DNA of 59,815 nt from an uncultured bacterium (GTDB lineage Bacteria > Zixibacteria > MSB-5A5 > JAABVY01 > JAHJOQ01). Under the pieces are notes generated by a model, which saw nothing but the letters and a program-made list of their open reading frames with translations, did not search any database and was not told the origin of the DNA. Location of the stretch: contig CBDUQR010000014.1 of NCBI GenBank assembly GCA_965369655.1, forward strand, positions 1 to 59,815, written 5' to 3'. Position numbers and translations under genes: made by a program. Within the stretch, counting starts at the first letter, position 1. Every line of letters begins with the position of its first letter. Positions 1-59,815 of this stretch are shown here, one piece after another.

Positions 1-319
1 CAAACTGTGGCTTAAATTATGAAGTCCAGATGTCCGGATTGTCTGAAGACGTACACTATTTTGCCTTGACAAGCAGGATGAATTGTCTTGTGTTACTATT
101 CAATATCCACTATATTTTTCTGTAGCTTGGTATATTTAGTCACCTAAGAGCAACTATCCGCAAGATGCTCTACGCCCGGACGCTGCATCAAGGTTCGAAT
201 GTCGGGGAGGTGATGTTATGAGCGTACTATAATCTACATGTTGTTCGTAAGACGTACTGAATTCGGCTCGATCCAGAGCCGATACAAATCAAGGGTCTAT
301 TCCTTAAGGAGGCGTTAAC

Positions 320-2008
320 ATGAACACTCAAGAGTCAGAAGACAAGCCTGGCAATCCAGATGAACCGGATAAACAAAGCGACCCGTGTCTTCCACGTCAT
401 GTCATTCCGGCGAAAGCCGGAATCCATCTTTGTGACGGGGAGAAGACATCCCCCTGTTCTCACCGGGGTAACATAGCAGAGGCGGTAGCCCACCCAGAGC
501 GCAGCGTCGGGTGGATAGCTTTCGTGCTTCTCCTGCTGATCGCAATCGGTTGTGGTACTGACAGAGTCATCAACAACGATGACAAGACTGCGCCATCGGC
601 GATTGTTGATCTTGTCGCCGATTCATCGACGAGCAGCAGTGTATCGCTGACATGGACGTCGCCAGGCGATGACGGTGATGTCGGGACGGCCTCGGAATAT
701 GACATTAGGTATTCGACATCGCATATCGATTCGTCGCACTGGGCTGCCGCTACAGAATGCACAGGCGAGCCATCGCCGCAGGTATCGGGGACGTCGCAGT
801 CGTTCGTGGTGACTGGACTGAATGAGAACACAGAGTATCATTTCGCAATCAGGACATCCGACGAAGCCTCGAACTGGTCCGAGTTTTCTAACGGGGCATC
901 CTCGAAAACCAAACTTTCGCATTATATCACGTGGGAGAGAACATACGGTGGTCCGGGGTACGAATACGCTAACGCTGTCGTTGTCGCTCCCGACGGGGGA
1001 TATGCCTGTGCCGGAAGAAGCAGTTCGTTCGGTGGCGGTGAAGATGCTTACCTGATCAAGGTCGATGACTATGGCAATCTGCTATGGCAGAGAACGTATG
1101 ATGGTGGTTCGTATGAGGCTATACGTTCGCTGGCTGTCACTCCTGACGATGGGTATATCATGGCTGGTCAAACCGGAACAGACGACATCTTTGACGCCTA
1201 TTATGTCAGAGTCGGTGGTTCGGGTAATCTCCTGTGGGAGATGAAGTACAGCGGAATCGGCATTGCTATGGCGATGTCAGCTATCGCCGGACACGATGGT
1301 GGCTGTGTCTCTGTCGGATGGACCTGGAATCTGATGCAGAATGGGAAAGACTACTACTATGGCTGGATCATGAAGCTCGATGATTCCGGCGAGATAGCAT
1401 GGATGACTCCTCTCGATGACACACTCGATGCCGAAGGACTTTCTCCCTATTCAGTCACTACAACTCCGGACGGCGGGTACTTGGTTTTAGATATGTATTT
1501 CCGCATCGTGAAACTTGACGGGGATGGTAATATCCTCTGGCAAAATGAAATCGATGTTGAGGGATTGGGACGCATTCGATCTGTGGTTCTTGCTCCCGAT
1601 GGCGGTTATGTTGCTGCAGGATGGTCCTATCCCGGTGGATCAGATTCAGACTTTCTTGTGGTCAGGTTTGACGAATCAGGTAACAAGATATGGATGAAGA
1701 CATATGGAGGCACTGAAGATGATGACGCTTATTATATCGCACAAGCTTCCGATGGTGGTTATATCGTAACGGGAGCCACTTTTTCATTTGGGTCCGGAGA
1801 CCGGGCTGATGTTTATCTGCTCAAAGTTTCTGAGTCTGGCGAACTCGTTTGGCAGAGAACCTATGGTCAGGACGACAACGCTAATCTTGCGCTTTCAGTT
1901 GCGGTTGCACCTGATGGAGGCTACATTGTCGGTGCACGGGTATTCATAGGTGGTTTCGGCCCATCCGATTTCTGGTTAATTAAGACCGACCCGAATGGTG
2001 AGTTGTGA
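320..2008 (+). CDS. FN3-domain + beta-propeller-repeat (W..TYGG) putative lipoprotein
   Basis: RBS AAGGAGG before the ATG; hydrophobic stretch ending LLIAIGC; FN3 motif (VSLTWTSPGDDG...YDIRYS...GLNENTEYHFAIRT); repeated W(E/Q)RTYGG...DGGY units; paralog of 4528..6399. Confidence 0.8.
   Translation: MNTQESEDKPGNPDEPDKQSDPCLPRHVIPAKAGIHLCDGEKTSPCSHRGNIAEAVAHPERSVGWIAFVLLLLIAIGCGTDRVINNDDKTAPSAIVDLVADSSTSSSVSLTWTSPGDDGDVGTASEYDIRYSTSHIDSSHWAAATECTGEPSPQVSGTSQSFVVTGLNENTEYHFAIRTSDEASNWSEFSNGASSKTKLSHYITWERTYGGPGYEYANAVVVAPDGGYACAGRSSSFGGGEDAYLIKVDDYGNLLWQRTYDGGSYEAIRSLAVTPDDGYIMAGQTGTDDIFDAYYVRVGGSGNLLWEMKYSGIGIAMAMSAIAGHDGGCVSVGWTWNLMQNGKDYYYGWIMKLDDSGEIAWMTPLDDTLDAEGLSPYSVTTTPDGGYLVLDMYFRIVKLDGDGNILWQNEIDVEGLGRIRSVVLAPDGGYVAAGWSYPGGSDSDFLVVRFDESGNKIWMKTYGGTEDDDAYYIAQASDGGYIVTGATFSFGSGDRADVYLLKVSESGELVWQRTYGQDDNANLALSVAVAPDGGYIVGARVFIGGFGPSDFWLIKTDPNGEL
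401..426. repeat. REP-like palindrome (GTCATTCCGGCGAAAGCCGGAATCCA, 'VIPAKAGI' type) inside CDS
   Basis: Hairpin ATTCCGGC-GAAA-GCCGGAAT, read in frame as HVIPAKAGIH. Confidence 0.7.
533..888. repeat. 356-bp inverted repeat, copy 1 (partner 5651..6006)
   Basis: Identical translations in three frames between the two loci; endpoints checked by eye (533/6006, 888/5651). Confidence 0.9.
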
Positions 2009-2133
2009 CCTGTCGAGGCTCTGCGAACTGCTGCCAGACATTGATTCCATTTCCGGTCCCTCGGGGATCGAGATCAGCGACCGACAGTTCACACGCCCGC
2101 TTTCAGCGGACGCAAGAACAGCCGGAACAGGTA
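2004..2133. repeat. ~130-bp imperfect direct repeat (partner 6119..6248)
   Basis: TGTGACCTG..CTG(C/T)TGCCAGA..TTCCGG..CACGCCCGCTTTC(A/G)GCGGACGCAAGAACAGCCGGAAC(A/G)GGTA at both loci. Confidence 0.85.
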
Positions 2134-2137
2134 AATA

Positions 2138-2165
2138 AACGGGAGTCGCGAAAGCGACTCCCGTT
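2138..2165. terminator. Likely bidirectional intrinsic terminator between convergent genes
   Basis: AACGGGAGTCGC-GAAA-GCGACTCCCGTT perfect hairpin with A/T-rich flanks. Confidence 0.7.
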
Positions 2166-2178
2166 ATGTTAAAGATTA

Positions 2179-4059
2179 TCATTTCCACTCAGGATCACAG
2201 GCGGCCGGATCGGGCGCCGGGCCACTGGCGAAAATGTACTGAATCAGATAGACGACATCGTCAATATCGATTCCGCCACTGCCGTTGGCGTCTCCAAAAC
2301 AGACCATCGGATGAGGAGGCGGGCCACCACCGAAAATGTAGTTAATCAAATACACCACATCGTCGATGTCCACTCCTGTCGAATGGTTAGCGTCGCCAGC
2401 CAGACAGTGCTCAGCAGCCGTAAGCATCGCATTGTGAGCATTCACACGACCATGACCATAGTCAGGATCCCATCCGGGCGTATTGTCCGACCCTACCATG
2501 TCGTCAGCCGACGTCAGGAGAACCTGACGCATGAAATCGACAGGATGACCGTACGCACCCTGCTGACCCGATGCCGGCATCGGACTCATCGCCTCAGGCA
2601 TAACGGCAAATACCTTGGCAGCAACACCCGCAGCTATAGCACACGATGCCGAAGTACCCCAGAACCTGCAAAAATAGTGCTTATCTCCGGTGCACGGGTG
2701 TATATCCGGATTACTTCCGAGATTGCCCATCCTGTCGGTGGTCCAGAGATCAATACCGGGTGCGACGAGGTCCAGCTCAGGTCCGCTCGCGCTGAAGTTC
2801 TCCACGACATCCCATTCGTTTGTTGCGCCGACTGCGATCGTGTACTGGGAAGTCGCAGGATACGCCATCTCTCCAGCCTCATCTTCGGCAGCTGCGAATG
2901 TCACAGCCTGCCACTTGTGTGCGCGGCTGAGCGCAGCCTCGATGTCATCTGTTTGATACGCCTCATGCCACGATGCAGATATCACATGGCACTTGCTGAA
3001 CGCCGCATGAAGAGCAGCCATATCGATACCGAGCGAGGTACGGGAGTCTTTCGAGTTCTTGTTGCTGTCAACGACTTTGATCAGAATGTATTTCACTGAT
3101 GGCGCAATGCCAACGACGCCTGTCTCGTTGTTCATGGTGGCGTTGATCAAGCCGAGCGCCTTCATGCCGTGACCCCAGTAGTGATTCTGATTGAGGGTGG
3201 GACTATCAATTACCGGCGGGCTGACATCATAATCCCAGTAGTATGGTTCATAGATATTATCGCCAGCAGCATCATAGGTGAGATGGATACGGTTGAGGTC
3301 CATATCCTCATGATCAAGATCGAAACCGACGTCTAAGATCGCCACATAAACCTCATTGGAGAGATTCGTGAAATCGAGCGCTTCCTCGAAGCCGATTTTA
3401 GGCAGATGCCACTGGTGTTCGTAGTACGGATCGTTAACTGGTTGAGCGTCGAATCTGATGTTGTTGTGGAAGTTGGGAACGGAGTAGTCGATAGTATCAT
3501 TCGCGTAGAGAAGATTCGCGACCTCGAGAAGGTCCAGGCCGGATTCAGCCGTCATCCGAACGACATACCTGTGCGGATCGATCGAGTCCACAGGCGGTTC
3601 TACTATCTCCAGGTTATACGAATTGATGATGTCCTCAGCAATAATCCAGTGGATTTCATCGCCGAATCTGAGAATGAACTCGTCGGTAAGATAGACAGGC
3701 GTACTGTCCGGAGTGCCAAAGATCGGGTTGGCGATCTCGATTCCCGGATACCCATGCATCGCATCGAGCGCCGAATCGAGGTCCCAGCTTTCCAACAGAT
3801 GGTATTCCCAGGCATTGCCGCCGACCTGCACGGGATCGTAATCCTGGTCGATTGCGGGATGATATATCTCCTTTGCATCCTTCGTGCCCGGCCTGTATCC
3901 TTCTTCAGGGATGATAGTGATGAGACTGTCACTTGTCTGAGCAGTTATCTGCTGCCCAAGCGAATAGTAGAAGTAGTCGTCAGCAGAAACCGACGAAAAG
4001 GCTGTGACAAATGTCAGAACCATGATAAGAATGGCTGTTTTTCTCTTGAGGTCCACCAT
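2179..4059 (-). CDS. Secreted S8 (subtilisin-like) serine peptidase with C-terminal dockerin-like domain
   Basis: Signal peptide after MVDLKRK (ATG 4059 with purine-rich RBS); triad motifs AILDVG, WGHGM, GTSAS; two GDAN..IDDVVYLI.YIF repeats. Confidence 0.88.
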   Translation of the reverse strand: MVDLKRKTAILIMVLTFVTAFSSVSADDYFYYSLGQQITAQTSDSLITIIPEEGYRPGTKDAKEIYHPAIDQDYDPVQVGGNAWEYHLLESWDLDSALDAMHGYPGIEIANPIFGTPDSTPVYLTDEFILRFGDEIHWIIAEDIINSYNLEIVEPPVDSIDPHRYVVRMTAESGLDLLEVANLLYANDTIDYSVPNFHNNIRFDAQPVNDPYYEHQWHLPKIGFEEALDFTNLSNEVYVAILDVGFDLDHEDMDLNRIHLTYDAAGDNIYEPYYWDYDVSPPVIDSPTLNQNHYWGHGMKALGLINATMNNETGVVGIAPSVKYILIKVVDSNKNSKDSRTSLGIDMAALHAAFSKCHVISASWHEAYQTDDIEAALSRAHKWQAVTFAAAEDEAGEMAYPATSQYTIAVGATNEWDVVENFSASGPELDLVAPGIDLWTTDRMGNLGSNPDIHPCTGDKHYFCRFWGTSASCAIAAGVAAKVFAVMPEAMSPMPASGQQGAYGHPVDFMRQVLLTSADDMVGSDNTPGWDPDYGHGRVNAHNAMLTAAEHCLAGDANHSTGVDIDDVVYLINYIFGGGPPPHPMVCFGDANGSGGIDIDDVVYLIQYIFASGPAPDPAACDPEWK

Positions 4060-4216
4060 GGTTTTCCCCTTCCTATAGGTAGGTTGAGAGACAGACGTTT
4101 CTATGTCTGCTCTCACTGTGTTGGCGTGCTCCTCATTCGCCAACACATCGTTTGGTGTGCGGTCGGGTGTTATTGCCCGGCCGCGTTAACATTGACAGGG
4201 CTTACATGCCCTGAAT

Positions 4217-4330
4217 GTTGTGTCGGGTCTTGATGCCGCGTGAGCGGCATTGTGACCTGACACGTTTTGTCAGACATGAGCGGCAGGTCACATAAATCCT
4301 CTAAAGCGGATTCAAAAGACCCGCCGCAAC
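4217..4330. repeat. Structured dispersed repeat (REP doublet with nested hairpins), copy 1; partner 49515..49635
   Basis: GTTGTGTCGGGTCTTG..TGTGACCTGACAC..GGCAGGTCACATAAATCC..GGATTC..AAGACCCGCCGCAAC, nearly identical at 49.5 kb. Confidence 0.8.
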
Positions 4331-4400
4331 GGTAAAACGGTAAGGGCTTGTCTGCCCTGCGCAAGTCTGATGCTTCATGTTCCTCCTTTCTCCCTCGTTC

Positions 4401-4502
4401 CTGTCATCGCGAGAAGCGCAAGCGACGTGGCGATCTCTCTGCAAAGCTGAGATTGCCACCCTTCGTGACTCAGGATCTTCGACGCTCCGCTCGCAATGAC
4501 AG
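4401..4502. repeat. Palindromic element of the GTCATTGCGAG...CTCGCAATGAC type
   Basis: Terminal CTGTCATCGCGAG / CTCGCAATGACAG, inner GTGGCGATCTC / GAGATTGCCAC; second copy at 10050..10132. Confidence 0.8.
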
Positions 4503-4527
4503 AGTCTCATCACCGACATGTTCATCA

Positions 4528-6399
4528 TCACAACTCACCGTTCGGGTCGGTCTTGATAAGCCAGAAATCAGATGGACCGAAACCGCCTACGAACACGCGT
4601 GCACCTACGATGTAGCCACCGTCCGGAGCAACAGCAACAGATTCCGCACCGTTTGCATTATCATCCTGTCCATAAGTCCTCTGCCAGACAAGCTCGCCAA
4701 ACTCATTGACCTTGAGCAGATAAGCATCAGACGGGTATCCGGATCCGAACGAAAAAGTGGCTCCCGCTACGATATAACCACCATCGGAAGCGCGGGTAAT
4801 ATGATACGCGACATCTCGTCTGTTCCCGCCGAAGAACTTCATCCATTCTTTGTTGCCTGATTCGTCAAACTTGACCACGAGAACATCCGCTGAGTCTGAT
4901 CCATCGGGATAGGACCATCCTGCTGCAACATAGCCACCATCGGGAGCGGTAACGACCGATCTAATGTGTCCCAATCCCTCAACATCGATTTCTTTCTGCC
5001 AGAGGATATTACCATCCCCGTCAAGTTTCACGATGCGAAAATACATGTCTAAAACCAGGTACCCGCCGTCCGAAGTTGTAGTGACTGAATAGGGAGAAAG
5101 TCCTTCGATATCGAGTGTGTCATCGAGAGGAGTCATCCAGACAATCTCGCCGGAATCATCAATCTTCATGATCCAGGCATATTCGTAGTGTTCCTCATTA
5201 CTATAATTATTCGCGGTCCATCCGACAGCGACACAGCCACCATCGGGTCCGGCAATAGCTGACATCGCCATGGCGATGCCGATGCCGTCGTCGTACTTCA
5301 TTTCCCACAGGAGATTGCCCGAACCATCGACCCTGACGAAATAGGCGTCCATAATATCGTCTGATCCGGTCTGGCCAGCCATGATATATCCGCCGTCAGG
5401 AGTGACAGCCAGAGAACGGATTATCACCACCAGGGAACCGCCGTAGGCGTTCTGCCAGAGCAAGTTCCCATACTCGTCAACTTTGATCAGAAAAGCTTGC
5501 GCCGGGCCGAACGACGTAGTACTTCCTGCCAGCACGTATCCCCCATCGGGTGCGACAACGACAGCATTGGCGTATTCGTAGCCCGGACCACCGTATGTTC
5601 TCTCCCGGGTGATGTAATGCGAAAGTTTGGTTTTCGAGGATGCTCCGTTCGAAAACTCGGACCAGTTCGAGGCTTCGTCGGATGTCCTGATTGCGAAATG
5701 ATACTCTGTGTTCTCATTCAGTCCAGTCACCACGAACGACTGCGACGTCCCCGATACCTGCGGCGATGGCTCGCCTGTGCATTCTGTAGCGGCAGCCCAG
5801 TGCGACGAATCGATATGCGATGTCGAATACCTAATGTCATATTCCGAGGCCGTCCCGACATCACCGTCATCGCCTGGCGACGTCCATGTCAGCGATACAC
5901 TGCTGCTCGTCGATGAATCGGCGACAAGATCAACAATCGCCGATGGCGCAGTCTTGTCATCGTTGTTGATGACTCTGTCAGTACCACAACCGATTGCGAT
6001 CAGCAGAGCAAGCATGACCATCCCGCAGGCAATCGACCATCCCGCATGATGGGGCAGACGAGGAGAGGCTGTCCCATAAGGTAGTTTCGCCGGGTCTTGG
6101 CGACGACGGAGTCGTCGGTGTGACCTGGCGATCTTCTGTAAGCTGTTGCCAGATATTGCTTCCATTTTCCGGCAGTTCATCGGTCGCTGATCCCGATCCT
6201 GAGGGACACGCCCGCTTTCGGCGGACGCAAGAACAGCCGGAACGGGTACTTTTGGGACAGCCTCAGGACGCATGTCCTGAGTTTCGAAGGGTCTGCCGCC
6301 CACAGCACTCCTGAATGGGGCAGATGTGGACATCTGCCGCCCACATAAAACCAGCCGGAGCAGCCATAGCAGTTGCTTTTTCAGATATTGTTTGTTCAT
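4528..6399 (-). CDS. FN3-domain + beta-propeller-repeat putative lipoprotein (paralog of 320..2008)
   Basis: RBS GGAGG before ATG 6399; identical FN3 block; diverged W..TYGG repeats; long REP-rich N-terminal extension, so the true start may be later. Confidence 0.8.
   Translation of the reverse strand: MNKQYLKKQLLWLLRLVLCGRQMSTSAPFRSAVGGRPFETQDMRPEAVPKVPVPAVLASAESGRVPQDRDQRPMNCRKMEAISGNSLQKIARSHRRLRRRQDPAKLPYGTASPRLPHHAGWSIACGMVMLALLIAIGCGTDRVINNDDKTAPSAIVDLVADSSTSSSVSLTWTSPGDDGDVGTASEYDIRYSTSHIDSSHWAAATECTGEPSPQVSGTSQSFVVTGLNENTEYHFAIRTSDEASNWSEFSNGASSKTKLSHYITRERTYGGPGYEYANAVVVAPDGGYVLAGSTTSFGPAQAFLIKVDEYGNLLWQNAYGGSLVVIIRSLAVTPDGGYIMAGQTGSDDIMDAYFVRVDGSGNLLWEMKYDDGIGIAMAMSAIAGPDGGCVAVGWTANNYSNEEHYEYAWIMKIDDSGEIVWMTPLDDTLDIEGLSPYSVTTTSDGGYLVLDMYFRIVKLDGDGNILWQKEIDVEGLGHIRSVVTAPDGGYVAAGWSYPDGSDSADVLVVKFDESGNKEWMKFFGGNRRDVAYHITRASDGGYIVAGATFSFGSGYPSDAYLLKVNEFGELVWQRTYGQDDNANGAESVAVAPDGGYIVGARVFVGGFGPSDFWLIKTDPNGEL
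5651..6006. repeat. 356-bp inverted repeat, copy 2 (partner 533..888)
   Basis: Reverse complement of 533..888. Confidence 0.9.
6119..6248. repeat. ~130-bp imperfect direct repeat (partner 2004..2133)
   Basis: See partner; lies inside the N-terminal extension of 4528..6399. Confidence 0.85.
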
Positions 6400-7012
6400 A
6401 TTCCTCCCTTTGTCGAAAGCGAGTTATTACAATTTAATGATGATATTATTGTGAGGGGATGTATTGAGTCAAGCATAGAACAACATTTGCCTTTCCCGAG
6501 CCGGATAGTATTCACCGACTCGATGTTGCCCCCAAGTGCAAGCTATGCTCATCTCAACCAAAAAGCGGTGCAAGCGCTATAAAACAAATACGCAAACAGG
6601 ATTCGATTGTCAAGTCAAATCCGGCTGCTGTCACCGCGATCATCAACATCAGACCGAGGGACACTACTAAAAACTTTTTCATCATGGCATAACCTCCGCA
6701 GGGGTTCTCGTTCGACTATCCAAAGTTTCATACAGACCATAGCATTCCCTCCCGCGCACAGGGTTGTCACCCCTGCAGCATGCAATCGCAAGAATCCGCA
6801 TGATATCGATGCCGATCCTCAACAGGTTAATGTTCAAATCTTACCGACAGGCAGACAATGTCCGGAGTGTAATATCGAAGGCGTCTCAATTTGAAATAAG
6901 CGGTACATCGGGCTGGAAGTCAAGGAATAACTGGAGTATATTTCTCTTGAATATACGCGGGGACGATGATTCGAATATAGTTCGAGATGATCTCAATGAT
7001 TGGTGGGCAGGG

Positions 7013-8101
7013 TCACACGTTGAACCGGAAGAATATCACATCGCCGTCCTTGACGATGTACTCTTTGCCTTCGAGACGCATCCAGCCACGTTTCTTGGCC
7101 TCGGCTTCGGACATGACCTCGGCGAGTTTGTCGTATGGAATGACTTCGGCCTTGATAAATCCCTTCTCGAAATCCTCGTGGATCACACCGGCGGATTTCT
7201 GCGCAGTCATACCCGACTTGATCGTCCACGCATGGACTTCCTTGTCGCCGCCAGTCAGGAATGAGATGACGCCGAGAAGCTCGTATGAATTGCGGATCAG
7301 CCTGTCGAATGCCGATTCCGTGATACCGAGATCTTCCATGAACATCTGTCGGTCATCCGGATCGAGCTCGCCGAGTTCCATCTGGACTCTTGCCGACACT
7401 GTCTCGACCATACAGTGAGGCGCTTTGCCGACATATGCATACTCTGCTTCGACATCGTCACGTTTCGACAGTTGATCCTCTCCGATATTGAGCACGACCA
7501 GCTTCGGCTTGATGCTCAGGAACTGGAATCCCCGAATCGCTTTTGACTCATCGTCGGAGAAATCGAGTTCCCGCAGAGGCTTGTTGGCATTCAACTGTTC
7601 GAGACATTTATCGAGAACAGCTTTTTCTTTCCCTATTTTGTCATCCTTGACAACCTTTAGACGGCGATCGATTTTCTCCATACGCTTCTCGGCGAGCACG
7701 AGATCGGAGAATATCAGTTCATCCTCGAGCGCTCGAATGTCGCGTTTCGCATCGACCGAACCTTTCGGGTGGGGCAGATTTTCATCCTCGAAAGCCCTCA
7801 CGACATGTGCAAGAGCATCCGCCTCTCGAACGGCGGACGGAATCTCCGAGTCGATCCTGTCGCGGTCGGATGTCTCTCCGGTAAACCCTGCGACATCCAT
7901 CCATTCGATCTCGGCATAGCTGATCTTCTCCGGCTTGTAGATCTCGGTGAGAGTCTCCAGGCGATCATCCGGGACCTTGACGATCCCGCGATGCACTTCG
8001 CCCGCGGCGGTGAACCCACCGGTCTCCTGCTGAGCGCCGCAGACAGCATTGAACAGCGTTGTCTTACCCGACTGAGGTAGTCCTATTATTCCGATTATCA
8101 T
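7013..8101 (-). CDS. ychF: Redox-regulated ATPase YchF (OBG family)
   Basis: GIIGLPQSGKTTLFNA, VPDDRL, DVAG, AGVIHEDFEKGFIKAEV, EGKEYIVKDGDVIFFRFNV. Confidence 0.97.
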   Translation of the reverse strand: MIIGIIGLPQSGKTTLFNAVCGAQQETGGFTAAGEVHRGIVKVPDDRLETLTEIYKPEKISYAEIEWMDVAGFTGETSDRDRIDSEIPSAVREADALAHVVRAFEDENLPHPKGSVDAKRDIRALEDELIFSDLVLAEKRMEKIDRRLKVVKDDKIGKEKAVLDKCLEQLNANKPLRELDFSDDESKAIRGFQFLSIKPKLVVLNIGEDQLSKRDDVEAEYAYVGKAPHCMVETVSARVQMELGELDPDDRQMFMEDLGITESAFDRLIRNSYELLGVISFLTGGDKEVHAWTIKSGMTAQKSAGVIHEDFEKGFIKAEVIPYDKLAEVMSEAEAKKRGWMRLEGKEYIVKDGDVIFFRFNV

Positions 8102-8117
8102 CTTGCAACCTTTTTCA

Positions 8118-8180
8118 GTAGGGCAGGTGTCTCCGACACCTGCTATCTGTTCCGGCAGGAGTGAGGCACTCCTGCCCTAC
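8118..8180. repeat. GTAG-type REP doublet (REPIN-like)
   Basis: GTAGGGCAGGTGTCTCCGACACCTGC ... GCAGGAGTGAGGCACTCCTGCCCTAC inverted pair between nfo and ychF. Confidence 0.75.
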
Positions 8181-8188
8181 TTGATTAA

Positions 8189-9055
8189 TCATGCGAAGCC
8201 ACGCAGGACATCCAGATTCCTGCGGTCGTTAGCTTCGGGATCATCGCCCTTGGGAGTCTCGAGTATCTTGGGAATGTCCGCGAATCGCCTATCTTGCATC
8301 AAAAACTTGAACGGCTCCAATCCAAGCTCGCCTTCGCCGAGATGTTCATGCCTGTCGACGCGAGAACCGAACGGTTTTTTCGAGTCGTTGACATGGATCA
8401 CCTTCAGATACTCCAATCCTATCGTCTCATCGAACTCTTTGAATGTCGCATTCCACGCGCGCTTGTTCCTGAGTTCATATCCGGCCGCGAACACATGGCA
8501 TGTGTCAAAGCAAACCGACACGCGATCCTTGTTCTCGATTCGACCGATAATCTCAGCGATATGCTCGAACTTGTAGCCAACGCCTGATCCCTGACCTGCG
8601 GTCGTTTCGAGCGACAGGCGCGTCTTCGCGTCGCGCGTTGCGTCGAATACACTGTTCAGAGTCTCGGCGATTTTCGTGATTGCATAGTCCTCGCCTTTTC
8701 CGAGATGAGCGCCGGGATGCATCACGAGATCGGATAGCTTCAGTCGGTCGGCGCGTTCGATTTCATCGATCAGCGATGCGACCGATTTCTCATAGACGTC
8801 ATCCTTCGGCGAGGCAAGATTGATCAGGTAACCGGTGTGCCCGACATACGCGCGGATCGATGAGTTGTTTCTCGCGTCGTCGAATCTCTCGACATCTTTG
8901 TCGGTGAGCGCTTTGGCTTTCCACTGGTTGTTGTTCTTGGTGAATATCTGCAGCGCGGTAGCATTCACGGCGTTGCCCTGCTCGATAGCGTTATGCGCGC
9001 CTCCGGCTATCGACATATGCGCGCCGATCAGCGGGCCCGGCTTTTTTCGCGGCAT
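8189..9055 (-). CDS. nfo: Endonuclease IV (deoxyribonuclease IV)
   Basis: IGAHMSIAGG, HTGYLINLAS, HPG, LETTAGQG, CFDTCHVFAAGY, HVNDSK, DRHEHLGEG, ILETP. Confidence 0.97.
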   Translation of the reverse strand: MPRKKPGPLIGAHMSIAGGAHNAIEQGNAVNATALQIFTKNNNQWKAKALTDKDVERFDDARNNSSIRAYVGHTGYLINLASPKDDVYEKSVASLIDEIERADRLKLSDLVMHPGAHLGKGEDYAITKIAETLNSVFDATRDAKTRLSLETTAGQGSGVGYKFEHIAEIIGRIENKDRVSVCFDTCHVFAAGYELRNKRAWNATFKEFDETIGLEYLKVIHVNDSKKPFGSRVDRHEHLGEGELGLEPFKFLMQDRRFADIPKILETPKGDDPEANDRRNLDVLRGFA

Positions 9056-9963
9056 CAGTAGAGCCTCGCCCGTTTGTTGAGATACGCCAGTAGTGCATGA
9101 TCATACGGTACTGATGTGTCGATCAGGTGATAGTCGATGTTCGACATGCGGCATTCCCGCGAGAATTCATCGAATACACTATCGAGTTCGCGCTTGTAAG
9201 ACTTCCTGATCTGCCACGGCAGCGTGGTAATTCTTTCGCCGGTTTCGAGGTCTTCGAATATCGCTTCCCTCGGAAACGAAAAATCCCGTTCGCGCGGATC
9301 GAGCACATGGAACACAATGATCTCGTGTTTTCTGTGCCTGAAATGCTTGAGTCCCGCGAGTATCCTGTGTGGGTCGTCGAACAGATCGGACATGAGGATT
9401 ATCAATCCCCGACGCCTGATCCTGTCCGCCATCTGATGCAGCGTGTCGGAGATGTTTGTCTTTTCCGACGCCGAGAGCCTGTCTAGTTGCTTCAGAAGGA
9501 CATGCAGATGACTGGCGACCGATTTCGGCGGGATGTACGTGTGAATATCCTCATCGAACCCGACGATCCCGACAGAATCGCGCTGTCTGAGCATCAGGAA
9601 TGTCAGTGAGGCAGCCAGGTATGAGCAGTACTCGAGCTTGTTGATACGGTCTTTTTCATCCGAGTTGTAGCCCATCGAGGCGGAAGTATCGATGAGGATG
9701 TACGATTTGAGATTGGTCTCCTCCTCGTACTCCTTGACATAATATCGATCAGATTTCGCATACACCTTCCAGTCGATATTCCTGATCGAATCGCCCGGCA
9801 TGTACTGCCTGTGTTCGGCGAACTCGACAGAGAATCCATGGTACGGGGATTTGTGCAGGCCCGCAATGAAGCCCTCCACAACAAGCCTCGCCCGCAACTC
9901 CATGCTTTTCAGGCGTGAGACAACATCGGGCTGAAGATAGCGTCTGTAATCCTGCTCTGGCAT
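9055..9963 (-). CDS. DUF58 family (VWA-like) protein
   Basis: GLHKSPYHGFSVEFAEHRQYMPGD..IDWK, DTSASM; downstream of moxR. Confidence 0.92.
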   Translation of the reverse strand: MPEQDYRRYLQPDVVSRLKSMELRARLVVEGFIAGLHKSPYHGFSVEFAEHRQYMPGDSIRNIDWKVYAKSDRYYVKEYEEETNLKSYILIDTSASMGYNSDEKDRINKLEYCSYLAASLTFLMLRQRDSVGIVGFDEDIHTYIPPKSVASHLHVLLKQLDRLSASEKTNISDTLHQMADRIRRRGLIILMSDLFDDPHRILAGLKHFRHRKHEIIVFHVLDPRERDFSFPREAIFEDLETGERITTLPWQIRKSYKRELDSVFDEFSRECRMSNIDYHLIDTSVPYDHALLAYLNKRARLY

Positions 9964-10049
9964 CAGAGAATCAACTCAGATAGGTTACACATGTATTCGG
10001 TATCCGGTAGCCCACCCAGAGTTATAAGATCATTAAATGCATATACCTC

Positions 10050-10132
10050 GTCATTGCGAGCGTAGCGTGGCAATCTCCGCGTTTGATTTTCGACAATGAG
10101 ATCGCCACGTCGCTTTCGCTCCTCGCGATGAC
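10050..10132. repeat. Palindromic element of the GTCATTGCGAG...CTCGCGATGAC type
   Basis: Same family as 4401..4502, opposite orientation. Confidence 0.8.
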
Positions 10133-10188
10133 ATGGTCTGATATTTATGAGCTTTGTCAACATGCTATGAAACATCGGGGGGTTTACG

Positions 10189-11196
10189 TCATTTCTCCTT
10201 CACGTCGTCAAGCAGCCTGTCGACTATCTCGGAGGTTCCGACGCCGTCAGCTTCGGCATTGAACGATGTCACTATCCGATGCCTCAGCACCGGTTTTGCG
10301 ATGAACCTGACATCCTCAGTCGATGGCGTGTATCGGCCGTCGAGCACAGCCCTTGTCTTGGCGCCGAGGATCAGGTATTGCGATGCTCTCGGTCCCGCCC
10401 CCCATGACACCCAGTTGCGAATATAGTCGGGTACTCCATCGCGTCCCGGTCTGGTTGAACGCGCCAGTCTCACCGAGTAATCGATCACGTGATCCGAGAC
10501 CGGCACTCTCCGAATAAGCTTTTGCAGACCGACAATATCCTCGCCACTCAGGACACGATCGAGCTTCCATTCCTGAATGGTCGTCGTTGTTTTGACAATG
10601 TCGCGCTCTTCCGATTCCGACGGATAATCTATCATGATATTGAACATGAAACGGTCGAGTTGTGCTTCGGGCAATGGATATGTACCCTCCTGCTCGATCG
10701 GATTCTGTGTCGCCAGCACGAAAAACGGTTCGTCGAGTTTGTAGGTCTCGCCCGCCACGGTCACTTCATGTTCCTGCATAGCTTGAAGCAACGCGGCCTG
10801 CGTTTTTGGCGGGGTGCGGTTAATCTCATCGGCGAGAACGATGTTTGCGAATACGGGACCTTTGATAAACTTGAATTCACGTTTCCCTGAGGTCTTGTCC
10901 TCCTCGATGATTTCCGTGCCGGTAATATCGGACGGCATCAGGTCCGGCGTGAATTGAATTCGCGAGAAATCGAGTTCGAGGATCGACGCTATTGTCGAAA
11001 CGAGCAATGTCTTCGCGAGTCCCGGCACGCCTATCAGGAGGACATGGCCGTTTGAGAGAATCGAAATCAACAGCTCATCAATGACAATCTCCTGCCCGAT
11101 TATGACTTTGCCGATTTCCGATTTGATCTTGTCGCGGGCTTGCTGGAGTTTCTCTACCGCCTGAATATCTTTCGATTCCGTAATGTCGTCAGCCAT
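10189..11196 (-). CDS. moxR: MoxR family AAA+ ATPase
   Basis: GHVLLIGVPGLAKT, RIQFTPDLMPSDITG, LADEINRTPPKTQAALL, ATQNPIEQEGTYPLPEAQLDRF; start set to ATG 11196 behind GGAGGAG. Confidence 0.95.
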   Translation of the reverse strand: MADDITESKDIQAVEKLQQARDKIKSEIGKVIIGQEIVIDELLISILSNGHVLLIGVPGLAKTLLVSTIASILELDFSRIQFTPDLMPSDITGTEIIEEDKTSGKREFKFIKGPVFANIVLADEINRTPPKTQAALLQAMQEHEVTVAGETYKLDEPFFVLATQNPIEQEGTYPLPEAQLDRFMFNIMIDYPSESEERDIVKTTTTIQEWKLDRVLSGEDIVGLQKLIRRVPVSDHVIDYSVRLARSTRPGRDGVPDYIRNWVSWGAGPRASQYLILGAKTRAVLDGRYTPSTEDVRFIAKPVLRHRIVTSFNAEADGVGTSEIVDRLLDDVKEK

Positions 11197-11394
11197 ATCT
11201 CCTCCGGTCGATCGGTTTGTCGCGCGCAGCAGTATCCTGATATACACTGCCTGTCAGGGCAATGTTTCCCATAGGACCCGGTTTTACACGAATTTAGACC
11301 GATACGCGCAAATGTCAATGGGAATGTGGGATTCATGATGATCTTGCAGGGCGGGTGTTACCGACACCAACCGATTTGCTACTCGACTCATTAC

Positions 11395-12348
11395 TCAACT
11401 GGAGTACCGACGGCACCTTCGTCTATATCTCATCAAGGAACAACCGAGAGGAATCAGAAGAAGCCCAACAACGATTCCGAGCACTACAATCAAATGTAGT
11501 CGAAAATATGCTCTTGCCCAAGCTACTTTATAGATGAAATCTGAAGGGTTGTATATAATAGCACTATCGTAGCTGTCAACTGACTCCTTAGGTCTGTCGA
11601 GCTCACCCAGAACATATCCACGGTTGAACCACGATTCATGTTTATCATGCTTGTAGACAATGGCACTGTCATAGCTGGCAAGAGATTCCTTCTTTCGGCC
11701 AAGAGTCCACAGATCGATTCCGCGATTATGCCAAGCCTGATGGAAATTAGGTCTATAGCTAATAGCACTATCATAGCTCGTTACTGCTTCTTCGAGGCGG
11801 TCAAGCTTCCACAAATTGAAAGCCCTGCCGAACCAAGCTTCAGGACAATCTGGTCTGCAATTGATGGAGATATCATAACTGTTAAGAGATTCTTCGTATC
11901 TCTCAAGATCTCTAAGTGTAAGTCCCCTGTTGCACCAAGCTTCGTGGAGTAGAGGACTATACTCAACAGCACTATCATAGCTTGCTACTGCCCTCACCAA
12001 GCTATCAAGTTCTCTTAGATTGTTAGCGTAGTTGTACCACTCAACACCGAAGTTCTGTTTGTCAATTATGACGGTATTGTAGCTCCTTATGGCCTCTTCC
12101 GATCTCCTAAGTTCTGAAAATACCATCGCCTCATGAACAGCCTTGCTGACGATCTCGGCCATCTCCTCTCGACCAATTTGCGCGTCTGCTGAAAATATCT
12201 TGAAAAAGGCAACCATAACGCCTGCAAACATGATAAATACAGTGAGATACCAGCGATATTTCTTCAGTCGCTTGTATCTCCTGCTCAGCACATTGACAAG
12301 AGCGGCAATTGACGCAGCGAGCACCAATGTAAGCGAAACGTTAGTCAA
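11395..12348 (-). CDS. Membrane-anchored tetratricopeptide repeat protein
   Basis: About five 34-aa repeats (AW.NRG..L..L.R.EE...SYD.AI); hydrophobic segments at both termini; TTG start uncertain. Confidence 0.8.
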   Translation of the reverse strand: MTNVSLTLVLAASIAALVNVLSRRYKRLKKYRWYLTVFIMFAGVMVAFFKIFSADAQIGREEMAEIVSKAVHEAMVFSELRRSEEAIRSYNTVIIDKQNFGVEWYNYANNLRELDSLVRAVASYDSAVEYSPLLHEAWCNRGLTLRDLERYEESLNSYDISINCRPDCPEAWFGRAFNLWKLDRLEEAVTSYDSAISYRPNFHQAWHNRGIDLWTLGRKKESLASYDSAIVYKHDKHESWFNRGYVLGELDRPKESVDSYDSAIIYNPSDFIYKVAWARAYFRLHLIVVLGIVVGLLLIPLGCSLMRYRRRCRRYSS

Positions 12349-12465
12349 GCTTCACATCCCCATTTCACTATGAGAATAACAATTCCCCTGTAATCTACTT
12401 AGCCAATATACCAAATCAGCAACAATATACATCGAGAACTGAGTCTACATCAACTTAATTATGTC

Positions 12466-12535
12466 GTGGGCGGCAGACGTCCTCGTCTGCCCCATCTGGC
12501 ATTGATGTCGGCAGATGTGGACATCTGCCGTCCAC
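12466..12535. repeat. GTGG-type REP doublet
   Basis: GTGGGCGGCAGACGTCCTCGTCTGCC ... GGCAGATGTGGACATCTGCCGTCCAC; same unit at 6319..6344. Confidence 0.75.
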
Positions 12536-12647
12536 AAATTGAAAACGGCAGAACCACTGAAGGGTTTGGTCTCACTTCATCTTTTCCAGTTGGAAACAAA
12601 CTCCCATAACGCTATAATTCGCTTTGCATTTGCGGAGGTGATTACCA

Positions 12648-14597
12648 TTGAATGATCAAACTCGAAAGATCCCAACGAGAGAAGGAACAATACATCTCCG
12701 AGCACTATCTCTTGACATTCTGGTCACGTTATTCGCCGTAGCCAGCCTACTATCCGGTCTTGGAGTAATAGATATCTGGGGAATTGCGTATCTCTCCGTC
12801 ATACCCAGATGGCTCTCCGTATTAACTTTCGCTCTCGCCCTCGCTATCTTATGGGGTTCCCGCATGGTCAGGACGACCACAGAGATCAAACCCAGGCAAC
12901 AGTTCTCGAAGCGAATGACACTGATTATCATGGCAGTTGCATCGCTTGCGATCATTGTCCTGTTCATCGTTCTCAGGTCCAAGAACCATTTGCTCGGAGA
13001 CGGTTACACTGTGCTTTCAAACGTAGCCGATCCCAACGTTGTCCTGCCGACCGAGTTGCTGGCATATCTGAGTACACGGTTGGTCTACTATCTTACTGGT
13101 AGTGCAGAGTTGTCTTTTGTCGTTTTGGGAGTTCCTGCTGGAATGGTTTTCCTGACTATAGCATATCTTTATGCCAGGTCTATCTCAGATAGTGCGGTCC
13201 TAAAAGCCGCCGTTGTTCTTGTTTTTGCTGGTATCGGACAGATTCAATTCTTCTTCGGATATGCTGAGAATTATACATGGATGACAGTCTTCGTATCCAT
13301 CTTCATATACTTGGGCTACAAGTACGTGGTTGAAGACAAGTTCTTCTGGTTCGCAATGGCATCTTTCGTTATGGCGGGGTTATTTCACCTTTCGGCGTGG
13401 TTTCTCCTTCCCGGCGCACTGTTTCTTCTATTGCAAAGATATCGCCGCTCCCGAAGGGTACTCTATGTATTTGCCTTCGTCTTGATATTGGTTGCAGCCG
13501 GATTCCTTGCCGTCTCTTTCTATCTCCGCTATGAAGGATCACAAGTCTTTGTCCCGTTGTGGGCGACCAACCTGAATCCATATTCTCTGTTCTCCTACTG
13601 GCACCTGATCGACATTGGAAATTTAGCGTTGCTTGCAGCACCATTGCCAATCATCACAATACTAATCTGCCTGCCAGGGGTACGCCAGATCATCTCACGG
13701 TCACGTAGTGAAGGATTATTCCTGAGCCTGTGTGTCGCATCTGGTCTGTTCTTCTCTCTCATCATTGACCCCAAAATGGGTGCTGCCCGTGACTGGGACC
13801 TGCTATCATTCTTCGCAATTCCAACCACCTTTCTTGCGGCCTTCTGTCTGGCGAGGATGAACCTTAAAGGGCCGATGTACAGCAGATTCCTGGCTGCTGC
13901 AATTGCCGTACTAATCTTCCACAGTCTACCCTGGGTTATCTCAAATACGTTTGTTATCGAATCGAAGGACTTTCTGAAGAGAGTAATAGCTGATGACCCA
14001 CATTACGGTCCCACCTACTACAAGGGATATCGCTTGAAATCCTGGAGTCGTCTAATGTGGGTTGAACCCTACTTTGACTTTGAGGAAGTCTGCAGAGCTA
14101 GTAGCATACGACTTAGGGCATGTCCAGATGACAACACGAACCGAGTCACTTGTTCGTACTCCTACTATTTACTTGGGAGGTTTGGTGAATCTCTCGAAGT
14201 ACTCCATGAGCTTGATTACCGCACGTTGCGCCCAGAGTCTGCACTTCTGGCTCTCCGCCTGTATCTGAGTTTTGGTGATCCGGAGACAGCTCGTAAGTTA
14301 GTGCAATATGGCTATTACAGATTCCCCGAAAACGATATCTTCAAGTGGCATTATGCGGTTTTTTCCGCTCTCAAAACTGGCCATGAAGAAGCCCTCGCTT
14401 TCTACAACTACCGCTTGGATAGACAACAGACTACTCCACGGACCATTACTGCATATGCAGAATTTGCATTGGCTCTTGGCCATACAGAGTTGGCAAAGTC
14501 AGTGCTCAGCAAAGCTGACAACGTGTCAAACATGTCAGGTCGCGAAAAAGCGGAAGTAAGGTCACTTCGCAAATTGATCGAGATTGCCGAAAGATAA
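12648..14597 (+). CDS. Polytopic membrane protein (possibly GT-C-fold glycosyltransferase-like) with TPR-like C-terminus
   Basis: RBS GGAGGTG + TTG; more than ten hydrophobic helices; LLGDG, FFGYAENY, RDWDL motifs. Confidence 0.65.
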   Translation: MNDQTRKIPTREGTIHLRALSLDILVTLFAVASLLSGLGVIDIWGIAYLSVIPRWLSVLTFALALAILWGSRMVRTTTEIKPRQQFSKRMTLIIMAVASLAIIVLFIVLRSKNHLLGDGYTVLSNVADPNVVLPTELLAYLSTRLVYYLTGSAELSFVVLGVPAGMVFLTIAYLYARSISDSAVLKAAVVLVFAGIGQIQFFFGYAENYTWMTVFVSIFIYLGYKYVVEDKFFWFAMASFVMAGLFHLSAWFLLPGALFLLLQRYRRSRRVLYVFAFVLILVAAGFLAVSFYLRYEGSQVFVPLWATNLNPYSLFSYWHLIDIGNLALLAAPLPIITILICLPGVRQIISRSRSEGLFLSLCVASGLFFSLIIDPKMGAARDWDLLSFFAIPTTFLAAFCLARMNLKGPMYSRFLAAAIAVLIFHSLPWVISNTFVIESKDFLKRVIADDPHYGPTYYKGYRLKSWSRLMWVEPYFDFEEVCRASSIRLRACPDDNTNRVTCSYSYYLLGRFGESLEVLHELDYRTLRPESALLALRLYLSFGDPETARKLVQYGYYRFPENDIFKWHYAVFSALKTGHEEALAFYNYRLDRQQTTPRTITAYAEFALALGHTELAKSVLSKADNVSNMSGREKAEVRSLRKLIEIAER

Positions 14598-14686
14598 GTC
14601 TACACGATCCTGACGGAGACAGAAGCCGGATTGTTGATCGCACATGTCTTATGTTTGACAATGTTCGGGAGTCGCGCGGAGAAATA

Positions 14687-17035
14687 CTATGGGCAGTTCT
14701 CGCAGGGCGCGGGGCCGCCCTGAAATATGTATAGGACAACATACACGAGGTCATCGATATCGACGAATTCAGTGCAGTCGGCGTCGCCTGTGATGATGGG
14801 ATCGGGAGCGGCATCCCCGCCAAAGATGTAGTTAACCAAAAACACGACATCATCGATATCGACATTCATGCTGCTGTTGGCATCGCCGCACTCATACGTC
14901 GATACGACAAACGATACCGTATCGGCATGGCAGTAATCGGCGACGGCTGCGATCAACGGTTCGTCACTGAGCGAATCGGGGACAGTTCCGACGACTGAAT
15001 CGTTTCGCACTGTGCACCAGCCTGGAATCGCACTATACGATATTTCGTGAGAAGCATCATCAGGGTCATTGATCTGCGGGTAGTAATCGAATTCGTCGCC
15101 GATGCGTGCTGCGACCTGGCCGGATTCATCCAGAATCACTGGCGGTCGATTCGACTTGTCAACTATCAGTTGCACTTCCATGACGTCACTCATCGATCCG
15201 TCTGTCACAGTCACTCGGAAGATCGTGTCGGCGTAATCGCACTCAGGAAATCCTGCGAGAGAATCATCCGATACGTCGCACCAGGATGGATGGACGAAAT
15301 ACGTAATCACAAGTTCGCTGCCATCGCAGTCCGGGTCGATCGCTTCTGCGATATAAGTGTACGGTATTCCCGGTATTGCAGTGTCAATCGCAGTCGAGAT
15401 CAGTTCCGGCGGCATGTTTGATCCGATCGGGTTGCAGCAGTCGTCGAGCGGATGCTGCGGGCAGATGTCGCATGAATCACCTATATCGTCACCGTCGGAA
15501 TCTTCCTGGTCGGGATTATATATGAACGGGCAATTGTCCTCTTCGCATTCGTTTTCCGGGTGCAGCGGATCACCGTAACCATCACCGTCGGTGTCGTAAC
15601 AGACCAGCGCGTTGATCATGACAGATATGTTCTCCGAACTGTAGTTCGCCACAGCCAGATCCAGATCGCCGTCGCCGTCAAGGTCACCGTAAGCAAGTGA
15701 CTGCGGTCTTTCGGCGGCGCGATGCGGAGTGTAGGGTGCGAATGATCCGTTACCGAGATTGGACAAGTACGACACATCGCCTGACACGAAGTTGGCCGTC
15801 GCTATGTCGAGATCGCCATCATCATCGAAATCGGCGGCGATGATCGATACCGGTTTGGTGCCGACACGATACGCGGAATAAATGGCAAACGAGCCGTTGC
15901 CGTTATTCATAAGGACCGATACGCTGTCGGCGGAGTCATGACCAGTTGCGATATCTATATCGCGATCCCCATCGAAATCTGCTGCGACAATAGAGACAGG
16001 GCCAAAGACAACGTCAAAGTCCATTCGCGGCGCAAACGATCCGCTCCCGTTGTTGATAAGAACAGAGACATCGCCTGTGACATCGTTACAGGACACGAGG
16101 TCGATATCCCCGTCGTTGTCGAGATCGCCGCACGCGACATCATATGGCTCGGTGCCAACCGGGTAGTCGATGTGAGTGTCGAATGTCGCACCACCGTTTC
16201 CTTTGAGTATCGAGATGTTGTTCGAGAGCGTATTTGCAGTTACGATATCCCCGTGACCATCGCCGTCGAGGTCGCAGACAAGCACTGATAACGGGAAGTC
16301 CCCGACATCGTGAGTCGAAGCGGAGCCGAAATGCCCCAATCCGTCATTCAGAAAAACGGTGACATTGTTGGAGTAGCCGTCAGCAATCGCGAGATCGACG
16401 TCGCCATCGCTGTCCAGGTCGGACGCGAAGATCGACTTGGGAGCAGAACCTGCATTGTAGGTTGAATCGACGACAAAATGACCGTCTCCGTCGTTGAGCA
16501 TCACTGAGACAGTTCCGGAGAATGAGTTTGCAGTCGCCATATCCAGGTCGCAATCGCCATCAAGATCAACTGCGGTGACAGAAAATGGCGCTTCCCCGAC
16601 CGCGTAGTTCGAGTCCCTGATGAATGTACCGTTGCCGTCATCGGTTTCGATGGTGAAACTCCACACGAACGGGTCTGGCAATGGTATGCCGGATAACGAC
16701 TTGACACTGTCAGTGACTGTGACCGAGACAATATCGCCGTAATGGAATGCGACTGATGGATGGAACAACGCAATCCTGCCGATCTGATTGTACGATATCG
16801 ATCCGTCGGATTTGCCCGACATCATGCTCGTCACAAATACTGTCGAATCGTTGATTGTCGACTCGTCCATGTCGCTGTCGAATGTTATCGAGATGCTCGT
16901 TGATGCGGCGACATCGAGATCATTCTGCGGGGGCGAGACCAGTACGACGTTCGGTGATTGGGCGAGAATGTCTGAAATCATCAGCGCTGCGAGGATCAGG
17001 ATAATCAGGATTCTCAGGACTGTTCGTTTAGCCAT
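14687..17035 (-). CDS. Secreted Ig-like + FG-GAP/VCBS repeat + TSP3-like + dockerin-like protein
   Basis: Signal peptide; seven D(L/F)D.DGD.D(L/I)A repeats; DTDGDGYGD/DNCP..NPDQ.DSDGD; C-terminal GDAN..DIDDVVFLVNYIF pair. Confidence 0.85.
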   Translation of the reverse strand: MAKRTVLRILIILILAALMISDILAQSPNVVLVSPPQNDLDVAASTSISITFDSDMDESTINDSTVFVTSMMSGKSDGSISYNQIGRIALFHPSVAFHYGDIVSVTVTDSVKSLSGIPLPDPFVWSFTIETDDGNGTFIRDSNYAVGEAPFSVTAVDLDGDCDLDMATANSFSGTVSVMLNDGDGHFVVDSTYNAGSAPKSIFASDLDSDGDVDLAIADGYSNNVTVFLNDGLGHFGSASTHDVGDFPLSVLVCDLDGDGHGDIVTANTLSNNISILKGNGGATFDTHIDYPVGTEPYDVACGDLDNDGDIDLVSCNDVTGDVSVLINNGSGSFAPRMDFDVVFGPVSIVAADFDGDRDIDIATGHDSADSVSVLMNNGNGSFAIYSAYRVGTKPVSIIAADFDDDGDLDIATANFVSGDVSYLSNLGNGSFAPYTPHRAAERPQSLAYGDLDGDGDLDLAVANYSSENISVMINALVCYDTDGDGYGDPLHPENECEEDNCPFIYNPDQEDSDGDDIGDSCDICPQHPLDDCCNPIGSNMPPELISTAIDTAIPGIPYTYIAEAIDPDCDGSELVITYFVHPSWCDVSDDSLAGFPECDYADTIFRVTVTDGSMSDVMEVQLIVDKSNRPPVILDESGQVAARIGDEFDYYPQINDPDDASHEISYSAIPGWCTVRNDSVVGTVPDSLSDEPLIAAVADYCHADTVSFVVSTYECGDANSSMNVDIDDVVFLVNYIFGGDAAPDPIITGDADCTEFVDIDDLVYVVLYIFQGGPAPCENCP

Positions 17036-17410
17036 CAGCCACCGTCATTGATATCAAAGTATTGACAAACACCCGCTGCAAATTGTGCTGACAATACTAC
17101 CCGCTTGAAGCGTCAGCGATGCGCAGGAAACAATCGAAATAAACCGAATCTGTCAGGATTGTCAATCCGAATTCGACAACATAACGCTGAGTGTGAATAA
17201 ACGCCGAAAACCGGCGAAGTCCTTACATCAGTTCAGCAAAGTCAGCATTCTGTGTCACGCCCTGCCTTCAGCTCGCAGCACTTATCACCGAGGTGCTACC
17301 CTCCGCTCTCCAGTCGACGATCACTACGCGCAATATTCTCCAAAATTAAACTTGACAAAAGATAGCGGTACAGCAATGTTCTGTAACTTTTAAAGTTGAG
17401 GAGGAAAGAG

Positions 17411-18541
17411 ATGAGAAAGCTTGTTTCAATCGTAGCCTTTGCCTTGTGTCTTGTCTGCTTCATGGCAAATGCCAGAGCAGCAAAGGTCACTATTTCAGAT
17501 GATGCTTTCCTCGATATCCACGGGTTTGTACAGGGATGGCTGTATATGCCAGTGGACCATGAGGGGAAAGATCCTGCTATTGTTACTGACTTTTACTTGA
17601 AGCGTGTCCGACTACTGTTTGGCGGTCAGATAGCTCCGGATGTCAATTTTTTTATCGGGACCCTGAATGGAAATATGGGCAAAAACAGTGACATGAGTGC
17701 ACGCACACTGATCGCAGATGCGTGGGTGGAATTCATCATTACTGATTATCTTAGAGTCAATGCCGGTTTGTTGAAACTACCGTTTTCAAGACATATGCAG
17801 CAATCAGGTGCAAAACTGCACGGACTTGACTTCCATGGCTCATTTCTAAATAGGTCCGGAGTAGCAATAGGTCACAGGGATATGGGAATCATGGCAAGAG
17901 GGCTGCTGTCAGACAAACAAATAGATTATCGCCTCGCTGTGGTTGATGGTAAGGAGTACAATAAGGTAGTAATTCCGGGTAATCCCGATGCAGACCCTCC
18001 GGTGCCGGACGATACCGTGGTCACAAACAAGGACGACATGCCACGCATTGTAGGCCGCGTTGGCTACAATGTCTTTGATCCGGAACCTGGTTATTTCTGG
18101 GCAGGCACATACCTTGGAAAAAAGAAGGTACTGTCATTTGGTGCCAGTTTTGACATTCAGCCCGGTGTCGGCGGTGATGAAGGCGATGAACTCTACTATG
18201 CGTTTGCCGTTGATGCTTTTGCCGATATTCCCATGGGGGAAAACGGTATTGTAGGCACCCTGAATGCCTACTATTTTGGTCCTGGCGGCATTGTTCCTGA
18301 GGGACTCGGTTTGTGGGGTGACTTTGGATACCGCATCAAGAAAATAGAGCCCCTTGTTGCGTTTGAATGGTACGAGCCAGAAGAAGGCGATGCGGGCAAG
18401 CGTCAGGCAGTGCTGGGTGGTTTGAACTGGTGGATGCATGGACACAATGTCAACCTCAAGTTTCAGTTCGGCGCTGATAAACTGAACGGGGCTGATGAGT
18501 GGACAAAAACTGCAATCGTCCAGAGCCAGGTGTTTTTCTAA
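17411..18541 (+). CDS. Outer-membrane porin (OprO/OprP-like)
   Basis: Signal peptide, FYLKRVRLLFGGQI, DAWVEF, G.LKLPFSR, C-terminal aromatic QVFF; start set at ATG 17411 behind GAGGAGG. Confidence 0.78.
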   Translation: MRKLVSIVAFALCLVCFMANARAAKVTISDDAFLDIHGFVQGWLYMPVDHEGKDPAIVTDFYLKRVRLLFGGQIAPDVNFFIGTLNGNMGKNSDMSARTLIADAWVEFIITDYLRVNAGLLKLPFSRHMQQSGAKLHGLDFHGSFLNRSGVAIGHRDMGIMARGLLSDKQIDYRLAVVDGKEYNKVVIPGNPDADPPVPDDTVVTNKDDMPRIVGRVGYNVFDPEPGYFWAGTYLGKKKVLSFGASFDIQPGVGGDEGDELYYAFAVDAFADIPMGENGIVGTLNAYYFGPGGIVPEGLGLWGDFGYRIKKIEPLVAFEWYEPEEGDAGKRQAVLGGLNWWMHGHNVNLKFQFGADKLNGADEWTKTAIVQSQVFF

Positions 18542-18606
18542 ACAGATATTTCTCGTTGTCAGGATACAGTAGAGAATAAAGGAAGTCTGGCAATCCCGAG
18601 TTAATT

Positions 18607-18666
18607 AGAAATTTCCCCAAAACCTCTATGGCGAAAGGAAGCTTAGTTGTTTTTGGGGAAATTTCT
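18607..18666. terminator. 16-bp inverted repeat downstream of porin (possible terminator)
   Basis: AGAAATTTCCCCAAAA / TTTTGGGGAAATTTCT. Confidence 0.45.
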
Positions 18667-18678
18667 GCGATTTTGGTC

Positions 18679-18707
18679 TTGACAATTGCTCATAATAATT
18701 TTAGTTT
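18679..18707 (+). promoter_or_regulatory. sigma70-type promoter of the dsrE-tusA-hdr operon
   Basis: TTGACA-17 nt-TAGTTT. Confidence 0.6.
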
Positions 18708-18806
18708 CAAAAACTTTGCCTTTTGCAAAAAGGCCAGCGTGATTGTATTAGATAGAAAATAGTTGGTTGTTGGTTTACTAATCAATAAACAATAAGGAAA
18801 GCAACT

Positions 18807-19169
18807 ATGGCAAAGAAAATGGTAATTTTTTGTGGATCGGACGAACCCCAGAAGGCGTTTCCCCCGTTCATGTTGGGAATCGGTGCCCAGGCCATGGACA
18901 TGGAACTGATGATGTTTTTTACCATGAACGGGTTGAACATCATCCGTAAGGGAGGTGCTGAGAAGATCAAGCTTGAGGGAGGGCCCAACACGCTGCCAGG
19001 GTTCATCGATATCGTCCGCGAAGGCGGCGCCGAGTTCGTGGCCTGTTCAGCGGCCTTTTCGATCGTCGGTTGTAAGGAAGAGGATCTAATTGAGGGCGTC
19101 GAATGCGGCGGCGTGGCAACATTCGTCGACGAGGCGGAAACTGCGGACATCGTATTGACGTTCAGTTGA
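18807..19169 (+). CDS. DsrE/DsrF/DrsH-like sulfur-relay protein
   Basis: MFFTMNGL, FVACSAA, GGVATFV. Confidence 0.88.
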   Translation: MAKKMVIFCGSDEPQKAFPPFMLGIGAQAMDMELMMFFTMNGLNIIRKGGAEKIKLEGGPNTLPGFIDIVREGGAEFVACSAAFSIVGCKEEDLIEGVECGGVATFVDEAETADIVLTFS

Positions 19170-19271
19170 GCCGACGATTCCAAGTGAGCTTGCGGCCGTC
19201 CAGCTACAGCAACAATCACAGCCGCAGGTTTTTGACCAGTGGCAAAGAAGGTAAACAAACGAGGTGATATA

Positions 19272-19529
19272 ATGGCAACTCCCGAAGAACTTAATCAGCT
19301 TACAGTAGACAAAAAAGTGGACGCACGAGGCACACCCTGCCCAGGCCCATTGTTAGAGGCAAAACGGGCAATTACCTCACTGTCGATTGGTGAAGTGATG
19401 GAAGTGCTCTCCGCGGATGCAAGCACCAATAAGGACATTCCCCGCTGGGCTAACAAGATTGGTCACGAGTATCTCGGTGTGATCGAGGAGCCCGGCTACT
19501 GGCGCATCTTTGTCAAGAGAGGGAAATGA
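19272..19529 (+). CDS. tusA: Sulfur carrier protein TusA family
   Basis: VDARGTPCPGPLL; start ATG 19272 after GAGGTG. Confidence 0.92.
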   Translation: MATPEELNQLTVDKKVDARGTPCPGPLLEAKRAITSLSIGEVMEVLSADASTNKDIPRWANKIGHEYLGVIEEPGYWRIFVKRGK

Positions 19530-19966
19530 CCATGGAGAAGGGTGTCGACGCCGCCGAGGAGCAGTTCCGCCCGAGAATTCTCATCTTCTCGACGGTATTC
19601 ATCTCCGATATCGGCATCGACCTGGCAGGCAGCGCGCACATGCACTATCCGCCGTCCTGCATTGCTATTCCTCTCCCCTGCTCCAGCAGCATCAAGCCGG
19701 AGTGGATTCTGTATGCACTCCAACACGGCTTCGATGGGGTGTTCGTCGCAGCCGACGGGACTGACTGCCCGTTTGTCCCTGACTGCACATACAAAACCGC
19801 AAAGATCGTGGATGATGGGCAGAAATTGCTGATAGAGCACGATATTAAGCCGGAGCGTCTTAAGATGGCGGCAGTCTGCTCGGTGTGCGCAGAACCTTTC
19901 GTAAAACACATGAACAATTTCCAGGAATCCCTCAAGGAGCTGGGACCAACACGAGGAGCAGGATGA
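19526..19966 (+). CDS. mvhD: MvhD/FlpD-like iron-sulfur subunit
   Basis: DLAG..HMHYP, PCSSS, GFDGVFV, ERL....CSVC; lacks the N-terminal CxxC of canonical MvhD. Confidence 0.8.
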   Translation: MTMEKGVDAAEEQFRPRILIFSTVFISDIGIDLAGSAHMHYPPSCIAIPLPCSSSIKPEWILYALQHGFDGVFVAADGTDCPFVPDCTYKTAKIVDDGQKLLIEHDIKPERLKMAAVCSVCAEPFVKHMNNFQESLKELGPTRGAG

Positions 19967-19967
19967 C

Positions 19968-22679
19968 GTGGACTATGACATTCTCGTAGTAGGTGGTGGA
20001 ATTGCTGGCATGGAGTCCGCGCTAACTCTCGGCGACATGGGCTATTCCGTACTTCTGGTGGAGAAAGAGCCCACCATTGGCGGCAAGATGATCCTGTTGA
20101 GCAAGGTGTTTCCCACCCTTGACTGCGCTAGCTGCATCGCCACCCCCAAGATGGCTGCCACATTCCATCATCCACAGGTGACCACCTTGACCTACTCTGA
20201 GGTGGACGACATCCGCAAGACCCCGCAGGGCACCTTCCAGGTAAGCGTCAACAAGAAATCCACCTATGTCGACTTTAGCAAATGCACCGGCTGCCTGAAG
20301 TGTGAGTTTGCCTGTACGGTAGCAATACCTGACCAGTTTAACTTCGGAATGGTGGCCCGTCGGTCCGCATACATTCCATTTGCCCAGGCCGTTCCCAAGA
20401 AAGCGGTTATAGAAAAATACGGCTCGTCACCATGCAGTTTCGCATGCCCGGTGGGTATGAAACCTCATGGGTATGTCTCTCTCATCCGAAGCGGCCTATT
20501 CGAAGAGGCAATGGAGCATATCCTTAAATTCGTTCCCATCGCAGGGAGCCTGAGCCGCACTTGCCCCGCGCCATGCGAGAAGGAATGTGTACGGGGGGAA
20601 CTTGAAGCTGCTATTCCGATTAGGAAGCTTAAGCGATTCGCTGCAGACTACTACTACAATAAGTATTCTCAGCCCAAGTCCGGCCCCCCTGAGAAAAGAC
20701 TCGATAAGAAGGTAGCGGTGGTGGGCAGTGGCCCCGCTGGATTGACCGCGGCATACCATCTGGCCCAAAGCGGTTATCAGGTGACAATCTTCGAGGCCGA
20801 AAAAGAACCAGGCGGCATGTTGAGACTCACCATTCCATCGTATCGACTTCCCAGGGAGGTCGTAGAACGCGACATCAAAAATGTGACTGCTCTCGGTGTG
20901 GAAATTAAGACCGGACATCGTGTGGAGAGTCTGACTGGGCTCAAGAACAATGGGTTTGATGCGGTGTTCGTGGCTTGCGGAGCGATGCAGGACACAAAGA
21001 TGAAGGTCGAGGGAGAAGACTTGATGGGGGTGGTAGGTGCCGTTGATTTCCTCAAGGGCGTAAACAGGGGAGATAAGATCGATCTTACTGGCAAAACCGT
21101 GATGGTGGTTGGGGGGGGCAATGTTGCCATCGATTCTGCCAGGGTGGCTCGCCGCTTAGGTGCAAAGAAGGTCTTCGTCCAATATCGACGGAGTCGGGCC
21201 GAGATGCCCGCCTTCGAGGAGGAGATCGAGGATATGATCGAGGAGGGCATCGAGCTCCAGTATCTCAAGACACCGGTACGATTCATCGGAGAAAACGACA
21301 AGCTGGCTAAGGTGGAGTCAATCGACATGAAGCTCGGAGAGCCGGATGAAAGTGGCCGTAGGAGGCCCGTACCCGTAGAAGGCTCCGAGAGCAGTATGGA
21401 AGTGGATCTCTCCATCATGGCAATTGGCCAACGACCGGATCTCGCTACTCTCGTCGAAAACGATAAGCCGAAGCTAACGCGTTGGAATACGCTGGTGGTC
21501 GACTCGACCACGCTCGAGACGAGCATACCCGGCGTATTTGCCGGTGGTGATGTAGTTTCCGGGCCGGCTACTGTGGTGGAGGCAGCACACGCCGGAGCTC
21601 GCGCTGCCGAGTACATGAAGCGCTATCTGAGAGGAGAGCAACTGCCCGGGAAGCCTCTCAAACAACCTCTGCCTGTGATCGACAAGAAAGAAGTACTCGA
21701 GAGGCAGAAGGAGTATCGAAGCCTCCCCCCGACCGAGAGGAAGAAACTGCCTCCAGAGGAACGGGTGCGCGATTTCCGCGAGGTGGAGTTGCCGTTGACT
21801 GAAGACGAGGCCCGCTACAGCGCCGGCAGGTGCCTCGACTGTGGTGGTTGCTCGGAGTGCGGCCAGTGCGTCATCGCCTGCCCGGCCGATGCTATCGACA
21901 TGAGCATGCGCGATGAGAAGCAGAAGCTGGAAGTGGGATCAGTTGTGATCTCGACCGGTTTCGAACTTTTCGACCCAAGCCGCAAAGTCCAGTATGGATA
22001 CGACCGCTTGCCAAACGTAATTACCGCCATGGAGATGGACCGACTCCTCTCACCGACACGGCCGTACAACACTGTCCTCAGGCCGTCGGACGGGAAAATC
22101 CCCGATAACATCGCCTACGTTCTATGCACCGGCTCACGCGACTGCCAGGTGGGCAACGAACTCTGCTCGCGGGTATGCTGTATGTATTCCATAAAGCAAG
22201 CACAGCTTATTATGGGAGCTCTACCCCTGGCGGACGTGACCATTTACTACATTGATATACGTGCTTTCGGCAAGGAATTTGAGGAGTTCTATCAGCAGGC
22301 CAAGCAAATGGGCACTTACTTTGTCAAGGGCAAGGTGGCCAGGGTAGACCCGACCGAGAATGGAAACCTGATACTCCACCATGAAAACATCAACAGCGAT
22401 GGAAAGGTAGAGCGGACAGAGCACGACTTGGTGGTCCTCTCCGTGGGAATGCTGCCCAATCAAGAAGCCCTGAATCTCTTGTCCAGCGGCGAGCTCGAGG
22501 AAGACAGCCATCACTTTGTCAAAGAGGTAGATGAGGATCACAGCCCGGCTCGAACAAGCGTCGAGGGTGTGTATGTCGCGGGTTCGTCCTCCGCGGTGAT
22601 GGATATACCCGATACCATCTTGCATTCCGGGGCAGCCGCAGCGCTGGCTGCCGCCCACGTCGAAAGGGTAAAGACATGA
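19968..22679 (+). CDS. Large HdrA-like flavoprotein with inserted GltD-like NAD(P)H module (HdrL type)
   Basis: GGGIAG, KVFPTLDCASC, GSGPAG..IPSYRLP, GGGNVAID, CSRVCCMYSIK, several ferredoxin motifs. Confidence 0.88.
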   Translation: MDYDILVVGGGIAGMESALTLGDMGYSVLLVEKEPTIGGKMILLSKVFPTLDCASCIATPKMAATFHHPQVTTLTYSEVDDIRKTPQGTFQVSVNKKSTYVDFSKCTGCLKCEFACTVAIPDQFNFGMVARRSAYIPFAQAVPKKAVIEKYGSSPCSFACPVGMKPHGYVSLIRSGLFEEAMEHILKFVPIAGSLSRTCPAPCEKECVRGELEAAIPIRKLKRFAADYYYNKYSQPKSGPPEKRLDKKVAVVGSGPAGLTAAYHLAQSGYQVTIFEAEKEPGGMLRLTIPSYRLPREVVERDIKNVTALGVEIKTGHRVESLTGLKNNGFDAVFVACGAMQDTKMKVEGEDLMGVVGAVDFLKGVNRGDKIDLTGKTVMVVGGGNVAIDSARVARRLGAKKVFVQYRRSRAEMPAFEEEIEDMIEEGIELQYLKTPVRFIGENDKLAKVESIDMKLGEPDESGRRRPVPVEGSESSMEVDLSIMAIGQRPDLATLVENDKPKLTRWNTLVVDSTTLETSIPGVFAGGDVVSGPATVVEAAHAGARAAEYMKRYLRGEQLPGKPLKQPLPVIDKKEVLERQKEYRSLPPTERKKLPPEERVRDFREVELPLTEDEARYSAGRCLDCGGCSECGQCVIACPADAIDMSMRDEKQKLEVGSVVISTGFELFDPSRKVQYGYDRLPNVITAMEMDRLLSPTRPYNTVLRPSDGKIPDNIAYVLCTGSRDCQVGNELCSRVCCMYSIKQAQLIMGALPLADVTIYYIDIRAFGKEFEEFYQQAKQMGTYFVKGKVARVDPTENGNLILHHENINSDGKVERTEHDLVVLSVGMLPNQEALNLLSSGELEEDSHHFVKEVDEDHSPARTSVEGVYVAGSSSAVMDIPDTILHSGAAAALAAAHVERVKT

Positions 22680-24391
22680 ATGAGAGGAGAATAGGCGTCT
22701 ACATCTGCTACTGCGGCGGCAACATCTCCGACTACGTGGACTGCGAGCGCGTCCGGGATGTAACCGAGAATGAAAAGGGCGTAGTGGTAGCCAAAACCAC
22801 CATGTTCGCATGCTCCGATGCGGCCCAGCAGGAAATAATTGACGATATTCGGGAGCATAAGCTGGATGGTCTGGTAGTGGCATCGTGCTCACCGACGCTT
22901 CACTTGTTCACCTTCCGCGGCGTGGCCGAGAGGGCGGGACTCAATCCCTATTTGTACGTTCAGGTCAATATCAGGGAACAGTGTTCCTGGGCCCACACCA
23001 ATCTCCCTAAGCAGGCTACCGAGAAGGCAATTCATATGGTCAAAGCTGGCATCGCCAAAGCGCGTTTAACCAAGCCTCTGGAGAAGACCAGGATCGATAC
23101 AGTTCCCAGAGCGCTGGTGGTCGGGGCTGGGATCTCAGGGTTGCGCGCAGCCCTGGCGCTTTCTGACCTTGGCATTAGCGCCTTCGTGGCTGAAAAGACT
23201 GATCGCATCGGTGGCTGGGTTGCTGGATTTGGCAAGATGTACCCGCACGATCGTCTTGGAAGTGATCTGATTGAGGAACTTAGTGAGGAAATCAAGAAGA
23301 GAGAAAATATCCAAATCTACACAGAGGCAGAGATACTAAAGAAGTCCGGAAGCGTGGGAGACTTCGACGTGAAGGTCAAGGTCAAGAATGAGGAGGTTTC
23401 CCTGAACGTTGGCTCGATCATCGTGACCACAGGCTTCAACTCGTATCAGCCCGCCGAAGGCGAGTACGCGTACGGCACCGGTGGCGTGCTGACGCTGCCC
23501 GAGTTCAAGGAACTGCTCGACAGTTGCCAGGGCGAACTTGTCTACCAAGGCAAGTCTGTAAACGACGTGACCTATATCTACTGCGTAGGCAGCCGAGAGC
23601 AACCTGGAGAAAAAGCACACGAATACTGCTCGAGATACTGCTGCAACGCTGCCGTGCACGCATCCCTGGTCGCGAACGATCTATCACCCGGACTGCACCA
23701 GTTCCATCTCTTCAGAGACATTCGAACTTACGGAAAATACGAACTCCTTTATGGGGAAGCCCGCGAGAAGGGAGCAATATTCATCAAGTTCGACGAGAGC
23801 GCGCCTCCCCAAGTGGAGAAGAGCAACGGGCGATTCCAGGTTCAGGTCAAGGACGTCTTGACCTATGGTGAAGAGCTCGAAATAGAAAGTGACCTGGTTG
23901 TCCTGGTCACTGGTATGGAACCCCGCCCGAACCAAGCCCTGAACGATGTACTCAAGCTGCCGGTCTCGCTGGACGGTTTCTTCAAGGAGATCCATCCCAA
24001 GCTGCGACCGGTGGAGACAGTCATCGACGGAGTTTTCATCGCCGGCACGGCCCAGGCTCCCCGCAACTCCGCGGAGAGCGTTGCCTCGGCGTTGGCTGCC
24101 ACCTCCAAGAGTGCCTCCCTACTGAAAAAGGGCTACGTGGAGCTGGAGCCGCTGATCGCCATGGTCGACAAAGAAGCCTGTACTTGGTGCGACAAATGTA
24201 CCGAAGCCTGTCCCTACCCTGCCATTGAGAAAATTAGCCACGGAGGGAAAGAGATCGCCGAGATCAACGCGGCACTGTGCAAGGGGTGCGGATGTTGCGT
24301 GCCTGTCTGTCCTGAAAATGCACTGTACATCAAGGGTTACACGGATCAGCAGATACGAGCGATGATCGACGCTATGGAGGCCCTGGTATGA
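22676..24391 (+). CDS. hdrA: Heterodisulfide reductase subunit A family protein
   Basis: GVYICYCGGNI, NIREQCSWAH, GAGISG, CSRYCC, HPKLRPVE, C-terminal 2x[4Fe-4S]. Confidence 0.92.
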   Translation: MNERRIGVYICYCGGNISDYVDCERVRDVTENEKGVVVAKTTMFACSDAAQQEIIDDIREHKLDGLVVASCSPTLHLFTFRGVAERAGLNPYLYVQVNIREQCSWAHTNLPKQATEKAIHMVKAGIAKARLTKPLEKTRIDTVPRALVVGAGISGLRAALALSDLGISAFVAEKTDRIGGWVAGFGKMYPHDRLGSDLIEELSEEIKKRENIQIYTEAEILKKSGSVGDFDVKVKVKNEEVSLNVGSIIVTTGFNSYQPAEGEYAYGTGGVLTLPEFKELLDSCQGELVYQGKSVNDVTYIYCVGSREQPGEKAHEYCSRYCCNAAVHASLVANDLSPGLHQFHLFRDIRTYGKYELLYGEAREKGAIFIKFDESAPPQVEKSNGRFQVQVKDVLTYGEELEIESDLVVLVTGMEPRPNQALNDVLKLPVSLDGFFKEIHPKLRPVETVIDGVFIAGTAQAPRNSAESVASALAATSKSASLLKKGYVELEPLIAMVDKEACTWCDKCTEACPYPAIEKISHGGKEIAEINAALCKGCGCCVPVCPENALYIKGYTDQQIRAMIDAMEALV

Positions 24392-24630
24392 ATGACAAGG
24401 TACGAGATCCACGCGAGGTGATAAGAGAGGAAATGCTCATGCGTGACAGGGTGTTGGCCACTTTGCGCGACGGCCCCAAAACCGTGCCGGAAATCGCCGA
24501 GGCCATGGGTTCTCCTGTGCACGAGATAATGTACTGGGTTATGGCGGCCAGGAAGTACGGCTACATCGAGGAAATCAAGGAACCGAATGAAGACGACTAC
24601 TACCAGTATATGCTGGTGGAGAATAAATAG
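24388..24630 (+). CDS. Small winged-helix protein of the hdr cluster
   Basis: LRDGPKTVPEIAEAMG..VMAARKYG; ATGA overlap with hdrA. Confidence 0.7.
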   Translation: MNDKVRDPREVIREEMLMRDRVLATLRDGPKTVPEIAEAMGSPVHEIMYWVMAARKYGYIEEIKEPNEDDYYQYMLVENK

Positions 24631-24631
24631 A

Positions 24632-24946
24632 ATGGTGACAGCAATGGTGAAGGTGAACCCGGATTTCATAAAGAAGGTGACGACGTCAGGGGAGTTCAAT
24701 GCCACGGCCTGCATGAACTGCGGCATCTGCAGCGCCGTATGCCCCATGGAGATCGAGTTGCTTCCCCGCAAGCTCTTCAGATACGCCCTGCTGGGTCTGG
24801 AGGACAAGATACTCGAACACGAGCAGGTCATCTACCAGTGCCTGTTGTGCAAGATGTGCGAGGTGAACTGCACGGCTGACGTGCACATCGCCGAGAACGT
24901 AAGATTCTTGCGCAGCTACATCAGCAAAGAGGTATTCAAGCTTTAG
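24632..24946 (+). CDS. HdrC-like 4Fe-4S dicluster protein
   Basis: CMNCGICSAVCP and CLLCKMCEVNC. Confidence 0.88.
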   Translation: MVTAMVKVNPDFIKKVTTSGEFNATACMNCGICSAVCPMEIELLPRKLFRYALLGLEDKILEHEQVIYQCLLCKMCEVNCTADVHIAENVRFLRSYISKEVFKL

Positions 24947-24961
24947 CGAAGGAGAAACTTT

Positions 24962-25924
24962 ATGCCTCTTCCCACCGGCGACGTGATTGGACTCATGGTG
25001 GACAATCTCAAGAGAAGGGAAACTGTATTTCCTATCTCGCTTAGCAAGGCAATCAAGTGGGCCGAGGAACTCGATATCCCCGAAGGCGGCGAGACAGTAA
25101 TCTACACCGGTTCGATGTATCAGTTGCTGCCCTACATGGTTGCCGCGGTAAAGAATATGGGGCTCATAGAGGATTCTTTTCTCGGCAAATTCGTGTGTGT
25201 GGGCAGGTTCTTCAACAGGATGTTCAACGTATCGGCGTTCATCTCCAGGCCCTCGAGAACTAACGTGAAGCGCTACAGACAGATAATCCGCAACATCGCC
25301 ATGCTGCTGAAGCAGGCGGGAGTAGAGTTCGGCTACCTGTACAAGAAAGAGCTTTACGCCGGCGCTCTCGCATACGACTTGGGCGTGGACGATGTCTTTC
25401 GCATACAGGCCCAACGGGTCTACAACCTGCTGAAGGAGCACGGTGTCCGCTCCGTGATCACTATCGACCCTCACACCACGAATATGCTGCGCTCCGTGTA
25501 CCCGACCATCATCGATGGCTACGACATCGAGGTCAAAAGCTACCTGGAGGTCCTGGCTGCCAGCAATGGTCTTCAGCCGCTCCACAGCGTCGAAAAGGAA
25601 ATCACGGTCCACGACTCCTGTGTGTACTCGCGTTATGAAGGCGTCATCGAAGAGCCGAGACAGCTACTGAGGAGGGCGGGCTACACGGTAAAAGAGCCTG
25701 AGGATAACAGAGACCTGACCCATTGCTGCGGAGGACCCATAGAGTCGCTCTTCCCCAAGATGGCCCATCAAATCGGCGGGAAGAGGGTGCAGCAACTCAA
25801 GAATGCCAACGGGCAAAGCGTGGCCACCATGTGTCCAATCTGCATGGCCACCCTTGAAATGGCATCCGATGAGGAGTTGGAGATTGACGATATCTCCAGT
25901 TTTCTGGTGAAGGCTTTTTGTTAA
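24962..25924 (+). CDS. CCG-domain (Fe-S)-binding protein (HdrB/D-like)
   Basis: HDSC..SR, CCGG, CPIC; N-terminal CCG domain lacks cysteines. Confidence 0.85.
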   Translation: MPLPTGDVIGLMVDNLKRRETVFPISLSKAIKWAEELDIPEGGETVIYTGSMYQLLPYMVAAVKNMGLIEDSFLGKFVCVGRFFNRMFNVSAFISRPSRTNVKRYRQIIRNIAMLLKQAGVEFGYLYKKELYAGALAYDLGVDDVFRIQAQRVYNLLKEHGVRSVITIDPHTTNMLRSVYPTIIDGYDIEVKSYLEVLAASNGLQPLHSVEKEITVHDSCVYSRYEGVIEEPRQLLRRAGYTVKEPEDNRDLTHCCGGPIESLFPKMAHQIGGKRVQQLKNANGQSVATMCPICMATLEMASDEELEIDDISSFLVKAFC

Positions 25925-26079
25925 GCGTAAGAGAAACCCCGAAAGAAACGAAAGCGCCAAAAACAAGCGTAGTTAATCGTGACATGTGGCGACACCTAGC
26001 CGGTGACCGGAGAGCTGAAGGACAAGATGGCAGTAGGCATCATTGGGTCGGTCGGTTGATCGATGAGGAGGATGAGACC

Positions 26080-27315
26080 TTGTTAGATGAAGGAAAGTCG
26101 CTAGACGAGACCTGTACCCAGATGATCAGCGCCATGACCGACGCGGTGATCCTGGTCCACCCGGATGGGATGATCACCAAGGTAAACCAGGCGACCCTGT
26201 CTTTGTTGGACTACAATGAGGATGAAATCCTCTATTATCCGGCTCATAACATCCTGAGCGCCTCCCAAGACAAACAGTCCGAGTTATCCCCGGACGAGAT
26301 GATGGACAAGCACCTACTCGACGAGATACTGGCCAACATTGAGGGCTTTATGTTCCCCAGGGAAGGGGATCCGATACCCATCTCGCTGAGGAGCTCTTCT
26401 ATAAGAAACGATTCTGGCGAGGTGTCCGGAATCGTGCTGGTGGCCCGCGATCTCAGACCGACGAAGAAATTGATAGCAAAGGCAGCAGTGGCCGAGGCGG
26501 AACGGCATAAGCGCAAGGAACTGCAACAGGCCTATGACGAGCTCAAGCATCTGCAGGAGCAGCTAATCCAGAGCGAGAAGATGGTCTCCCTCGGCCAGAT
26601 CGCCGCCGGCGTGGCCCATGAGATCAACAACCCTATCAGCGGCATCATGGTCTACCTGCACATGCTTGCAAAGGATCTCGAGAACGACCAGTTCGATAGA
26701 AAGCAGGCTTTGACATTTCTCACCGACTCCAAGCATGAGCTCACCCGATGTTCCAAAATCATCAAGAGCCTGCTGGATTTTTCCCGCCAATCCCACCCGA
26801 TGCTCGCACCCGTAGATCTCGGCTATATTCTGAACGAGACCTTCAGCATGCTGGGTTACAAGGCAAAGCTGCAGGACATTGAGGTGGTCCAGCATATTGA
26901 CCCAGGACTTTCCCAGATCGAAGCGGACTCAGACCAACTGAAACAGGTTTTTCTCAATCTCATTCTCAACGCAATCCAGGCCATGCCCCATGGAGGTCAT
27001 CTGACCATCCACGCCACGCAGGTCAACGACAAGGAGGGGCTGACCAAAAACTCCAAGCCAGTGCGGATCGACATCGAGGATACGGGCTGCGGGATAGCCC
27101 AGGAGAACATGGGCAAACTGTTCACTCCATTCTTCACGACCAAGGAAAAGGGGGAAGGGGTCGGACTCGGCCTGGCCGTGGCATACGGAATCATCAAGCG
27201 CCACGGGGGCGATATCCGCGTAGTGAGTTCCAGAGGAAAGGGAACTACATTCAGCATCTTTCTGGGACACGAAGAGAAGCGGAAAAAGGAGGACGATAGT
27301 GGGGGTGCCCAATGA
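26080..27315 (+). CDS. PAS-domain sensor histidine kinase
   Basis: PAS (DAVILVHPDG..VNQA), AHEINNP, NLILNAIQA, DTGCG, FFTTK, GLGL; start set at TTG 26080 behind GAGGAG (ORF is open from 25918). Confidence 0.9.
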   Translation: MLDEGKSLDETCTQMISAMTDAVILVHPDGMITKVNQATLSLLDYNEDEILYYPAHNILSASQDKQSELSPDEMMDKHLLDEILANIEGFMFPREGDPIPISLRSSSIRNDSGEVSGIVLVARDLRPTKKLIAKAAVAEAERHKRKELQQAYDELKHLQEQLIQSEKMVSLGQIAAGVAHEINNPISGIMVYLHMLAKDLENDQFDRKQALTFLTDSKHELTRCSKIIKSLLDFSRQSHPMLAPVDLGYILNETFSMLGYKAKLQDIEVVQHIDPGLSQIEADSDQLKQVFLNLILNAIQAMPHGGHLTIHATQVNDKEGLTKNSKPVRIDIEDTGCGIAQENMGKLFTPFFTTKEKGEGVGLGLAVAYGIIKRHGGDIRVVSSRGKGTTFSIFLGHEEKRKKEDDSGGAQ

Positions 27316-28670
27316 AATCAGCGGTGCGGATCATGGTGGTGGACGACGAGAAGATCGTCCGCGAATCTCTCTCGGTGTGGCTTCGGAAGTTTGGTTACGA
27401 AGTCGTGCCGGTGGAAGGTGGTCAGGAGGCGCTGGATCTCCTGGATCGCGAGGAGTGGACTATCCTGCTCGTGGATCTGAAGATGCCCCGCATCGATGGA
27501 ATCGAGGTACTCCGCAAGGCGCTGGAGGTGAAACCGGACATTTCGGTCATCATCTTTACGGCGTATGCTACGGTTGAGACAGCGGTTGAGGCGATGAGGG
27601 TCGGTGCCTACGACTACCTTGTCAAGCCGATTGACCCCGACATGCTGACTTTGAAGGTGCAGAAAATCATCGAGAGGCAGGATCTTGAAGATGAAAATAT
27701 CATGCTGCGCGAGAAGATCGATGCCATCTACCAGTTCGACGAGATCATCGGTAACAGCAAATCCATACAGGATGTGCTAGAGATGGTCGGCTCGGTGGCC
27801 GCCAGCGATGCGACGGTGCTTATCACCGGCGAGAGCGGAACCGGCAAGGAGCTGATCGCCCAGGCCATCCACCGCAACAGCGAGCGCCGCTATAAACCGT
27901 TCGTGGCCGTCTCCATAGGGGCGTTGCCCGATACCATGGTAGAGAGTGAGCTGTTCGGACACGAGAAGGGCGCTTTCACCGGGGCAAGCCATGCACACAT
28001 GGGAAGGTTTGAGCTCGCCGACGGCGGCACGCTGTTTCTGGACGAGGTCGGCGATATGAGCCCCAAGGTGCAGGTCGACCTGCTGCGGGTGCTGGAGGAG
28101 AAGGCCTGCTACCGGTTGGGCGGCAATCGCAAGATACACATGGACGTGAGAGTAATCGCCGCAACGAATAAGGTCCTGAAGAAGAGCATTGAGGAAGGCA
28201 GCTTTCGCGAAGACCTCTACTACCGCCTCAACGTCGTCGGAATTCACCTGCCCCCACTGAGGGAGAGAAAAGATGACGTTCTCCTTCTCGCTGAGTACTT
28301 CCTGAAGAAGTTCTGCATGAAGATGAACAAAAAGAAGGAGGAATTCTCCCCCAGGGTGATCGAGATGTTATTGAGACACAAATGGCCCGGCAACATTCGC
28401 GAGTTGGAGAACGCTATTGAGAGAGCCGTAGTCGTGGGCAAGGGGCCGCTGGTTCAACCGCAGGATATGCCCTTCGGCGGCGGTCAGGAGCCCCCCAAAG
28501 AGAAAGCCGCAAAGAGCCTGAGGGAGGCGGAGAAGAAGCACATACTGCAAGTGCTGGACGAGACCGGCTGGAATGTCACCCGCTCCGCCCATCTGCTTGA
28601 GATCGACAGGGCCACGCTGTACAACAAGATCAAGAACTACGGCCTATCGAAGCCCAGGGACCGACGCTGA
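27312..28670 (+). CDS. sigma54-dependent response regulator (NtrC family)
   Basis: Receiver [32 protein letters not shown], Fis HTH. Confidence 0.96.
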
Positions 28671-28686
28671 CAGAGCCGAGCCACTG

Positions 28687-29259
28687 ATGTCGCCGTGCGA
28701 ACCTCCGGGCAAGTTCTGCATCGTCTCCCTTGGAGATACTCCTGACGGTGCAGAGGAGAGAGCTCGCTCCGCCGTACGGTCCCGCTTCAAGCTCAATTGC
28801 GAAATCCTCTCCCCCGAGCCGCGGCCCGAATTTGCCCTGGATGCCTCACGGGATCAATACGACTCCCTGGAAATACTGGACTGGCTGGAGAGCAGGTTTC
28901 CCCGTCCTGACCAGTGGATCCTCGGTATCACTAACGTCGACCTGACCATTCCTGTGCTGACCTTCGTCTTCGGGCAGGCCAGGCTCGGGGGCCGCAGCTC
29001 GGTGATTTCCGCCTTCCGCCTGCGCGAGGAATTCCACGGGCGTCCAGCCGACACGATGGTGTTCCTGTCACGTGTGGAGAAGGAGGCCATCCACGAGGTG
29101 GGGCACATGCTGGGTCTTACCCACTGCTTGGACCGCAACTGTGTGATGTACCCCTCCAACAGCCTGGCTCAGACCGACGTGAAGTCGACCAGGCTCTGTT
29201 CTGAATGTCGCTCCAGCCTTCCTCCTTGGTGCTTGGCAGGGCCATCCGGTCCGGACTGA
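28687..29259 (+). CDS. Archaemetzincin (peptidase M54) Zn metalloprotease
   Basis: TFVFGQA, KEAIHEVGHMLGLTHC...CVM..S...D.K...LC..C. Confidence 0.9.
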   Translation: MSPCEPPGKFCIVSLGDTPDGAEERARSAVRSRFKLNCEILSPEPRPEFALDASRDQYDSLEILDWLESRFPRPDQWILGITNVDLTIPVLTFVFGQARLGGRSSVISAFRLREEFHGRPADTMVFLSRVEKEAIHEVGHMLGLTHCLDRNCVMYPSNSLAQTDVKSTRLCSECRSSLPPWCLAGPSGPD

Positions 29260-29389
29260 GCGGGTGTGTGAAAATCGCGACAGTACCGTAGAAAATTTCG
29301 GCAGTTAGCAATACCCGAACGCTTACAGGGTCACCCCCGTAGGGCTGTTTTCGCTTTGTTTCCAAGCGTTTACCTCTCTCACTGGACAG

Positions 29390-29405
29390 TGGCATGCCAA
29401 TTGCT
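29390..29405 (+). promoter_or_regulatory. sigma54 (-24/-12) promoter
   Basis: TGGCATGCCAATTGCT (GG-N10-GC) 44 nt before ATG 29449; enhancer-like TGTGTGAAAATCGCGACA at 29265..29282. Confidence 0.75.
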
Positions 29406-29448
29406 TGTTTCCATTGCAGATGCAAACGAAAGCCAAGAGGAGAAAGAC

Positions 29449-30750
29449 ATGTCACTGGTGACAATGAAGATCGACGGACACGAGGTCAAGGCAGAAGGTC
29501 GGGAGCCGATTCTGAAGCCAATACGGGATCTGGGCATTGATGTTCCCACCTTGTGCCACATGGACGGTCTGGAACCCTACGGCGTGTGCCGCATGTGCAT
29601 CGTAGAGGTAAGGCGTGGCAAGCGTACCAGGCTGGTGACATCATGTAACTTTCCGGCCGCTGAGGGACTCGAGATACGGACCGATACCGAAGATGTACTT
29701 CAACACCGCAGGCTGATGGCCGAGCTTCTCCTGGCCAGATGTCCCGAGGTCAAGAAGGTACAGGAGATCGCAGCCTCGCTGGGCGTGGAGAAGCCACGTT
29801 TCAAGACCGCCAGCCAGCCGAGCGACTGCGTGCTGTGCGGGTTGTGCGTTCGCGTATGCGACGAGATCGTGGGTGCATCAGCGCTGGGCTTTATCGGTCG
29901 TGGCAACCAGCGGGTGGTCGGGACTCCCTGGTACGTAGACCCCGATTCTTGCATCGCTTGCGGGGCCTGTACCTACGTGTGCCCAACGGGAGCTATGCAG
30001 ATGGAGGCGGTGACCAGGGAGCGGTGGCGGAAGGAACTCGGGGAAGGCCAGCGGCTCTGCCGGTATGCTCGCATGGGACTGGTCTCTCACAAAGTATGTC
30101 CCAACAACTTCGACTGCGCCACTTGCGAGGTAGACCAGCGCCTCTTCGACGAGTTCGGGACACATCCAATCCTGGCCTTAGCGCCCGGTCTACATCGGCA
30201 GCCTAAAAATGTCGGCCATTTCATCCTGATAGAAGACCGCACTTACTTCCAGGGGCATACCTGGGCGAAGATATTGAAAGAGCACACACGTGTGGGTCTG
30301 GACGACTTCGCCCAAAGACTCATCGGAGGCATCTCCAAAGCGGTGTTCAGAGCGGGACCGGGCGACGTGGTGCACCGCGGGGACCCAGCCGTGGACGTGT
30401 CCAGCAACGGGCATCGCGCTACCATGCTCTTCCCGATCCCGGGCAGGATCATCCACATTAATCCCGCCCTGGAGGACAATCCCTCGCTGATTAACGAGGA
30501 CTGCTATGACCGGGGCTGGCTCTACACGATAAAGCCAGTGGACCCTTATAAGGATAAGAGTAGTCTCATCGGCCCGGACGAAGCCGGCCAATGGATACAG
30601 GACGAGTCGGACTGCCTGTTCCGCGTCCTGACCGAATCCAGAAGCGCCGCATTGTCCGACGGTGGTGAGTTGTTACCGAACTTCTCCAGGAATCTTGAGA
30701 AGAAAGACTGGGAGCGGATTACTAAAAGATTCTTTTCAGAGGGCGAATAG
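29449..30750 (+). CDS. HydA/NuoG-N-like [2Fe-2S]+2[4Fe-4S] protein fused to a Cys motif and GcvH-like domain
   Basis: PTLC..GVCRMC..TSC; CVLCGLCVRVC; CIACGACTYVCP; HTWA..RVGLDDFAQ..PIPG..N..CYDRGWL; no H-cluster motifs. Confidence 0.85.
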   Translation: MSLVTMKIDGHEVKAEGREPILKPIRDLGIDVPTLCHMDGLEPYGVCRMCIVEVRRGKRTRLVTSCNFPAAEGLEIRTDTEDVLQHRRLMAELLLARCPEVKKVQEIAASLGVEKPRFKTASQPSDCVLCGLCVRVCDEIVGASALGFIGRGNQRVVGTPWYVDPDSCIACGACTYVCPTGAMQMEAVTRERWRKELGEGQRLCRYARMGLVSHKVCPNNFDCATCEVDQRLFDEFGTHPILALAPGLHRQPKNVGHFILIEDRTYFQGHTWAKILKEHTRVGLDDFAQRLIGGISKAVFRAGPGDVVHRGDPAVDVSSNGHRATMLFPIPGRIIHINPALEDNPSLINEDCYDRGWLYTIKPVDPYKDKSSLIGPDEAGQWIQDESDCLFRVLTESRSAALSDGGELLPNFSRNLEKKDWERITKRFFSEGE

Positions 30751-30775
30751 AGTTAAGCCGCTCAGGAGGTGAGTC

Positions 30776-31720
30776 ATGTCTGAAAAACGAGCGAAGAAAT
30801 CGGAACTGATACCCACATCGGCCAGACAGTGCGTGTGGGTTGATGCGGGTGTCATCTCCTACAAGATCTGCACGCTGAACTACGAGTGCGAGCGCTGTTC
30901 CCTGCACCAGGCACTGGTCGACGGGCCGGTGCTGGTTCAACCGCACGCTTCCCCATCCCCAAACCTGGCGGAGGTCAAGAAGCGACGCGCTGAGTTTGAA
31001 GAGTTCTTCAAGAAACTGCCCGCCTCTGCGCGCAAATGTCACTACATGTTGACAGGGGAAGTTTCCTACAAGTTGTGTATCAACGGGTTCAACTGCGCTA
31101 ATTGCTCTTTTCAGCAGATGATCGAGGATTCGGCCGAGGCGGAGACGGGTTGGGACTTTCCCGTTGATGATTCGCGCTCGATCGAGGGCTTCCGTCTTCC
31201 CCAGGGGATGCACCACCACAGAGGCCACACCTGGGTTCGCGTGGAGCGCGACGGCAATGTTCGCGTGGGCATGGACGATTTCGGGCAGTGGCTACTGGGC
31301 TCCGTCCAGGGCGTGCGGCTGCCGAGCCCCGGCGAGACCATCTTCGAGGGCACACCGGCCTGCGAGATCCGCCTCGATACTGGGCGGATCAGCCCCCTGG
31401 CACCAGTATCCGGACGAATCATCGCAACAAATGAGAGGCTGCTGGAGCAGCCGGCGCTGGTGAACGAGTCGCCATATACCAACGGGTGGCTCCTCATGGT
31501 GAAGCCCTTCGATCTACCGTCCGAGCTAGTGAACCTCCTATACGGAGGAAGGGCCAGAAGATGGATCGAGCAGGAGATTGGACGGGTCAGGGAAAAGGTT
31601 AATGGGAACGGTAGACTGTGGAACATCCATGAACTAGAGAAGGATGCGACCTGGCGGGAAAATCTGATCGACGAGATAGCAGGCGAGTTCCTGCTGGCGA
31701 AGCTGAAGAAGGTAGCATGA
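30776..31720 (+). CDS. GcvH-like protein with two N-terminal Cys motifs
   Basis: HTWVR..VRVGMDDF..APVSG..N..PYTNGWL; lipoyl-Lys absent. Confidence 0.85.
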   Translation: MSEKRAKKSELIPTSARQCVWVDAGVISYKICTLNYECERCSLHQALVDGPVLVQPHASPSPNLAEVKKRRAEFEEFFKKLPASARKCHYMLTGEVSYKLCINGFNCANCSFQQMIEDSAEAETGWDFPVDDSRSIEGFRLPQGMHHHRGHTWVRVERDGNVRVGMDDFGQWLLGSVQGVRLPSPGETIFEGTPACEIRLDTGRISPLAPVSGRIIATNERLLEQPALVNESPYTNGWLLMVKPFDLPSELVNLLYGGRARRWIEQEIGRVREKVNGNGRLWNIHELEKDATWRENLIDEIAGEFLLAKLKKVA

Positions 31721-31755
31721 AGGGGTATCCCCAAAAAAGAGAAAGAGAGAATTAG

Positions 31756-32235
31756 ATGGAAGTACAGGAAGCCAAACTGGACGACATATTAACCCAGTGG
31801 AAGCGTGACAAGAGCAATCTGATCGAGATGCTTCAGGATGTTCAGGAGCACTACCGCCACATCCCATCGCAGATTGCCGGCACACTTGCCGAGGAGCTTG
31901 ATGTGCCCCTGAACCGCATTTTCCACATCGCCACCTTCTACAAGGGATTCTCCCTGGAGCCGCGCGGAAAGTATCCCGTCTGTGTATGCACTGGCACGGC
32001 CTGCCACGTAAAGGGCGGGACGCGCATCCTCGAAAACATCATGCGCAATCTGGGCGTGGAGAAAGAAGGCCAGACGACCGAGGATCAGCTCTTCAGCGTG
32101 GAATCGGTGCGCTGTCTGGGATGCTGCGGACTGGCACCGGTGGTGACCGTCGGTGGAGAAGTGTACGGCAATACCTCTTCGGTGAAAATGAAAAAAATCC
32201 TGGACAAACGTCGAAAGAACGAGCAGGCGCAATAA
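31756..32235 (+). CDS. nuoE: NuoE/HydC-like [2Fe-2S] subunit
   Basis: ATFY, CTGTACHVKG, CLGCCGLAP. Confidence 0.9.
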   Translation: MEVQEAKLDDILTQWKRDKSNLIEMLQDVQEHYRHIPSQIAGTLAEELDVPLNRIFHIATFYKGFSLEPRGKYPVCVCTGTACHVKGGTRILENIMRNLGVEKEGQTTEDQLFSVESVRCLGCCGLAPVVTVGGEVYGNTSSVKMKKILDKRRKNEQAQ

Positions 32236-32256
32236 AATCTTTTATGGAGGCAATCG

Positions 32257-32640
32257 ATGCCCAGACTGAAAATCGAAGATCTCGACAAGATCGTGGAGCA
32301 GCAGAGGAAAACCACATCCCTGAGGGATGGGGCCGGTCGGGTCAAGATCACGGTGCACATGGGTACCTGCGGAATCTCGGCTGGTGCACGGAAAATAATG
32401 GCTGAGGTCATGCGCTGCGTGGAGGAGTCGGGTGCCAGCGACATCATCATTACCACCTCCGGCTGTGCGGGTTTCTGCAGCCGCGAGCCAATGATGACCG
32501 TCGAAGTGATCGAGCAAGCCCCTGTAAAGTACGTAGAGCTTGACAATAAGAAGGTGAGTAAGATTTTTGACGAGCATATCATGAACGGAAATGTCGTCGA
32601 AGATTATGCCCTGGCCATAGGGGGAGAGCAGACGCTATGA
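32257..32640 (+). CDS. Thioredoxin-like (2Fe-2S) ferredoxin (HndB/HydD-like)
   Basis: HMGTCGISAGAR, GCAGFCSREP. Confidence 0.9.
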   Translation: MPRLKIEDLDKIVEQQRKTTSLRDGAGRVKITVHMGTCGISAGARKIMAEVMRCVEESGASDIIITTSGCAGFCSREPMMTVEVIEQAPVKYVELDNKKVSKIFDEHIMNGNVVEDYALAIGGEQTL

Positions 32641-34508
32641 GTACGACACCGAGCAAGAACGTAGAGGGAAAGTCACCTGTCGGCAAGGATCTGGGCGACT
32701 ACCGCATGCATCTTATGCTTTGCGCCGGAACCGGTTGTGTCTCCGGCGGTTCTTACAAAATCAAAGATGCTCTGGAACGCGAGTTGGCAAAACATAAACT
32801 CATCGACGAAGTGGCCGTGGTCATGACCGGATGCAACGGCTTCTGTGCCCAGGGACCAGTCATGGTAGTTCAGCCGGACGAAATCTTTTACCAATTTCTC
32901 AGCGAAAAGGACATTCCCCACCTGGTCGAAGAGCACATGCTCAAGGGCCGGCCGGTCGAGAAGCTCATGTTCACACCACCAGATGAGAAGTCGGTTGTGC
33001 CCAAGATGAGCGAGATTGGCTTTTTCAAAAAGCAGCGACTTCTTGCGCTTCGCAACCGCGGCCTGATTGACCCGGAGGTGATAGAGGAGTACATTGCAAG
33101 GGATGGTTACAAGGCCCTGGCCAAGGTACTCACCGAGATGAAACCCGAGGAGGTCGTCCAGGAGATGATCGCTTCAGGGCTTCGCGGGCGCGGTGGCGGG
33201 GGTTTCCCCACTGGCATCAAGTGGAAGAGTTGCCGCGAGGCGCCCGGAGAGATCAAGTACGTCGTCTGCAATGCGGACGAAGGTGACCCCGGTGCTTACA
33301 TGGACCGCAGCATCATCGAGGGGGACCCTCACTCCGTGCTGGAGGGCATGATCATCGCCGCCTATGCCATTGGGTCCAACAAGGGATATATCTATATCCG
33401 CCATGAGTACCCCCTGGCCCTCGAGCGTTTGAAAAAGGCCATCGCCGACGCGCGCGAGTACGGCATCCTGGGCAAGAACATCTTTGATCAGGGCTTCGAT
33501 TTCGATATCACTATTCACCTTGGAGCCGGCGCTTTCGTATGTGGCGAGTCCACAGCCTTGATGGCATCCATGGAAGGCCGGCCTGGCGAGCCACGCGCCA
33601 AGTACATCCACACCGTGGAGCATGGCCTGTGGGACCAGCCCACCAACCTGAACAATGTAGAGACCTATGCCAACGTGCCCCTGATCATTCTGCGCGGCGT
33701 CGAGTGGTTCACCTCCATCGGCACCGGCGACGTGACCGACAACCCCTGGGGCGGCAGCAAGGGCACCAAGGTCTTCTCCCTGGTGGGTAAGGTCCGGAAC
33801 ACCGGCCTGGTGGAGGTACCCATGGGGATAACCCTGCGGGAGATCATCTTCGACATCGGTGGAGGCGTCCCCAACGGTAAAAAGTTCAAGGCGGTGCAGA
33901 CCGGCGGGCCTTCGGGAGGCGTGATTCCGGAAAGCTTGCTCGACTTGCCGGTGGACTTCGACCAGCTCACCAGGGTGGGTTCGATGATGGGCTCGGGCGG
34001 CATGATCGTAATGGACGAGGACGACTGCATGGTGGACATCGCCCGATACTTCATCGACTTCCTCGTCGATGAATCATGTGGCAAGTGCCTGCCGGGTCGC
34101 GAGGGACTGACGCAAATTAGCAAAATACTTAACGATATCTGCAGAGGTAAGGCCCAAGAGGGAGTCCTTGATCTACTGGAAGAAACCTGCAGTACAGTCG
34201 CAAACTGTTCGCTCTGCGCGCTGGGTGGATCGGCGCCCAACCCTGTGCTGAGTACACTTAGATACTTCCGAGATGAGTACGAGGCTCACGTCCGGGACAA
34301 GAAGTGCCCGGCGGGGTTGTGCAAGGCCCTGATCACCTATTACATCGACGCCGAGAAGTGCAACGGCTGTATGCTATGTGCAAGAGAATGCCCGGAGAAC
34401 GCCATTGAGGGCGAAAAAAAGAAGCCTCACAAGATAAATACCGATCTGTGTATAAAGTGCGGCATCTGTCGAGATGTATGCAACAGGGATGCGGTTATAG
34501 TAGAGTAA
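32637..34508 (+). CDS. nuoF: NuoF/HydB-like flavoprotein (long, bifurcating type)
   Basis: N-terminal CAGTGC..GCNGFC; GLRGRGGGGFP; NADEGDPGAYMDR; GAFVCGE; GGPSGG; C-terminal 2x[4Fe-4S]. Confidence 0.93.
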   Translation: MSTTPSKNVEGKSPVGKDLGDYRMHLMLCAGTGCVSGGSYKIKDALERELAKHKLIDEVAVVMTGCNGFCAQGPVMVVQPDEIFYQFLSEKDIPHLVEEHMLKGRPVEKLMFTPPDEKSVVPKMSEIGFFKKQRLLALRNRGLIDPEVIEEYIARDGYKALAKVLTEMKPEEVVQEMIASGLRGRGGGGFPTGIKWKSCREAPGEIKYVVCNADEGDPGAYMDRSIIEGDPHSVLEGMIIAAYAIGSNKGYIYIRHEYPLALERLKKAIADAREYGILGKNIFDQGFDFDITIHLGAGAFVCGESTALMASMEGRPGEPRAKYIHTVEHGLWDQPTNLNNVETYANVPLIILRGVEWFTSIGTGDVTDNPWGGSKGTKVFSLVGKVRNTGLVEVPMGITLREIIFDIGGGVPNGKKFKAVQTGGPSGGVIPESLLDLPVDFDQLTRVGSMMGSGGMIVMDEDDCMVDIARYFIDFLVDESCGKCLPGREGLTQISKILNDICRGKAQEGVLDLLEETCSTVANCSLCALGGSAPNPVLSTLRYFRDEYEAHVRDKKCPAGLCKALITYYIDAEKCNGCMLCARECPENAIEGEKKKPHKINTDLCIKCGICRDVCNRDAVIVE

Positions 34509-34634
34509 AGCTGTTTGTGCAGTCCCGGTGCCAACCCGATCGGTCTCTGCGTCAGTTTTGCCTATGATCTTTACGCGAAAAGACTTTATTTGTCGGGTCA
34601 GGAAAACGTCCTAATTATGGGATAGTGTGTTGTT

Positions 34635-36557
34635 ATGAGCTGGAAGAGGACAATATGGTTCCGGCTGAGCGTAGGCTTTATTGCGATCATCCTGGTGACC
34701 AACGTTGTGCTGTTTCTAATCACCCTGTTTGGCGTCAGTGAAATCGTCGTTGAAGAGGTGCAGACCCGCGTACGCATGGACCTCAACTCCGCTTGCAAGG
34801 TATTCGAAGAGCACGTAGACGACATTTGTCTCCTGCTCCGGGCAACCTCAGCGCGCCGTAGTGTCCCCGTTCCGCTTGAAAGCTGGGACAGGGATGATCT
34901 GCACAAACTTTTGGGGAGCATCTGGCAAGCAGGAGAGTTGGACATGCTCTTCCTGTTGGACAAGGATGGCCGGGTCGTCTACCGCAAACACAATCCAGGA
35001 CAGATGGGAGATGATATCTCGCATAACCCGATAGTCGCCCGGGCTTTGAGGAAGAAAAAATGTGTCCGGGGCACGGCGGTCGTGACGTACGAGGAGTTGG
35101 GAAGAGAATCTGCCGATATACTGCACAGGGCGTCTATCGAGATAAAGCCCACCGAGGCCGACCAGTCTGGAGAGAGAAAAATTCACCGCGATGGAATGGT
35201 CATTGGAGCGGCAGTTCCCCTGGTGGACCTGCGAAGAGACGGGGAGATTGTGGGATTTCTGTACGGAGCAAAACTTCTGAACCGGAGTTCCGAGATTGTT
35301 GATGAGATCAAAGAGGATCTGTACGAGGACGAGAGCTACCAAGGCATGGACATCGGAGCTGTTACGATTTTCCAGGGAGGTGTCCGTATTTCCACCAGCA
35401 TAATGAGAGAGGACGGCTCGCGGGCCGTTGGCACCCGGGTGAGTACTGTGGTTCATGAGAAAGTGCTGGAAATGGGGAAGACATGGGCCGAACGGGCCTT
35501 CGTGGTCGATGATTGGTATATTACCGCCTATGCGCCGATCCGTGACCCCGAAGACAGGGTCATTGGAATCCTGGGAGTTGGCATACAGGAAGAGCCGTTC
35601 ATCCACAACCAGAGGATCGCAGCATGGATCTTTCTTGGCGTGGTGACTTTCACGACCATGATCAGCTTAGTACTGCTGATCATCGCGACCAGAATCGTCC
35701 TACGTCCCATCGGGCGGATCATCAAGATGTCCGACAAGGTCGTGGCGGGCGACCTGTCGGCCCGGGTGAATATGCGGCCTCCCGGTGAGATGGGCCTGCT
35801 CTGCCTAGCGATCGATCAGATGGCCGACGCTGTAGCGCAAAGAGAGGAAGCACTTGTGCAGGCAACTCGTCGACAGATCGGACAGAGTGAGAAGATGGCA
35901 TCAATAGGCCGAATGTCGGCAGGTATCGCCCATGAGATCAACAACCCGCTAACCGGACTGCTGACCTTCGAGCACCTGCTGAAGAGTGAGGAAGGTCTCA
36001 GCGACAAGGGAAAGGAATACCTCGAAATCATGTACAACGAGACCTCTCGGATGCGTGAGATCGTCCGGGGACTGCTGAATTTTGCCCGTGAGTCCTCCCT
36101 GGAGATGAAACCCCTGGGTGTCAACGAGGTGATTCGGCAATGGTTTAAGCTCCTGCGCAGCCAGAAAGAGTTCAAGGATATAACCATCGAAGAGAAACTC
36201 GCCGAGGGTCTGTCCAGGGTAAATGGTGATACCAATCAATTGCAGCAGGTGTTCGTCAATCTCTCTCTTAACGCCTGCGAAGCCATGCCTGATGGTGGCA
36301 TACTGTCGATTTCCACCTCGGAGGGAGACGGAAAAGTGCTGATCTCAATAGCGGATACCGGCTGTGGTATCAAGGGAGAGCACCTCGGAATGATATTCGA
36401 ACCGTTCTTTACGACCAAATCGGTTGGAAAGGGAACTGGTCTCGGCCTGAGTGTGAGCTATGGCATAATCCGCAAGCATGGTGGAACCATAGAGGTGGAG
36501 AGCCAGGAGGGCGAGGGTACCACCTTTACAGTTACCCTGCCCGTGGTGTCCGGATGA
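34635..36557 (+). CDS. Cache/HAMP membrane sensor histidine kinase
   Basis: Two TM helices around a Cache-like domain ([17 protein letters not shown]), HAMP, AHEINNP, G boxes. Confidence 0.92.
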
Positions 36558-36604
36558 TCGTCTCGCTGTCGAACGCCGGATAGCTGACGAAGGAGATCTG
36601 AACA

Positions 36605-37942
36605 ATGCGCAAGAAATTCAGAATACTTGTTGTGGATGACGAGCTTTCCATCCGCATCTCCCTGGGAGATTTGCTGAAACGCGATGGATATCAGGTGGAG
36701 GTGGCCGAGAGCGCCGAGTCAGCGCTGGAGATGTTGAAGACGCAGTCGTTCGATTTGCTGATAGTGGACGTCAAGATGCCCGGTATGGACGGCTTGGAGA
36801 TGCTGGAGCGGGTCAAGGAGGACGATCCCGACACCACCGTGGTTGTGATGACCGCTTATGGCTCTATCGATTCTGCGGTCCATGCGATGCAGCTCGGCGC
36901 CATCGACTACGTAGCCAAGCCATTCGACCCGCTAAAGATCGGGACACTCGTCAAGCAGATTTATAAGAACGAGCTAATGCAGCGCGAGCATAAGCTGCTC
37001 AAACATCAAGTGGAAGTATGCGGCAGCTATGGACCGATAATCGGCCAGTCGCCGGCCATGCTGAAGTTGTTTGAACTCATCGAGGACGTATCCTCCACAG
37101 ACTCGGTGGTGCTAATATCGGGCGAGAGTGGAACCGGTAAGGAGGTGCTGGCACGCACGATCCACGAAAAGAGTCCCCGGTCGAACGGGCTGTTCGTGGG
37201 TGTCAATTTCGGTGCTTTCACAGAATCCCTCTTGGAAAGCGAGCTGTTCGGGTATGAAAAGGGAGCCTTCACAGGAGCTACTACGTCCAAGAAGGGTCTG
37301 TTGGAGATCGCCTCCGGAGGGACATTCTTTTTAGACGAGATTGGAAACGCAAGTCCAAAGATGCAGATCGATCTGCTCAGGGTGCTCCAGGAGCGGAAGT
37401 TCCGGAGGGTCGGGGGACTTAGGGATGAGGAGGTGGACTTCAGGGTGCTCGCGGCCACTAATCGTGACCTGGAAAAGGCTATAGAGGAGGGAAGCTTCCG
37501 ACAGGACCTCTATTATCGGCTAAATGTCGTGCAGATTCACATACCACCATTGCGGGAACGCAGGGAGGACATTCCTGCTCTGGCTAAGCATTTCCTGGAG
37601 ATGCTGCGCGTGCGCTTGAACAAGAAGACCAGTTTGATTTCCCCCGAGGCCATGCAGTGTCTCGTCAACTACGACTGGCCCGGCAATGTCCGCGAGCTGG
37701 AAAACGCCATCGAACGAGCACTGGTAGTAGGCAAGCAGAAACGGATCATGCCGGAGGACCTGCCTATCATGCTGCAGGAACCCAGCGAAGGGCCGGCCGA
37801 TGAGTCTCTCGATTCCTGGGAGAGGGACTACATCGCCAGGAAGCTCGATCAGTACGAGTGGAACATAAGCCGGACGGCTCAGGCGCTGAAGATCGACAGG
37901 GGAACATTGTACGCCAAAATCGATAAATACGGGCTGTCTTGA
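36605..37942 (+). CDS. sigma54-dependent response regulator (NtrC family)
   Basis: [35 protein letters not shown]. Confidence 0.96.
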   Translation: MRKKFRILVVDDELSIRISLGDLLKRDGYQVEVAESAESALEMLKTQSFDLLIVDVKMPGMDGLEMLERVKEDDPDTTVVVMTAYGSIDSAVHAMQLGAIDYVAKPFDPLKIGTLVKQIYKNELMQREHKLLKHQVEVCGSYGPIIGQSPAMLKLFELIEDVSSTDSVVLISGESGTGKEVLARTIHEKSPRSNGLFVGVNFGAFTESLLESELFGYEKGAFTGATTSKKGLLEIASGGTFFLDEIGNASPKMQIDLLRVLQERKFRRVGGLRDEEVDFRVLAATNRDLEKAIEEGSFRQDLYYRLNVVQIHIPPLRERREDIPALAKHFLEMLRVRLNKKTSLISPEAMQCLVNYDWPGNVRELENAIERALVVGKQKRIMPEDLPIMLQEPSEGPADESLDSWERDYIARKLDQYEWNISRTAQALKIDRGTLYAKIDKYGLS

Positions 37943-37967
37943 GAGCAGCAAGCAGGAGTTAACGGTC

Positions 37968-38516
37968 ATGCCCCCCGGGGTAATAGAGATCGTGCCCCTA
38001 TACATCACGGACAAGAGACTGATGTCTGCCTTAGCCGCGGAGATCACGCGGATATTTCCATTCCCGTGCAGGGTTGGTGCCGCCGAGAGGCTGCCGGCTG
38101 GAGTCCTTGACGAAACGAGAGGGCAATATCATGCCACCCGGATCCTCGAGCACCTGGCTGCCTCCGACCGGACTTCCTTCCGGCTTTTGGGAGTAACAAA
38201 CCTGGATATTTTCACGCCGATCTTGCGTTACATATTCGGTGAGGCGATGCTCGAAGGGAGAGCTGCCCTGGTATCGACGTATCGGCTCAGCATCGCACCA
38301 CCTGGAGGTGTTCCCCCATGCAATCGCTCCGTCTTTGTCAGCCGCGTTCTTAAGGAAGGTATCCACGAGCTAGGCCATACCTTTGGCCTCACCCACTGTG
38401 ATGATCCTACCTGTGTGATGGCTGCCTCGCTTGACTTGACACACATCGACGCAAAGTCCACGCAGCTATGCTACTACTGCAGGATCATGCTGAAAGACGA
38501 GTTGGAGAGGACCTGA
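37968..38516 (+). CDS. Archaemetzincin (peptidase M54) Zn metalloprotease
   Basis: YIFGEA, KEGIHELGHTFGLTHC..CVM..S..IDAK...LC..C. Confidence 0.9.
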   Translation: MPPGVIEIVPLYITDKRLMSALAAEITRIFPFPCRVGAAERLPAGVLDETRGQYHATRILEHLAASDRTSFRLLGVTNLDIFTPILRYIFGEAMLEGRAALVSTYRLSIAPPGGVPPCNRSVFVSRVLKEGIHELGHTFGLTHCDDPTCVMAASLDLTHIDAKSTQLCYYCRIMLKDELERT

Positions 38517-38544
38517 ATACCTCAATGATACGGCATTACACATT

Positions 38545-40368
38545 TTAGCCTCTAAGAAACTTGCGCAGCACTTTGGACCAACGAACACCGGAGATGCCGG
38601 CCAGGGCATCGTGGGCGAGCGTGGCGCCGTCCGCGGCGGTTGCAATCCTGTCCTGAAACATTTTGCTCAGCCGAACCACTTCGCTCCTCTGCCAGTTGTG
38701 GGCGTTCTCACTGAACATAAGCTTAGTGATATTGTCCTTGGATACCTCGGGACGAATCGTAAGCAGCCAACCATCGTCGTACGGTTGAGCCGAAAGAACT
38801 CTTGGTGTATCGACGACCGACTGGTTGACCACAATTACCTCGCCATCCATCGGGGAGCACACCTCTACCGACTCGCCGTTGCGGATCAGGCGCAGCGCCG
38901 GCTTTCCCTGCCGCAGTTTCTCGCCCGGCTTGGGCATCTCGACGGTATCAACGTTGCCGATCAAGTGGGCAGCCAGATCGTCGATCCCGACGCGGACAGA
39001 ATCGTCCTTTTCGGAGCGCACCCAGGAATGTCCACGATAATAGAAAAGGTTAGAGGGCATCTCGCAGCCGAGCAGCGCCGGATCCAACTCCTCTTCTTCC
39101 TCTGGTAGCTCTGCGTACGCAAGAGCCTTGAACTGGTCGGCATCACGCACGAGGTTGTCCGCACCTATGACAGCCAGCAGCGAAGCGGGGTCGGCACGCA
39201 TGTCACCCAGCTTCTTGAACTGTCCCTGGAAAGAACGCAATACCGCTTTTGAGATCAATGTGCGTTCACTGGGCGTCAGAACCACGCCGGAAGCCACAAT
39301 TCCGGTAAGTATCGGTTGCGCACTCGCTATGTCCAGAGTGCCTGTGTCGATCATGCGCAGCATCTCGTCTATAAGCACTCGACCTGCGTACAATATTCCA
39401 TCCTCTGGGACGATTTTAAGTACGCGACCAATACCCACAGCTGCCGCCAACTCGGAAGGAGTGACCAACAATCCGTTGTACACTTTACCGAGCAGCCCGC
39501 CGGCGAAGCTGATCAGTGTTGCCGCGCGCTCAACCGTCTCGTCAGTTAGACTAACAGACATATATGTGTGGGACTGGAGGATCCGCTGAACGATGAGAGC
39601 CATCTGTGCCATGGTCATCGAGAAGTAACGAGATGTTGCGATGGCATCGTGCAACTCCTTGAGCACGTTGATGTCAAAGGCCGAGATTACATCGAGGATG
39701 GCTAGCCCCTGTATGGCCCGAAGAGCATCCCACCGCTCGTCCCGGGTCCGTTCCTCGGAGACCGAGTTCAACAGACCGTGGGGCAGTAGCGCTTCCTTTA
39801 ACATCGACTCGGCGAATGCCCAAAGATCAAGCAAGTCGAGGCGGTCGAGGAATGAGGCCGACACTACCAATGCGAACTGCTCCTCCATCGTATGCAGACC
39901 CAGATCGTCTGGGGTGAGCTTTTCTTCCGCGGAGATTTTTCCGAGGTTGCGGAGTTCAAACAGCCGGCTCAACATATCCACGTGTAGGCCGTTCCGGCGA
40001 CTTATTTGCTGGATCAGAGAGGCGTTGGTGCCAATAGACAGGCGCCCGATCCCCATTATGGTCAGCACCCGTGATGCGGCGGCGTTCGTGCGAGACCAAT
40101 TGGCCATGCACGGACCAGCGAATGGACAAGGTCGTCCCGGGACCGCGCAGGCATTAACAAAACACTGGTCGAAAAAGTCCTTGCTGAAAAATAATTTTTG
40201 CTTGTGCGAGGATATCTTGGTCAGGGCAGTGTCCACTGGACATCCTGCACAGTCATCGGGACGAGACTCGCACATCTGCGAGGACACCACACCGGATGAT
40301 TGCCAAATACAACTACCCTTCCTCCTTCTACCCTCGATCTTCACCGCCTTGGAATCTGCTTCTTTCAT
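38545..40368 (-). CDS. Cys-motif + helical domain + C-terminal GcvH-like protein
   Basis: N-terminal CIW...G.....MC......C..C; C-terminal HSWVR..VRVGIDD..SPMDG..N..PYDDGWL; no lipoyl-Lys. Confidence 0.8.
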   Translation of the reverse strand: MKEADSKAVKIEGRRRKGSCIWQSSGVVSSQMCESRPDDCAGCPVDTALTKISSHKQKLFFSKDFFDQCFVNACAVPGRPCPFAGPCMANWSRTNAAASRVLTIMGIGRLSIGTNASLIQQISRRNGLHVDMLSRLFELRNLGKISAEEKLTPDDLGLHTMEEQFALVVSASFLDRLDLLDLWAFAESMLKEALLPHGLLNSVSEERTRDERWDALRAIQGLAILDVISAFDINVLKELHDAIATSRYFSMTMAQMALIVQRILQSHTYMSVSLTDETVERAATLISFAGGLLGKVYNGLLVTPSELAAAVGIGRVLKIVPEDGILYAGRVLIDEMLRMIDTGTLDIASAQPILTGIVASGVVLTPSERTLISKAVLRSFQGQFKKLGDMRADPASLLAVIGADNLVRDADQFKALAYAELPEEEEELDPALLGCEMPSNLFYYRGHSWVRSEKDDSVRVGIDDLAAHLIGNVDTVEMPKPGEKLRQGKPALRLIRNGESVEVCSPMDGEVIVVNQSVVDTPRVLSAQPYDDGWLLTIRPEVSKDNITKLMFSENAHNWQRSEVVRLSKMFQDRIATAADGATLAHDALAGISGVRWSKVLRKFLRG

Positions 40369-40448
40369 GGCTACTTCCTTTCTCGGTATCCTTTCAGGAT
40401 TTCCAAAGCTTTGTGCCTTGGGCTTCCCATACTGTCACTCCCATTTTT

Positions 40449-40464
40449 AGCAATTTCCGGGCCA
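40449..40464 (-). promoter_or_regulatory. sigma54 (-24/-12) promoter of 38545..40368
   Basis: Minus strand TGGCCCGGAAATTGCT (GG-N10-GC); palindrome TGTGGGAAAACGCCACA at 40662..40678. Confidence 0.7.
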
Positions 40465-40798
40465 ACCAATGGTCGATGGATATTTACCGGTGTAACTGTT
40501 TGAACCCCTTTGCCTAATGAAACCGGGCGTCAACAGGGTTCAGATTGGACGCTGGCACCTGCGGGCGTAGACTGGTGGATTCCTCCACAGCTTCCGCCAA
40601 CTGGGAAGACCGGGAATGGCTGCTGTGTCCCTAAGCCATTGTCCACACAGCGAAATCAGATTGTGGGAAAACGCCACACTTCGAGAAATACACTTGCCTT
40701 TTTATGCTCGACAAATTACGTTCAAGAATAGTTTCATAGTCGAAGGCTATACCGGGTTGGTCCTGGCGCCAGCTTGACAGAAGGATACGTGACCTGAC

Positions 40799-41149
40799 AT
40801 GACGCTGAGAGAGCTTGCAAATCTTCTGGAAGCGGAGGTGATCTCCGGCGAACAGCATCTGGATGAAGAATTTGAATGCGCCGGTGCGTCGGATCTCATG
40901 AGTGACGTCCTGGCATTCGGTGAGCCGGGAATCGTCCTGTTGACCGGATTGGCAAATGCCCAGTCCATACGGACCGCCGACGTAATTGAAGCTAAGGCCA
41001 TCGTCTATGTACGCGGCAAGAAGCCCAACAAAGAGGGAGTCACCCTGGCAAAGAAGAGAGACATTCCCATATTGTCGACGAGATTCTTCATGTACAAGGC
41101 GTGTGGGCTGCTTTACAGCCGAAAGGTAAGCGGAGTAGGAAATCAATAG
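40799..41149 (+). CDS. DRTGG-domain protein
   Basis: ASDLMSDVLAF, LLTGL.N.QSIRTA, VRGK.P. Confidence 0.85.
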   Translation: MTLRELANLLEAEVISGEQHLDEEFECAGASDLMSDVLAFGEPGIVLLTGLANAQSIRTADVIEAKAIVYVRGKKPNKEGVTLAKKRDIPILSTRFFMYKACGLLYSRKVSGVGNQ

Positions 41150-41165
41150 TGAGTCGAACGGTACA

Positions 41166-41612
41166 ATGACTTCTCGTTACGATCTTTCACATGTTTTTGA
41201 AATCAAGGGAAGGAATTTCTCCAAGGCCGGCTCCGTGTCAATCGACATCAAGGAGATCCTCCGGGAGCTCGGCATCGATCCGGTCATCGTCCGGCGTGCG
41301 GCCATCGCCGCATACGAGGCCGAGATAAACGTTGTGATGTACGCCGATAAAGGTGAGATGGTTCTCAGGCTGAATCCCAAGGTGATCCGGATCACGTTGG
41401 AGGACGAAGGGCCGGGTATCGAGGACATCGAGATGGCCATGCAGGAAGGTTACTCCACCGCCACTGATGAGATACGGGAGATGGGGTTCGGCGCCGGCAT
41501 GGGCCTACCCAACATAAAGAAGAACGCAGACGTGTTCGAGTTGAAGTCCACGGTCGGGAAGGGCACTTCGTACAACATCGTCATCTATCTGAATCCGACG
41601 GGGAAAACATGA
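41166..41612 (+). CDS. Anti-sigma-factor-type Ser/Thr kinase (HATPase)
   Basis: YEAEINVV, DEGPGI, GYSTA..REMGFGAGMGLPN. Confidence 0.9.
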   Translation: MTSRYDLSHVFEIKGRNFSKAGSVSIDIKEILRELGIDPVIVRRAAIAAYEAEINVVMYADKGEMVLRLNPKVIRITLEDEGPGIEDIEMAMQEGYSTATDEIREMGFGAGMGLPNIKKNADVFELKSTVGKGTSYNIVIYLNPTGKT

Positions 41613-42982
41613 GCCGGTACTTTCACTCCGTCAGCGTCGATGCGGACAAATGTGATGGCCGGATGAGATGCTTGCGGGTCTGTCCCACTCAGGCCATCCG
41701 GATCCGGAACGGAAAGGCCGTCATCCTGGAAGAGAAATGTATCGATTGCGGAGAGTGCATCACGGCCTGTCCGAATGAAGCCATCATGGCATTGACCGAT
41801 CCCATCGGTGAACTAAACAGGTTCAAGTACACGGTGGCCATCCCTTCCCCGGCGCTCTACGCCCAGTTTGGCAGATCTATCCTGCCGGACAAGATTCTGG
41901 CTGGCTTGAAGAAGATCGGCTTCGACGATGCGTATGATCTGGCTATCACCTGTGGGGATACGAGCCTGGCTATAGAGCATTTCCTGGATGAGTACAGCGG
42001 TCCCAAGCCGCTCATCTCCAATTCCTGCCCCTCCGTCGTAAGTCTTGTCCAAGTGAAATATCCCCAACTGGTCGATCATATCATTCCCATCAAGCTTCCC
42101 AAAAGGCTCGCCGCAAAGGAGATCAAGGAGAGAAAATCGAAAGAGCTTGGACTCAAGCCGGACGAGATCGGGACGTTCTACATCACGCCCTGCCCCGTCA
42201 AGATGATTGCCATCAAGCAGCCTCCTTCCGAAGAAGAATGCTATCTGGATGGAGCCATCTCCATAGCCGACATTTACGGCCCGCTGCTATCGGTGCTGGA
42301 GAGCGAGGACAAGGGTAGCTACCGCAAGAGCCTGGAAAGCATATGCATCCTCGGCATCGGATGGGCGGTGGCTGGCGGAATGCACCGCACCCAGGGACTG
42401 AAAAATGTCCTCGATGTCTCCGGGATTGCGGACATCATTACGACCTTCAATGATATCGAACGGGGCAAGCTACAGAACATCGACCTCGTCGTGGCATATA
42501 CTTGTCCACAGGGTTGCGTGGGGGGATCACTGACGGTGGAGAACCGCTACATCTCCTATAACAAGATCCTCCGGCTGCTCGAGACGCTGGAACAGGAGAA
42601 CATAGAGGCCTGCCGAGATAAGCGGGATATCCGCGAACGCTATCGTCAGAAATACTTCCACATGCAGCAAAAATACGAGCCCCGTCCCATCCAGGCGCTC
42701 GACGAGGATCTTGGCAAGGCCATCAAGAAACGGCAAAAAAAGCAGAGGATATACGACTCTCTGCCCAAGGTAGACTGCGGTATCTGCGGTGCCCCGACGT
42801 GCTTAACCTTCGCGGAGGATGTGGTCAAGGGGGATGCGCAACTGTCCAACTGCATCTTCAACGTTCCCAGTAGATTCAAGGAACTGACCGGTGAGCTGTC
42901 CAGGCTTATGGACGCCTTCGGTTACATGGGCGAAGACAAGGGGCGGAAGCCGAGAAAAGAAAAACGGAGGAAGAAATCATGA
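41609..42982 (+). CDS. Atypical (group D/sensory-type) [FeFe]-hydrogenase-like Fe-S protein
   Basis: N-terminal 2x[4Fe-4S]; SNSCPS, TPCPVK, TCPQGCVGG; C-terminal LPKVDCGICGAPTC..FA. Confidence 0.82.
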   Translation: MSRYFHSVSVDADKCDGRMRCLRVCPTQAIRIRNGKAVILEEKCIDCGECITACPNEAIMALTDPIGELNRFKYTVAIPSPALYAQFGRSILPDKILAGLKKIGFDDAYDLAITCGDTSLAIEHFLDEYSGPKPLISNSCPSVVSLVQVKYPQLVDHIIPIKLPKRLAAKEIKERKSKELGLKPDEIGTFYITPCPVKMIAIKQPPSEEECYLDGAISIADIYGPLLSVLESEDKGSYRKSLESICILGIGWAVAGGMHRTQGLKNVLDVSGIADIITTFNDIERGKLQNIDLVVAYTCPQGCVGGSLTVENRYISYNKILRLLETLEQENIEACRDKRDIRERYRQKYFHMQQKYEPRPIQALDEDLGKAIKKRQKKQRIYDSLPKVDCGICGAPTCLTFAEDVVKGDAQLSNCIFNVPSRFKELTGELSRLMDAFGYMGEDKGRKPRKEKRRKKS

Positions 42983-43317
42983 CCTTGACAGAGGTTGTCG
43001 AAAAACTCGGACTCCGCGTCCTGACGTCTAAAGGGGTCGGCGACGCTAAGGTGACCGGCGGTTACACCTGCGATCTTCTCAGCGATGTGATGGGCAACAG
43101 CAAGACAGGGAATCTCTGGATCACCATGCAGACGCACCAGAACGTCCTGGCGGTCGCCAGGCTCAAGGACCTTACAGGAATCGTCATCGTGAACGGTCGC
43201 CGGCCTGACGAAGAAACCACCCGGAAAGCCGACGAGGAGTACGTTACGATCCTGGGCACGGACGAGTCGGCTTTCAGCATCTCTGGACAGCTTTATCAGT
43301 TGCTGGAAAAACCGTGA
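42979..43317 (+). CDS. DRTGG-domain protein
   Basis: GGYTCDLLSDVMG..WITMQTHQNV.AVA. Confidence 0.85.
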   Translation: MTLTEVVEKLGLRVLTSKGVGDAKVTGGYTCDLLSDVMGNSKTGNLWITMQTHQNVLAVARLKDLTGIVIVNGRRPDEETTRKADEEYVTILGTDESAFSISGQLYQLLEKP

Positions 43318-43323
43318 TCCACG

Positions 43324-44055
43324 ATGCTGAGAAGCTACAAGGCTGACCTGCATATTCACACCTGTCTTTCTCCATGTGCCGAAGTGAGAATGTCCCCTGC
43401 AACAATCGTGAAGCGGGCCAAAGCTTGCGGCGTTCATATCCTGGGGATTTGTGATCACAACTCGGCGGAGAATACTCCGGCCGCGCTGGAGGCGGCACAC
43501 AGGCACGGCGTGCATGTCCTCCCCGGTATGGAGGTGACATCCTCGGAGGAGGTTCATCTCCTGGCCCTGTTCGATGCGCTGGAGCCGGTCCGGCAGCTTC
43601 AAGAGATCGTGTACCGGCATCTGCCGGGTGAGAACGATGAGGAGACCTTCGGCATGCAGGTGATCGTCAATGCCGACGACGAAGTGCTCGGTTTCAACCG
43701 GAGGCTTCTGATTGGAGCCACGACGCTCCGGGTGGAAGAGATCGTAAAAGAAATTCACTCTCTGGGCGGGCTTGCCGTCGCAGCCCATATCGATAGGGAA
43801 AGCTTCAGCCTGATCGGCCAGCTGGGTTTCATACCGGACAACCTGGCCCTCGACGCACTGGAGATATCCCCCGCCCTTTCCTATGAGGATGCAATGCGCA
43901 GGTACTCTCCGTCCCTGCCTCTGCTCCACTCATCCGACGCCCACAAGGAGGAAGAAATAGGGCGATGCTGTACCCGCTTTCTCGTTGAGAGGGTTAGCAT
44001 CGAAGAGATCAAGAAAGCCCTGAGGGGATATGAAGGCAGGAGTATCCTGCGGTAG
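43324..44055 (+). CDS. PHP-domain phosphoesterase
   Basis: DLHIHTCLSPC, DHN, GMEV..EEVH, AHIDR, SSDAH. Confidence 0.9.
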   Translation: MLRSYKADLHIHTCLSPCAEVRMSPATIVKRAKACGVHILGICDHNSAENTPAALEAAHRHGVHVLPGMEVTSSEEVHLLALFDALEPVRQLQEIVYRHLPGENDEETFGMQVIVNADDEVLGFNRRLLIGATTLRVEEIVKEIHSLGGLAVAAHIDRESFSLIGQLGFIPDNLALDALEISPALSYEDAMRRYSPSLPLLHSSDAHKEEEIGRCCTRFLVERVSIEEIKKALRGYEGRSILR

Positions 44056-44061
44056 GAAGTA

Positions 44062-44607
44062 ATGGAAGACCTGTCACTGCACATACTCGACATCATGGAG
44101 AACTCCGTCGACGCACAGGCTCGGAGGATAGAAGTTCGCATCGACGAGGACCCGGACATGGACCTGTTAACACTTGAGATCCTGGACGACGGGAAGGGGA
44201 TGGACACCCGAACGCTGCAAAAGGCGATGGACCCGTTTTTCACCACCCGCAAGACGAGACGCTTCGGCCTGGGGCTGTCGATGATTTCGGAGTCCGCGAA
44301 AGCGACCGGCGGTAAACTGACCGTCGAGTCAGCGCCTGGAAAGGGCACACGGGTGAGGGCGACCTTTCAGCGAAGCCACATCGACATGAAGCCCCTCGGG
44401 GACATCCCGCAGACGCTGTTGACCCTGATTGCCGGGCATCCGTATATCGAGCTGAGCTATTGCCACACCATCGGCGGAGAGACGTTTTCCTTCGACACGA
44501 GGGAGTTCCGGGACCTGCCCATTGGCTCCCCGCAAGTGCTGCGGCGGATCGGTGAGCACATACAGGAGGGGCTGGATAGGTTAACAAAACACGCGAAGAA
44601 CTCCTAA
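44062..44607 (+). CDS. HATPase (histidine kinase-like) protein
   Basis: DLSLHILDIMENS, DDGKGM, DPFFTT, GLGL, HIDMKPLGD. Confidence 0.88.
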   Translation: MEDLSLHILDIMENSVDAQARRIEVRIDEDPDMDLLTLEILDDGKGMDTRTLQKAMDPFFTTRKTRRFGLGLSMISESAKATGGKLTVESAPGKGTRVRATFQRSHIDMKPLGDIPQTLLTLIAGHPYIELSYCHTIGGETFSFDTREFRDLPIGSPQVLRRIGEHIQEGLDRLTKHAKNS

Positions 44608-44880
44608 TGCGCGCTGCTTCTGACTTTCAGACGGTCTACGGTGATGTCATCTGTTTCAAGGTGAAATTCGCCAGCTCCTCGAAGAGCAACTGGATGGTCA
44701 GTGCTTTTGCTGTTCATGGTAACCCATACGATGATCACACTCTGGATAGGGCTTTTAAGCAGAGCGAGCGTCTCACCTGCTCTTGAACCATTTCTTCACA
44801 AACCTTTCCCCATTCTTCCCCCAGATTAAGAAGGGCGGTACCTTTTAGGTTCCGAGTCCCAGGGACTCGCGATTTTGGAC

Positions 44881-44908
44881 TTGACAATTGTTTTTTACAA
44901 CATATTCT
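44881..44908 (+). promoter_or_regulatory. sigma70-type promoter upstream of tusA-yeeE
   Basis: TTGACA-16 nt-TATTCT; 21/22-nt identity with the dsrE promoter region. Confidence 0.55.
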
Positions 44909-45337
44909 TAAAAATTGTTTTACGAGAAAAAAGGTCAGAGTGATTGCATTGGACAGATTGGATACAAGATAGAAAGAGTGCTTGCAGTCAATCAACTCTC
45001 TCAAGACGGCGAAATTATTCGCAAAGTGGGTGAGTTGTCAGGAGACATAATAGGAAACGCTGAGTTCTGCATCCGTCAGAACCAAGTACCTGCGGACTTC
45101 CTGAGGTTCCCCGATGAAGGATCAGAGAGGGATTGGCAACTACCAGATCAGCGGTTGATATAGGGAATATTGGATTAGATTCTATCGGTGATAACAATGA
45201 GGAGAACTAAACCTGCATTTCCCATATCAACCTGCAAAATATCTTGTAATAGATGGCCTAAGATGCCATAATTACAAAAAACCTGAGATAACGAAACGGC
45301 TTGAAGAAAAACCAAAGAATACTAAGGAGGTAGAGCT

Positions 45338-45574
45338 ATGGCAGTCGAAGCTGATCAGACTTTGGATTGTTGTGGACTTTCATGTCCTATGCCAATTCTT
45401 AAGCTCGCTAAAGGGATTAAGAAAATTGACGCAGGTCAGGTGTTGGAGTTGCTTTCCACAGATCCTGGTTCTAAAACCGATGTGCCAGCATGGTGCGAGA
45501 AAATGGGACATGAGTTTGTGGAATCAACTGAGGAAAAGGGAGTATATAAATTCTATATTCGTCGTGCTAAGTAA
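45338..45574 (+). CDS. tusA: Sulfur carrier protein TusA family
   Basis: LDCCGLSCPMPIL, STDPGS, strong RBS AAGGAGG. Confidence 0.93.
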   Translation: MAVEADQTLDCCGLSCPMPILKLAKGIKKIDAGQVLELLSTDPGSKTDVPAWCEKMGHEFVESTEEKGVYKFYIRRAK

Positions 45575-45617
45575 GGGTATTATGTGAAAGCTTCAAAAAC
45601 CAACAAGGAGGTTATTT

Positions 45618-46832
45618 ATGGCTGAATCCAGTTCTGGAGAGGGAGGGATAAAGCATTTATTTAGTACGATTTTTGGAAAGACATGGCCGATGTGGGTAGG
45701 TGGTATCCTTCTCGGAGTGGGTAACATCTGCCTGTTCATCGTCCTAAAACCCTGGGGAGCCAGCGGAGGCGTACTAAATTGGGGGCAGAATATTTTCAAC
45801 TCGCTTGGTATAGTTTCATTTGGCAGCGCGGAGAAAATGCTGCCGGCTGTCAGTGTGCATCCGTATGCGGTTCTCTGTTTTTTAATGCTGTTGGGTGCTT
45901 TTGCAGCGGCATTGATCTCCAAAGAGTTCGCTTTTCGGATTCCTCCGATAGGAGAAGTGATCAAGGGGCTTATAGGCGGAATCTTAATGGGGATAGGCGC
46001 CATGGTAGGCAAATCCTGTACTATCGGAGGTTTTTTCAGTGGATTTCCGGCGCTTTCGCTCGGTGCTGTTGTGTTCACAGTGGGGTTGGTAATTGGGACG
46101 TATATTGCGCTCAAATACTTGCTTTTTGAGATGGAGAAATTTCCGAAGATCAGCGCTGGAAAGTCAGCGTCACTCCTTTCAGCCACAACTACAAGGGTAT
46201 CGCTACAACCATTGATTGGCGTACTTGCTTTGATTTTGGGGTTAATCATTGCATACATCAGTTACAATGGAGGTGGTAACAAGGTCTTAGCGTGTTATAT
46301 ATTGATTGGCCTTTTCTTCGGATTCGTCTGCCAGCGATCGCGCTTCTGCCTGGTGAGAGCGCTGCGCGAGCCTTTTATGACTGGTGAATCCTCTGCCCCC
46401 GTCGGCGCGATGGCGGGCATTTTGGTCGGCCTGTTCGGTTTTGCTGTTATCAAGTTTATGGGGGCGGGTACTCCCAAAGAGATGATGTGGGTCTGGCCGC
46501 ACTTCTGGTTGCCGGCAATAATCGGCGGTTTTGTTTTCGGTCTCGGCATGACGTTATCCGGTGGGTGTGTCGTTGGCTCATTGTGGCGCGCGGGTGAAGG
46601 TCATATAAAGCTATGGGCTTCAGTGGTCGGCATGATAATCGCCATGCCGCTTGCTGCTAAGTATATAGCAGCACCTTTCTATAATGCGTTGTCTCCAGGT
46701 ATGAAGCAAAAAGTTTTTCTTCCTGGTGAAATAGGCTACGGGCCGGCAATTCTCATATTCCTGGTTATCATACTTTTATGGTATTTATTCGTGAAGTGGA
46801 ACGAAAGAACAGGAAAATTCTCTGCAATATAG
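45618..46832 (+). CDS. YeeE/YedE family thiosulfate/sulfur-compound transporter
   Basis: Multiple TM helices; GGILMGIGA..CTIG, RFC, GGFVFGLGM..GGC. Confidence 0.9.
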   Translation: MAESSSGEGGIKHLFSTIFGKTWPMWVGGILLGVGNICLFIVLKPWGASGGVLNWGQNIFNSLGIVSFGSAEKMLPAVSVHPYAVLCFLMLLGAFAAALISKEFAFRIPPIGEVIKGLIGGILMGIGAMVGKSCTIGGFFSGFPALSLGAVVFTVGLVIGTYIALKYLLFEMEKFPKISAGKSASLLSATTTRVSLQPLIGVLALILGLIIAYISYNGGGNKVLACYILIGLFFGFVCQRSRFCLVRALREPFMTGESSAPVGAMAGILVGLFGFAVIKFMGAGTPKEMMWVWPHFWLPAIIGGFVFGLGMTLSGGCVVGSLWRAGEGHIKLWASVVGMIIAMPLAAKYIAAPFYNALSPGMKQKVFLPGEIGYGPAILIFLVIILLWYLFVKWNERTGKFSAI

Positions 46833-46933
46833 AAGAGAATATATGTTATTGTTGGCTGGGCCATGTATGGGAAAGTGTATATCGACAATGACGGTATAGT
46901 AGTCACTAATTTGCTAATCAATAAGGAGAGACG

Positions 46934-46974
46934 ATAGCAAAGAAAGGGTGGATTTTTGTGGATCGGACGAACCC
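46934..46974 (+). pseudogene. Decayed 5' fragment of a dsrE paralog
   Basis: ATAGCAAAGAAAGGGTGGATTTTTGTGGATCGGACGAACCC matches the start of 18807 (ATGGCAAAGAAAATGGTAATTTTTTGTGGATCGGACGAACCC); ATG changed to ATA, frameshift, RBS retained. Confidence 0.7.
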
Positions 46975-47040
46975 TGGCTGCAGGACGAATGTTTGGGTTG
47001 GGTGTTGCTATAATGACGATCGACTGCAAGGAGATAAATC

Positions 47041-47364
47041 ATGCAAAAATACATTACCTTGGTATCCTTTACCGAAGAGGGCATAAAAAACTTGAAGGAC
47101 ACGTGTAGGCGGGCAAAGGTTTTTTCGGAAAAAGTAAAAAAGAAAGGAGTGCGTATCGAAAAGACTTATTGGACTTTTGGAAGATACGACATCCTCCATG
47201 TGTTTGAAGCACCCAATGATGAGGTGGCTGCTGCTGTGAGTTTCACCCTGGGCTCTATGGGAAACGTCCGCACAGAGACCTTCCGCGCTTTTGACATAGA
47301 AGAGATGACAAGCATCGTGGCGGATGTTCATGAGCTGCAGATCGATAAAGGGACACTGAAATAG
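47041..47364 (+). CDS. GYD domain protein
   Basis: YITLVSFTEEG, YWTFGRYD, GNVRTET.RAF. Confidence 0.88.
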   Translation: MQKYITLVSFTEEGIKNLKDTCRRAKVFSEKVKKKGVRIEKTYWTFGRYDILHVFEAPNDEVAAAVSFTLGSMGNVRTETFRAFDIEEMTSIVADVHELQIDKGTLK

Positions 47365-47528
47365 CTGGGGGAAAGGAAAAAAGAGGTGTCCCCCCGGGTC
47401 TGCTTTCCTGACCGAGGTTCTGCGCTCTATGACCATTCGTGAGTTGCAACTTCGGATAGCTTCGGTCCCGTGTCCCTTCCAAAAACTCATCTATTCGAAT
47501 GATCATGGAATTACGGGGCTGGCAGTTA

Positions 47529-47898
47529 TAGCAGTTGTCAGAATAATGTTCCGATTGCGGCGGTTTTTGGGGTGTATTCAGGGTTGTTGATAACGTCAAG
47601 GATTGCTTGGTCCAGGCGGTCTATGAGTTGGTCAACATTCCTGCAGACATAGTTGTTGAACCATCCTGCTTTCATGACCAGCCAGATCCGCTCGACAGGG
47701 TTGAGGTCGGGTGAGTAAGGGGGCAGATACTTCGGTTTCCATCCCTGCTAATTGGTTGATTTTCGTTTGTGCCAGGAGGTATTGTCGAGGATGAGGACGT
47801 TTCGGGGTCTTTGGAATTCTATGAACTTGTCCGCTTCATCAAGGAAGGCCTGAAAAGTGTCCGAGTCGGAGTGGGAAGTTTCGATAGCAAAGAACTCA
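47529..47898 (-). mobile_element. IS630-family transposase remnant (3' part, internal stop)
   Basis: EFFAIE..FQAFL..LILDN.SWHK..*..YLPPYSPDLNPVERIW; TAG at 47748..47750; end TA-TAGCAGTTGTCAGAA. Confidence 0.85.
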
Positions 47899-47970
47899 TC
47901 GGTCGCTGATCCCGTCATTGACCCCGATCTTCTCCCTCCGGGATCCCGTGGGAGAGGGGATCCCGGGGGA

Positions 47971-48283
47971 CAGGACAGGTCACGAATACGGCGTACCTTA
48001 TGGTCGTAGAAACTCCGGTCCGTTGTGCCGCAACAACCGCACGCCGTTTTTTTGACGCCGGTCAAGCCGTATGACCCTGGCCTTCGGGTCACCGAATATC
48101 CCCTTAATCGTGGCCCTCGGACAAAACCCGGGGAATCGGTATGTGTCCAGCAGGCTCTTCCTCTTTGACATCCGTCTATTATGACAGATTCTCCTCTTGA
48201 TTGAAACACTTTATCTCTCTGATGTTATTGGCTTTCTCAGCCTCTATCTGCTGATTCCTACCCACTCGTTTGGGAGAAGACCC
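47971..48283 (-). mobile_element. ISL3-family element, left end and truncated transposase
   Basis: Terminus GGGTCTTCTCCC; orf from ATG 48171 (YRFPGF..GIFGDPKAR..RRQK) shifting at A-AAA-AAC into CGCCG..FYD.K.RRIRDLSC. Confidence 0.75.
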
Positions 48284-48476
48284 GATTAACTTATCCACCA
48301 CTCACTCCACTTGATAACCGGTGACAGAGTTGTTGCTGCGATGTACCCGCAGGGTCGGAATTAAGCGACAATATGCGGTTATGACAAGCGTTTTCTGAAA
48401 GGTGGAGGTTGCAGCAATCTCTGTCAAATCAAAATAAAGTGGGCCTGTTATGTATTTATTTTTGTCGGAATTGATC

Positions 48477-49463
48477 CTAAACGATCGTAATCACCGCAGC
48501 GCCGGTGAATCTCCCATTTCGCAGATCATCGAGAGCTTTGTTCGTATCATGCAACGGATAGAGATGTACCTCCGATCGCACCGGCACCTTCGGCGCGAGC
48601 GCAAGAAACTCCTCGCCGTCGCGTCGGGTAAGGTTCGCGACAGATTTTATCGTGCGCTCCTCCCACAGGATCGAGTATGGGAATGACGGTATATCGCTCA
48701 TGTAAATCCCGGCACAGACCACTATGCCGCCCTTCGCGACAGCGCGCAGAGCCGCAGGCACGAGACTGCCGACCGGTGCGAATATGATGGCGGCGTCGAG
48801 CGGTTCGGGCGGCATCTGTTCGGAGTCGCCCGCCCAGACAGCGCCAAGTCCAAGTGCGAATTCCTGCTTTTCTGTGTCTCCGCGTCTCGTAAATGCGTAG
48901 ACTTCCTTTCCATGATACTTCGCTACCTGCATCAGGATATGAGCGGCCGCGCCGAATCCGTAGAAGCCGAGACGCCGAGCGTCGCCTGTCATGCGATATG
49001 AACGGTAGCCAATGAGTCCTGCACAGAATAGCGGCGCAGCCTGGGTATCGGGATAACCTTCCGGTACGGGGAAGCAGAATGTCTCGTCTGCTGCGCAAAG
49101 TTCCGCGAAGCCGCCATCGATCTGGTATCCTGTGTAGCGAGCATTGTCGCACAGGTTTTCTCTGCCGCTGATGCAGTACCGGCATTCGCCGCAGCTTCCA
49201 CCGAGCCACGGCACACCGACTCGATCACCTTCTTTGTATCTGCCTGAACCGCGATCGGCTCCGACAACGGTTCCGACGATCTGATGCCCGGGTATCAATG
49301 GCAGTTTCGGTTCCGTGAGATCGCCATCGACGACATGCAGATCAGTCCTGCAAACACCACAGGCGTGGACGCGGATCAAGAGTTGCCTCGCTTGTGGCAT
49401 GGGATCTGGGAGTTCGACCGCCCGCAGCGGTGTACCCTGCTTTTCGAGTATCATTGCTTTCAT
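48477..49463 (-). CDS. Zinc-dependent alcohol dehydrogenase family protein
   Basis: CGVCRTDLH, PGHQIVG, CGECRYC....ENLC, GFGAAAH. Confidence 0.95.
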   Translation of the reverse strand: MKAMILEKQGTPLRAVELPDPMPQARQLLIRVHACGVCRTDLHVVDGDLTEPKLPLIPGHQIVGTVVGADRGSGRYKEGDRVGVPWLGGSCGECRYCISGRENLCDNARYTGYQIDGGFAELCAADETFCFPVPEGYPDTQAAPLFCAGLIGYRSYRMTGDARRLGFYGFGAAAHILMQVAKYHGKEVYAFTRRGDTEKQEFALGLGAVWAGDSEQMPPEPLDAAIIFAPVGSLVPAALRAVAKGGIVVCAGIYMSDIPSFPYSILWEERTIKSVANLTRRDGEEFLALAPKVPVRSEVHLYPLHDTNKALDDLRNGRFTGAAVITIV

Positions 49464-49514
49464 TGAAATATCTCCTTAACGTCAAGTCAGCATCACCCTG
49501 CATAACTCATCCTC

Positions 49515-49635
49515 CGTTGTGTCAGGTCTTGATACCGTGTGAGCGGCATTGTGACCTGACACGTAAGTATATGCCATACATGAACGGCAGGTCACATAAA
49601 TCCGCTGGCGCGGATTCACAAGACCTACCGCAACG
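49515..49635. repeat. Structured dispersed repeat, copy 2 (partner 4217..4330)
   Basis: Same arms and nested hairpins as copy 1. Confidence 0.8.
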
Positions 49636-49766
49636 ATGTAACTCAATCCGATGAATAACATTATCAATGTCCGCTGTCCAGTTTCAATCGGCGTCGGAGC
49701 ATAATCTGAAGCAGGATATTTGCGTCCTATTGTTGTGATTTGTAGGGCTTATATGCTTGCCGCTAT

Positions 49767-50291
49767 CACTGCACTGTTGCAGACAATCTGCTGGTTCAGT
49801 CCGAGCCGACAATCTGTCTGAATTGCCACACTATGCATTTCCACACGACTATCCCGACAGAGGAACTCGACGAGATCACTGCGAGATGTTTCATCGGAAT
49901 GTGCAACAAACCGCTCTGTCTCGACTGTCACTCTGAGACCAGATTCGCCGACCGGCAATTTACGTCGCATAGTTCGGAGGATGTCAACTGTGCGAGTTGT
50001 CACTCAGGCCATGCAAAAGCGGGACAGATGCTGAAGGATCAGACGCCCGATCTCTGTTACGGATGTCACATGGACGTTCGCGCCGATTTCTACATGCCGT
50101 CGCATCACCCGGTGGTGGAGGGGAAACTCGACTGCCAGTCGTACCATAACATTCATGGCACCGAAAACGAATTCGTTATGGGCGAGGACAGCCGCGAGCT
50201 CTGCTTCACGTGCCATGCCGACAAAGAGGGACTATTCCTGTTCGAACACGAGCCGGTAAACGAGGACTGCAAGATGTGCCATGTACCGCAC
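49767..50291 (+). pseudogene. DmsE/MtrA-type multiheme cytochrome c fragment (permuted, no signal peptide)
   Basis: CLNCH, CLDCH, CASCH, CYGCH, CQSYH (degenerate), CFTCH, CKMCH; PSHHPV.EG and FEH.PV.E motifs; in-frame stop at 49743. Confidence 0.78.
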
Positions 50292-50359
50292 GACCCTCTG
50301 GCGCAAGCTGAAGCGCTACGGTATCGAGTTACGATCGCTGAGCAGATCAAGTCGACAAA

Positions 50360-50594
50360 AAAAGTGAGCATCAGGAGAAATCAAAGCTTATTTGTATTGC
50401 GAATTATTACAAAGCAATTCAGAATATTGCTGAGAATTATATAAAGCTATTGTTTTATCGATATTTCTTACCATAAGAAATAAAAGTGGACATCAGAAAG
50501 ATCGAAGCTTGTTTGTATTGCGAATTATTACAAAGCAATATAGAATATTGCTGAGAATTATATGAAGTTGTTGTGTTATTAGCATTCCCTACCA
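50360..50594. repeat. AT-rich tandem duplication, ~121-bp period, 2 copies
   Basis: TTTGTATTGCGAATTATTACAAAGCAAT..AGAATATTGCTGAGAATTATAT at 50391 and 50512. Confidence 0.85.
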
Positions 50595-50706
50595 CTTATA
50601 ATAATTCCTAAGTCGAATTTTTATCATAGGTAACTCAGACCACTGAGAGCGTGGTCATGCCGCTCCACGATGCAGAGATATTTTTACCCTGTGTATCAGA
50701 TAGAGC

Positions 50707-50734
50707 TTGACAATGCTATCAGCGTGACTATATT
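50707..50734 (+). promoter_or_regulatory. sigma70-type promoter upstream of the tRNA-like gene
   Basis: TTGACA-16 nt-TATATT. Confidence 0.5.
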
Positions 50735-50799
50735 AGAGGCATATATAGCAGAAGGCCGGGTGGCTGCTACTCATCCCGACCTTCTGCAAGAACTGTAAT

Positions 50800-50874
50800 G
50801 GGCGCGTAGCTCAATAGGATTGAGCGGGCCTTTGGCGAAGGACCAGGTTCCCAGTTCGAGTCTGGGCGCGCCCG
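50800..50874 (+). tRNA. Atypical tRNA or pseudo-tRNA (anticodon GGC/Ala with a 7-nt loop, or Arg-like with an 8-nt loop)
   Basis: Acceptor GGGCGCG/CGCGCCC, D arm GCTC/GAGC, T arm CCCAG-TTCGAGT-CTGGG; anticodon arm has one extra nt; no encoded CCA. Confidence 0.75.
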
Positions 50875-50943
50875 ATAAGCAAGCTTATCATAACAAAAAT
50901 AAGCATCTGTCGGAATTTGTCAAGGAGAAAGTGAGGATTACCA

Positions 50944-51369
50944 ATGAGTGGCGTAGAAGAACTCCTGAATTACAGAAGGCGGCTGGAGAAGCAACGCGCA
51001 CAACAAACGGCTGAAATTGACAAGAGAATTGCGAGAATCGATGAAGCGATAGAAACCGTGAGGGAGGCTGAAACACAATTGACTGTACTGTCTGATGTAC
51101 CCACTTCTGATGACTTAGATCTTCGCAAAGACATGACTCTTTGGGAAGCGATCCAAGTAGTTATGGAGGCGGAGCCAGAGAAGTGGTGGCGGGGTGCAGA
51201 AATGATGCGAAGACTCATCAGTTTGAAGTACAAGGAGGATGATAAGATTGCATCACAAGTATCCATTACATTTCGTCGATATTCACAAGATAAAGAAAGA
51301 CGTCCTGCCAGATTAGAAAGGAAACTGAAAGGGAAGACTCCGGTTTATCGATTGAAACTTGAAGGATGA
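50944..51369 (+). CDS. Hypothetical protein (N-terminal coiled coil, possible C-terminal winged helix)
   Basis: RBS GAGG; heptad-rich N-terminus; TLWEAIQVVM...G..VYRL. Confidence 0.6.
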   Translation: MSGVEELLNYRRRLEKQRAQQTAEIDKRIARIDEAIETVREAETQLTVLSDVPTSDDLDLRKDMTLWEAIQVVMEAEPEKWWRGAEMMRRLISLKYKEDDKIASQVSITFRRYSQDKERRPARLERKLKGKTPVYRLKLEG

Positions 51370-51476
51370 GTTTTTTCGGAGAACAGTATGATCGGTTTGT
51401 TGCCTAGCTCTGGTTTGGTGTCCTAAGATCGTCAAGTCGAGCTTGGCGTGACTTACAGGAGGTTTTCTTAGAAGAA

Positions 51477-51788
51477 ATGGGACTCGATAAGAAATTCAGG
51501 GATGTGATCCAAAGCGATGAATATCGCGAACAAGTTATACGAGCACTCAGTTTAGTTCAAAATTCTTGGAGAATGAAACGGCTTGTTGAAGATACACAGA
51601 CGCTCCTACGAAACAATGCTCAACTGGCAGCACAGAAGCTACCGAATCAAAACGTCTATGTCTACAAACCAGAGCTAGTAGGCATTGATGACAAGGTTGC
51701 CAGCATCAGCATATTGTTCATTGTCAATGCAGAGGACTCAGAAATAACTCTGTGCAGGTTTGATGTGGAGCCAGTGGCCGAAGAATAG
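51477..51788 (+). CDS. Hypothetical protein, possibly RelE/ParE-like fold
   Basis: 103-aa ORF with AGGAGG upstream; helix pair followed by a beta-rich C-terminus (VYVYK..ISILFIV..ITLCRF). Confidence 0.5.
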   Translation: MGLDKKFRDVIQSDEYREQVIRALSLVQNSWRMKRLVEDTQTLLRNNAQLAAQKLPNQNVYVYKPELVGIDDKVASISILFIVNAEDSEITLCRFDVEPVAEE

Positions 51789-52337
51789 TCATTCGGATGA
51801 TAGATTGTATTGCTTGGCGATTTCATCACCGATGCGGATATCGCGTTCAGTGATGTCCTCTTTCTTGGTGACTCTCCAGTAGACGCTTCCGTAAGGTATT
51901 GTCTCTCGATCTTCTACGAGTTGCCATCCGAGGTAATAATGGGACAAGTCACTAACTTCTTCAGCATACTTGTCCTTCAGTAGCTCAATAACCTGATCCA
52001 CTATAGCAATCTCTTCCCCCGAGAATAGTGACAAATCAGGCTCGCGAAGTGCGGTCGGTCTTTGCTGAGTGTGCGTAAACACCCGTTGCGGAGCCAGTGC
52101 CAATTCACCATGAGCGGTCATTTCGGCTAAGATCGGCTTCATCTGTCTTGGAGCTGGTCCCTTGGGAAGTTTGAAGTAATCGGCTCCCGTGATAGATTTG
52201 CCAAGTTTCGCAAAAGCGATGAAGTCAGAAAAGAACAGAATCTTGTTCGTTTTCGTAATACCATACTTCTGATGGTTCATGCACTTCTGCGCAATGTACA
52301 GGACTAACTCTCTGAATTTCTGTTGATCCATGCTCAT
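51789..52337 (-). CDS. Panacea/SocA-like (DUF4065) antitoxin domain protein
   Basis: KFRELVLYI..TK.NKILFFSDF..GKSITG..Y.KLPKGPAP..SDLSH..W; RBS AGGAGG. Confidence 0.85.
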   Translation of the reverse strand: MSMDQQKFRELVLYIAQKCMNHQKYGITKTNKILFFSDFIAFAKLGKSITGADYFKLPKGPAPRQMKPILAEMTAHGELALAPQRVFTHTQQRPTALREPDLSLFSGEEIAIVDQVIELLKDKYAEEVSDLSHYYLGWQLVEDRETIPYGSVYWRVTKKEDITERDIRIGDEIAKQYNLSSE

Positions 52338-52724
52338 GTAGTCCTCCTACTTGTGAGGCACAAAACACGACCAGATGGTCACAGTCAAGTAAAAATTCCA
52401 CCATGTTATTATAACACAATAATTCGGAAAAAGTATCACTTATGTTAGAAAAAAGTACATTTGAGTTCGCGGCCAGTAGCGGCGTAATTTCAAATTATGG
52501 CACTACCGCAGGCTGTTGCACGCAACACACTCGCATCAATATGCAACGACACCTGTTGCACGCCACGCAATACCACCAATCCCTTCTCTATCTTAATATA
52601 TTATTATACAATAGCTTAGCTATCATCTCTCGTCTGGCACACCGAATGCTCTTACCTGCTGCAAGCGATATGATTGTTAGAATCCCGGGATTCGGTGAGG
52701 AGATGGTGCAGGTGGTCTCTTGTG

Positions 52725-53240
52725 TCAGTCGTGGGTGTTTTCGGTTCCTGTCTCAAGTGCTGACCTGCCACCGGCGATTACCTTGAATCCCTCTGGTGAG
52801 AATCTTAATCCCGATGCGAGCGCCTGCCGGTACTTCGTCGAGTGCGAGGAATATCTCAGCGTTTTGACAGTTGGCTGGCTGGGTTCTTCAAGCTCTAAAA
52901 CGAGCGACCGGGCGCCGTATCCCGTGATTAGAAGCAACAGTGCCGCGGCAACTCGGAACGATAATTTGGCAACTGCCAAACTCTTCCGAGGTGGATGATC
53001 TCCGCCTGCCTTCTCGGCGAGCTGACGGTAGATTTCAGTCTCAAGCCTCAACTTCTCCATATCCGTCAGACCGTCTGCATCTGTAGGAGACAGCATCGTT
53101 GCTATCTCGGACAGTCTCCCGAATTCAGTTCTGCAGCTTGAGCAGACGTCCAGGTGTTTTGCGAGTTGCTCGCTTTCTGACTGTTCCAGGTCTCCCGACA
53201 CGAACAGGGGTAACATATCTTTGAATTGCTCGCAGCTCAT
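52725..53240 (-). CDS. Zinc-finger (zf-HC2) anti-sigma factor
   Basis: MSCEQ..HLDVCSSC, single TM helix; follows ECF sigma gene. Confidence 0.85.
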   Translation of the reverse strand: MSCEQFKDMLPLFVSGDLEQSESEQLAKHLDVCSSCRTEFGRLSEIATMLSPTDADGLTDMEKLRLETEIYRQLAEKAGGDHPPRKSLAVAKLSFRVAAALLLLITGYGARSLVLELEEPSQPTVKTLRYSSHSTKYRQALASGLRFSPEGFKVIAGGRSALETGTENTHD

Positions 53241-53251
53241 TGTGTCTCCTT

Positions 53252-53752
53252 TCATGATGCGCTGTAGAATCGCTTTCTCAGGTTCTGTAATCCCCGTGAA
53301 ATATGCACTTTGACCGTCCCGTCTGATATCTCCATGGCGACAGCGATTTCGGCGATGGTCAGTTCGCCGAAGAATCGCAGGGCAAGCGCACTTTTTTGTT
53401 TCGGCGCAAGTGAGTCGAGGGCATCGTTCAGGTGTGCTGAGGTCTCTGCCGATTCAACAAGCTGGTCCGGTTGCGCAGGGTTGGCGGGATGCAGTTCCTC
53501 TTTGAACAATTCCACCTTAGCTTGCCGCCGGGAAAGGTCCCTCTTGAAGTTCAGCGCCATATTATATGCTGACCTGAAGATATAGGGTTTGAGTTTGCTC
53601 ATGTCTCTTATGCGGTCAGGTTCTCGCAGGATTTTCACAAAAACATCCTGAGTCAGATCCATCGCATGCTCGCGGTCACGGACGATCCGGTTAATGAGGT
53701 GAAACACCTTGTCGGACAACTCCTGGACCGTTCTTGAAATTGTTTCTGTCAC
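53252..53752 (-). CDS. ECF-family RNA polymerase sigma factor
   Basis: AMDLTQDVFVK, region 4 EIAVAMEISDGTVKVHISRG. Confidence 0.9.
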   Translation of the reverse strand: MTETISRTVQELSDKVFHLINRIVRDREHAMDLTQDVFVKILREPDRIRDMSKLKPYIFRSAYNMALNFKRDLSRRQAKVELFKEELHPANPAQPDQLVESAETSAHLNDALDSLAPKQKSALALRFFGELTIAEIAVAMEISDGTVKVHISRGLQNLRKRFYSAS

Positions 53753-53795
53753 GTTTTGCCCGATTCACCTTGCGGCACCATCATCGATTTGCCTC

Positions 53796-54830
53796 TCAGT
53801 TCTCAACCACTGACAGGGCGTATAGAGGGATATGCTTGTCATACAGGTCTTCGCCCTTGAAATACCACTCTACAACGCCAGGTTTATGATGGTCAATCAG
53901 ACCATTCGCTCGGATGATCGTGCCGGGCAATTCCAAAGCTATGGCAAACTTGTGTGCGCCCAGCGTCTTAGTCACATCATAGTCTCTTATGTTCAGATCA
54001 AAGAGGTCATCGAATTCCTGCTGGACGTCTTTCTGGTCCGCCCCCACAGCTTCTGAAAAGTACTTCGCGAATTGATTGTGCACCTCATTACCGAGCCTGT
54101 CAAGAGCGACACCGATCGAATCATCGTCCTTGCCGGCTATACCGAGTAGTCTTACCGGAGTGATGACGCTTTCAAGATAATCTGCGGCCCAGGTTTCAAT
54201 ATCCTCTTTTGTAGACACAGGAACTCTCCCTCGCCGATACAACTCCGTGAGAGTTTCCCACAGAAACCGCCAGTGCTGGTAGCTGAAGGCTGCCGAGAAC
54301 TGATCGAGATACTCTTCACGATCTTTCTCTGACACTTCGAATATTCCCTTCTCGATAACTCGGTCTTCTAATTCCTGATTCCACAAGCCATTTGGAATCA
54401 GGAAGCAGGTAACATCGTAACGACTGTAGCTACGCGCCAGATATGTTCTCTCGAACTCGTAATACGTGCGTCCGCCCTCAGTCCAGCGTCTGAGCTCAGT
54501 AGGAAACTGCAGATTGATCTCCTTGTCGGCTGCGTCCGGCTTCGCATACGTTCCGGGCAGCGGCGTGCCATACGGTACGACCAGTTCCGCCACAAGCTCC
54601 ATCCTGATCGCGTCGACATCGCTGGAATCGATATCTCTGCTTATAATAGTCCATTCCGGTTCGGATGGCACGGCCAAAGAAAGAATGTCGGCGGCGTTTC
54701 CATCGAATCTGGCTATGATTGTTGCCGTACCATCCTCGCTCACTACTATCTCTTCCGTCCGCTCGAGACAGGAAACACAAGTGAAGGCCAACGAGAATGC
54801 TATCGCAATAGAAATCCCTCGTCTGTTCAT
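53796..54830 (-). CDS. Putative lipoprotein
   Basis: MNRR + hydrophobic stretch + VSC lipobox; start ATG 54830 behind GGAG. Confidence 0.7.
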   Translation of the reverse strand: MNRRGISIAIAFSLAFTCVSCLERTEEIVVSEDGTATIIARFDGNAADILSLAVPSEPEWTIISRDIDSSDVDAIRMELVAELVVPYGTPLPGTYAKPDAADKEINLQFPTELRRWTEGGRTYYEFERTYLARSYSRYDVTCFLIPNGLWNQELEDRVIEKGIFEVSEKDREEYLDQFSAAFSYQHWRFLWETLTELYRRGRVPVSTKEDIETWAADYLESVITPVRLLGIAGKDDDSIGVALDRLGNEVHNQFAKYFSEAVGADQKDVQQEFDDLFDLNIRDYDVTKTLGAHKFAIALELPGTIIRANGLIDHHKPGVVEWYFKGEDLYDKHIPLYALSVVEN

Positions 54831-55090
54831 TTTCAACTCCCTGGTTTTGCTTTCCATACATAATGACACCTGAGGTTGCTGAATAGTAGACAATGAACTG
54901 CAAGAAAGAGCGATTGTAGGCGGAGTTATTCCTCAGGATAATTTGCAAAACATAACATTTTCTCAAGAAAACCTTGCGCATTAGGTTGTAAAGCGTACAA
55001 TATATAAAATGTTTTCCCGGCAGGGTTGCTTGATGGATAGATTGAGTCGGCACAGATGCTGGAGATGAAAGTACACGGCATGGGAACAAG

Positions 55091-56998
55091 GTGATTGTGG
55101 CTTCAGATTTGAGAGCAACAGATGATACGCCGGTGGCTGGTGGATCAACGAGTACACCCCACTCAATTGGACCTCATAAGTTTCATATCCCGGTAATGGG
55201 AACCGGGTTCACCGTTGATACGCCGATCAGAGTTGCAAAGTATGGCATATCATCGGTGATATCAATTGTTGACGATGACCTCATCGAGCGATTGCGCAAG
55301 TTCTATTCAGATAATTCTGGTCGGTCCTATGAGCCAATAGAGAACACAGAAACGGATTCTCGAGCGCGACGAATTCGTTCCTATCTGAACCTGGTGAAGG
55401 AACTCGTCGAAGAACAGATAGAGACGGTACGATCTGCTCCATTTACACCCGAGAGTGAACTCATACGTTATTTTGAGATGTTGCCGGACAGTCCCCTGAG
55501 ATCTGCCAACGCGAAGATGCTTGCCGAGACCGATCCGGAGACCAGGTCAGAGCTTCAGGCAGATTTACGCCGACAGGTGGTTCCGGGGCGTATTGACGTA
55601 AATATCATGACCAAGGTTGATCGTGATCAATATATCAAGGACCAGAAGGGACCTCCGGAGAACGGTTTGGCAATGAGCGCGCTTCGAGGGTTCGCAACGA
55701 GTGAATTGCGGTCGGCCGTGGTGCTCTCAGCCGGCATCAACAGACGACTTTTCGCCTACATGGCACAGTTTGATGATTTCTTTCCAACGGATGATGGTCC
55801 GGCGAAAAAGACAATCACCCTGAAGGTGAGCGATTATCGCTCAGCACTGGTACAGGGTCGACTTCTGGCAAGGCATGGATTATGGATATCCGAATTCCGA
55901 ATCGAATCCGGTCTCAATTGTGGGGGGCATGCATTCGCCAGTACCGGCTACCTGATGGGTCCAATTCTCGAAGAGTTCAAGACTAACCGGATATCGCTGC
56001 AGGCACGGCTTTGGAATGTCTATCGCGACGCCCTGGAGAAGCTTGGTCGAAAACCCTGGGGAGAGCCATCGATTGTCATCACGGCTCAGGGAGGCATCGG
56101 AATAGCTGGCGAGCATGAGTTCCTTTTGAGTCATTTCGATCTTGTCAGTGTCGGATGGGGAACTCCGTTCCTTCTGGTACCGGAAGCCACGAATGTCGAT
56201 GCGGTGCACATGAAGAAACTCCTCGCGGCTGGTGAGGACGATGTTATCCTTAGCGACTCATCCCCGCTTGGCATCCCTTTCTGGAACCTGCAGACCTCGG
56301 CAAGTGAAGAAAACCGGAAACGGCAAATCAGTGACGGCATTCCCGGCAGTAGTTGCCCGAAGGGATACCTGGGTATGGACTTCGAATTCACTCAGACGCC
56401 GATCTGCAAATCATCCCGCAACTACCAGAAAAAGAAACTGAGTCAGCTCGAGCATTCCAGTTTGCCCTCCAATCAGAAAGAAGCAACCGTTGCTGATGTG
56501 CTGAACAAGACCTGCCTCTGCTCAGACCTTACCGGAGGAGTGTTAATTCGGCTCGGCATCGATCCTGACCTGCACACGGCGATTTGTTGTGGACCGAGCA
56601 TAATTGACTTTGACAGGGTCTTCACACTCAAAGAGATGACGGATCACATTTGCGGCCGTTCATCATTCATGCACAATCCGAATCGACCTCATATGTTCAT
56701 CAGGGAATTATCTCTGTATATCAACTTTTTTCAACGACAGGTGGACAAAAGAACATTGGGACTTGTTGATATCTCAGACAAGTATTTCACCGACTTCAAG
56801 AGTAGTCTGATCGATGGAATTAAATACTATCGCGGTATGGCGTCTCATCTCGACAGTGAAGAGAGGGCGCGATTCCTGACGGCTTTGGATGAGTATGAGG
56901 GTCAGGCATCACGGTTGAACCACACTCAGGGATCCTCCGAGCCGGAAATCAGGATCGTGCAACCTGAGCCGACTCACCCGCACGAAACGCGCCACTGA
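55091..56998 (+). CDS. Conserved hypothetical protein, probably an FMN-linked oxidoreductase-like TIM barrel
   Basis: HKFHIPVMGTGF.VDTP, ESGLNCGGHAF, TAQGGIG, GWGTPFL, CPKG, CLC. Confidence 0.7.
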   Translation: MIVASDLRATDDTPVAGGSTSTPHSIGPHKFHIPVMGTGFTVDTPIRVAKYGISSVISIVDDDLIERLRKFYSDNSGRSYEPIENTETDSRARRIRSYLNLVKELVEEQIETVRSAPFTPESELIRYFEMLPDSPLRSANAKMLAETDPETRSELQADLRRQVVPGRIDVNIMTKVDRDQYIKDQKGPPENGLAMSALRGFATSELRSAVVLSAGINRRLFAYMAQFDDFFPTDDGPAKKTITLKVSDYRSALVQGRLLARHGLWISEFRIESGLNCGGHAFASTGYLMGPILEEFKTNRISLQARLWNVYRDALEKLGRKPWGEPSIVITAQGGIGIAGEHEFLLSHFDLVSVGWGTPFLLVPEATNVDAVHMKKLLAAGEDDVILSDSSPLGIPFWNLQTSASEENRKRQISDGIPGSSCPKGYLGMDFEFTQTPICKSSRNYQKKKLSQLEHSSLPSNQKEATVADVLNKTCLCSDLTGGVLIRLGIDPDLHTAICCGPSIIDFDRVFTLKEMTDHICGRSSFMHNPNRPHMFIRELSLYINFFQRQVDKRTLGLVDISDKYFTDFKSSLIDGIKYYRGMASHLDSEERARFLTALDEYEGQASRLNHTQGSSEPEIRIVQPEPTHPHETRH

Positions 56999-57044
56999 GG
57001 CTGGTAATATCCCGTCACTCTGTCTTGCATTTGAGTCCCGCAGG

Positions 57045-58325
57045 TCAGGATTCCTGCGATCCTGACATCTTTGCTGCCGACTGACCGGCCAGCCATCCGG
57101 TTGAAAATGCAGCCTGCAAGTTGTAGCCGCCGGTATCGCCATTGATATCGAGCACTTCACCGGCAAAGTACAAACCCGGCACCAGCAGCGAAGACATTGT
57201 ACGCGGATTGACCTCATGCACGTGAATACCTCCGGCAGTAACAATTGCCTCTTTGAGAGGACGATGCCCGCTTATGTCAAACCGAAAGTCTTTCAGCCAC
57301 ATTCGCAGTCGCCGACGCTCTTTGGCGTTTATCTGATTGCTGGTCTTGTCTGGCGGAATACCGATCAGATCACAGCATACGGAAACAAGCTTGTTTGGCA
57401 GCAGACCATTAAGGAGAGAATGGAACTGTTTCTTTCCCTGAGCATCCAGATCGCGAAGGAGACGCGCATCCAATTTGTTTTCATCCAGTGCCGGCTTGAG
57501 GTCGATGGAAAGCGCAACCTTCTTTTTTAGCATCAGAGCGTCAACAATTGTCCCGCTCAGTGATAAGATGATCGGCCCCGACAATCCGAAATGTGTAAAG
57601 AGCATTTCACCGAAGGCTTCATGGCGTATCCTGCCATCAACGCGTACCTTAACCCTGACATTGCGAAGACTGAGTCCCTGCAAACGGGGAGCAACATTCC
57701 CAGCCGTCACCAGTGGCACCAGCGCCGGTCGGACAGGTATGATAGTGTGCCCAACCGATGCGGCCAATCGGTAACCATCACCGGTTGATCCGGTGGTTGG
57801 ATATGAGGCGCCGCCTGTCGCGATAATCACTGCGTTAGCGTGCAGTTCGCGATCACCGATCTGCACACCATGTATGCCATCATGACCGACCAGTAACTGC
57901 TTCACCGGCGATTTCATTTTCACAGACACCCCCTGCAACTTCACCCATCGCAGCAAAGCATCGGTCACTGCCTGAGCATCCTCATTTTCAGGAAAAACCC
58001 GTCCGCCCCGTTCTGTTACAATATCGACACCCATTTCTCTCAGAAAGCCCACCAGATCAGAGGAAAAAAAGCGGTTAAAGGCCTGGCGAAGAAACCGCCC
58101 GTTCTTTCCAAAATGAGCAATGAAATCAGGCAGAGAGGCGATGTTGGTCAGGTTGCATCGACCTTTGCCGGTGATTCGCAGTTTGCGTCCCGGAGAAGTT
58201 TCTTTCTCCAGAAGTACTGTATCGGCTCCCAGCCCTGCGGCCTGTCCCGCAGCCATCAGACCAGCCGGACCTCCACCAACCACGATGATCCGATATTTCG
58301 CCACTTTGTGTCCTGTCAGCTTCAT
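57045..58325 (-). CDS. NAD(P)/FAD-dependent oxidoreductase, HI0933/YhiN/BaiN family
   Basis: GGGPAGLMAA, KLRITGKGRCNLTN, ATGGASYP.TGSTGDG, GGYNLQAAFSTG. Confidence 0.95.
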   Translation of the reverse strand: MKLTGHKVAKYRIIVVGGGPAGLMAAGQAAGLGADTVLLEKETSPGRKLRITGKGRCNLTNIASLPDFIAHFGKNGRFLRQAFNRFFSSDLVGFLREMGVDIVTERGGRVFPENEDAQAVTDALLRWVKLQGVSVKMKSPVKQLLVGHDGIHGVQIGDRELHANAVIIATGGASYPTTGSTGDGYRLAASVGHTIIPVRPALVPLVTAGNVAPRLQGLSLRNVRVKVRVDGRIRHEAFGEMLFTHFGLSGPIILSLSGTIVDALMLKKKVALSIDLKPALDENKLDARLLRDLDAQGKKQFHSLLNGLLPNKLVSVCCDLIGIPPDKTSNQINAKERRRLRMWLKDFRFDISGHRPLKEAIVTAGGIHVHEVNPRTMSSLLVPGLYFAGEVLDINGDTGGYNLQAAFSTGWLAGQSAAKMSGSQES

Positions 58326-58824
58326 TTCCGATACTCTGGTGAGTATGAAAACATCTAATCACCCAAGACAATGCGAAGATGTACTATTCTGCTCTTGAGT
58401 AACAGGATATGAATATCCTGATTCCCAACACGAGAGTCAATGGGGAAGTGGGGCTGGCCAGCACCCCATGCTCATCCTGAGTCTCGTCAGCATAAAGTGG
58501 ACACGTAGAGCTTGAGATTAAGAGGTGGTTTTGTAGATTTGGCATGAGAGAGAGGAGATAGTCATGAATGCCAAAAATCAATTGCCATCAGACAAACTGT
58601 GTCATAACTTTCAGCATACAATGTCCACTTTGTCTGAAGACGTACAATAAAATTTGGAGGTGGGGGAATCGAAAAAGGCAATTTTTGCAACTTGCTGAGA
58701 CACTTCAGATTAGCGCGCAACCTCTTGTTTATCATGGAATTGCGGCTTTTGTTTGGTTTGATCTGGTTGTGTCTGTTTCAGGATGTTTTGCACTCGATTT
58801 GGCACAAATCTGGCACAAGCCTCA

Positions 58825-59211
58825 TCAGGTTATCCGCGTATGCTTGGGCAATTCTCCATGCCGCCCTCGATACAATCTATGCAACTCCTCTTCCACAGCA
58901 GACGGTCGCATTGTTTCAGCCCATCTGACCACCAGACTACCCACCTTCTCACTTCTTCGGATTGCCGAACCTGCAGTGTGCTTACCTTTGCCTTTGACCA
59001 AAGCCTGTCGAATTCGATAACGTAGGTTCGAAGCCTTGCCGATAGTTAATCGCTTGACGCCGTGGGCGTACTTCACCTCGTAGACTCCAGACTTCTTGTT
59101 GGGAATATGAATGCCCTGTCTCGTACGACCATCGACCTTAATCGACTCCCAGCGCACCCACGGGCTCCACCGTAGCATGATAGGTTCTATTTTGATCTGC
59201 TGAATTTCCAT
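58825..59211 (-). CDS. GIY-YIG nuclease-like protein
   Basis: IPNKKSGVYEV...LTIGKASNLRYRI...E..L...HGELP. Confidence 0.65.
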   Translation of the reverse strand: MEIQQIKIEPIMLRWSPWVRWESIKVDGRTRQGIHIPNKKSGVYEVKYAHGVKRLTIGKASNLRYRIRQALVKGKGKHTAGSAIRRSEKVGSLVVRWAETMRPSAVEEELHRLYRGRHGELPKHTRIT

Positions 59212-59299
59212 CGACTAGTCACCTCCCACCTCTTCAAGCCACTGCCTGTTCCAGGCAATCCTATATCGGCCTCTGTTCTCAATAGTAGATCCTGCGATG

Positions 59300-59497
59300 T
59301 CAGGACTCTTGATTCGCTTGATTCGATGAATTCGAATAGTGCAAACCAAGTCTGGCCCCAATCCAAACCCGGACAACCTCCGCTGTATCAAGAGAGTAAG
59401 GATCCATATAGACATGGATTGGGAATTCGCCTGCCAGTGCGGTTGCTCCAAAAAGTCCCACGATTGCTATTACTAACACAAATAAGAACCTAACCAT
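59300..59497 (-). CDS. Short secreted hypothetical protein (possibly truncated)
   Basis: Strong RBS GGAGGAGG; signal peptide ending ALA; only 65 aa. Confidence 0.4.
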   Translation of the reverse strand: MVRFLFVLVIAIVGLFGATALAGEFPIHVYMDPYSLDTAEVVRVWIGARLGLHYSNSSNQANQES

Positions 59498-59609
59498 GAC
59501 TTCCTCCTCCCAAATGCATTCCTCGTCCCGGTATTATCGATAAGACTTATTCTGTCTCTGTGTAACATAATTGGTTTCTAGATTGGAAACAACGGGCTGC
59601 AGGACAGAC

Positions 59610-59813
59610 TTATTTCAAAAGGAGCATTCTCTCAGATGTCAATTGATGTTCAGTTCTTAGAACATAGAAGTAGATCCCTGATGCGACATCGCGATGGAAG
59701 TCGTCTGTGCCATTCCACTTTGCTATGTATGTACCTCTCTCTTGGCGACCAGAATATAGTCTAGTGGTGTGACACATATATACCGCTATACTTTCTTCCA
59801 CTTGTATGGTCTT
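59610..59813 (-). CDS. C-terminal FlgD-Ig/T9SS-like sorting domain of a secreted protein (partial, runs off the window)
   Basis: WNGTD....VASGIYFYVL......MLLLK; frame open to the window edge. Confidence 0.75.
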   Translation of the reverse strand, partial: KTIQVEESIAVYMCHTTRLYSGRQERGTYIAKWNGTDDFHRDVASGIYFYVLRTEHQLTSERMLLLK

Positions 59814-59815
59814 GG

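Follow-up and report, generated by a model that had tools for sequence, protein, structure and literature searches.

Gene content of the bfu locus

The window, i.e., the whole stretch of 59,815 nucleotides that was analysed, holds a run of five genes behind a sigma-54-type promoter-like site, with Hdr-like and regulatory genes on the flanks. The features are:

19272..19529, + strand: TusA-like sulfur carrier (PF01206, E 5e-22)
19526..25924, + strand: mvhD-like, hdrL, hdrA, 80-aa ORF, hdrC-like and hdrB-like genes, the proposed partner complex
25918..29259, + strand: PAS histidine kinase, sigma-54 response regulator and archaemetzincin M54 (Pfam)
29390..29405, + strand: sigma-54-type promoter-like site TGGCATG-N4-TTGCT (TGGCATGCCAATTGCT; pattern match), 44 nt 5' of the start codon at 29449
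29449..30750, + strand: BfuA-like subunit, 433 aa, with Fer2_4, 2x[4Fe-4S] and GCV_H domains (Pfam, E 2.6e-18)
30058..30126, + strand: 4-Cys motif C204-x12-C217-x5-C223-x2-C226 of the same subunit (R.CRY.RMG..S.K.CPN...C..CEVDQ), cysteines invariant
30220..30624, + strand: GcvH fold in residues 258-392 of the A subunit, with Gly where the lipoyl Lys would be
30776..31720, + strand: free (4-Cys)x2-GcvH protein (gene 2), 314 aa (GCV_H, E 9e-21), lipoyl Lys replaced by Thr
31756..32235, + strand: BfuC/NuoE/HndA-like [2Fe-2S] subunit, 159 aa (PF01257, E 6e-46)
32257..32640, + strand: HndB-like thioredoxin-like ferredoxin, 127 aa (partial PF01257, E 7e-4)
32637..34508, + strand: BfuB/long NuoF, 623 aa, with 2Fe-2S, FMN, SLBB, NADH_4Fe-4S and 2x[4Fe-4S] domains
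34635..38516, + strand: second cassette of Cache/HAMP histidine kinase, sigma-54 response regulator and archaemetzincin
38545..40368, - strand: protein of 607 aa, 4-Cys motif in its N-terminal part and lysine-less GcvH fold in its C-terminal part (Pfam, sequence)
40799..44607, + strand: orf116, HATPase, HydS-like, PHP phosphoesterase and HATPase genes, which we take to be an Hfs-like regulatory set
45618..46832, + strand: YeeE/YedE-type sulfur transporter (PF04143, E 7.5e-46)

The promoter-like site was called with the sigma-54 consensus. Genes for sigma-54 activators lie just 5' of it, the intergenic gaps in the run are 25, 35, 21 and -4 nt, and a search for a terminator-like site on the + strand within the five genes found none. 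The number of TGGC-N7-TTGCW sites is by itself weak evidence for sigma-54 promoters, because the window has three where 0.94 would be expected, a number also attained in 11 of 100 shuffles; two of these three sites, at 29390 (+) and 40449 (-), are immediately 5' of 4-Cys-GcvH genes. Every element of the sigma-54 promoter and five-gene run claimed in the preliminary description was found at its coordinates, and the five genes would form a single sigma-54-dependent operon, predicted to encode a member of the type-2 BfuABC (HydABC/Hnd-like) family.

The listed open reading frame of the BfuA-like gene opens at a TTG (29356); the ATG at 29449, with its AGGAG-like site, agrees with the homologues. 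The product carries, in this order, the [2Fe-2S] cluster A1, two [4Fe-4S] clusters (A2 and A4), the 4-Cys motif, the GcvH fold and a helical tail. Pfam detects no H-cluster or molybdopterin domain in the subunit, and its sequence does not have the HxxxCxxCxxxxxC site of NuoG/HydA, i.e., there is no His-ligated cluster; domains and sequence thus bear out the A subunit as it had been described, with [2Fe-2S] and 2x[4Fe-4S] sites and without a known catalytic domain of either kind. The AlphaFold (AF2) model is compact and confident (pLDDT 91.9, pTM 0.82), and residues 1-219 are structurally closest to WorA (9mqx_A, Z 20.3, rmsd 3.8 Å, 215 residues aligned), which is described as a type-2 BfuA without A3 (PMC12318220). 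All 120 best homologues listed share the A::GcvH architecture at full length (39-91% identity), and the 12 Fe-S cysteines plus the four of the motif, 16 in total, are invariant among them; with the same architecture in at least 120 homologues, the fusion is not an assembly chimera. The basic design is less exotic than had been implied, because truncated BfuA proteins that need separate partners are a described class, the type 2 Bfu enzymes (PMC9304861).

The HndB-like ferredoxin is 78-84% identical in relatives. BfuB has an N-terminal 2Fe-2S and a C-terminal 2x[4Fe-4S] domain, the sites of B3/B4 and B5 and the FMN/NADH site are kept, and the GDPGA.M, TKVF and GGPSG strings are seen in the NuoF alignment. 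The protein aligned end to end with the solved bifurcating subunits HydB (7q4v_B, E 3e-242), BfuB (7t2r_B, E 3e-234) and 9mqx_B (E 6e-227); the five residues given as B2 ligands in A. mobile BfuB (PMC9304861) are all retained, as C464, C502, H551, C557 and C562. The third B1 cysteine is Gly487 here, and every other Bfu-type cluster site is present; with this glycine, electron passage between FMN and BfuA could suffer, which counts against the Bfu-Hdr enzyme considered below. With the HydB/BfuB matches and B2-B5 present, the long NuoF with bifurcating signatures and the BC core of Bfu/HydABC type stand as originally read, and the operon core is very probably of the Bfu type.

The 4-Cys motif and the GcvH-like folds

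The 4-Cys motif is invariant in 120 of the 120 best homologues listed, as it is across a set of 30 motif copies (30 of 30), and it is spread over 889 representative clusters. No Pfam family covers it, and a PDB sequence search returned no significant match. In the model of the fusion this element is ordered (pLDDT 84-92), and the conserved motif probably binds a metal, with Zn, Fe and an Fe-S cluster as candidates.

The C-terminal part of the A subunit superimposes on the H-protein 1dxm_A with Z 19.9 and rmsd 1.2 Å over 131 residues, and so do residues 139-271 of the free protein (Z 20.2, rmsd 1.3; AF2 pLDDT 84.7). At the lipoyl lysine position, which lies in the sequence EAVKAV in the genome's canonical GcvH, the window's three GcvH-like domains have G, T and G; no lysine occurs in them within three residues on either side, and the lipoyl hairpin has no conserved Cys or Lys. 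Judged by these residues, the GcvH-like folds of the operon cannot carry lipoate, in agreement with the non-lipoylated GcvH-like domain first proposed for the A subunit. Gene 2, previously called GcvH-like, does encode a GCV_H domain; it is not a plain GcvH, since it also carries two 4-Cys motifs. The 607-aa protein has its own sigma-54-type site (40449-40464, - strand) and 34 homologues, most of them 605-607 aa long. The 4-Cys-GcvH unit is a mobile module that also occurs free-standing, which the preliminary description had not foreseen; nor had it foreseen that the unit is tied most closely, by genomic position, to a kinase/sigma-54 regulator/archaemetzincin cassette, or that response regulators and a kinase carry the 4-Cys motif as well.

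Candidate partners of the Bfu core

The genome is 99.5% complete and offers none of the known catalytic subunits with which the complex could be completed: it has no HydG match, no HydF above the cut-off, and neither a formate dehydrogenase nor an AOR-type enzyme (AFOR_C). Its sole Fe_hyd_lg_C match is the HydS-like gene, its molybdopterin domain is limited to NuoG, and its one NiFe hydrogenase lies in a separate hdrL-hdrA-mvhD cluster; completion of a known complex by a hydrogenase or FDH subunit encoded elsewhere, a possibility raised at the outset, is thus not what the genome shows.

We propose that the BfuB/BfuC core (long NuoF and NuoE, with the extra HndB-like ferredoxin) would bind NAD(H) and ferredoxin, and that BfuA, pared to A1, A2 and A4 and devoid of a catalytic site, must then pass mid-potential electrons in or out via A4 to a separate partner. 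The 4-Cys-GcvH module and its free paralogue (gene 2) may hold this partner at A4, by analogy with WorA, in which four cysteines are described as a Zn finger bracing a C-terminal helix adaptor that recruits the partner beside A4 (PMC12318220). The most likely partner would be the TusA/MvhD-like/HdrL/HdrA/80-aa/HdrC/HdrB set, and together they would make a Bfu-Hdr enzyme of two modules, organised like BamDEFGHI; in the scheme put forward for Bam-Bfu, an HdrA module is likewise fed by a Bfu module (PMC9304861). Electrons from NADH and reduced ferredoxin would run through A1-A2-A4 to the flavins of HdrL/HdrA and on to the HdrBC disulfide site, which would act on di-, per- or polysulfide sulfur brought by TusA. 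Please note that all the contacts, the substrate, the metal of the 4-Cys site and the way in which electrons run are parts of a model, built on observed domains, conservation, folds and neighbourhoods.

In this set, hdrL encodes an HdrA with a GltD-like insert (903 aa), hdrA a 571-aa protein and hdrB-like a CCG domain, and the MvhD-like protein does not have the CNWC cysteines of ordinary MvhD, a point against the Bfu-Hdr enzyme. The tusA stop overlaps the mvhD start (ATGA), i.e., the two are translationally coupled, and tusA is 5' of mvhD in five of the five relatives with that flank. Four relatives (L007, L094, L096, L097) have tusA-mvhD-hdrL-hdrA-x-hdrC-hdrB-A::GcvH-nuoE-trxFd-nuoF with nothing intervening, which supports a Bfu-Hdr enzyme working on TusA-delivered sulfur; a locus at 40% identity (L013) reads nuoE-nuoF-A::GcvH-GcvH-like-hdrL-mvhD. 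Against this, the Hdr-like set of the window lies about 4 kb 5' of the bfu operon, with kinase, regulator and protease genes between and separate promoters, and in L008, which has the whole bfu operon, the 10 kb to each side of it contain neither an Hdr nor a GltD-like gene. The suggested link to the neighbouring Hdr-like complex accordingly gains contiguity in four relatives and still rests on gene neighbourhood. We consider it somewhat more probable than otherwise that the Hdr-like set is the partner of the Bfu core, give the module nearly an even chance of being the physical coupler, and hold the two-module enzyme with a 4-Cys-GcvH coupler, tentatively, as the best overall explanation.

A serious rival, which we nevertheless find doubtful, is that 4-Cys-GcvH is a sensory or regulatory device of the kinase/sigma-54 regulator/archaemetzincin cassette, in which the 4-Cys site would sense redox or metal, the BfuA fusion would read NADH/ferredoxin poise via A4, and the GcvH fold would relay the signal or be processed by the protease, tuning transcription or activity of redox operons. 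Among testable cases, the 1.5 kb 5' of the free 4-Cys-GcvH gene contain an archaemetzincin gene in 29 of 43, the 3 kb 5' of it a sigma-54 regulator gene in 24 of 35, and the 4 kb 3' of it HdrL/HdrA in just 10 of 25; the most constant neighbour of the free form is thus not Hdr, which speaks against an Hdr partner. Both window copies obey this cassette rule, the 607-aa paralogue has a sigma-54-type site ahead of it, and the region is rich in regulators (two two-component systems and the Hfs-like set). Both M54 proteins (probable start of the first, 28687) retain the HExxHxxGxxH and Cys motifs, which we take as the mark of the family. The free gene heads operons of differing content (NifU-like; RDH-like with a molybdopterin enzyme; ABC transporter genes), which also weighs against an Hdr partner. 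In 14 of the best 150 representatives the 4-Cys motif makes up the C-terminal portion of a receiver-domain protein (seven Pfam-confirmed), and it occurs in one histidine kinase, too; this points to signalling. However, the compact, confident model and a module kept within an electron-transfer subunit in at least 120 homologues suit a structural role no less well, if not better; in the four relatives hdrB is the gene immediately 5' of the fusion, without a cassette ahead, and an ordinary structural gene, too, would be expected to come first after a regulated promoter. The tail of the A subunit does fold as GcvH, and the adaptor role once assigned to it is one of several live readings.

An NADPH-linked complex of transhydrogenase type, linking NADPH, NAD and ferredoxin like NfnABC/StnABC, with a GltD/NfnB-like domain (here in HdrL) as the partner and the Hdr parts secondary, is unlikely. 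HdrL residues 149-655 do match NAD(P)-binding GltD-type models (NF009410, E 2e-149), and distant fusion loci read gltD-like, nuoE, nuoF, A::GcvH or nuoE, nuoF::gltD. Among fusion loci that have at least 6 kb on both flanks, 11 of 13 show a GltD-like domain (free, NuoF-fused or in HdrL) within 7 kb, as do 9 of 12 free-form loci, which makes 20 of 25 for the well-flanked loci with the module; the control loci, with GcvH-less BfuA-like genes, reach 4 of 29. These counts speak for the Bfu-Hdr enzyme, too, and are indicative only, as the loci are related to one another. On the other hand, a different contig already carries a separate nuoE-nuoF::gltD-bfuA set, and the window's clade keeps tusA, mvhD, hdrA, hdrC and hdrB with hdrL, a grouping for which a plain transhydrogenase has no need. 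We think it improbable that HdrBC instead has the cysteine-rich GcvH-like proteins as its redox substrate, in which case they would match LbpA or DsrC in function without lipoate, take sulfur from TusA and cycle between thiol and di- or persulfide. The same three parts, an Hdr-like complex, TusA and a GcvH-fold protein, make up the described sHdr-LbpA sulfur-oxidation system (PMC6067878), and the tusA-mvhD coupling and the nearby YeeE-type transporter (adjoining tusA-mvhD in L090) are in line with this; the four ordered cysteines, however, resemble a metal site more than a swinging dithiol, the lipoyl hairpin has no conserved Cys or Lys, and the motif recurs in response regulators and at loci without sulfur genes. 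Very improbable, finally, is a bifurcating [FeFe]-hydrogenase with the HydS-like protein, encoded 7 kb 3', as separate H-cluster subunit in the way HytA serves HytD. Type-2 FeFe/Fdh-Bfu enzymes of such build are described (PMC9304861), and orf116-HATPase-HydS-like-PHP-HATPase is directly 3' of nuoF in L008, L093 and L097; besides the lack of HydG and of a HydF above the cut-off in the 99.5%-complete genome, this [FeFe]-hydrogenase-like protein has NSCPS in place of TSCCP. We presume the latter to be the hydrogenase motif, and the gene sits between kinase-like and PHP genes, presumably as in regulatory Hfs-type sets.

We consider the operon a variant of the Bfu family that bears an undescribed, widespread module. 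This module probably either links the core with the Hdr-like complex nearby or serves a regulatory system as a reporter, and the Bfu-Hdr scheme given above is how the enzyme may work.

The five-gene operon and its tailed A subunit

The five genes that the preliminary description had placed behind a sigma-54 promoter do form such a run, as seen from the Pfam domains of their products, a promoter-like site upstream and tight intergenic gaps (25, 35, 21 and -4 nt); no terminator-like site was found on the + strand inside the run. The elements are:

29390-29405, + strand: sigma-54-type site TGGCATG-N4-TTGCT, 44 nt 5' of the ATG at 29449
29449-30750, + strand: gene 1, 433 aa, A subunit; Fer2_4 [2Fe-2S], two [4Fe-4S] motifs and GCV_H (Pfam)
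30776-31720, + strand: gene 2, 314 aa; GCV_H at residues 149-262 (Pfam)
31756-32235, + strand: gene 3, NuoE (Pfam)
32257-32640, + strand: gene 4, thioredoxin-like ferredoxin (Pfam)
32637-34508, + strand: gene 5, NuoF, 623 aa; extra N-terminal [2Fe-2S] and C-terminal 2x[4Fe-4S] (Pfam)

This operon is a conserved, so far undescribed variant of the Bfu (BfuABC, HydABC-type) bifurcating family; it has a new accessory module, which may serve in coupling or in sensing. What defines the family is a BfuBC core that does not vary and carries clusters B1-B5 and C1 (main text of Schut et al., PMC9304861). The whole length of NuoF can be aligned with HydB (7q4v_B, E 3e-242), Acetomicrobium mobile BfuB (7t2r_B, E 3e-234) and WorB (9mqx_B, E 6e-227), and it also matches the transhydrogenase subunits 8oh5_B (E 3e-207) and 9n5u_B (E 2e-200). 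The B2 ligands of A. mobile BfuB are C438, C476, H525, C531 and C536, the His being missing from non-bifurcating homologues (PMC9304861, main text), and in the alignment with this protein they correspond to C464, C502, H551, C557 and C562 of the window's NuoF. Pfam finds Complex1_51K, NADH_4Fe-4S and Fer4 (residues 568-619), i.e., the FMN/NADH site and B3/B4; B5 is present as 2Fe-2S_thioredx at NuoF residues 23-99, and the C1 [2Fe-2S] cluster is present in NuoE (E 6e-46), where its Cys are seen in the sequence. Judged by sequence, the NuoF/NuoE core is of the bifurcating Bfu type, as had been proposed. One deviation lies in the B1 (N3-type) [4Fe-4S] motif of NuoF, normally a four-Cys site of the form ESCGxCxPC ... 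C; here it reads ESCGKCLPG, and the third Cys is Gly487 (window 34095-34097). The same Gly is found in the two closest metagenome relatives (loci L088 and L091), so it is no sequencing slip; among 99 related NuoF-type hits, all 97 others carry Cys. With Gly487, B1 may be a three-Cys cluster, or the route from FMN to BfuA may be weakened.

By most of its features, the A subunit is a type-2 BfuA, though its end is unusual. Type 2 BfuA has A1, A2 and A4, lacks A3, A5 and a catalytic domain, and has extra subunits that feed A4 (PMC9304861, main text). In gene 1, the A1 ligands (C36, C47, C50, C66) and the Cys of the two ferredoxin-type clusters (CxxCxxCxxxC; C127-C137, C168-C178) are all invariant among the 120 homologues listed. 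The His-ligated A3 motif HxxxCxxC was not found in its sequence, and Pfam found no H-cluster (Fe_hyd_lg_C), pterin or flavin domain in it, which agrees with the initial view that the subunit lacks an H-cluster or molybdopterin domain. The AlphaFold model of gene 1 (120-row alignment; pLDDT 91.9, pTM 0.82) has WorA as its best fold match (9mqx_A, Z 20.3, rmsd 3.8 Å, 215 residues, model residues 1-219). After A4 come four Cys, C204, C217, C223 and C226, invariant in 120 of the 120 homologues listed and standing at the place of the WorA Zn-finger Cys; the chain then runs from this 4-Cys motif into a GcvH fold and ends in a helical tail of ~50 residues. WorA likewise has no A3, and four Cys that are A5 ligands in other BfuAs form its Zn finger; this finger buttresses a C-terminal helix that recruits the partner subunit, and electrons pass S4-A4-A2-A1 (PMC12318220). 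Because WorA has both Zn-finger Cys and a C-terminal adaptor at the corresponding place, the tail of gene 1 is read here as a possible coupling device. Please note that the suggested equivalence of the 4-Cys site with WorA rests on an overlay up to residue 219.

Gene 2 was described as encoding a GcvH-like protein; the GCV_H domain is there, and the protein is not a simple GcvH, since two copies of the 4-Cys motif are added (gene 1 has one, between its ferredoxin part and its GcvH part). The expectation that the tail of gene 1 folds as GcvH holds in the predicted structures: residues 258-392 of gene 1 match the pea H-protein (1dxm_A) with Z 19.9 and rmsd 1.2 Å, and residues 139-271 of gene 2, whose model is confident (pLDDT 84.7), with Z 20.2 and rmsd 1.3 Å, 131 residues being aligned in each case. 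The genome's canonical GcvH is encoded on another contig beside gcvP (168.6 bits; lipoylation site EAVKAV). When aligned to it, gene 1, gene 2 and a 607-aa protein encoded further downstream have G, T and G, respectively, at the lipoyl-lysine position, and these three GcvH-like domains of the window have no lysine within three residues of it. This rules out a true GcvH or LbpA identity. Among the 120 gene 1 homologues listed, only six have Lys in the lipoyl column, therefore the lysine is no family requirement; the next column is R/K/H in 117 (K in 43). Pfam GCV_H scores above its cut-off; NCBIfam gives weak sub-threshold matches to its GcvH models (55-83 bits, under cut-offs of 116-117) and to the 'GcvH-related protein' NF045810. 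The tails thus share the fold of GcvH (Z 19.9-20.2) and differ from it in having no lipoyl lysine, no gcvP/T neighbours, extra 4-Cys motifs and the ~50-residue extension. They are true H-protein folds that are not lipoylatable at the normal site, and they are not GcvH or LbpA in function.

Distribution and gene neighbourhood of the 4-Cys-GcvH module

Of 8000 candidates scored against gene 1, 1302 proteins reached E <= 0.001. The 120 homologues listed (39-91% identity, 383-466 aa) all combine GCV_H with Fe-S families, which rules out an assembly chimera; the fusion, which would have spoken against the preliminary description had it been unique to this assembly, is widespread. The sources named for these homologues include Zixibacteria (82%), Deltaproteobacteria/Desulfobacterales, Planctomycetota, Fermentibacteria and Aminicenantia. 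Run against 1.84 billion representatives, a profile built from 30 copies of just the 4-Cys motif, with the four Cys invariant, matched 889 representative clusters at E <= 0.001, of which 174 reached E <= 1e-10. To classify the best 150 of these matches, we used the domains found in the window as queries: 58 have GcvH only, 13 BfuA plus GcvH and one BfuA only, 14 have a receiver domain followed by two motifs, one is a histidine kinase, and the last 63 are short and show no other domain, many of them probably being fragments. Seven of the receiver-domain cases and the histidine kinase were confirmed by Pfam. In these eight proteins (P0151, P0154, P0158, P0160, P0161, P0164, P0188, P0171), the doubled motif is the C-terminal part of the receiver-domain proteins and lies between TPR and HisKA in the kinase. 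Going by these sequence contexts, two-component signalling makes use of the 4-Cys motif as a mobile domain.

The motif is not covered by any Pfam family. Searched by itself against the PDB sequences, the 4-Cys linker gave no significant match (the best, E 0.44, being a rubredoxin-type knuckle), and the whole-model fold searches with genes 1 and 2 gave none for the 4-Cys elements, which are too small for such a test. No longer fused form of the gene 2 protein was found at E <= 1e-8, a weak kind of evidence. Existing annotations give the 4-Cys/GcvH module no other name than 'glycine cleavage protein H' or '2Fe-2S-binding protein'. In the literature, we found no paper on a lysine-less GcvH domain of a Bfu/HydA-type subunit, on the 4-Cys motif or on the archaemetzincin link, none joining GcvH with NuoF and heterodisulfide reductase or GcvH-like proteins with bifurcation, and none joining archaemetzincin with heterodisulfide, sigma-54 or glycine cleavage. 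The main text of the Bfu family paper (PMC9304861) does not mention glycine cleavage, GcvH or lipoyl; the clade may figure among the unassigned Bfu types in its supplementary tables.

The operon stands in a larger redox and regulatory segment, with the following features (L007 is a related locus):

19272-19529, + strand: tusA (PF01206, E 5e-22), translationally coupled, its stop overlapping the mvhD-like start (ATGA)
19526-19966, + strand: mvhD-like gene, beginning the set mvhD-like, hdrL, hdrA, 80-aa ORF, hdrC-like, hdrB-like (CCG)
24388-24630, + strand: 80-aa ORF between hdrA and hdrC; 81% identity in L007, no family match
28687-29259 and 37968-38516: archaemetzincins (M54), HExxHxxGxxH and Cys motifs intact
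38545-40368, - strand: 607-aa 4-Cys/GcvH protein, with its own sigma-54-type site at 40449-40464
41609-42982: HydS-like [FeFe]-hydrogenase-like protein; 2x[4Fe-4S], H-domain with NSCPS instead of TSCCP, C-terminal FeS domain; HATPase and PHP flanks
47748-48209: DDE transposase fragment

HdrL is an HdrA with a GltD-like insert. The MvhD-like protein and three close relatives do not have the CNWC/GC Cys of ordinary MvhD and carry a CSVC pair near the C-terminus instead. Between the hdrB-like gene and the operon lie, in this order, genes for a PAS histidine kinase, a sigma-54 response regulator and an archaemetzincin, and a second kinase, regulator and archaemetzincin follow 3' of the operon; each archaemetzincin gene closes a kinase/sigma-54-regulator operon adjoining a 4-Cys-GcvH gene. 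The 607-aa protein has its 4-Cys motif near the N-terminus, and the ~340 residues from there to the GcvH fold are without a family match. Its GcvH part as query found 34 relatives (352-642 aa, most 605-607 aa) with the GCV_H family only and no Hdr fusion among them; five of them seemingly lie on the same contigs as A::GcvH homologues. After the 607-aa gene comes an Hfs-like set (orf116, HATPase, HydS-like, PHP, HATPase) and then a YeeE-type sulfur transporter; in loci L008, L093 and L097, the Hfs-like set is directly 3' of nuoF. G+C is 0.53-0.58 at 20-44 kb as compared with 0.45-0.53 in most of the flanks, and among 40 same-class relatives the full 4-Cys-GcvH module is present in none of the five same-family genomes and in only a few others, all further matches being ordinary GcvH. 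The G+C contrast, the transposase fragment and the missing module in the five same-family genomes together suggest that the segment is a laterally acquired or mobile island.

With the proteins of the window as tblastn queries, we annotated 160 related loci. In four of them (L007, L094, L096, L097) the order is tusA-mvhD-hdrL-hdrA-x-hdrC-hdrB-A::GcvH-nuoE-trxFd-nuoF, where trxFd is the thioredoxin-like ferredoxin gene, with nothing between and without gene 2; identity to the window is 62% for the A subunit in L007 and 48-52% for the A tails in the other three. TusA stands 5' of mvhD in all five loci having that flank, and locus L090 has a YeeE-type transporter and a second TusA. A locus at 40% identity, L013, reads nuoE-nuoF-A::GcvH-GcvH-like-hdrL-mvhD, and more distant fusions stand behind gltD-like, nuoE and nuoF genes or adjoin nuoF::gltD fusions. 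The free form, i.e., the gene 2 type, has an archaemetzincin no more than 1.5 kb upstream in 29 of 43 testable loci; for a sigma-54 regulator up to 3 kb upstream the count is 24 of 35, and for HdrL/HdrA up to 4 kb downstream it is only 10 of 25. Several loci have the free form at the head of other operons, e.g., of NifU-like genes or of RDH-like and molybdopterin enzyme genes.

Known bifurcating systems and the search for a catalytic subunit

A hydrogenase or FDH catalytic subunit encoded elsewhere might have completed a known complex; none was found in the genome, which is 99.5% complete. Its only [FeFe]-hydrogenase-like (Fe_hyd_lg_C) domain is that of the window's HydS-like gene. The window's genes follow the HndABCD pattern, with a NuoE-like subunit, a small thioredoxin-like ferredoxin and a long NuoF corresponding to the Hnd gene order HndA-HndB-HndC. 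Unlike the window, however, HydABC and HndABCD have the H-cluster domain of HydA/HndD and maturases, and a hydrogenase of this type is rejected here: gene 1 is without Fe_hyd_lg_C, the genome has no HydG, and its HydF-like matches are generic GTPases below the cut-off. A split hydrogenase, for which the HydS-like protein would be the one candidate in the genome, is unlikely. The single NiFe hydrogenase has its own hdrL-hdrA (one 1493-aa frame)-mvhD cluster, followed by the small and large subunits. The only molybdopterin protein in the genome is NuoG, beside a complex-I NuoF, which rules out an FDH-type enzyme, and zero AFOR_C matches in the genome, i.e., no AOR/WOR/BamB-type gene, rule out a WOR- or Bam-type enzyme. 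Besides this NiFe cluster, the genome has two more Bfu-like sets, nuoE-nuoF-short bfuA, with a NuoF of 617 aa, and nuoE-nuoF::gltD-short bfuA, with a fused protein of 1064 aa; these three related sets are the loci L168 (C7), L167 (C10) and L169 (C13).

WorABCSL and Bam-Bfu are two known systems of related design. WorABCSL, the type-2 Bfu aldehyde oxidoreductase of A. mobile (9mqx), has A1, A2 and A4, no A3 and no catalytic domain, as in the window, and four Cys after the ferredoxin domain precede a C-terminal adaptor, which in WorA recruits the partner at A4 (PMC12318220). The adaptor of WorA is a short helix, whereas the putative one of the window comprises the 4-Cys motif, a whole GcvH fold and the helical tail; WorABCSL also has a WOR/AOR gene, of which the window's genome has none. 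Bam-Bfu (BamDEFGHI of class II benzoyl-CoA reductase) joins a BfuABC module to an HdrA-type flavoprotein and MvhD-like and HdrBC/CCG-type proteins, and two bifurcating modules in series were proposed, Bfu feeding the HdrA module (PMC9304861, main text). The window likewise encodes its Bfu module with HdrA-, MvhD- and CCG-type proteins (contiguous in L007, L094, L096 and L097). It differs in having no tungsten BamBC (0 AFOR_C), in the GltD-like insert of HdrL, in the attached TusA and sulfur transporter and probably in the GcvH module on BfuA.

Coupling, sensing and other readings of the module

The best-supported reading is a type-2 Bfu module exchanging mid-potential electrons with the HdrL/HdrA/MvhD/HdrBC set: the electrons would pass between cluster A4 and this set, and the 4-Cys-GcvH tail would be the physical coupler holding the two together. 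By analogy, such a design would parallel Bam-Bfu, for which the main text of PMC9304861 proposed Bfu feeding HdrA. As to the high-potential substrate, three features point to a di-, per- or polysulfide, either inorganic or bound to a protein: the CCG protein of hdrBC type, the translational coupling of tusA and the YeeE-type transporter close by. YeeE is associated with TusA-type proteins. We infer all of the contacts, the direction of electron flow and the substrate in this Bfu-Hdr reading. A complex prediction with A::GcvH residues 120-433 and the MvhD-like protein scored 0.00, which speaks neither for nor against binding.

Other links to partners can be drawn. Sulfur oxidation by sHdr-LbpA-TusA also ties an Hdr-like complex to a GcvH-fold protein and TusA, and the module could be a cysteine-based carrier analogous to LbpA/DsrC; the lipoyl lysine is kept in all 95 LbpA proteins (PMC6067878), in contrast to the window, where the three proteins lack it and where the 4-Cys motif, MvhD, HdrL and the Bfu core are added. 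An NfnABC-like NADPH link through the GltD-like domain is another reading. Like the window, NfnABC/StnABC (Nfn-Bfu transhydrogenase; 8oh5, 9n5u) combines a Bfu core with a GltD-like NADPH flavoprotein, and a GltD-like domain lies within 7 kb in 11 of 13 fusions and 9 of 12 free forms (both flanks >=6 kb), as compared with 4 of 29 BfuA-like genes without GcvH, where the loci are related and none of these counts are independent. One of the two fusion loci without such a domain within 7 kb, L093, has hdrL ~7.1 kb off. The GltD-like part is fused to BfuA in NfnABC, whereas in the window it is inside HdrL and BfuA carries GcvH.

The main rival is a sensory or regulatory module, for which the constant company of kinase, sigma-54 regulator and archaemetzincin speaks, as does the use of the 4-Cys motif in response regulators and a kinase. 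In its full form, the 4-Cys motif with the lysine-less GcvH would be a metal/redox-sensing element, serving also as receiver output and kinase input, that is wired to A4 and reports the NADH/ferredoxin poise to the sigma-54 two-component system, with archaemetzincin as processing partner; we hold this to be rather improbable. If true, it would be a 'sensory Bfu' with a logic comparable to that of sensory hydrogenases, it would link two-component signalling and archaemetzincin proteases to redox enzymes, and it would give archaemetzincins, for which we know of no established function, their first physiological partner. The readings are not all exclusive, and a coupler that is the first, regulated gene of its operon would fit most data.

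Among electron-bifurcating machines, Bfu-type enzymes form a major class that is as yet little understood. For the docking of a type-2 Bfu core to its partners there is, to our knowledge, one solved answer so far, i.e., the Zn finger and helix of WorA. The present locus points to a second, widespread plug, in which the 4-Cys motif is joined to an H-protein fold that has lost its cofactor site. Under the coupling and the sensing reading alike, many database labels of such proteins as glycine-cleavage components are misleading. If the plug couples Bfu to the TusA-served HdrL/HdrA/HdrBC set, this would be a new NADH/ferredoxin-linked route of cytoplasmic sulfur/disulfide reduction in uncultured anaerobes, i.e., Zixibacteria-like bacteria, Desulfobacterota, Planctomycetota and others.

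Follow-up and report, generated by a model that had tools for sequence, protein, structure and literature searches.

Among the closest described systems is LbpA of the sulfur-oxidising sHdr system, which keeps the lipoyl-lysine in all 95 cases and needs dedicated lipoate ligases, as stated in the accessible part of the source (PMC6067878). Another is GcvH-L of the SirTM/macrodomain oxidative-stress operon of Firmicutes, which is lipoylated and ADP-ribosylated according to the excerpted report (PMC4518038). Here, we analyzed a stretch of 59,815 nucleotides (contig 14; hereafter the window) from an uncultured Zixibacteria bacterium, which encodes three GcvH-like proteins, named P1, P2 and P3, in the following locus.

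19526-19966, + strand: MvhD-like protein (Pfam FlpD, 1.1e-27)
19968-22679, + strand: HdrA fused to a GltD-like part, 'HdrL'-like (Pyr_redox_2, 7e-54, with Fer4_20)
22676-24391, + strand: second HdrA-like Fe-S flavoprotein (Pfam)
24962-25924, + strand: CCG-domain HdrB-like protein (CCG, 2.6e-12)
19526-25924, + strand: the Hdr-like gene set as a whole, which adjoins the cassette in relatives L052 and L054
25918-27315, + strand: histidine kinase 1 (PAS, HisKA, HATPase; Pfam)
27312-28670, + strand: sigma-54-type (NtrC-like) response regulator 1 (receiver, AAA+ and HTH features read from the sequence)
28687-29259, + strand: archaemetzincin 1 (NF033823, 162.1 bits; cut-off 145); its ORF opens at 28573, and the Met at 28687 comes after the regulator's stop
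29390-29404, + strand: sigma-54 -24/-12 promoter-like site TGGCATGCCAATTGC, 45 nt upstream of the P1 start codon
29449-30750, + strand: P1, with a HoxU/NuoG-N-terminal-like Fe-S part (residues 1-190), a Cys4 module (residues 204-226, 30058-30126), a lysine-less GcvH domain (30241-30603) and a helical C-extension
30776-31720, + strand: P2, with two Cys4 modules (30830-30898, 31037-31105), a lysine-less GcvH domain (31220-31564) and a C-extension
31756-32235, + strand: NuoE/HoxE-like [2Fe-2S] subunit (PF01257, 6.2e-46)
32257-32640, + strand: small thioredoxin-like [2Fe-2S] ferredoxin (PF01257, 6.9e-4, below cut-off; NF041612, 1.2e-9)
32637-34508, + strand: NuoF/HoxF-like NADH-/FMN-binding subunit with extra ferredoxin domains (Complex1_51K, 1.6e-45; NADH_4Fe-4S, 3.8e-30)
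34635-36557, + strand: histidine kinase 2 (Cache, HAMP, HisKA, HATPase; domain search)
36605-37942, + strand: sigma-54-type response regulator 2 (sequence; homology to cassette regulators)
37968-38516, + strand: archaemetzincin 2 (NF033823, 145.5 bits; cut-off 145)
38545-40368, - strand: P3, with a Cys4 module (40240-40311), a second Cys cluster, an all-helical middle (about residues 130-380), a lysine-less GcvH domain (38695-39045) and a C-extension
40450-40464, - strand: sigma-54 -24/-12 promoter-like site TGGCCCGGAAATTGC, about 80 nt upstream of the P3 start codon

The GGCA and TTGC boxes before P1, which are followed by a GAGGAG ribosome-binding site, are invariant in 5/5 relatives, and the GGC and TTGC boxes before P3 are conserved in 3/3. 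The second Cys cluster of P3 (C69, C74, C81, C87) is invariant, and Cys196 of P2, on the strand preceding the hairpin, is subfamily-specific (27/33).

The Pfam model GCV_H (PF01597) matches residues 265-385 of P1 (E 3e-18), 149-262 of P2 (E 9.3e-21) and 442-558 of P3 (E 3.7e-20), bearing out the identity that a preliminary description had assigned to the three proteins. The AlphaFold model of P3 also matches solved GcvH structures (Foldseek, TM 0.72-0.83, normalised to the target). The lipoyl-lysine reported missing is indeed absent. The hairpins read VDVSSNGHR in P1, CEIRLDTGR in P2 and LRLIRNGES in P3, as had been quoted; in the alignment of P2 with E. coli GcvH (3a8i_E, E 2e-18) a Gly lies opposite the lipoyl-Lys. 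The genome encodes a full-score GcvH of its own on contig 61 (168.6 bits), which reads 'EAVKAV'; aligned with it, P1, P2 and P3 all lack a Lys at or beside that column. Among 81 family members, K occupies the column in 2, and the others have a range of residues there (G in 24, D in 14, E in 12, and others). P1-P3 score 55-75 bits with the gcvH equivalog (TIGR00527), against a cut-off of 115.85. A search of the window recovered no lipoate-ligase or GcvT gene, in agreement with the earlier account; the BPL_LplA_LipB matches of the genome lie on contigs 23, 1 and 37 and its GCV_T match on contig 45. At the level of sequence, the variable lysine column supports the proposed lipoate independence of P1-P3.

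All four copies of the Cys motif (C-x12-C-x5/6-C-x2-C; hereafter Cys4) announced for these proteins were recovered. A regular expression run over six frames of the window gave five matches, namely the four copies and one in a non-coding frame at 18107, and a search of the whole genome (2.99 Mb) with a profile of the copies returned just these four at E<=3.8e-21, the best match after them having E 0.43. Conservation in homologues, on which the earlier proposal depended, was found in 43/46 relatives of P2 (at least one copy; the remaining three are fragments of 183-212 aa) and in 28/34 relatives of P3 (the remaining six, of 352-520 aa, are shorter than the query), with four Cys and one Gly invariant in 18/18 aligned copies. 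With a profile of the module, 1059 cluster representatives matched at E<=1e-3, of which 608 reached E<=1e-10. Within the best 150 of these matches, 82 proteins are 200 aa or longer; in these, the module is fused chiefly to lysine-less GcvH domains (GCV_H 59, Response_reg 11, TPR_2 5, HisKA/HATPase 1); in the histidine kinase, P0116, it takes the place where a sensor domain would sit. Pfam, NCBIfam and the PDB hold no model of the module, and sequence comparison with solved proteins gave no match at E<=10. In the AlphaFold models it stands on long linkers with pLDDT below 50 in P2 and P3, which is neutral as to metal, next to GcvH domains at about 87-96 (P2) and 74-89 (P3). Judged from these sequence comparisons, Cys4 qualifies as a genuine domain that is mobile between proteins, and its family-invariant cysteines are compatible with a metal or Fe-S site.

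The preliminary description had further proposed that a metal/Fe-S or persulfide-carrying Cys motif replaces lipoate. The lipoate-free state and the compatibility with a metal centre stand, but the substitute role is not supported. The motif occurs without any GcvH domain in receiver-domain proteins (11/82) and a histidine kinase (1/82), and motif-free lysine-less GcvH domains occur as a membrane-anchored form in L041, as a receiver fusion in L128 and in motif-negative genomes. Because each occurs alone, the view that the motif is built in to take over from the lipoyl arm, in a carrier like LbpA, is unsupported. As for an LbpA-like setting, the neighbours that recur most constantly are kinase, sigma-54 regulator and archaemetzincin genes rather than sulfur-oxidation Hdr or lipoate ligase genes.

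These neighbours emerged from a survey of 80 loci of up to 8 kb each, whose record titles name about 10 phyla. A kinase, sigma-54 regulator or archaemetzincin is present in 60/80 loci (kinase 48, sigma-54 regulator 44, archaemetzincin 46), and response regulator 1 shares 48-55% identity with cassette regulators of other phyla. Sigma-54 sites with at most one mismatch were found in 30/81 upstream regions, compared with 0.026 per region in the background. The HExxH...H motif and four Cys of archaemetzincin 1 are invariant in 19/19 aligned homologues. Since archaemetzincin occurs in 196/201 genomes of the phylum, its presence alone is not specific; the cassette is tracked only by extra copies, with at least two matches in 24/26 motif-positive versus 12/175 other genomes, a comparison in which related genomes are not independent. 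Five motif-negative genomes were inspected, and in three of them a lysine-less GcvH-like gene is found 3.4-5.4 kb away from the extra copy. No account of these proteins or the cassette turned up in literature searches. We appear to be dealing with a widespread, undescribed gene cassette that links sigma-54 two-component signalling to anaerobic electron-transfer enzymes.

The redox module differs by lineage and is HmcB/C-like (29/80 loci), HdrL-like (HdrL/HdrA, 11/80) or, as in the window, NuoE/NuoF with a HoxU fusion (NuoE/F, 2/80). Residues 1-190 of P1 match HoxU (NF005745, E 1.8e-38; 132 versus a cut-off of 333), and this fusion appears to share an operon with the NuoE- and NuoF-like genes. 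In 10/10 more distant Zixibacteria loci a Cys-GcvH-like gene lies downstream of HmcB- and HmcC-like genes, and genes for membrane-anchored GcvH-like proteins form part of HmcB/C-like operons; one of these proteins has a helix resembling HmcD (E 2.6e-5, which does not reach the cut-off). Both the HoxU fusion and the membrane-anchored forms argue for physical membership of redox complexes. An Hmc-type module is not present in the window's genome, and a genome search gave no further GcvH-like proteins. Genes for a receiver with two Cys4 modules have a HydS-like kinase and a sigma-54 regulator encoded on one side and [NiFe]-hydrogenase, MvhD and HdrL on the other.

As a leading but tentative reading, P1-P3 would be neither glycine-cleavage nor lipoate proteins, but members of a large family, as yet without a name, of GcvH-fold proteins that lack the lysine and act as signal-controlled accessory subunits of electron-transfer modules, with Cys4 as metal centre and the GcvH fold as docking domain. 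Family members would be the local output of the cassette of histidine kinase, sigma-54 (NtrC-type) response regulator and archaemetzincin. Kinases 1 and 2 may sense a redox-related cue and phosphorylate their regulators, which would then open the promoter-like sites seen ahead of P1 and P3. By homology and operon structure, the HoxU-like half of P1 could join NuoE, the small ferredoxin and NuoF into an NADH-linked Fe-S wire. The Cys4 modules, one ending this wire and two in P2, would be small metal-binding units (most likely Fe-S, possibly Zn) on flexible tethers that relay or report redox state, while the GcvH fold and helical C-extension might form a cofactor-free docking domain fixing them to a partner, probably the neighbouring Hdr-like enzymes or signalling proteins. 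In other lineages the same proteins would be wired to HmcB/C-like membrane modules or HdrL, and some may be switched through a fused receiver domain instead of transcription. In many Desulfobacterota loci the sigma-54 unit consists of just two Cys-GcvH-like genes and encodes no redox enzyme, which fits a stand-alone regulator or carrier equally well, and the sensor position of the module in P0116 fits input sensing rather than output.

Pure signalling is a less likely account, but one to be taken seriously. Here, Cys4 would bind DNA or protein partners in the manner of a zinc finger and the GcvH fold would serve as a regulatory interaction domain, with no electrons carried; P2, P3 and their relatives would act on the kinase, on the sigma-54 activator or on RNA polymerase to modulate it, and the linkage to redox enzymes would mirror what the system regulates. 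The fusions of the module to receivers and a kinase, the receiver-GcvH fusions and the constancy of signalling neighbours speak for it, as does L176, where rpoN, a HydS-like kinase and a sigma-54 regulator precede a receiver-2xCys4 gene. The basic tails on either side of the module, which zinc fingers that bind nucleic acids also have, likewise speak for it and count against the accessory-subunit reading. However, P1 carries a HoxU-type Fe-S protein in its own polypeptide chain and is encoded within a putative operon with NuoE and NuoF, and the membrane-anchored forms are encoded within HmcB/C-like operons.

It seems improbable that the proteins are lipoate-free LbpA/DsrC analogues, in which redox-active or sulfur-carrying module cysteines (dithiol/disulfide or persulfide) swing on a tether to Hdr-like, CCG-domain or Hmc-like active sites. 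Immediately upstream are Hdr-like genes, one of which codes for a CCG-domain protein, and HdrL/HdrA recur near the family and at receiver-2xCys4 loci. The Desulfovibrio hmc operon has a CCG protein, HmcF, at its end, and a Cys-GcvH-like gene follows HmcB- and HmcC-like genes in the Hmc-type operons. The predicted long linkers would suit a swinging arm, and LbpA, in the accessible part of its description, is a GcvH fold serving an Hdr-like system (PMC6067878). Nevertheless, the module also sits on receiver and kinase proteins without a GcvH domain, GcvH domains occur without it, and no sulfurtransferase or lipoate-ligase genes were found in the window. Moreover, four invariant, fixed-spaced Cys in a core-less cytoplasmic unit of about 25 residues suggest a metal site more readily than free thiols. 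Least probable is a protease switch, in which archaemetzincin would cut the GcvH-like proteins in the tether or C-extension and proteolysis rather than electron transfer would be the regulated step: the frequency of the enzyme in the loci, its invariant catalytic motif and the extra copies that follow the cassette or lie near lysine-less GcvH-like genes agree with it, but no cleavage site was identified, receiver-2xCys4 loci have no archaemetzincin within the fetched flanks, and archaemetzincins have no known function.

Among known systems, WhiB-like proteins and FNR carry Cys4 Fe-S sensor motifs, four Cys in a short stretch, in signalling. The module resembles them in its closely spaced Cys and its occurrence in signalling proteins of anaerobes, but differs in spacing and shows no sequence similarity to solved proteins at E<=10. 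In Desulfovibrio, HmcE and HmcF complete the hmc operon (HmcABCDEF), which encodes a transmembrane redox complex of sulfate reducers. The Cys-GcvH-like operon of relatives likewise has HmcB (441.7 bits; cut-off 420), HmcC-like and HmcA-like cytochrome c genes; unlike Hmc, the L041 operon gave no HmcE or HmcF homologue, and its HmcB- and HmcC-like genes have genes for GcvH-like proteins on either side. With GcvH itself, P1-P3 share the fold, detectable sequence homology and conserved H-x-W, P-x-x-G and G-W positions, but they lack the lipoyl-lysine, score under the equivalog cut-off, add Cys4 modules, a HoxU part (P1) and a helical C-extension, and are unlinked to gcvT or lipoate-ligase genes in a genome with a separate true GcvH. 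GcvH-L, in the excerpted report, is also a GcvH paralogue beyond glycine cleavage that is co-encoded with a hydrolase (PMC4518038); a structure search with the P3 model returned its structure, 5a35 (E 7e-4), and no sirtuin or macrodomain was found among 26 window ORFs tested. As far as the accessible part of its source goes, LbpA is similarly a GcvH-like protein beside Hdr-like genes and outside glycine metabolism (PMC6067878), but here the lysine is absent, the window has no ligase gene, and the constant partners are a two-component system and archaemetzincin. Finally, the P1 operon resembles the HoxEFU diaphorase, the NuoEFG N-module and HydBC of NADH-linked hydrogenases in combining a HoxU-type part with NuoE- and NuoF-like genes; unlike in these systems, no hydrogenase or quinone module follows, and in P1 the HoxU part continues into a Cys4 module and then a GcvH fold.

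The three GcvH-like proteins P1, P2 and P3 are encoded in a region that consists of two parallel units, each with a kinase, a sigma-54-type regulator and an archaemetzincin. Together with one or more GcvH-like genes, this gene combination is referred to here as the cassette, and the motif C-x12-C-x5/6-C-x2-C shared by the three proteins as the Cys4 module. The genes of the region and its surroundings are arranged as follows.

Gene layout of the cassette region in the window
19526-25924: Hdr-like set directly upstream (MvhD-like, HdrA/GltD fusion, second HdrA-like gene, CCG-domain protein)
25918-27315: unit 1, kinase 1
27312-28670: unit 1, sigma-54-type response regulator
28687-29259: unit 1, archaemetzincin 1
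29449-30750, plus strand: unit 1, P1 (one Cys4 module)
30776-31720, plus strand: unit 1, P2 (two Cys4 modules)
31756-34508: unit 1, NuoE-like gene, small [2Fe-2S] ferredoxin, NuoF-like gene
34635-36557: unit 2, kinase 2
36605-37942: unit 2, second sigma-54-type regulator
37968-38516: unit 2, archaemetzincin 2
38545-40368, minus strand: P3 (one Cys4 module), convergent with unit 2
40799-44607: gene set beside the cassette (DRTGG-like, HATPase, HydS-like, DRTGG-like, PHP-domain, HATPase), including the next three entries
40799-41149: DRTGG-like ORF (label from sequence reading)
41166-41612: small HATPase protein
41609-42982: HydS-like protein in which Fe_hyd_lg_C is combined with a pair of ferredoxin motifs and, at the C-terminus, an 'FeS' domain

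Several details of this layout deserve mention. In the upstream set, HdrA carries a fused NAD(P)H part resembling GltD/NfnB, forming an HdrL-like protein of 903 aa. The sensors of the window kinases are PAS and Cache domains. The longest archaemetzincin-1 ORF starts at 28573 and shares 98 nt (28573-28670) with the 3' end of the response regulator 1 gene; a candidate start Met at 28687, just past the regulator stop, gives a protein of 190 aa whose match to the family model begins at its start. The set at 40799-44607 is kept beside the cassette in two relatives (L050 and L053, 83-94% identity); its two DRTGG-like ORFs have no Pfam match at E<=1e-4, and their name rests on sequence reading. Downstream of the cassette, at a distance of a few kb, a 404-aa ORF (45618-46832) carries two Sulf_transp stretches (PF04143, YeeE/YedE-like sulfur transport; E 7.5e-46).

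All three proteins match the Pfam GCV_H model (PF01597) above its cut-off (E 3e-18, 9.3e-21 and 3.7e-20 for P1, P2 and P3), and the P3 model superimposes on solved GcvH structures with TM values of 0.72-0.83, while the P2 model reaches a pLDDT of ~87-96 in the GcvH domain and the C-terminal helices. The absence of the lipoyl-lysine, already pointed out in the preliminary description, was borne out by two alignments: against E. coli GcvH, the lipoyl column holds Gly in P2, and against the true GcvH encoded elsewhere in the genome (contig 61, 168.6 bits), none of the three proteins has a Lys at or adjacent to it. Among 81 family members aligned with true GcvH, this column reads G in 24, D in 14, E in 12, A in 8, S in 7 and K in only 2, with other residues in the remainder; the missing lysine thus characterises the family as a whole. 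In these 81 members, Lys is not replaced by any conserved residue of the former lipoyl hairpin. A ninth cysteine of P2, Cys196 (31361-31363), lies in the strand ahead of this hairpin; it is kept in 27 of 33 P2-type sequences and missing in P1, P3 and the other subfamilies. The NCBIfam gcvH equivalog (TIGR00527 / NF002270) is not reached by P1-P3 (55.1, 70.6 and 74.8 bits vs a cut-off of 115.85), and their scores against NF045810 (GcvH_rel_desulf; 39.2, 26.7 and 35.0 bits) lie below the cut-off of 150. Of the genes reported earlier as absent from the window (contig 14), namely those for GcvP, GcvT and a lipoate ligase, the absence of the latter two was upheld. GCV_T maps to contig 45 and the true gcvH to contig 61, leaving P1-P3 unlinked to gcvT/gcvP, and BPL_LplA_LipB matches are confined to contigs 23, 1 and 37, with none in the window cluster. 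Chance ORFs or decayed GcvH copies were ruled out because the family is conserved over its full length, with 52-93% identity across many metagenomes.

The lysine-less GcvH domain is also found in other surroundings. In ten more distant genomes of the phylum, sequence inspection revealed it with an N-terminal hydrophobic anchor, one of which weakly resembles HmcD (E 2.6e-5, below cut-off). In a Bacteroidota record (L128), it is placed after a receiver domain; in L128:755-1915 and L128:2-679, the receiver is fused directly to the lysine-less GcvH-like domain and the family C-extension, and these fusions hold the positions taken by membrane-anchored GcvH-likes in other phyla. The helical C-extension is common to all GcvH-like forms and ends in a conserved W-x3-[IV]-x3-F-[FL]. 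Across these architectures, the lysine-less GcvH domain behaves as an independent module.

The four Cys4 modules noted in the preliminary description were recovered at the same places by a profile search of the genome, which returned only these four (E<=3.8e-21; next match E 0.43). The four Cys and one Gly are invariant in 18/18 aligned module copies from the window and 14 other genomes. Within the P2 family, the second module is invariant in 33/33 and the first in 31/33 sequences; the P3 module is invariant in all 25 homologues, as is a second P3 cluster formed by C69, C74, C81 and C87 (C-x4-C-x6-C-x5-C). Searching a 41-position module profile against 1.84 billion cluster representatives gave matches to 1059 proteins at E<=1e-3 (608 at E<=1e-10). 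A domain census of the 82 proteins of at least 200 aa among the best 150 matches listed counted 59 with GCV_H, 11 with a receiver, 5 with TPR and 1 with a histidine-kinase core, and the number of module copies per protein ranges from 1 to 4. The P2 tandem consists of an A-type 'C-x-W' copy, a linker and then 'LP...R-x-C-R/H-Y', and this type of tandem unit is found behind receiver domains as well. Three metagenome proteins (P0085, P0100 and P0044), one of which bears a WOR-3 name, have an extra N-terminal Cys-containing segment starting with 'MKCPFLEE' or 'MRCPFLEE' ahead of two Cys4 modules. Its sequence conservation and its varied fusions mark the Cys4 module as a genuine, mobile domain. It has no model or solved relative in Pfam, NCBIfam or the PDB: the first two gave no match, and the motif profile had 0 hits at E<=10 among PDB sequences. 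In the ESM Atlas, no usable match was obtained for P3 residues 60-430, and P2 residues 8-125 gave only 'hypothetical protein' leads (0.79-0.80). The middle domain of P3 (residues 130-380) is predicted as all-helical with a pLDDT of 70-90; Foldseek hits of the P3 model were significant for the GcvH domain only, and the helical middle gave weak matches to alpha/alpha toroids at E>=0.014.

The N-terminal half of P1 carries 2Fe-2S followed by 4Fe-4S domains in the order of HoxU (Fer2_4 4.8e-15, Fer4 2.9e-11). Residues 1-189 align to positions 1-213 of the 238 in the HoxU model (NF005745), with a score of 132.3 bits that remains below the equivalog cut-off of 333.

As to the control of these genes, predicted sigma-54 sites are located at 29390 (TGGCATGCCAATTGC; 45 nt ahead of the P1 start and followed by a GAGGAG ribosome-binding site) and at 40450 (TGGCCCGGAAATTGC; ~80 nt ahead of the P3 start). 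The pattern count over the whole window (8 found vs 3.7 expected; 4 of 100 shuffles reach 8) is weak alone, but gains weight from position, conservation and the family-wide count. The -24/-12 boxes stand out as invariant islands in 5/5 relatives at the P1 site and 3/3 at the P3 site. Upstream windows of 360 nt taken from 80 listed loci contain a site with at most one mismatch in 30 of 81 cases (background 0.026 per window), mostly 50-105 nt from the start codon. A -24 GG/-12 GC site upstream and an enhancer-binding regulator nearby, the features of a sigma-54 operon, are thus both present at the sequence level, and the conserved, family-wide sites make it very probable that the GcvH-like genes are targets of the adjoining enhancer-binding regulators. 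A sigma-70 promoter and terminator scan of 25500-41200 gave nothing above chance. The sequencing runs listed as containing this stretch are all DNA runs, with no RNA run among them.

The neighbourhood survey was based on a degenerate DNA pattern for the motif, which was run on one-genome-per-species contigs and found at least 120 stretches; 80 listed loci, each of up to 8 kb and not centred on the gene, were analysed. Their record titles include Desulfobacterota ('Deltaproteobacteria'), Bacteroidota, Ignavibacteriota, Calditrichota, Planctomycetota, Gemmatimonadota, Acidobacteriota and Eisenbacteria, among others; metagenome bins labelled Desulfosarcina, Desulfotignum, Desulfonema and Desulfobacula are also among these titles. 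A GcvH-like domain is encoded in 79/80 of these loci, a histidine kinase in 48, an archaemetzincin in 46 and a sigma-54-type regulator in 44, with at least one of the latter three in 60. HmcB- or HmcC-like genes occur in 29/80, HdrL/HdrA-like genes in 11/80 (in other phyla) and NuoE/NuoF in 2/80. Within the phylum of the window, the motif is present in 26/201 sampled genomes, five of which share the gene set of the window. All ten more distant loci of the phylum share one gene order, in which one or two anchored GcvH-likes, in some cases followed by a cytochrome c gene, precede HmcB (441.7 bits vs a cut-off of 420), then an HmcC-like gene and last a Cys-GcvH-like gene; kinase, sigma-54 regulator and archaemetzincin come next in five of them, part of this set in two and none in three, as far as the fetched stretch extends. 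Two Hmc-type cassette kinases (L041:6489-8102, L128:3007-4677) were seen on inspection to have an N-terminal CxxCH haem-c motif before HAMP. In the metagenome loci L176-L181, genes encoding a receiver and two Cys4 modules are preceded by those for a kinase and a sigma-54 regulator. The L176 kinase has a HydS-like [FeFe]-hydrogenase domain as its sensor, and rpoN lies in front of this kinase. The opposite side of the receiver gene is occupied by large and small [NiFe]-hydrogenase subunits, MvhD and HdrL. Hydrogen- or redox-responsive regulation of Hdr/Mvh-type enzymes is thus a further setting in which the Cys4 module recurs.

The archaemetzincins of the cassette pass the cut-off of NF033823 (162.1 and 145.5 bits vs 145), and H136, E137, H140 and H146 of HExxHxxGxxxH as well as four Cys are invariant in 19/19 aligned homologues. 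Since 196/201 genomes of the phylum have an archaemetzincin, its presence or absence is uninformative. Extra matches do track the cassette: two or more occur in 24 of 26 motif-positive genomes vs 12 of the 175 others, a comparison in which related genomes are not independent. In three of five examined motif-negative genomes with an extra match, this copy lies 3.4-5.4 kb from a motif-less, lysine-less GcvH-like gene.

Our best reading, put forward tentatively, is that P1-P3 are signal-controlled accessory subunits of electron-transfer modules. We take the promoter sites together with domain architecture and synteny as the starting point and infer all further steps. The sigma-54 system would turn on P1 and P2 together with NuoE, the ferredoxin and NuoF, and P3 separately. 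The HoxU half of P1 might plug into an NADH-oxidising module, the Cys4 units could serve as tethered metal centres, and the GcvH fold would dock the assembly onto a partner. For the metal centre, Fe-S is favoured, because one module sits in line after the HoxU clusters and the family is found only in redox contexts of the anaerobe type. A purely regulatory, zinc-finger-like role of the proteins seems rather unlikely to us. We regard as doubtful the thiol or persulfide carrier of the preliminary description, which had proposed a lipoate-free analogue of LbpA with a metal/Fe-S or persulfide-carrying Cys motif in place of lipoate. Lipoate independence is well supported; the replacement of lipoate by the motif is not, because the motif and the fold behave as separate modules, signalling proteins make up the constant partners, and all 95 LbpA proteins retain the lipoyl-lysine (PMC6067878). 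Slightly less probable still, the Cys4-GcvH-fold proteins might be protein-borne redox carriers, serving as the physiological thiol/disulfide or Fe-S partner acted upon by bacterial Hdr-like (HdrL, HdrA-MvhD), Hmc-like and NuoEF-type modules, with supply set by the dedicated sigma-54 two-component system and turnover or maturation by the dedicated archaemetzincin; this would make them the lipoate-free counterpart of LbpA and DsrC. Least probable is a protease-gated switch, and the predicted complex of archaemetzincin 1 with P2 and 4 Zn (score 0.00, mark 0.32) weighs neither way.

To our knowledge, little is established for anaerobes about the physiological partners and the control of bacterial modules of the Hdr-like, HdrL, Hmc-like and soluble NuoEF types. 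The family spans many anaerobic phyla and is genetically wired to these modules as well as to a kinase, a sigma-54 regulator and an archaemetzincin of its own; its members are concrete, testable candidates for the sensing or routing of reducing power in anaerobes. The archaemetzincin connection offers the first genomic handle on the role of these proteases in bacteria. In public records, family members are named 'glycine cleavage system protein H', 'response regulator' or 'hypothetical'; the first of these annotations, whose defining test the family fails, is a systematic mis-annotation that inflates the glycine-cleavage capacity inferred for metagenome-assembled genomes. Full-text searches of the literature gave no account of lysine-less GcvH-likes with the motif or of the cassette, and proteome or gene tables of Desulfobacterales papers may list these genes as 'GcvH'. 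The Cys4 domain with its further fusions, the promoters of sigma-54 type, the connection to archaemetzincin and the NuoEF/HoxU variant of the window are new here.

Compared with known systems, the family falls outside GcvH, LbpA and NF045810 alike. HoxU has the hydrogenase HoxYH as its partner, whereas the P1 operon contains NuoE, ferredoxin and NuoF only. LbpA is encoded in the neighbourhood of Hdr-like genes of the sulfur-oxidising sHdr system; the MvhD-, HdrA-, HdrL- and CCG-type genes upstream of P1-P3 may or may not be of this sHdr type. LbpA has a dedicated lipoate-protein ligase in its gene cluster and a strictly conserved lipoyl-lysine (PMC6067878), whereas P1-P3 have neither.
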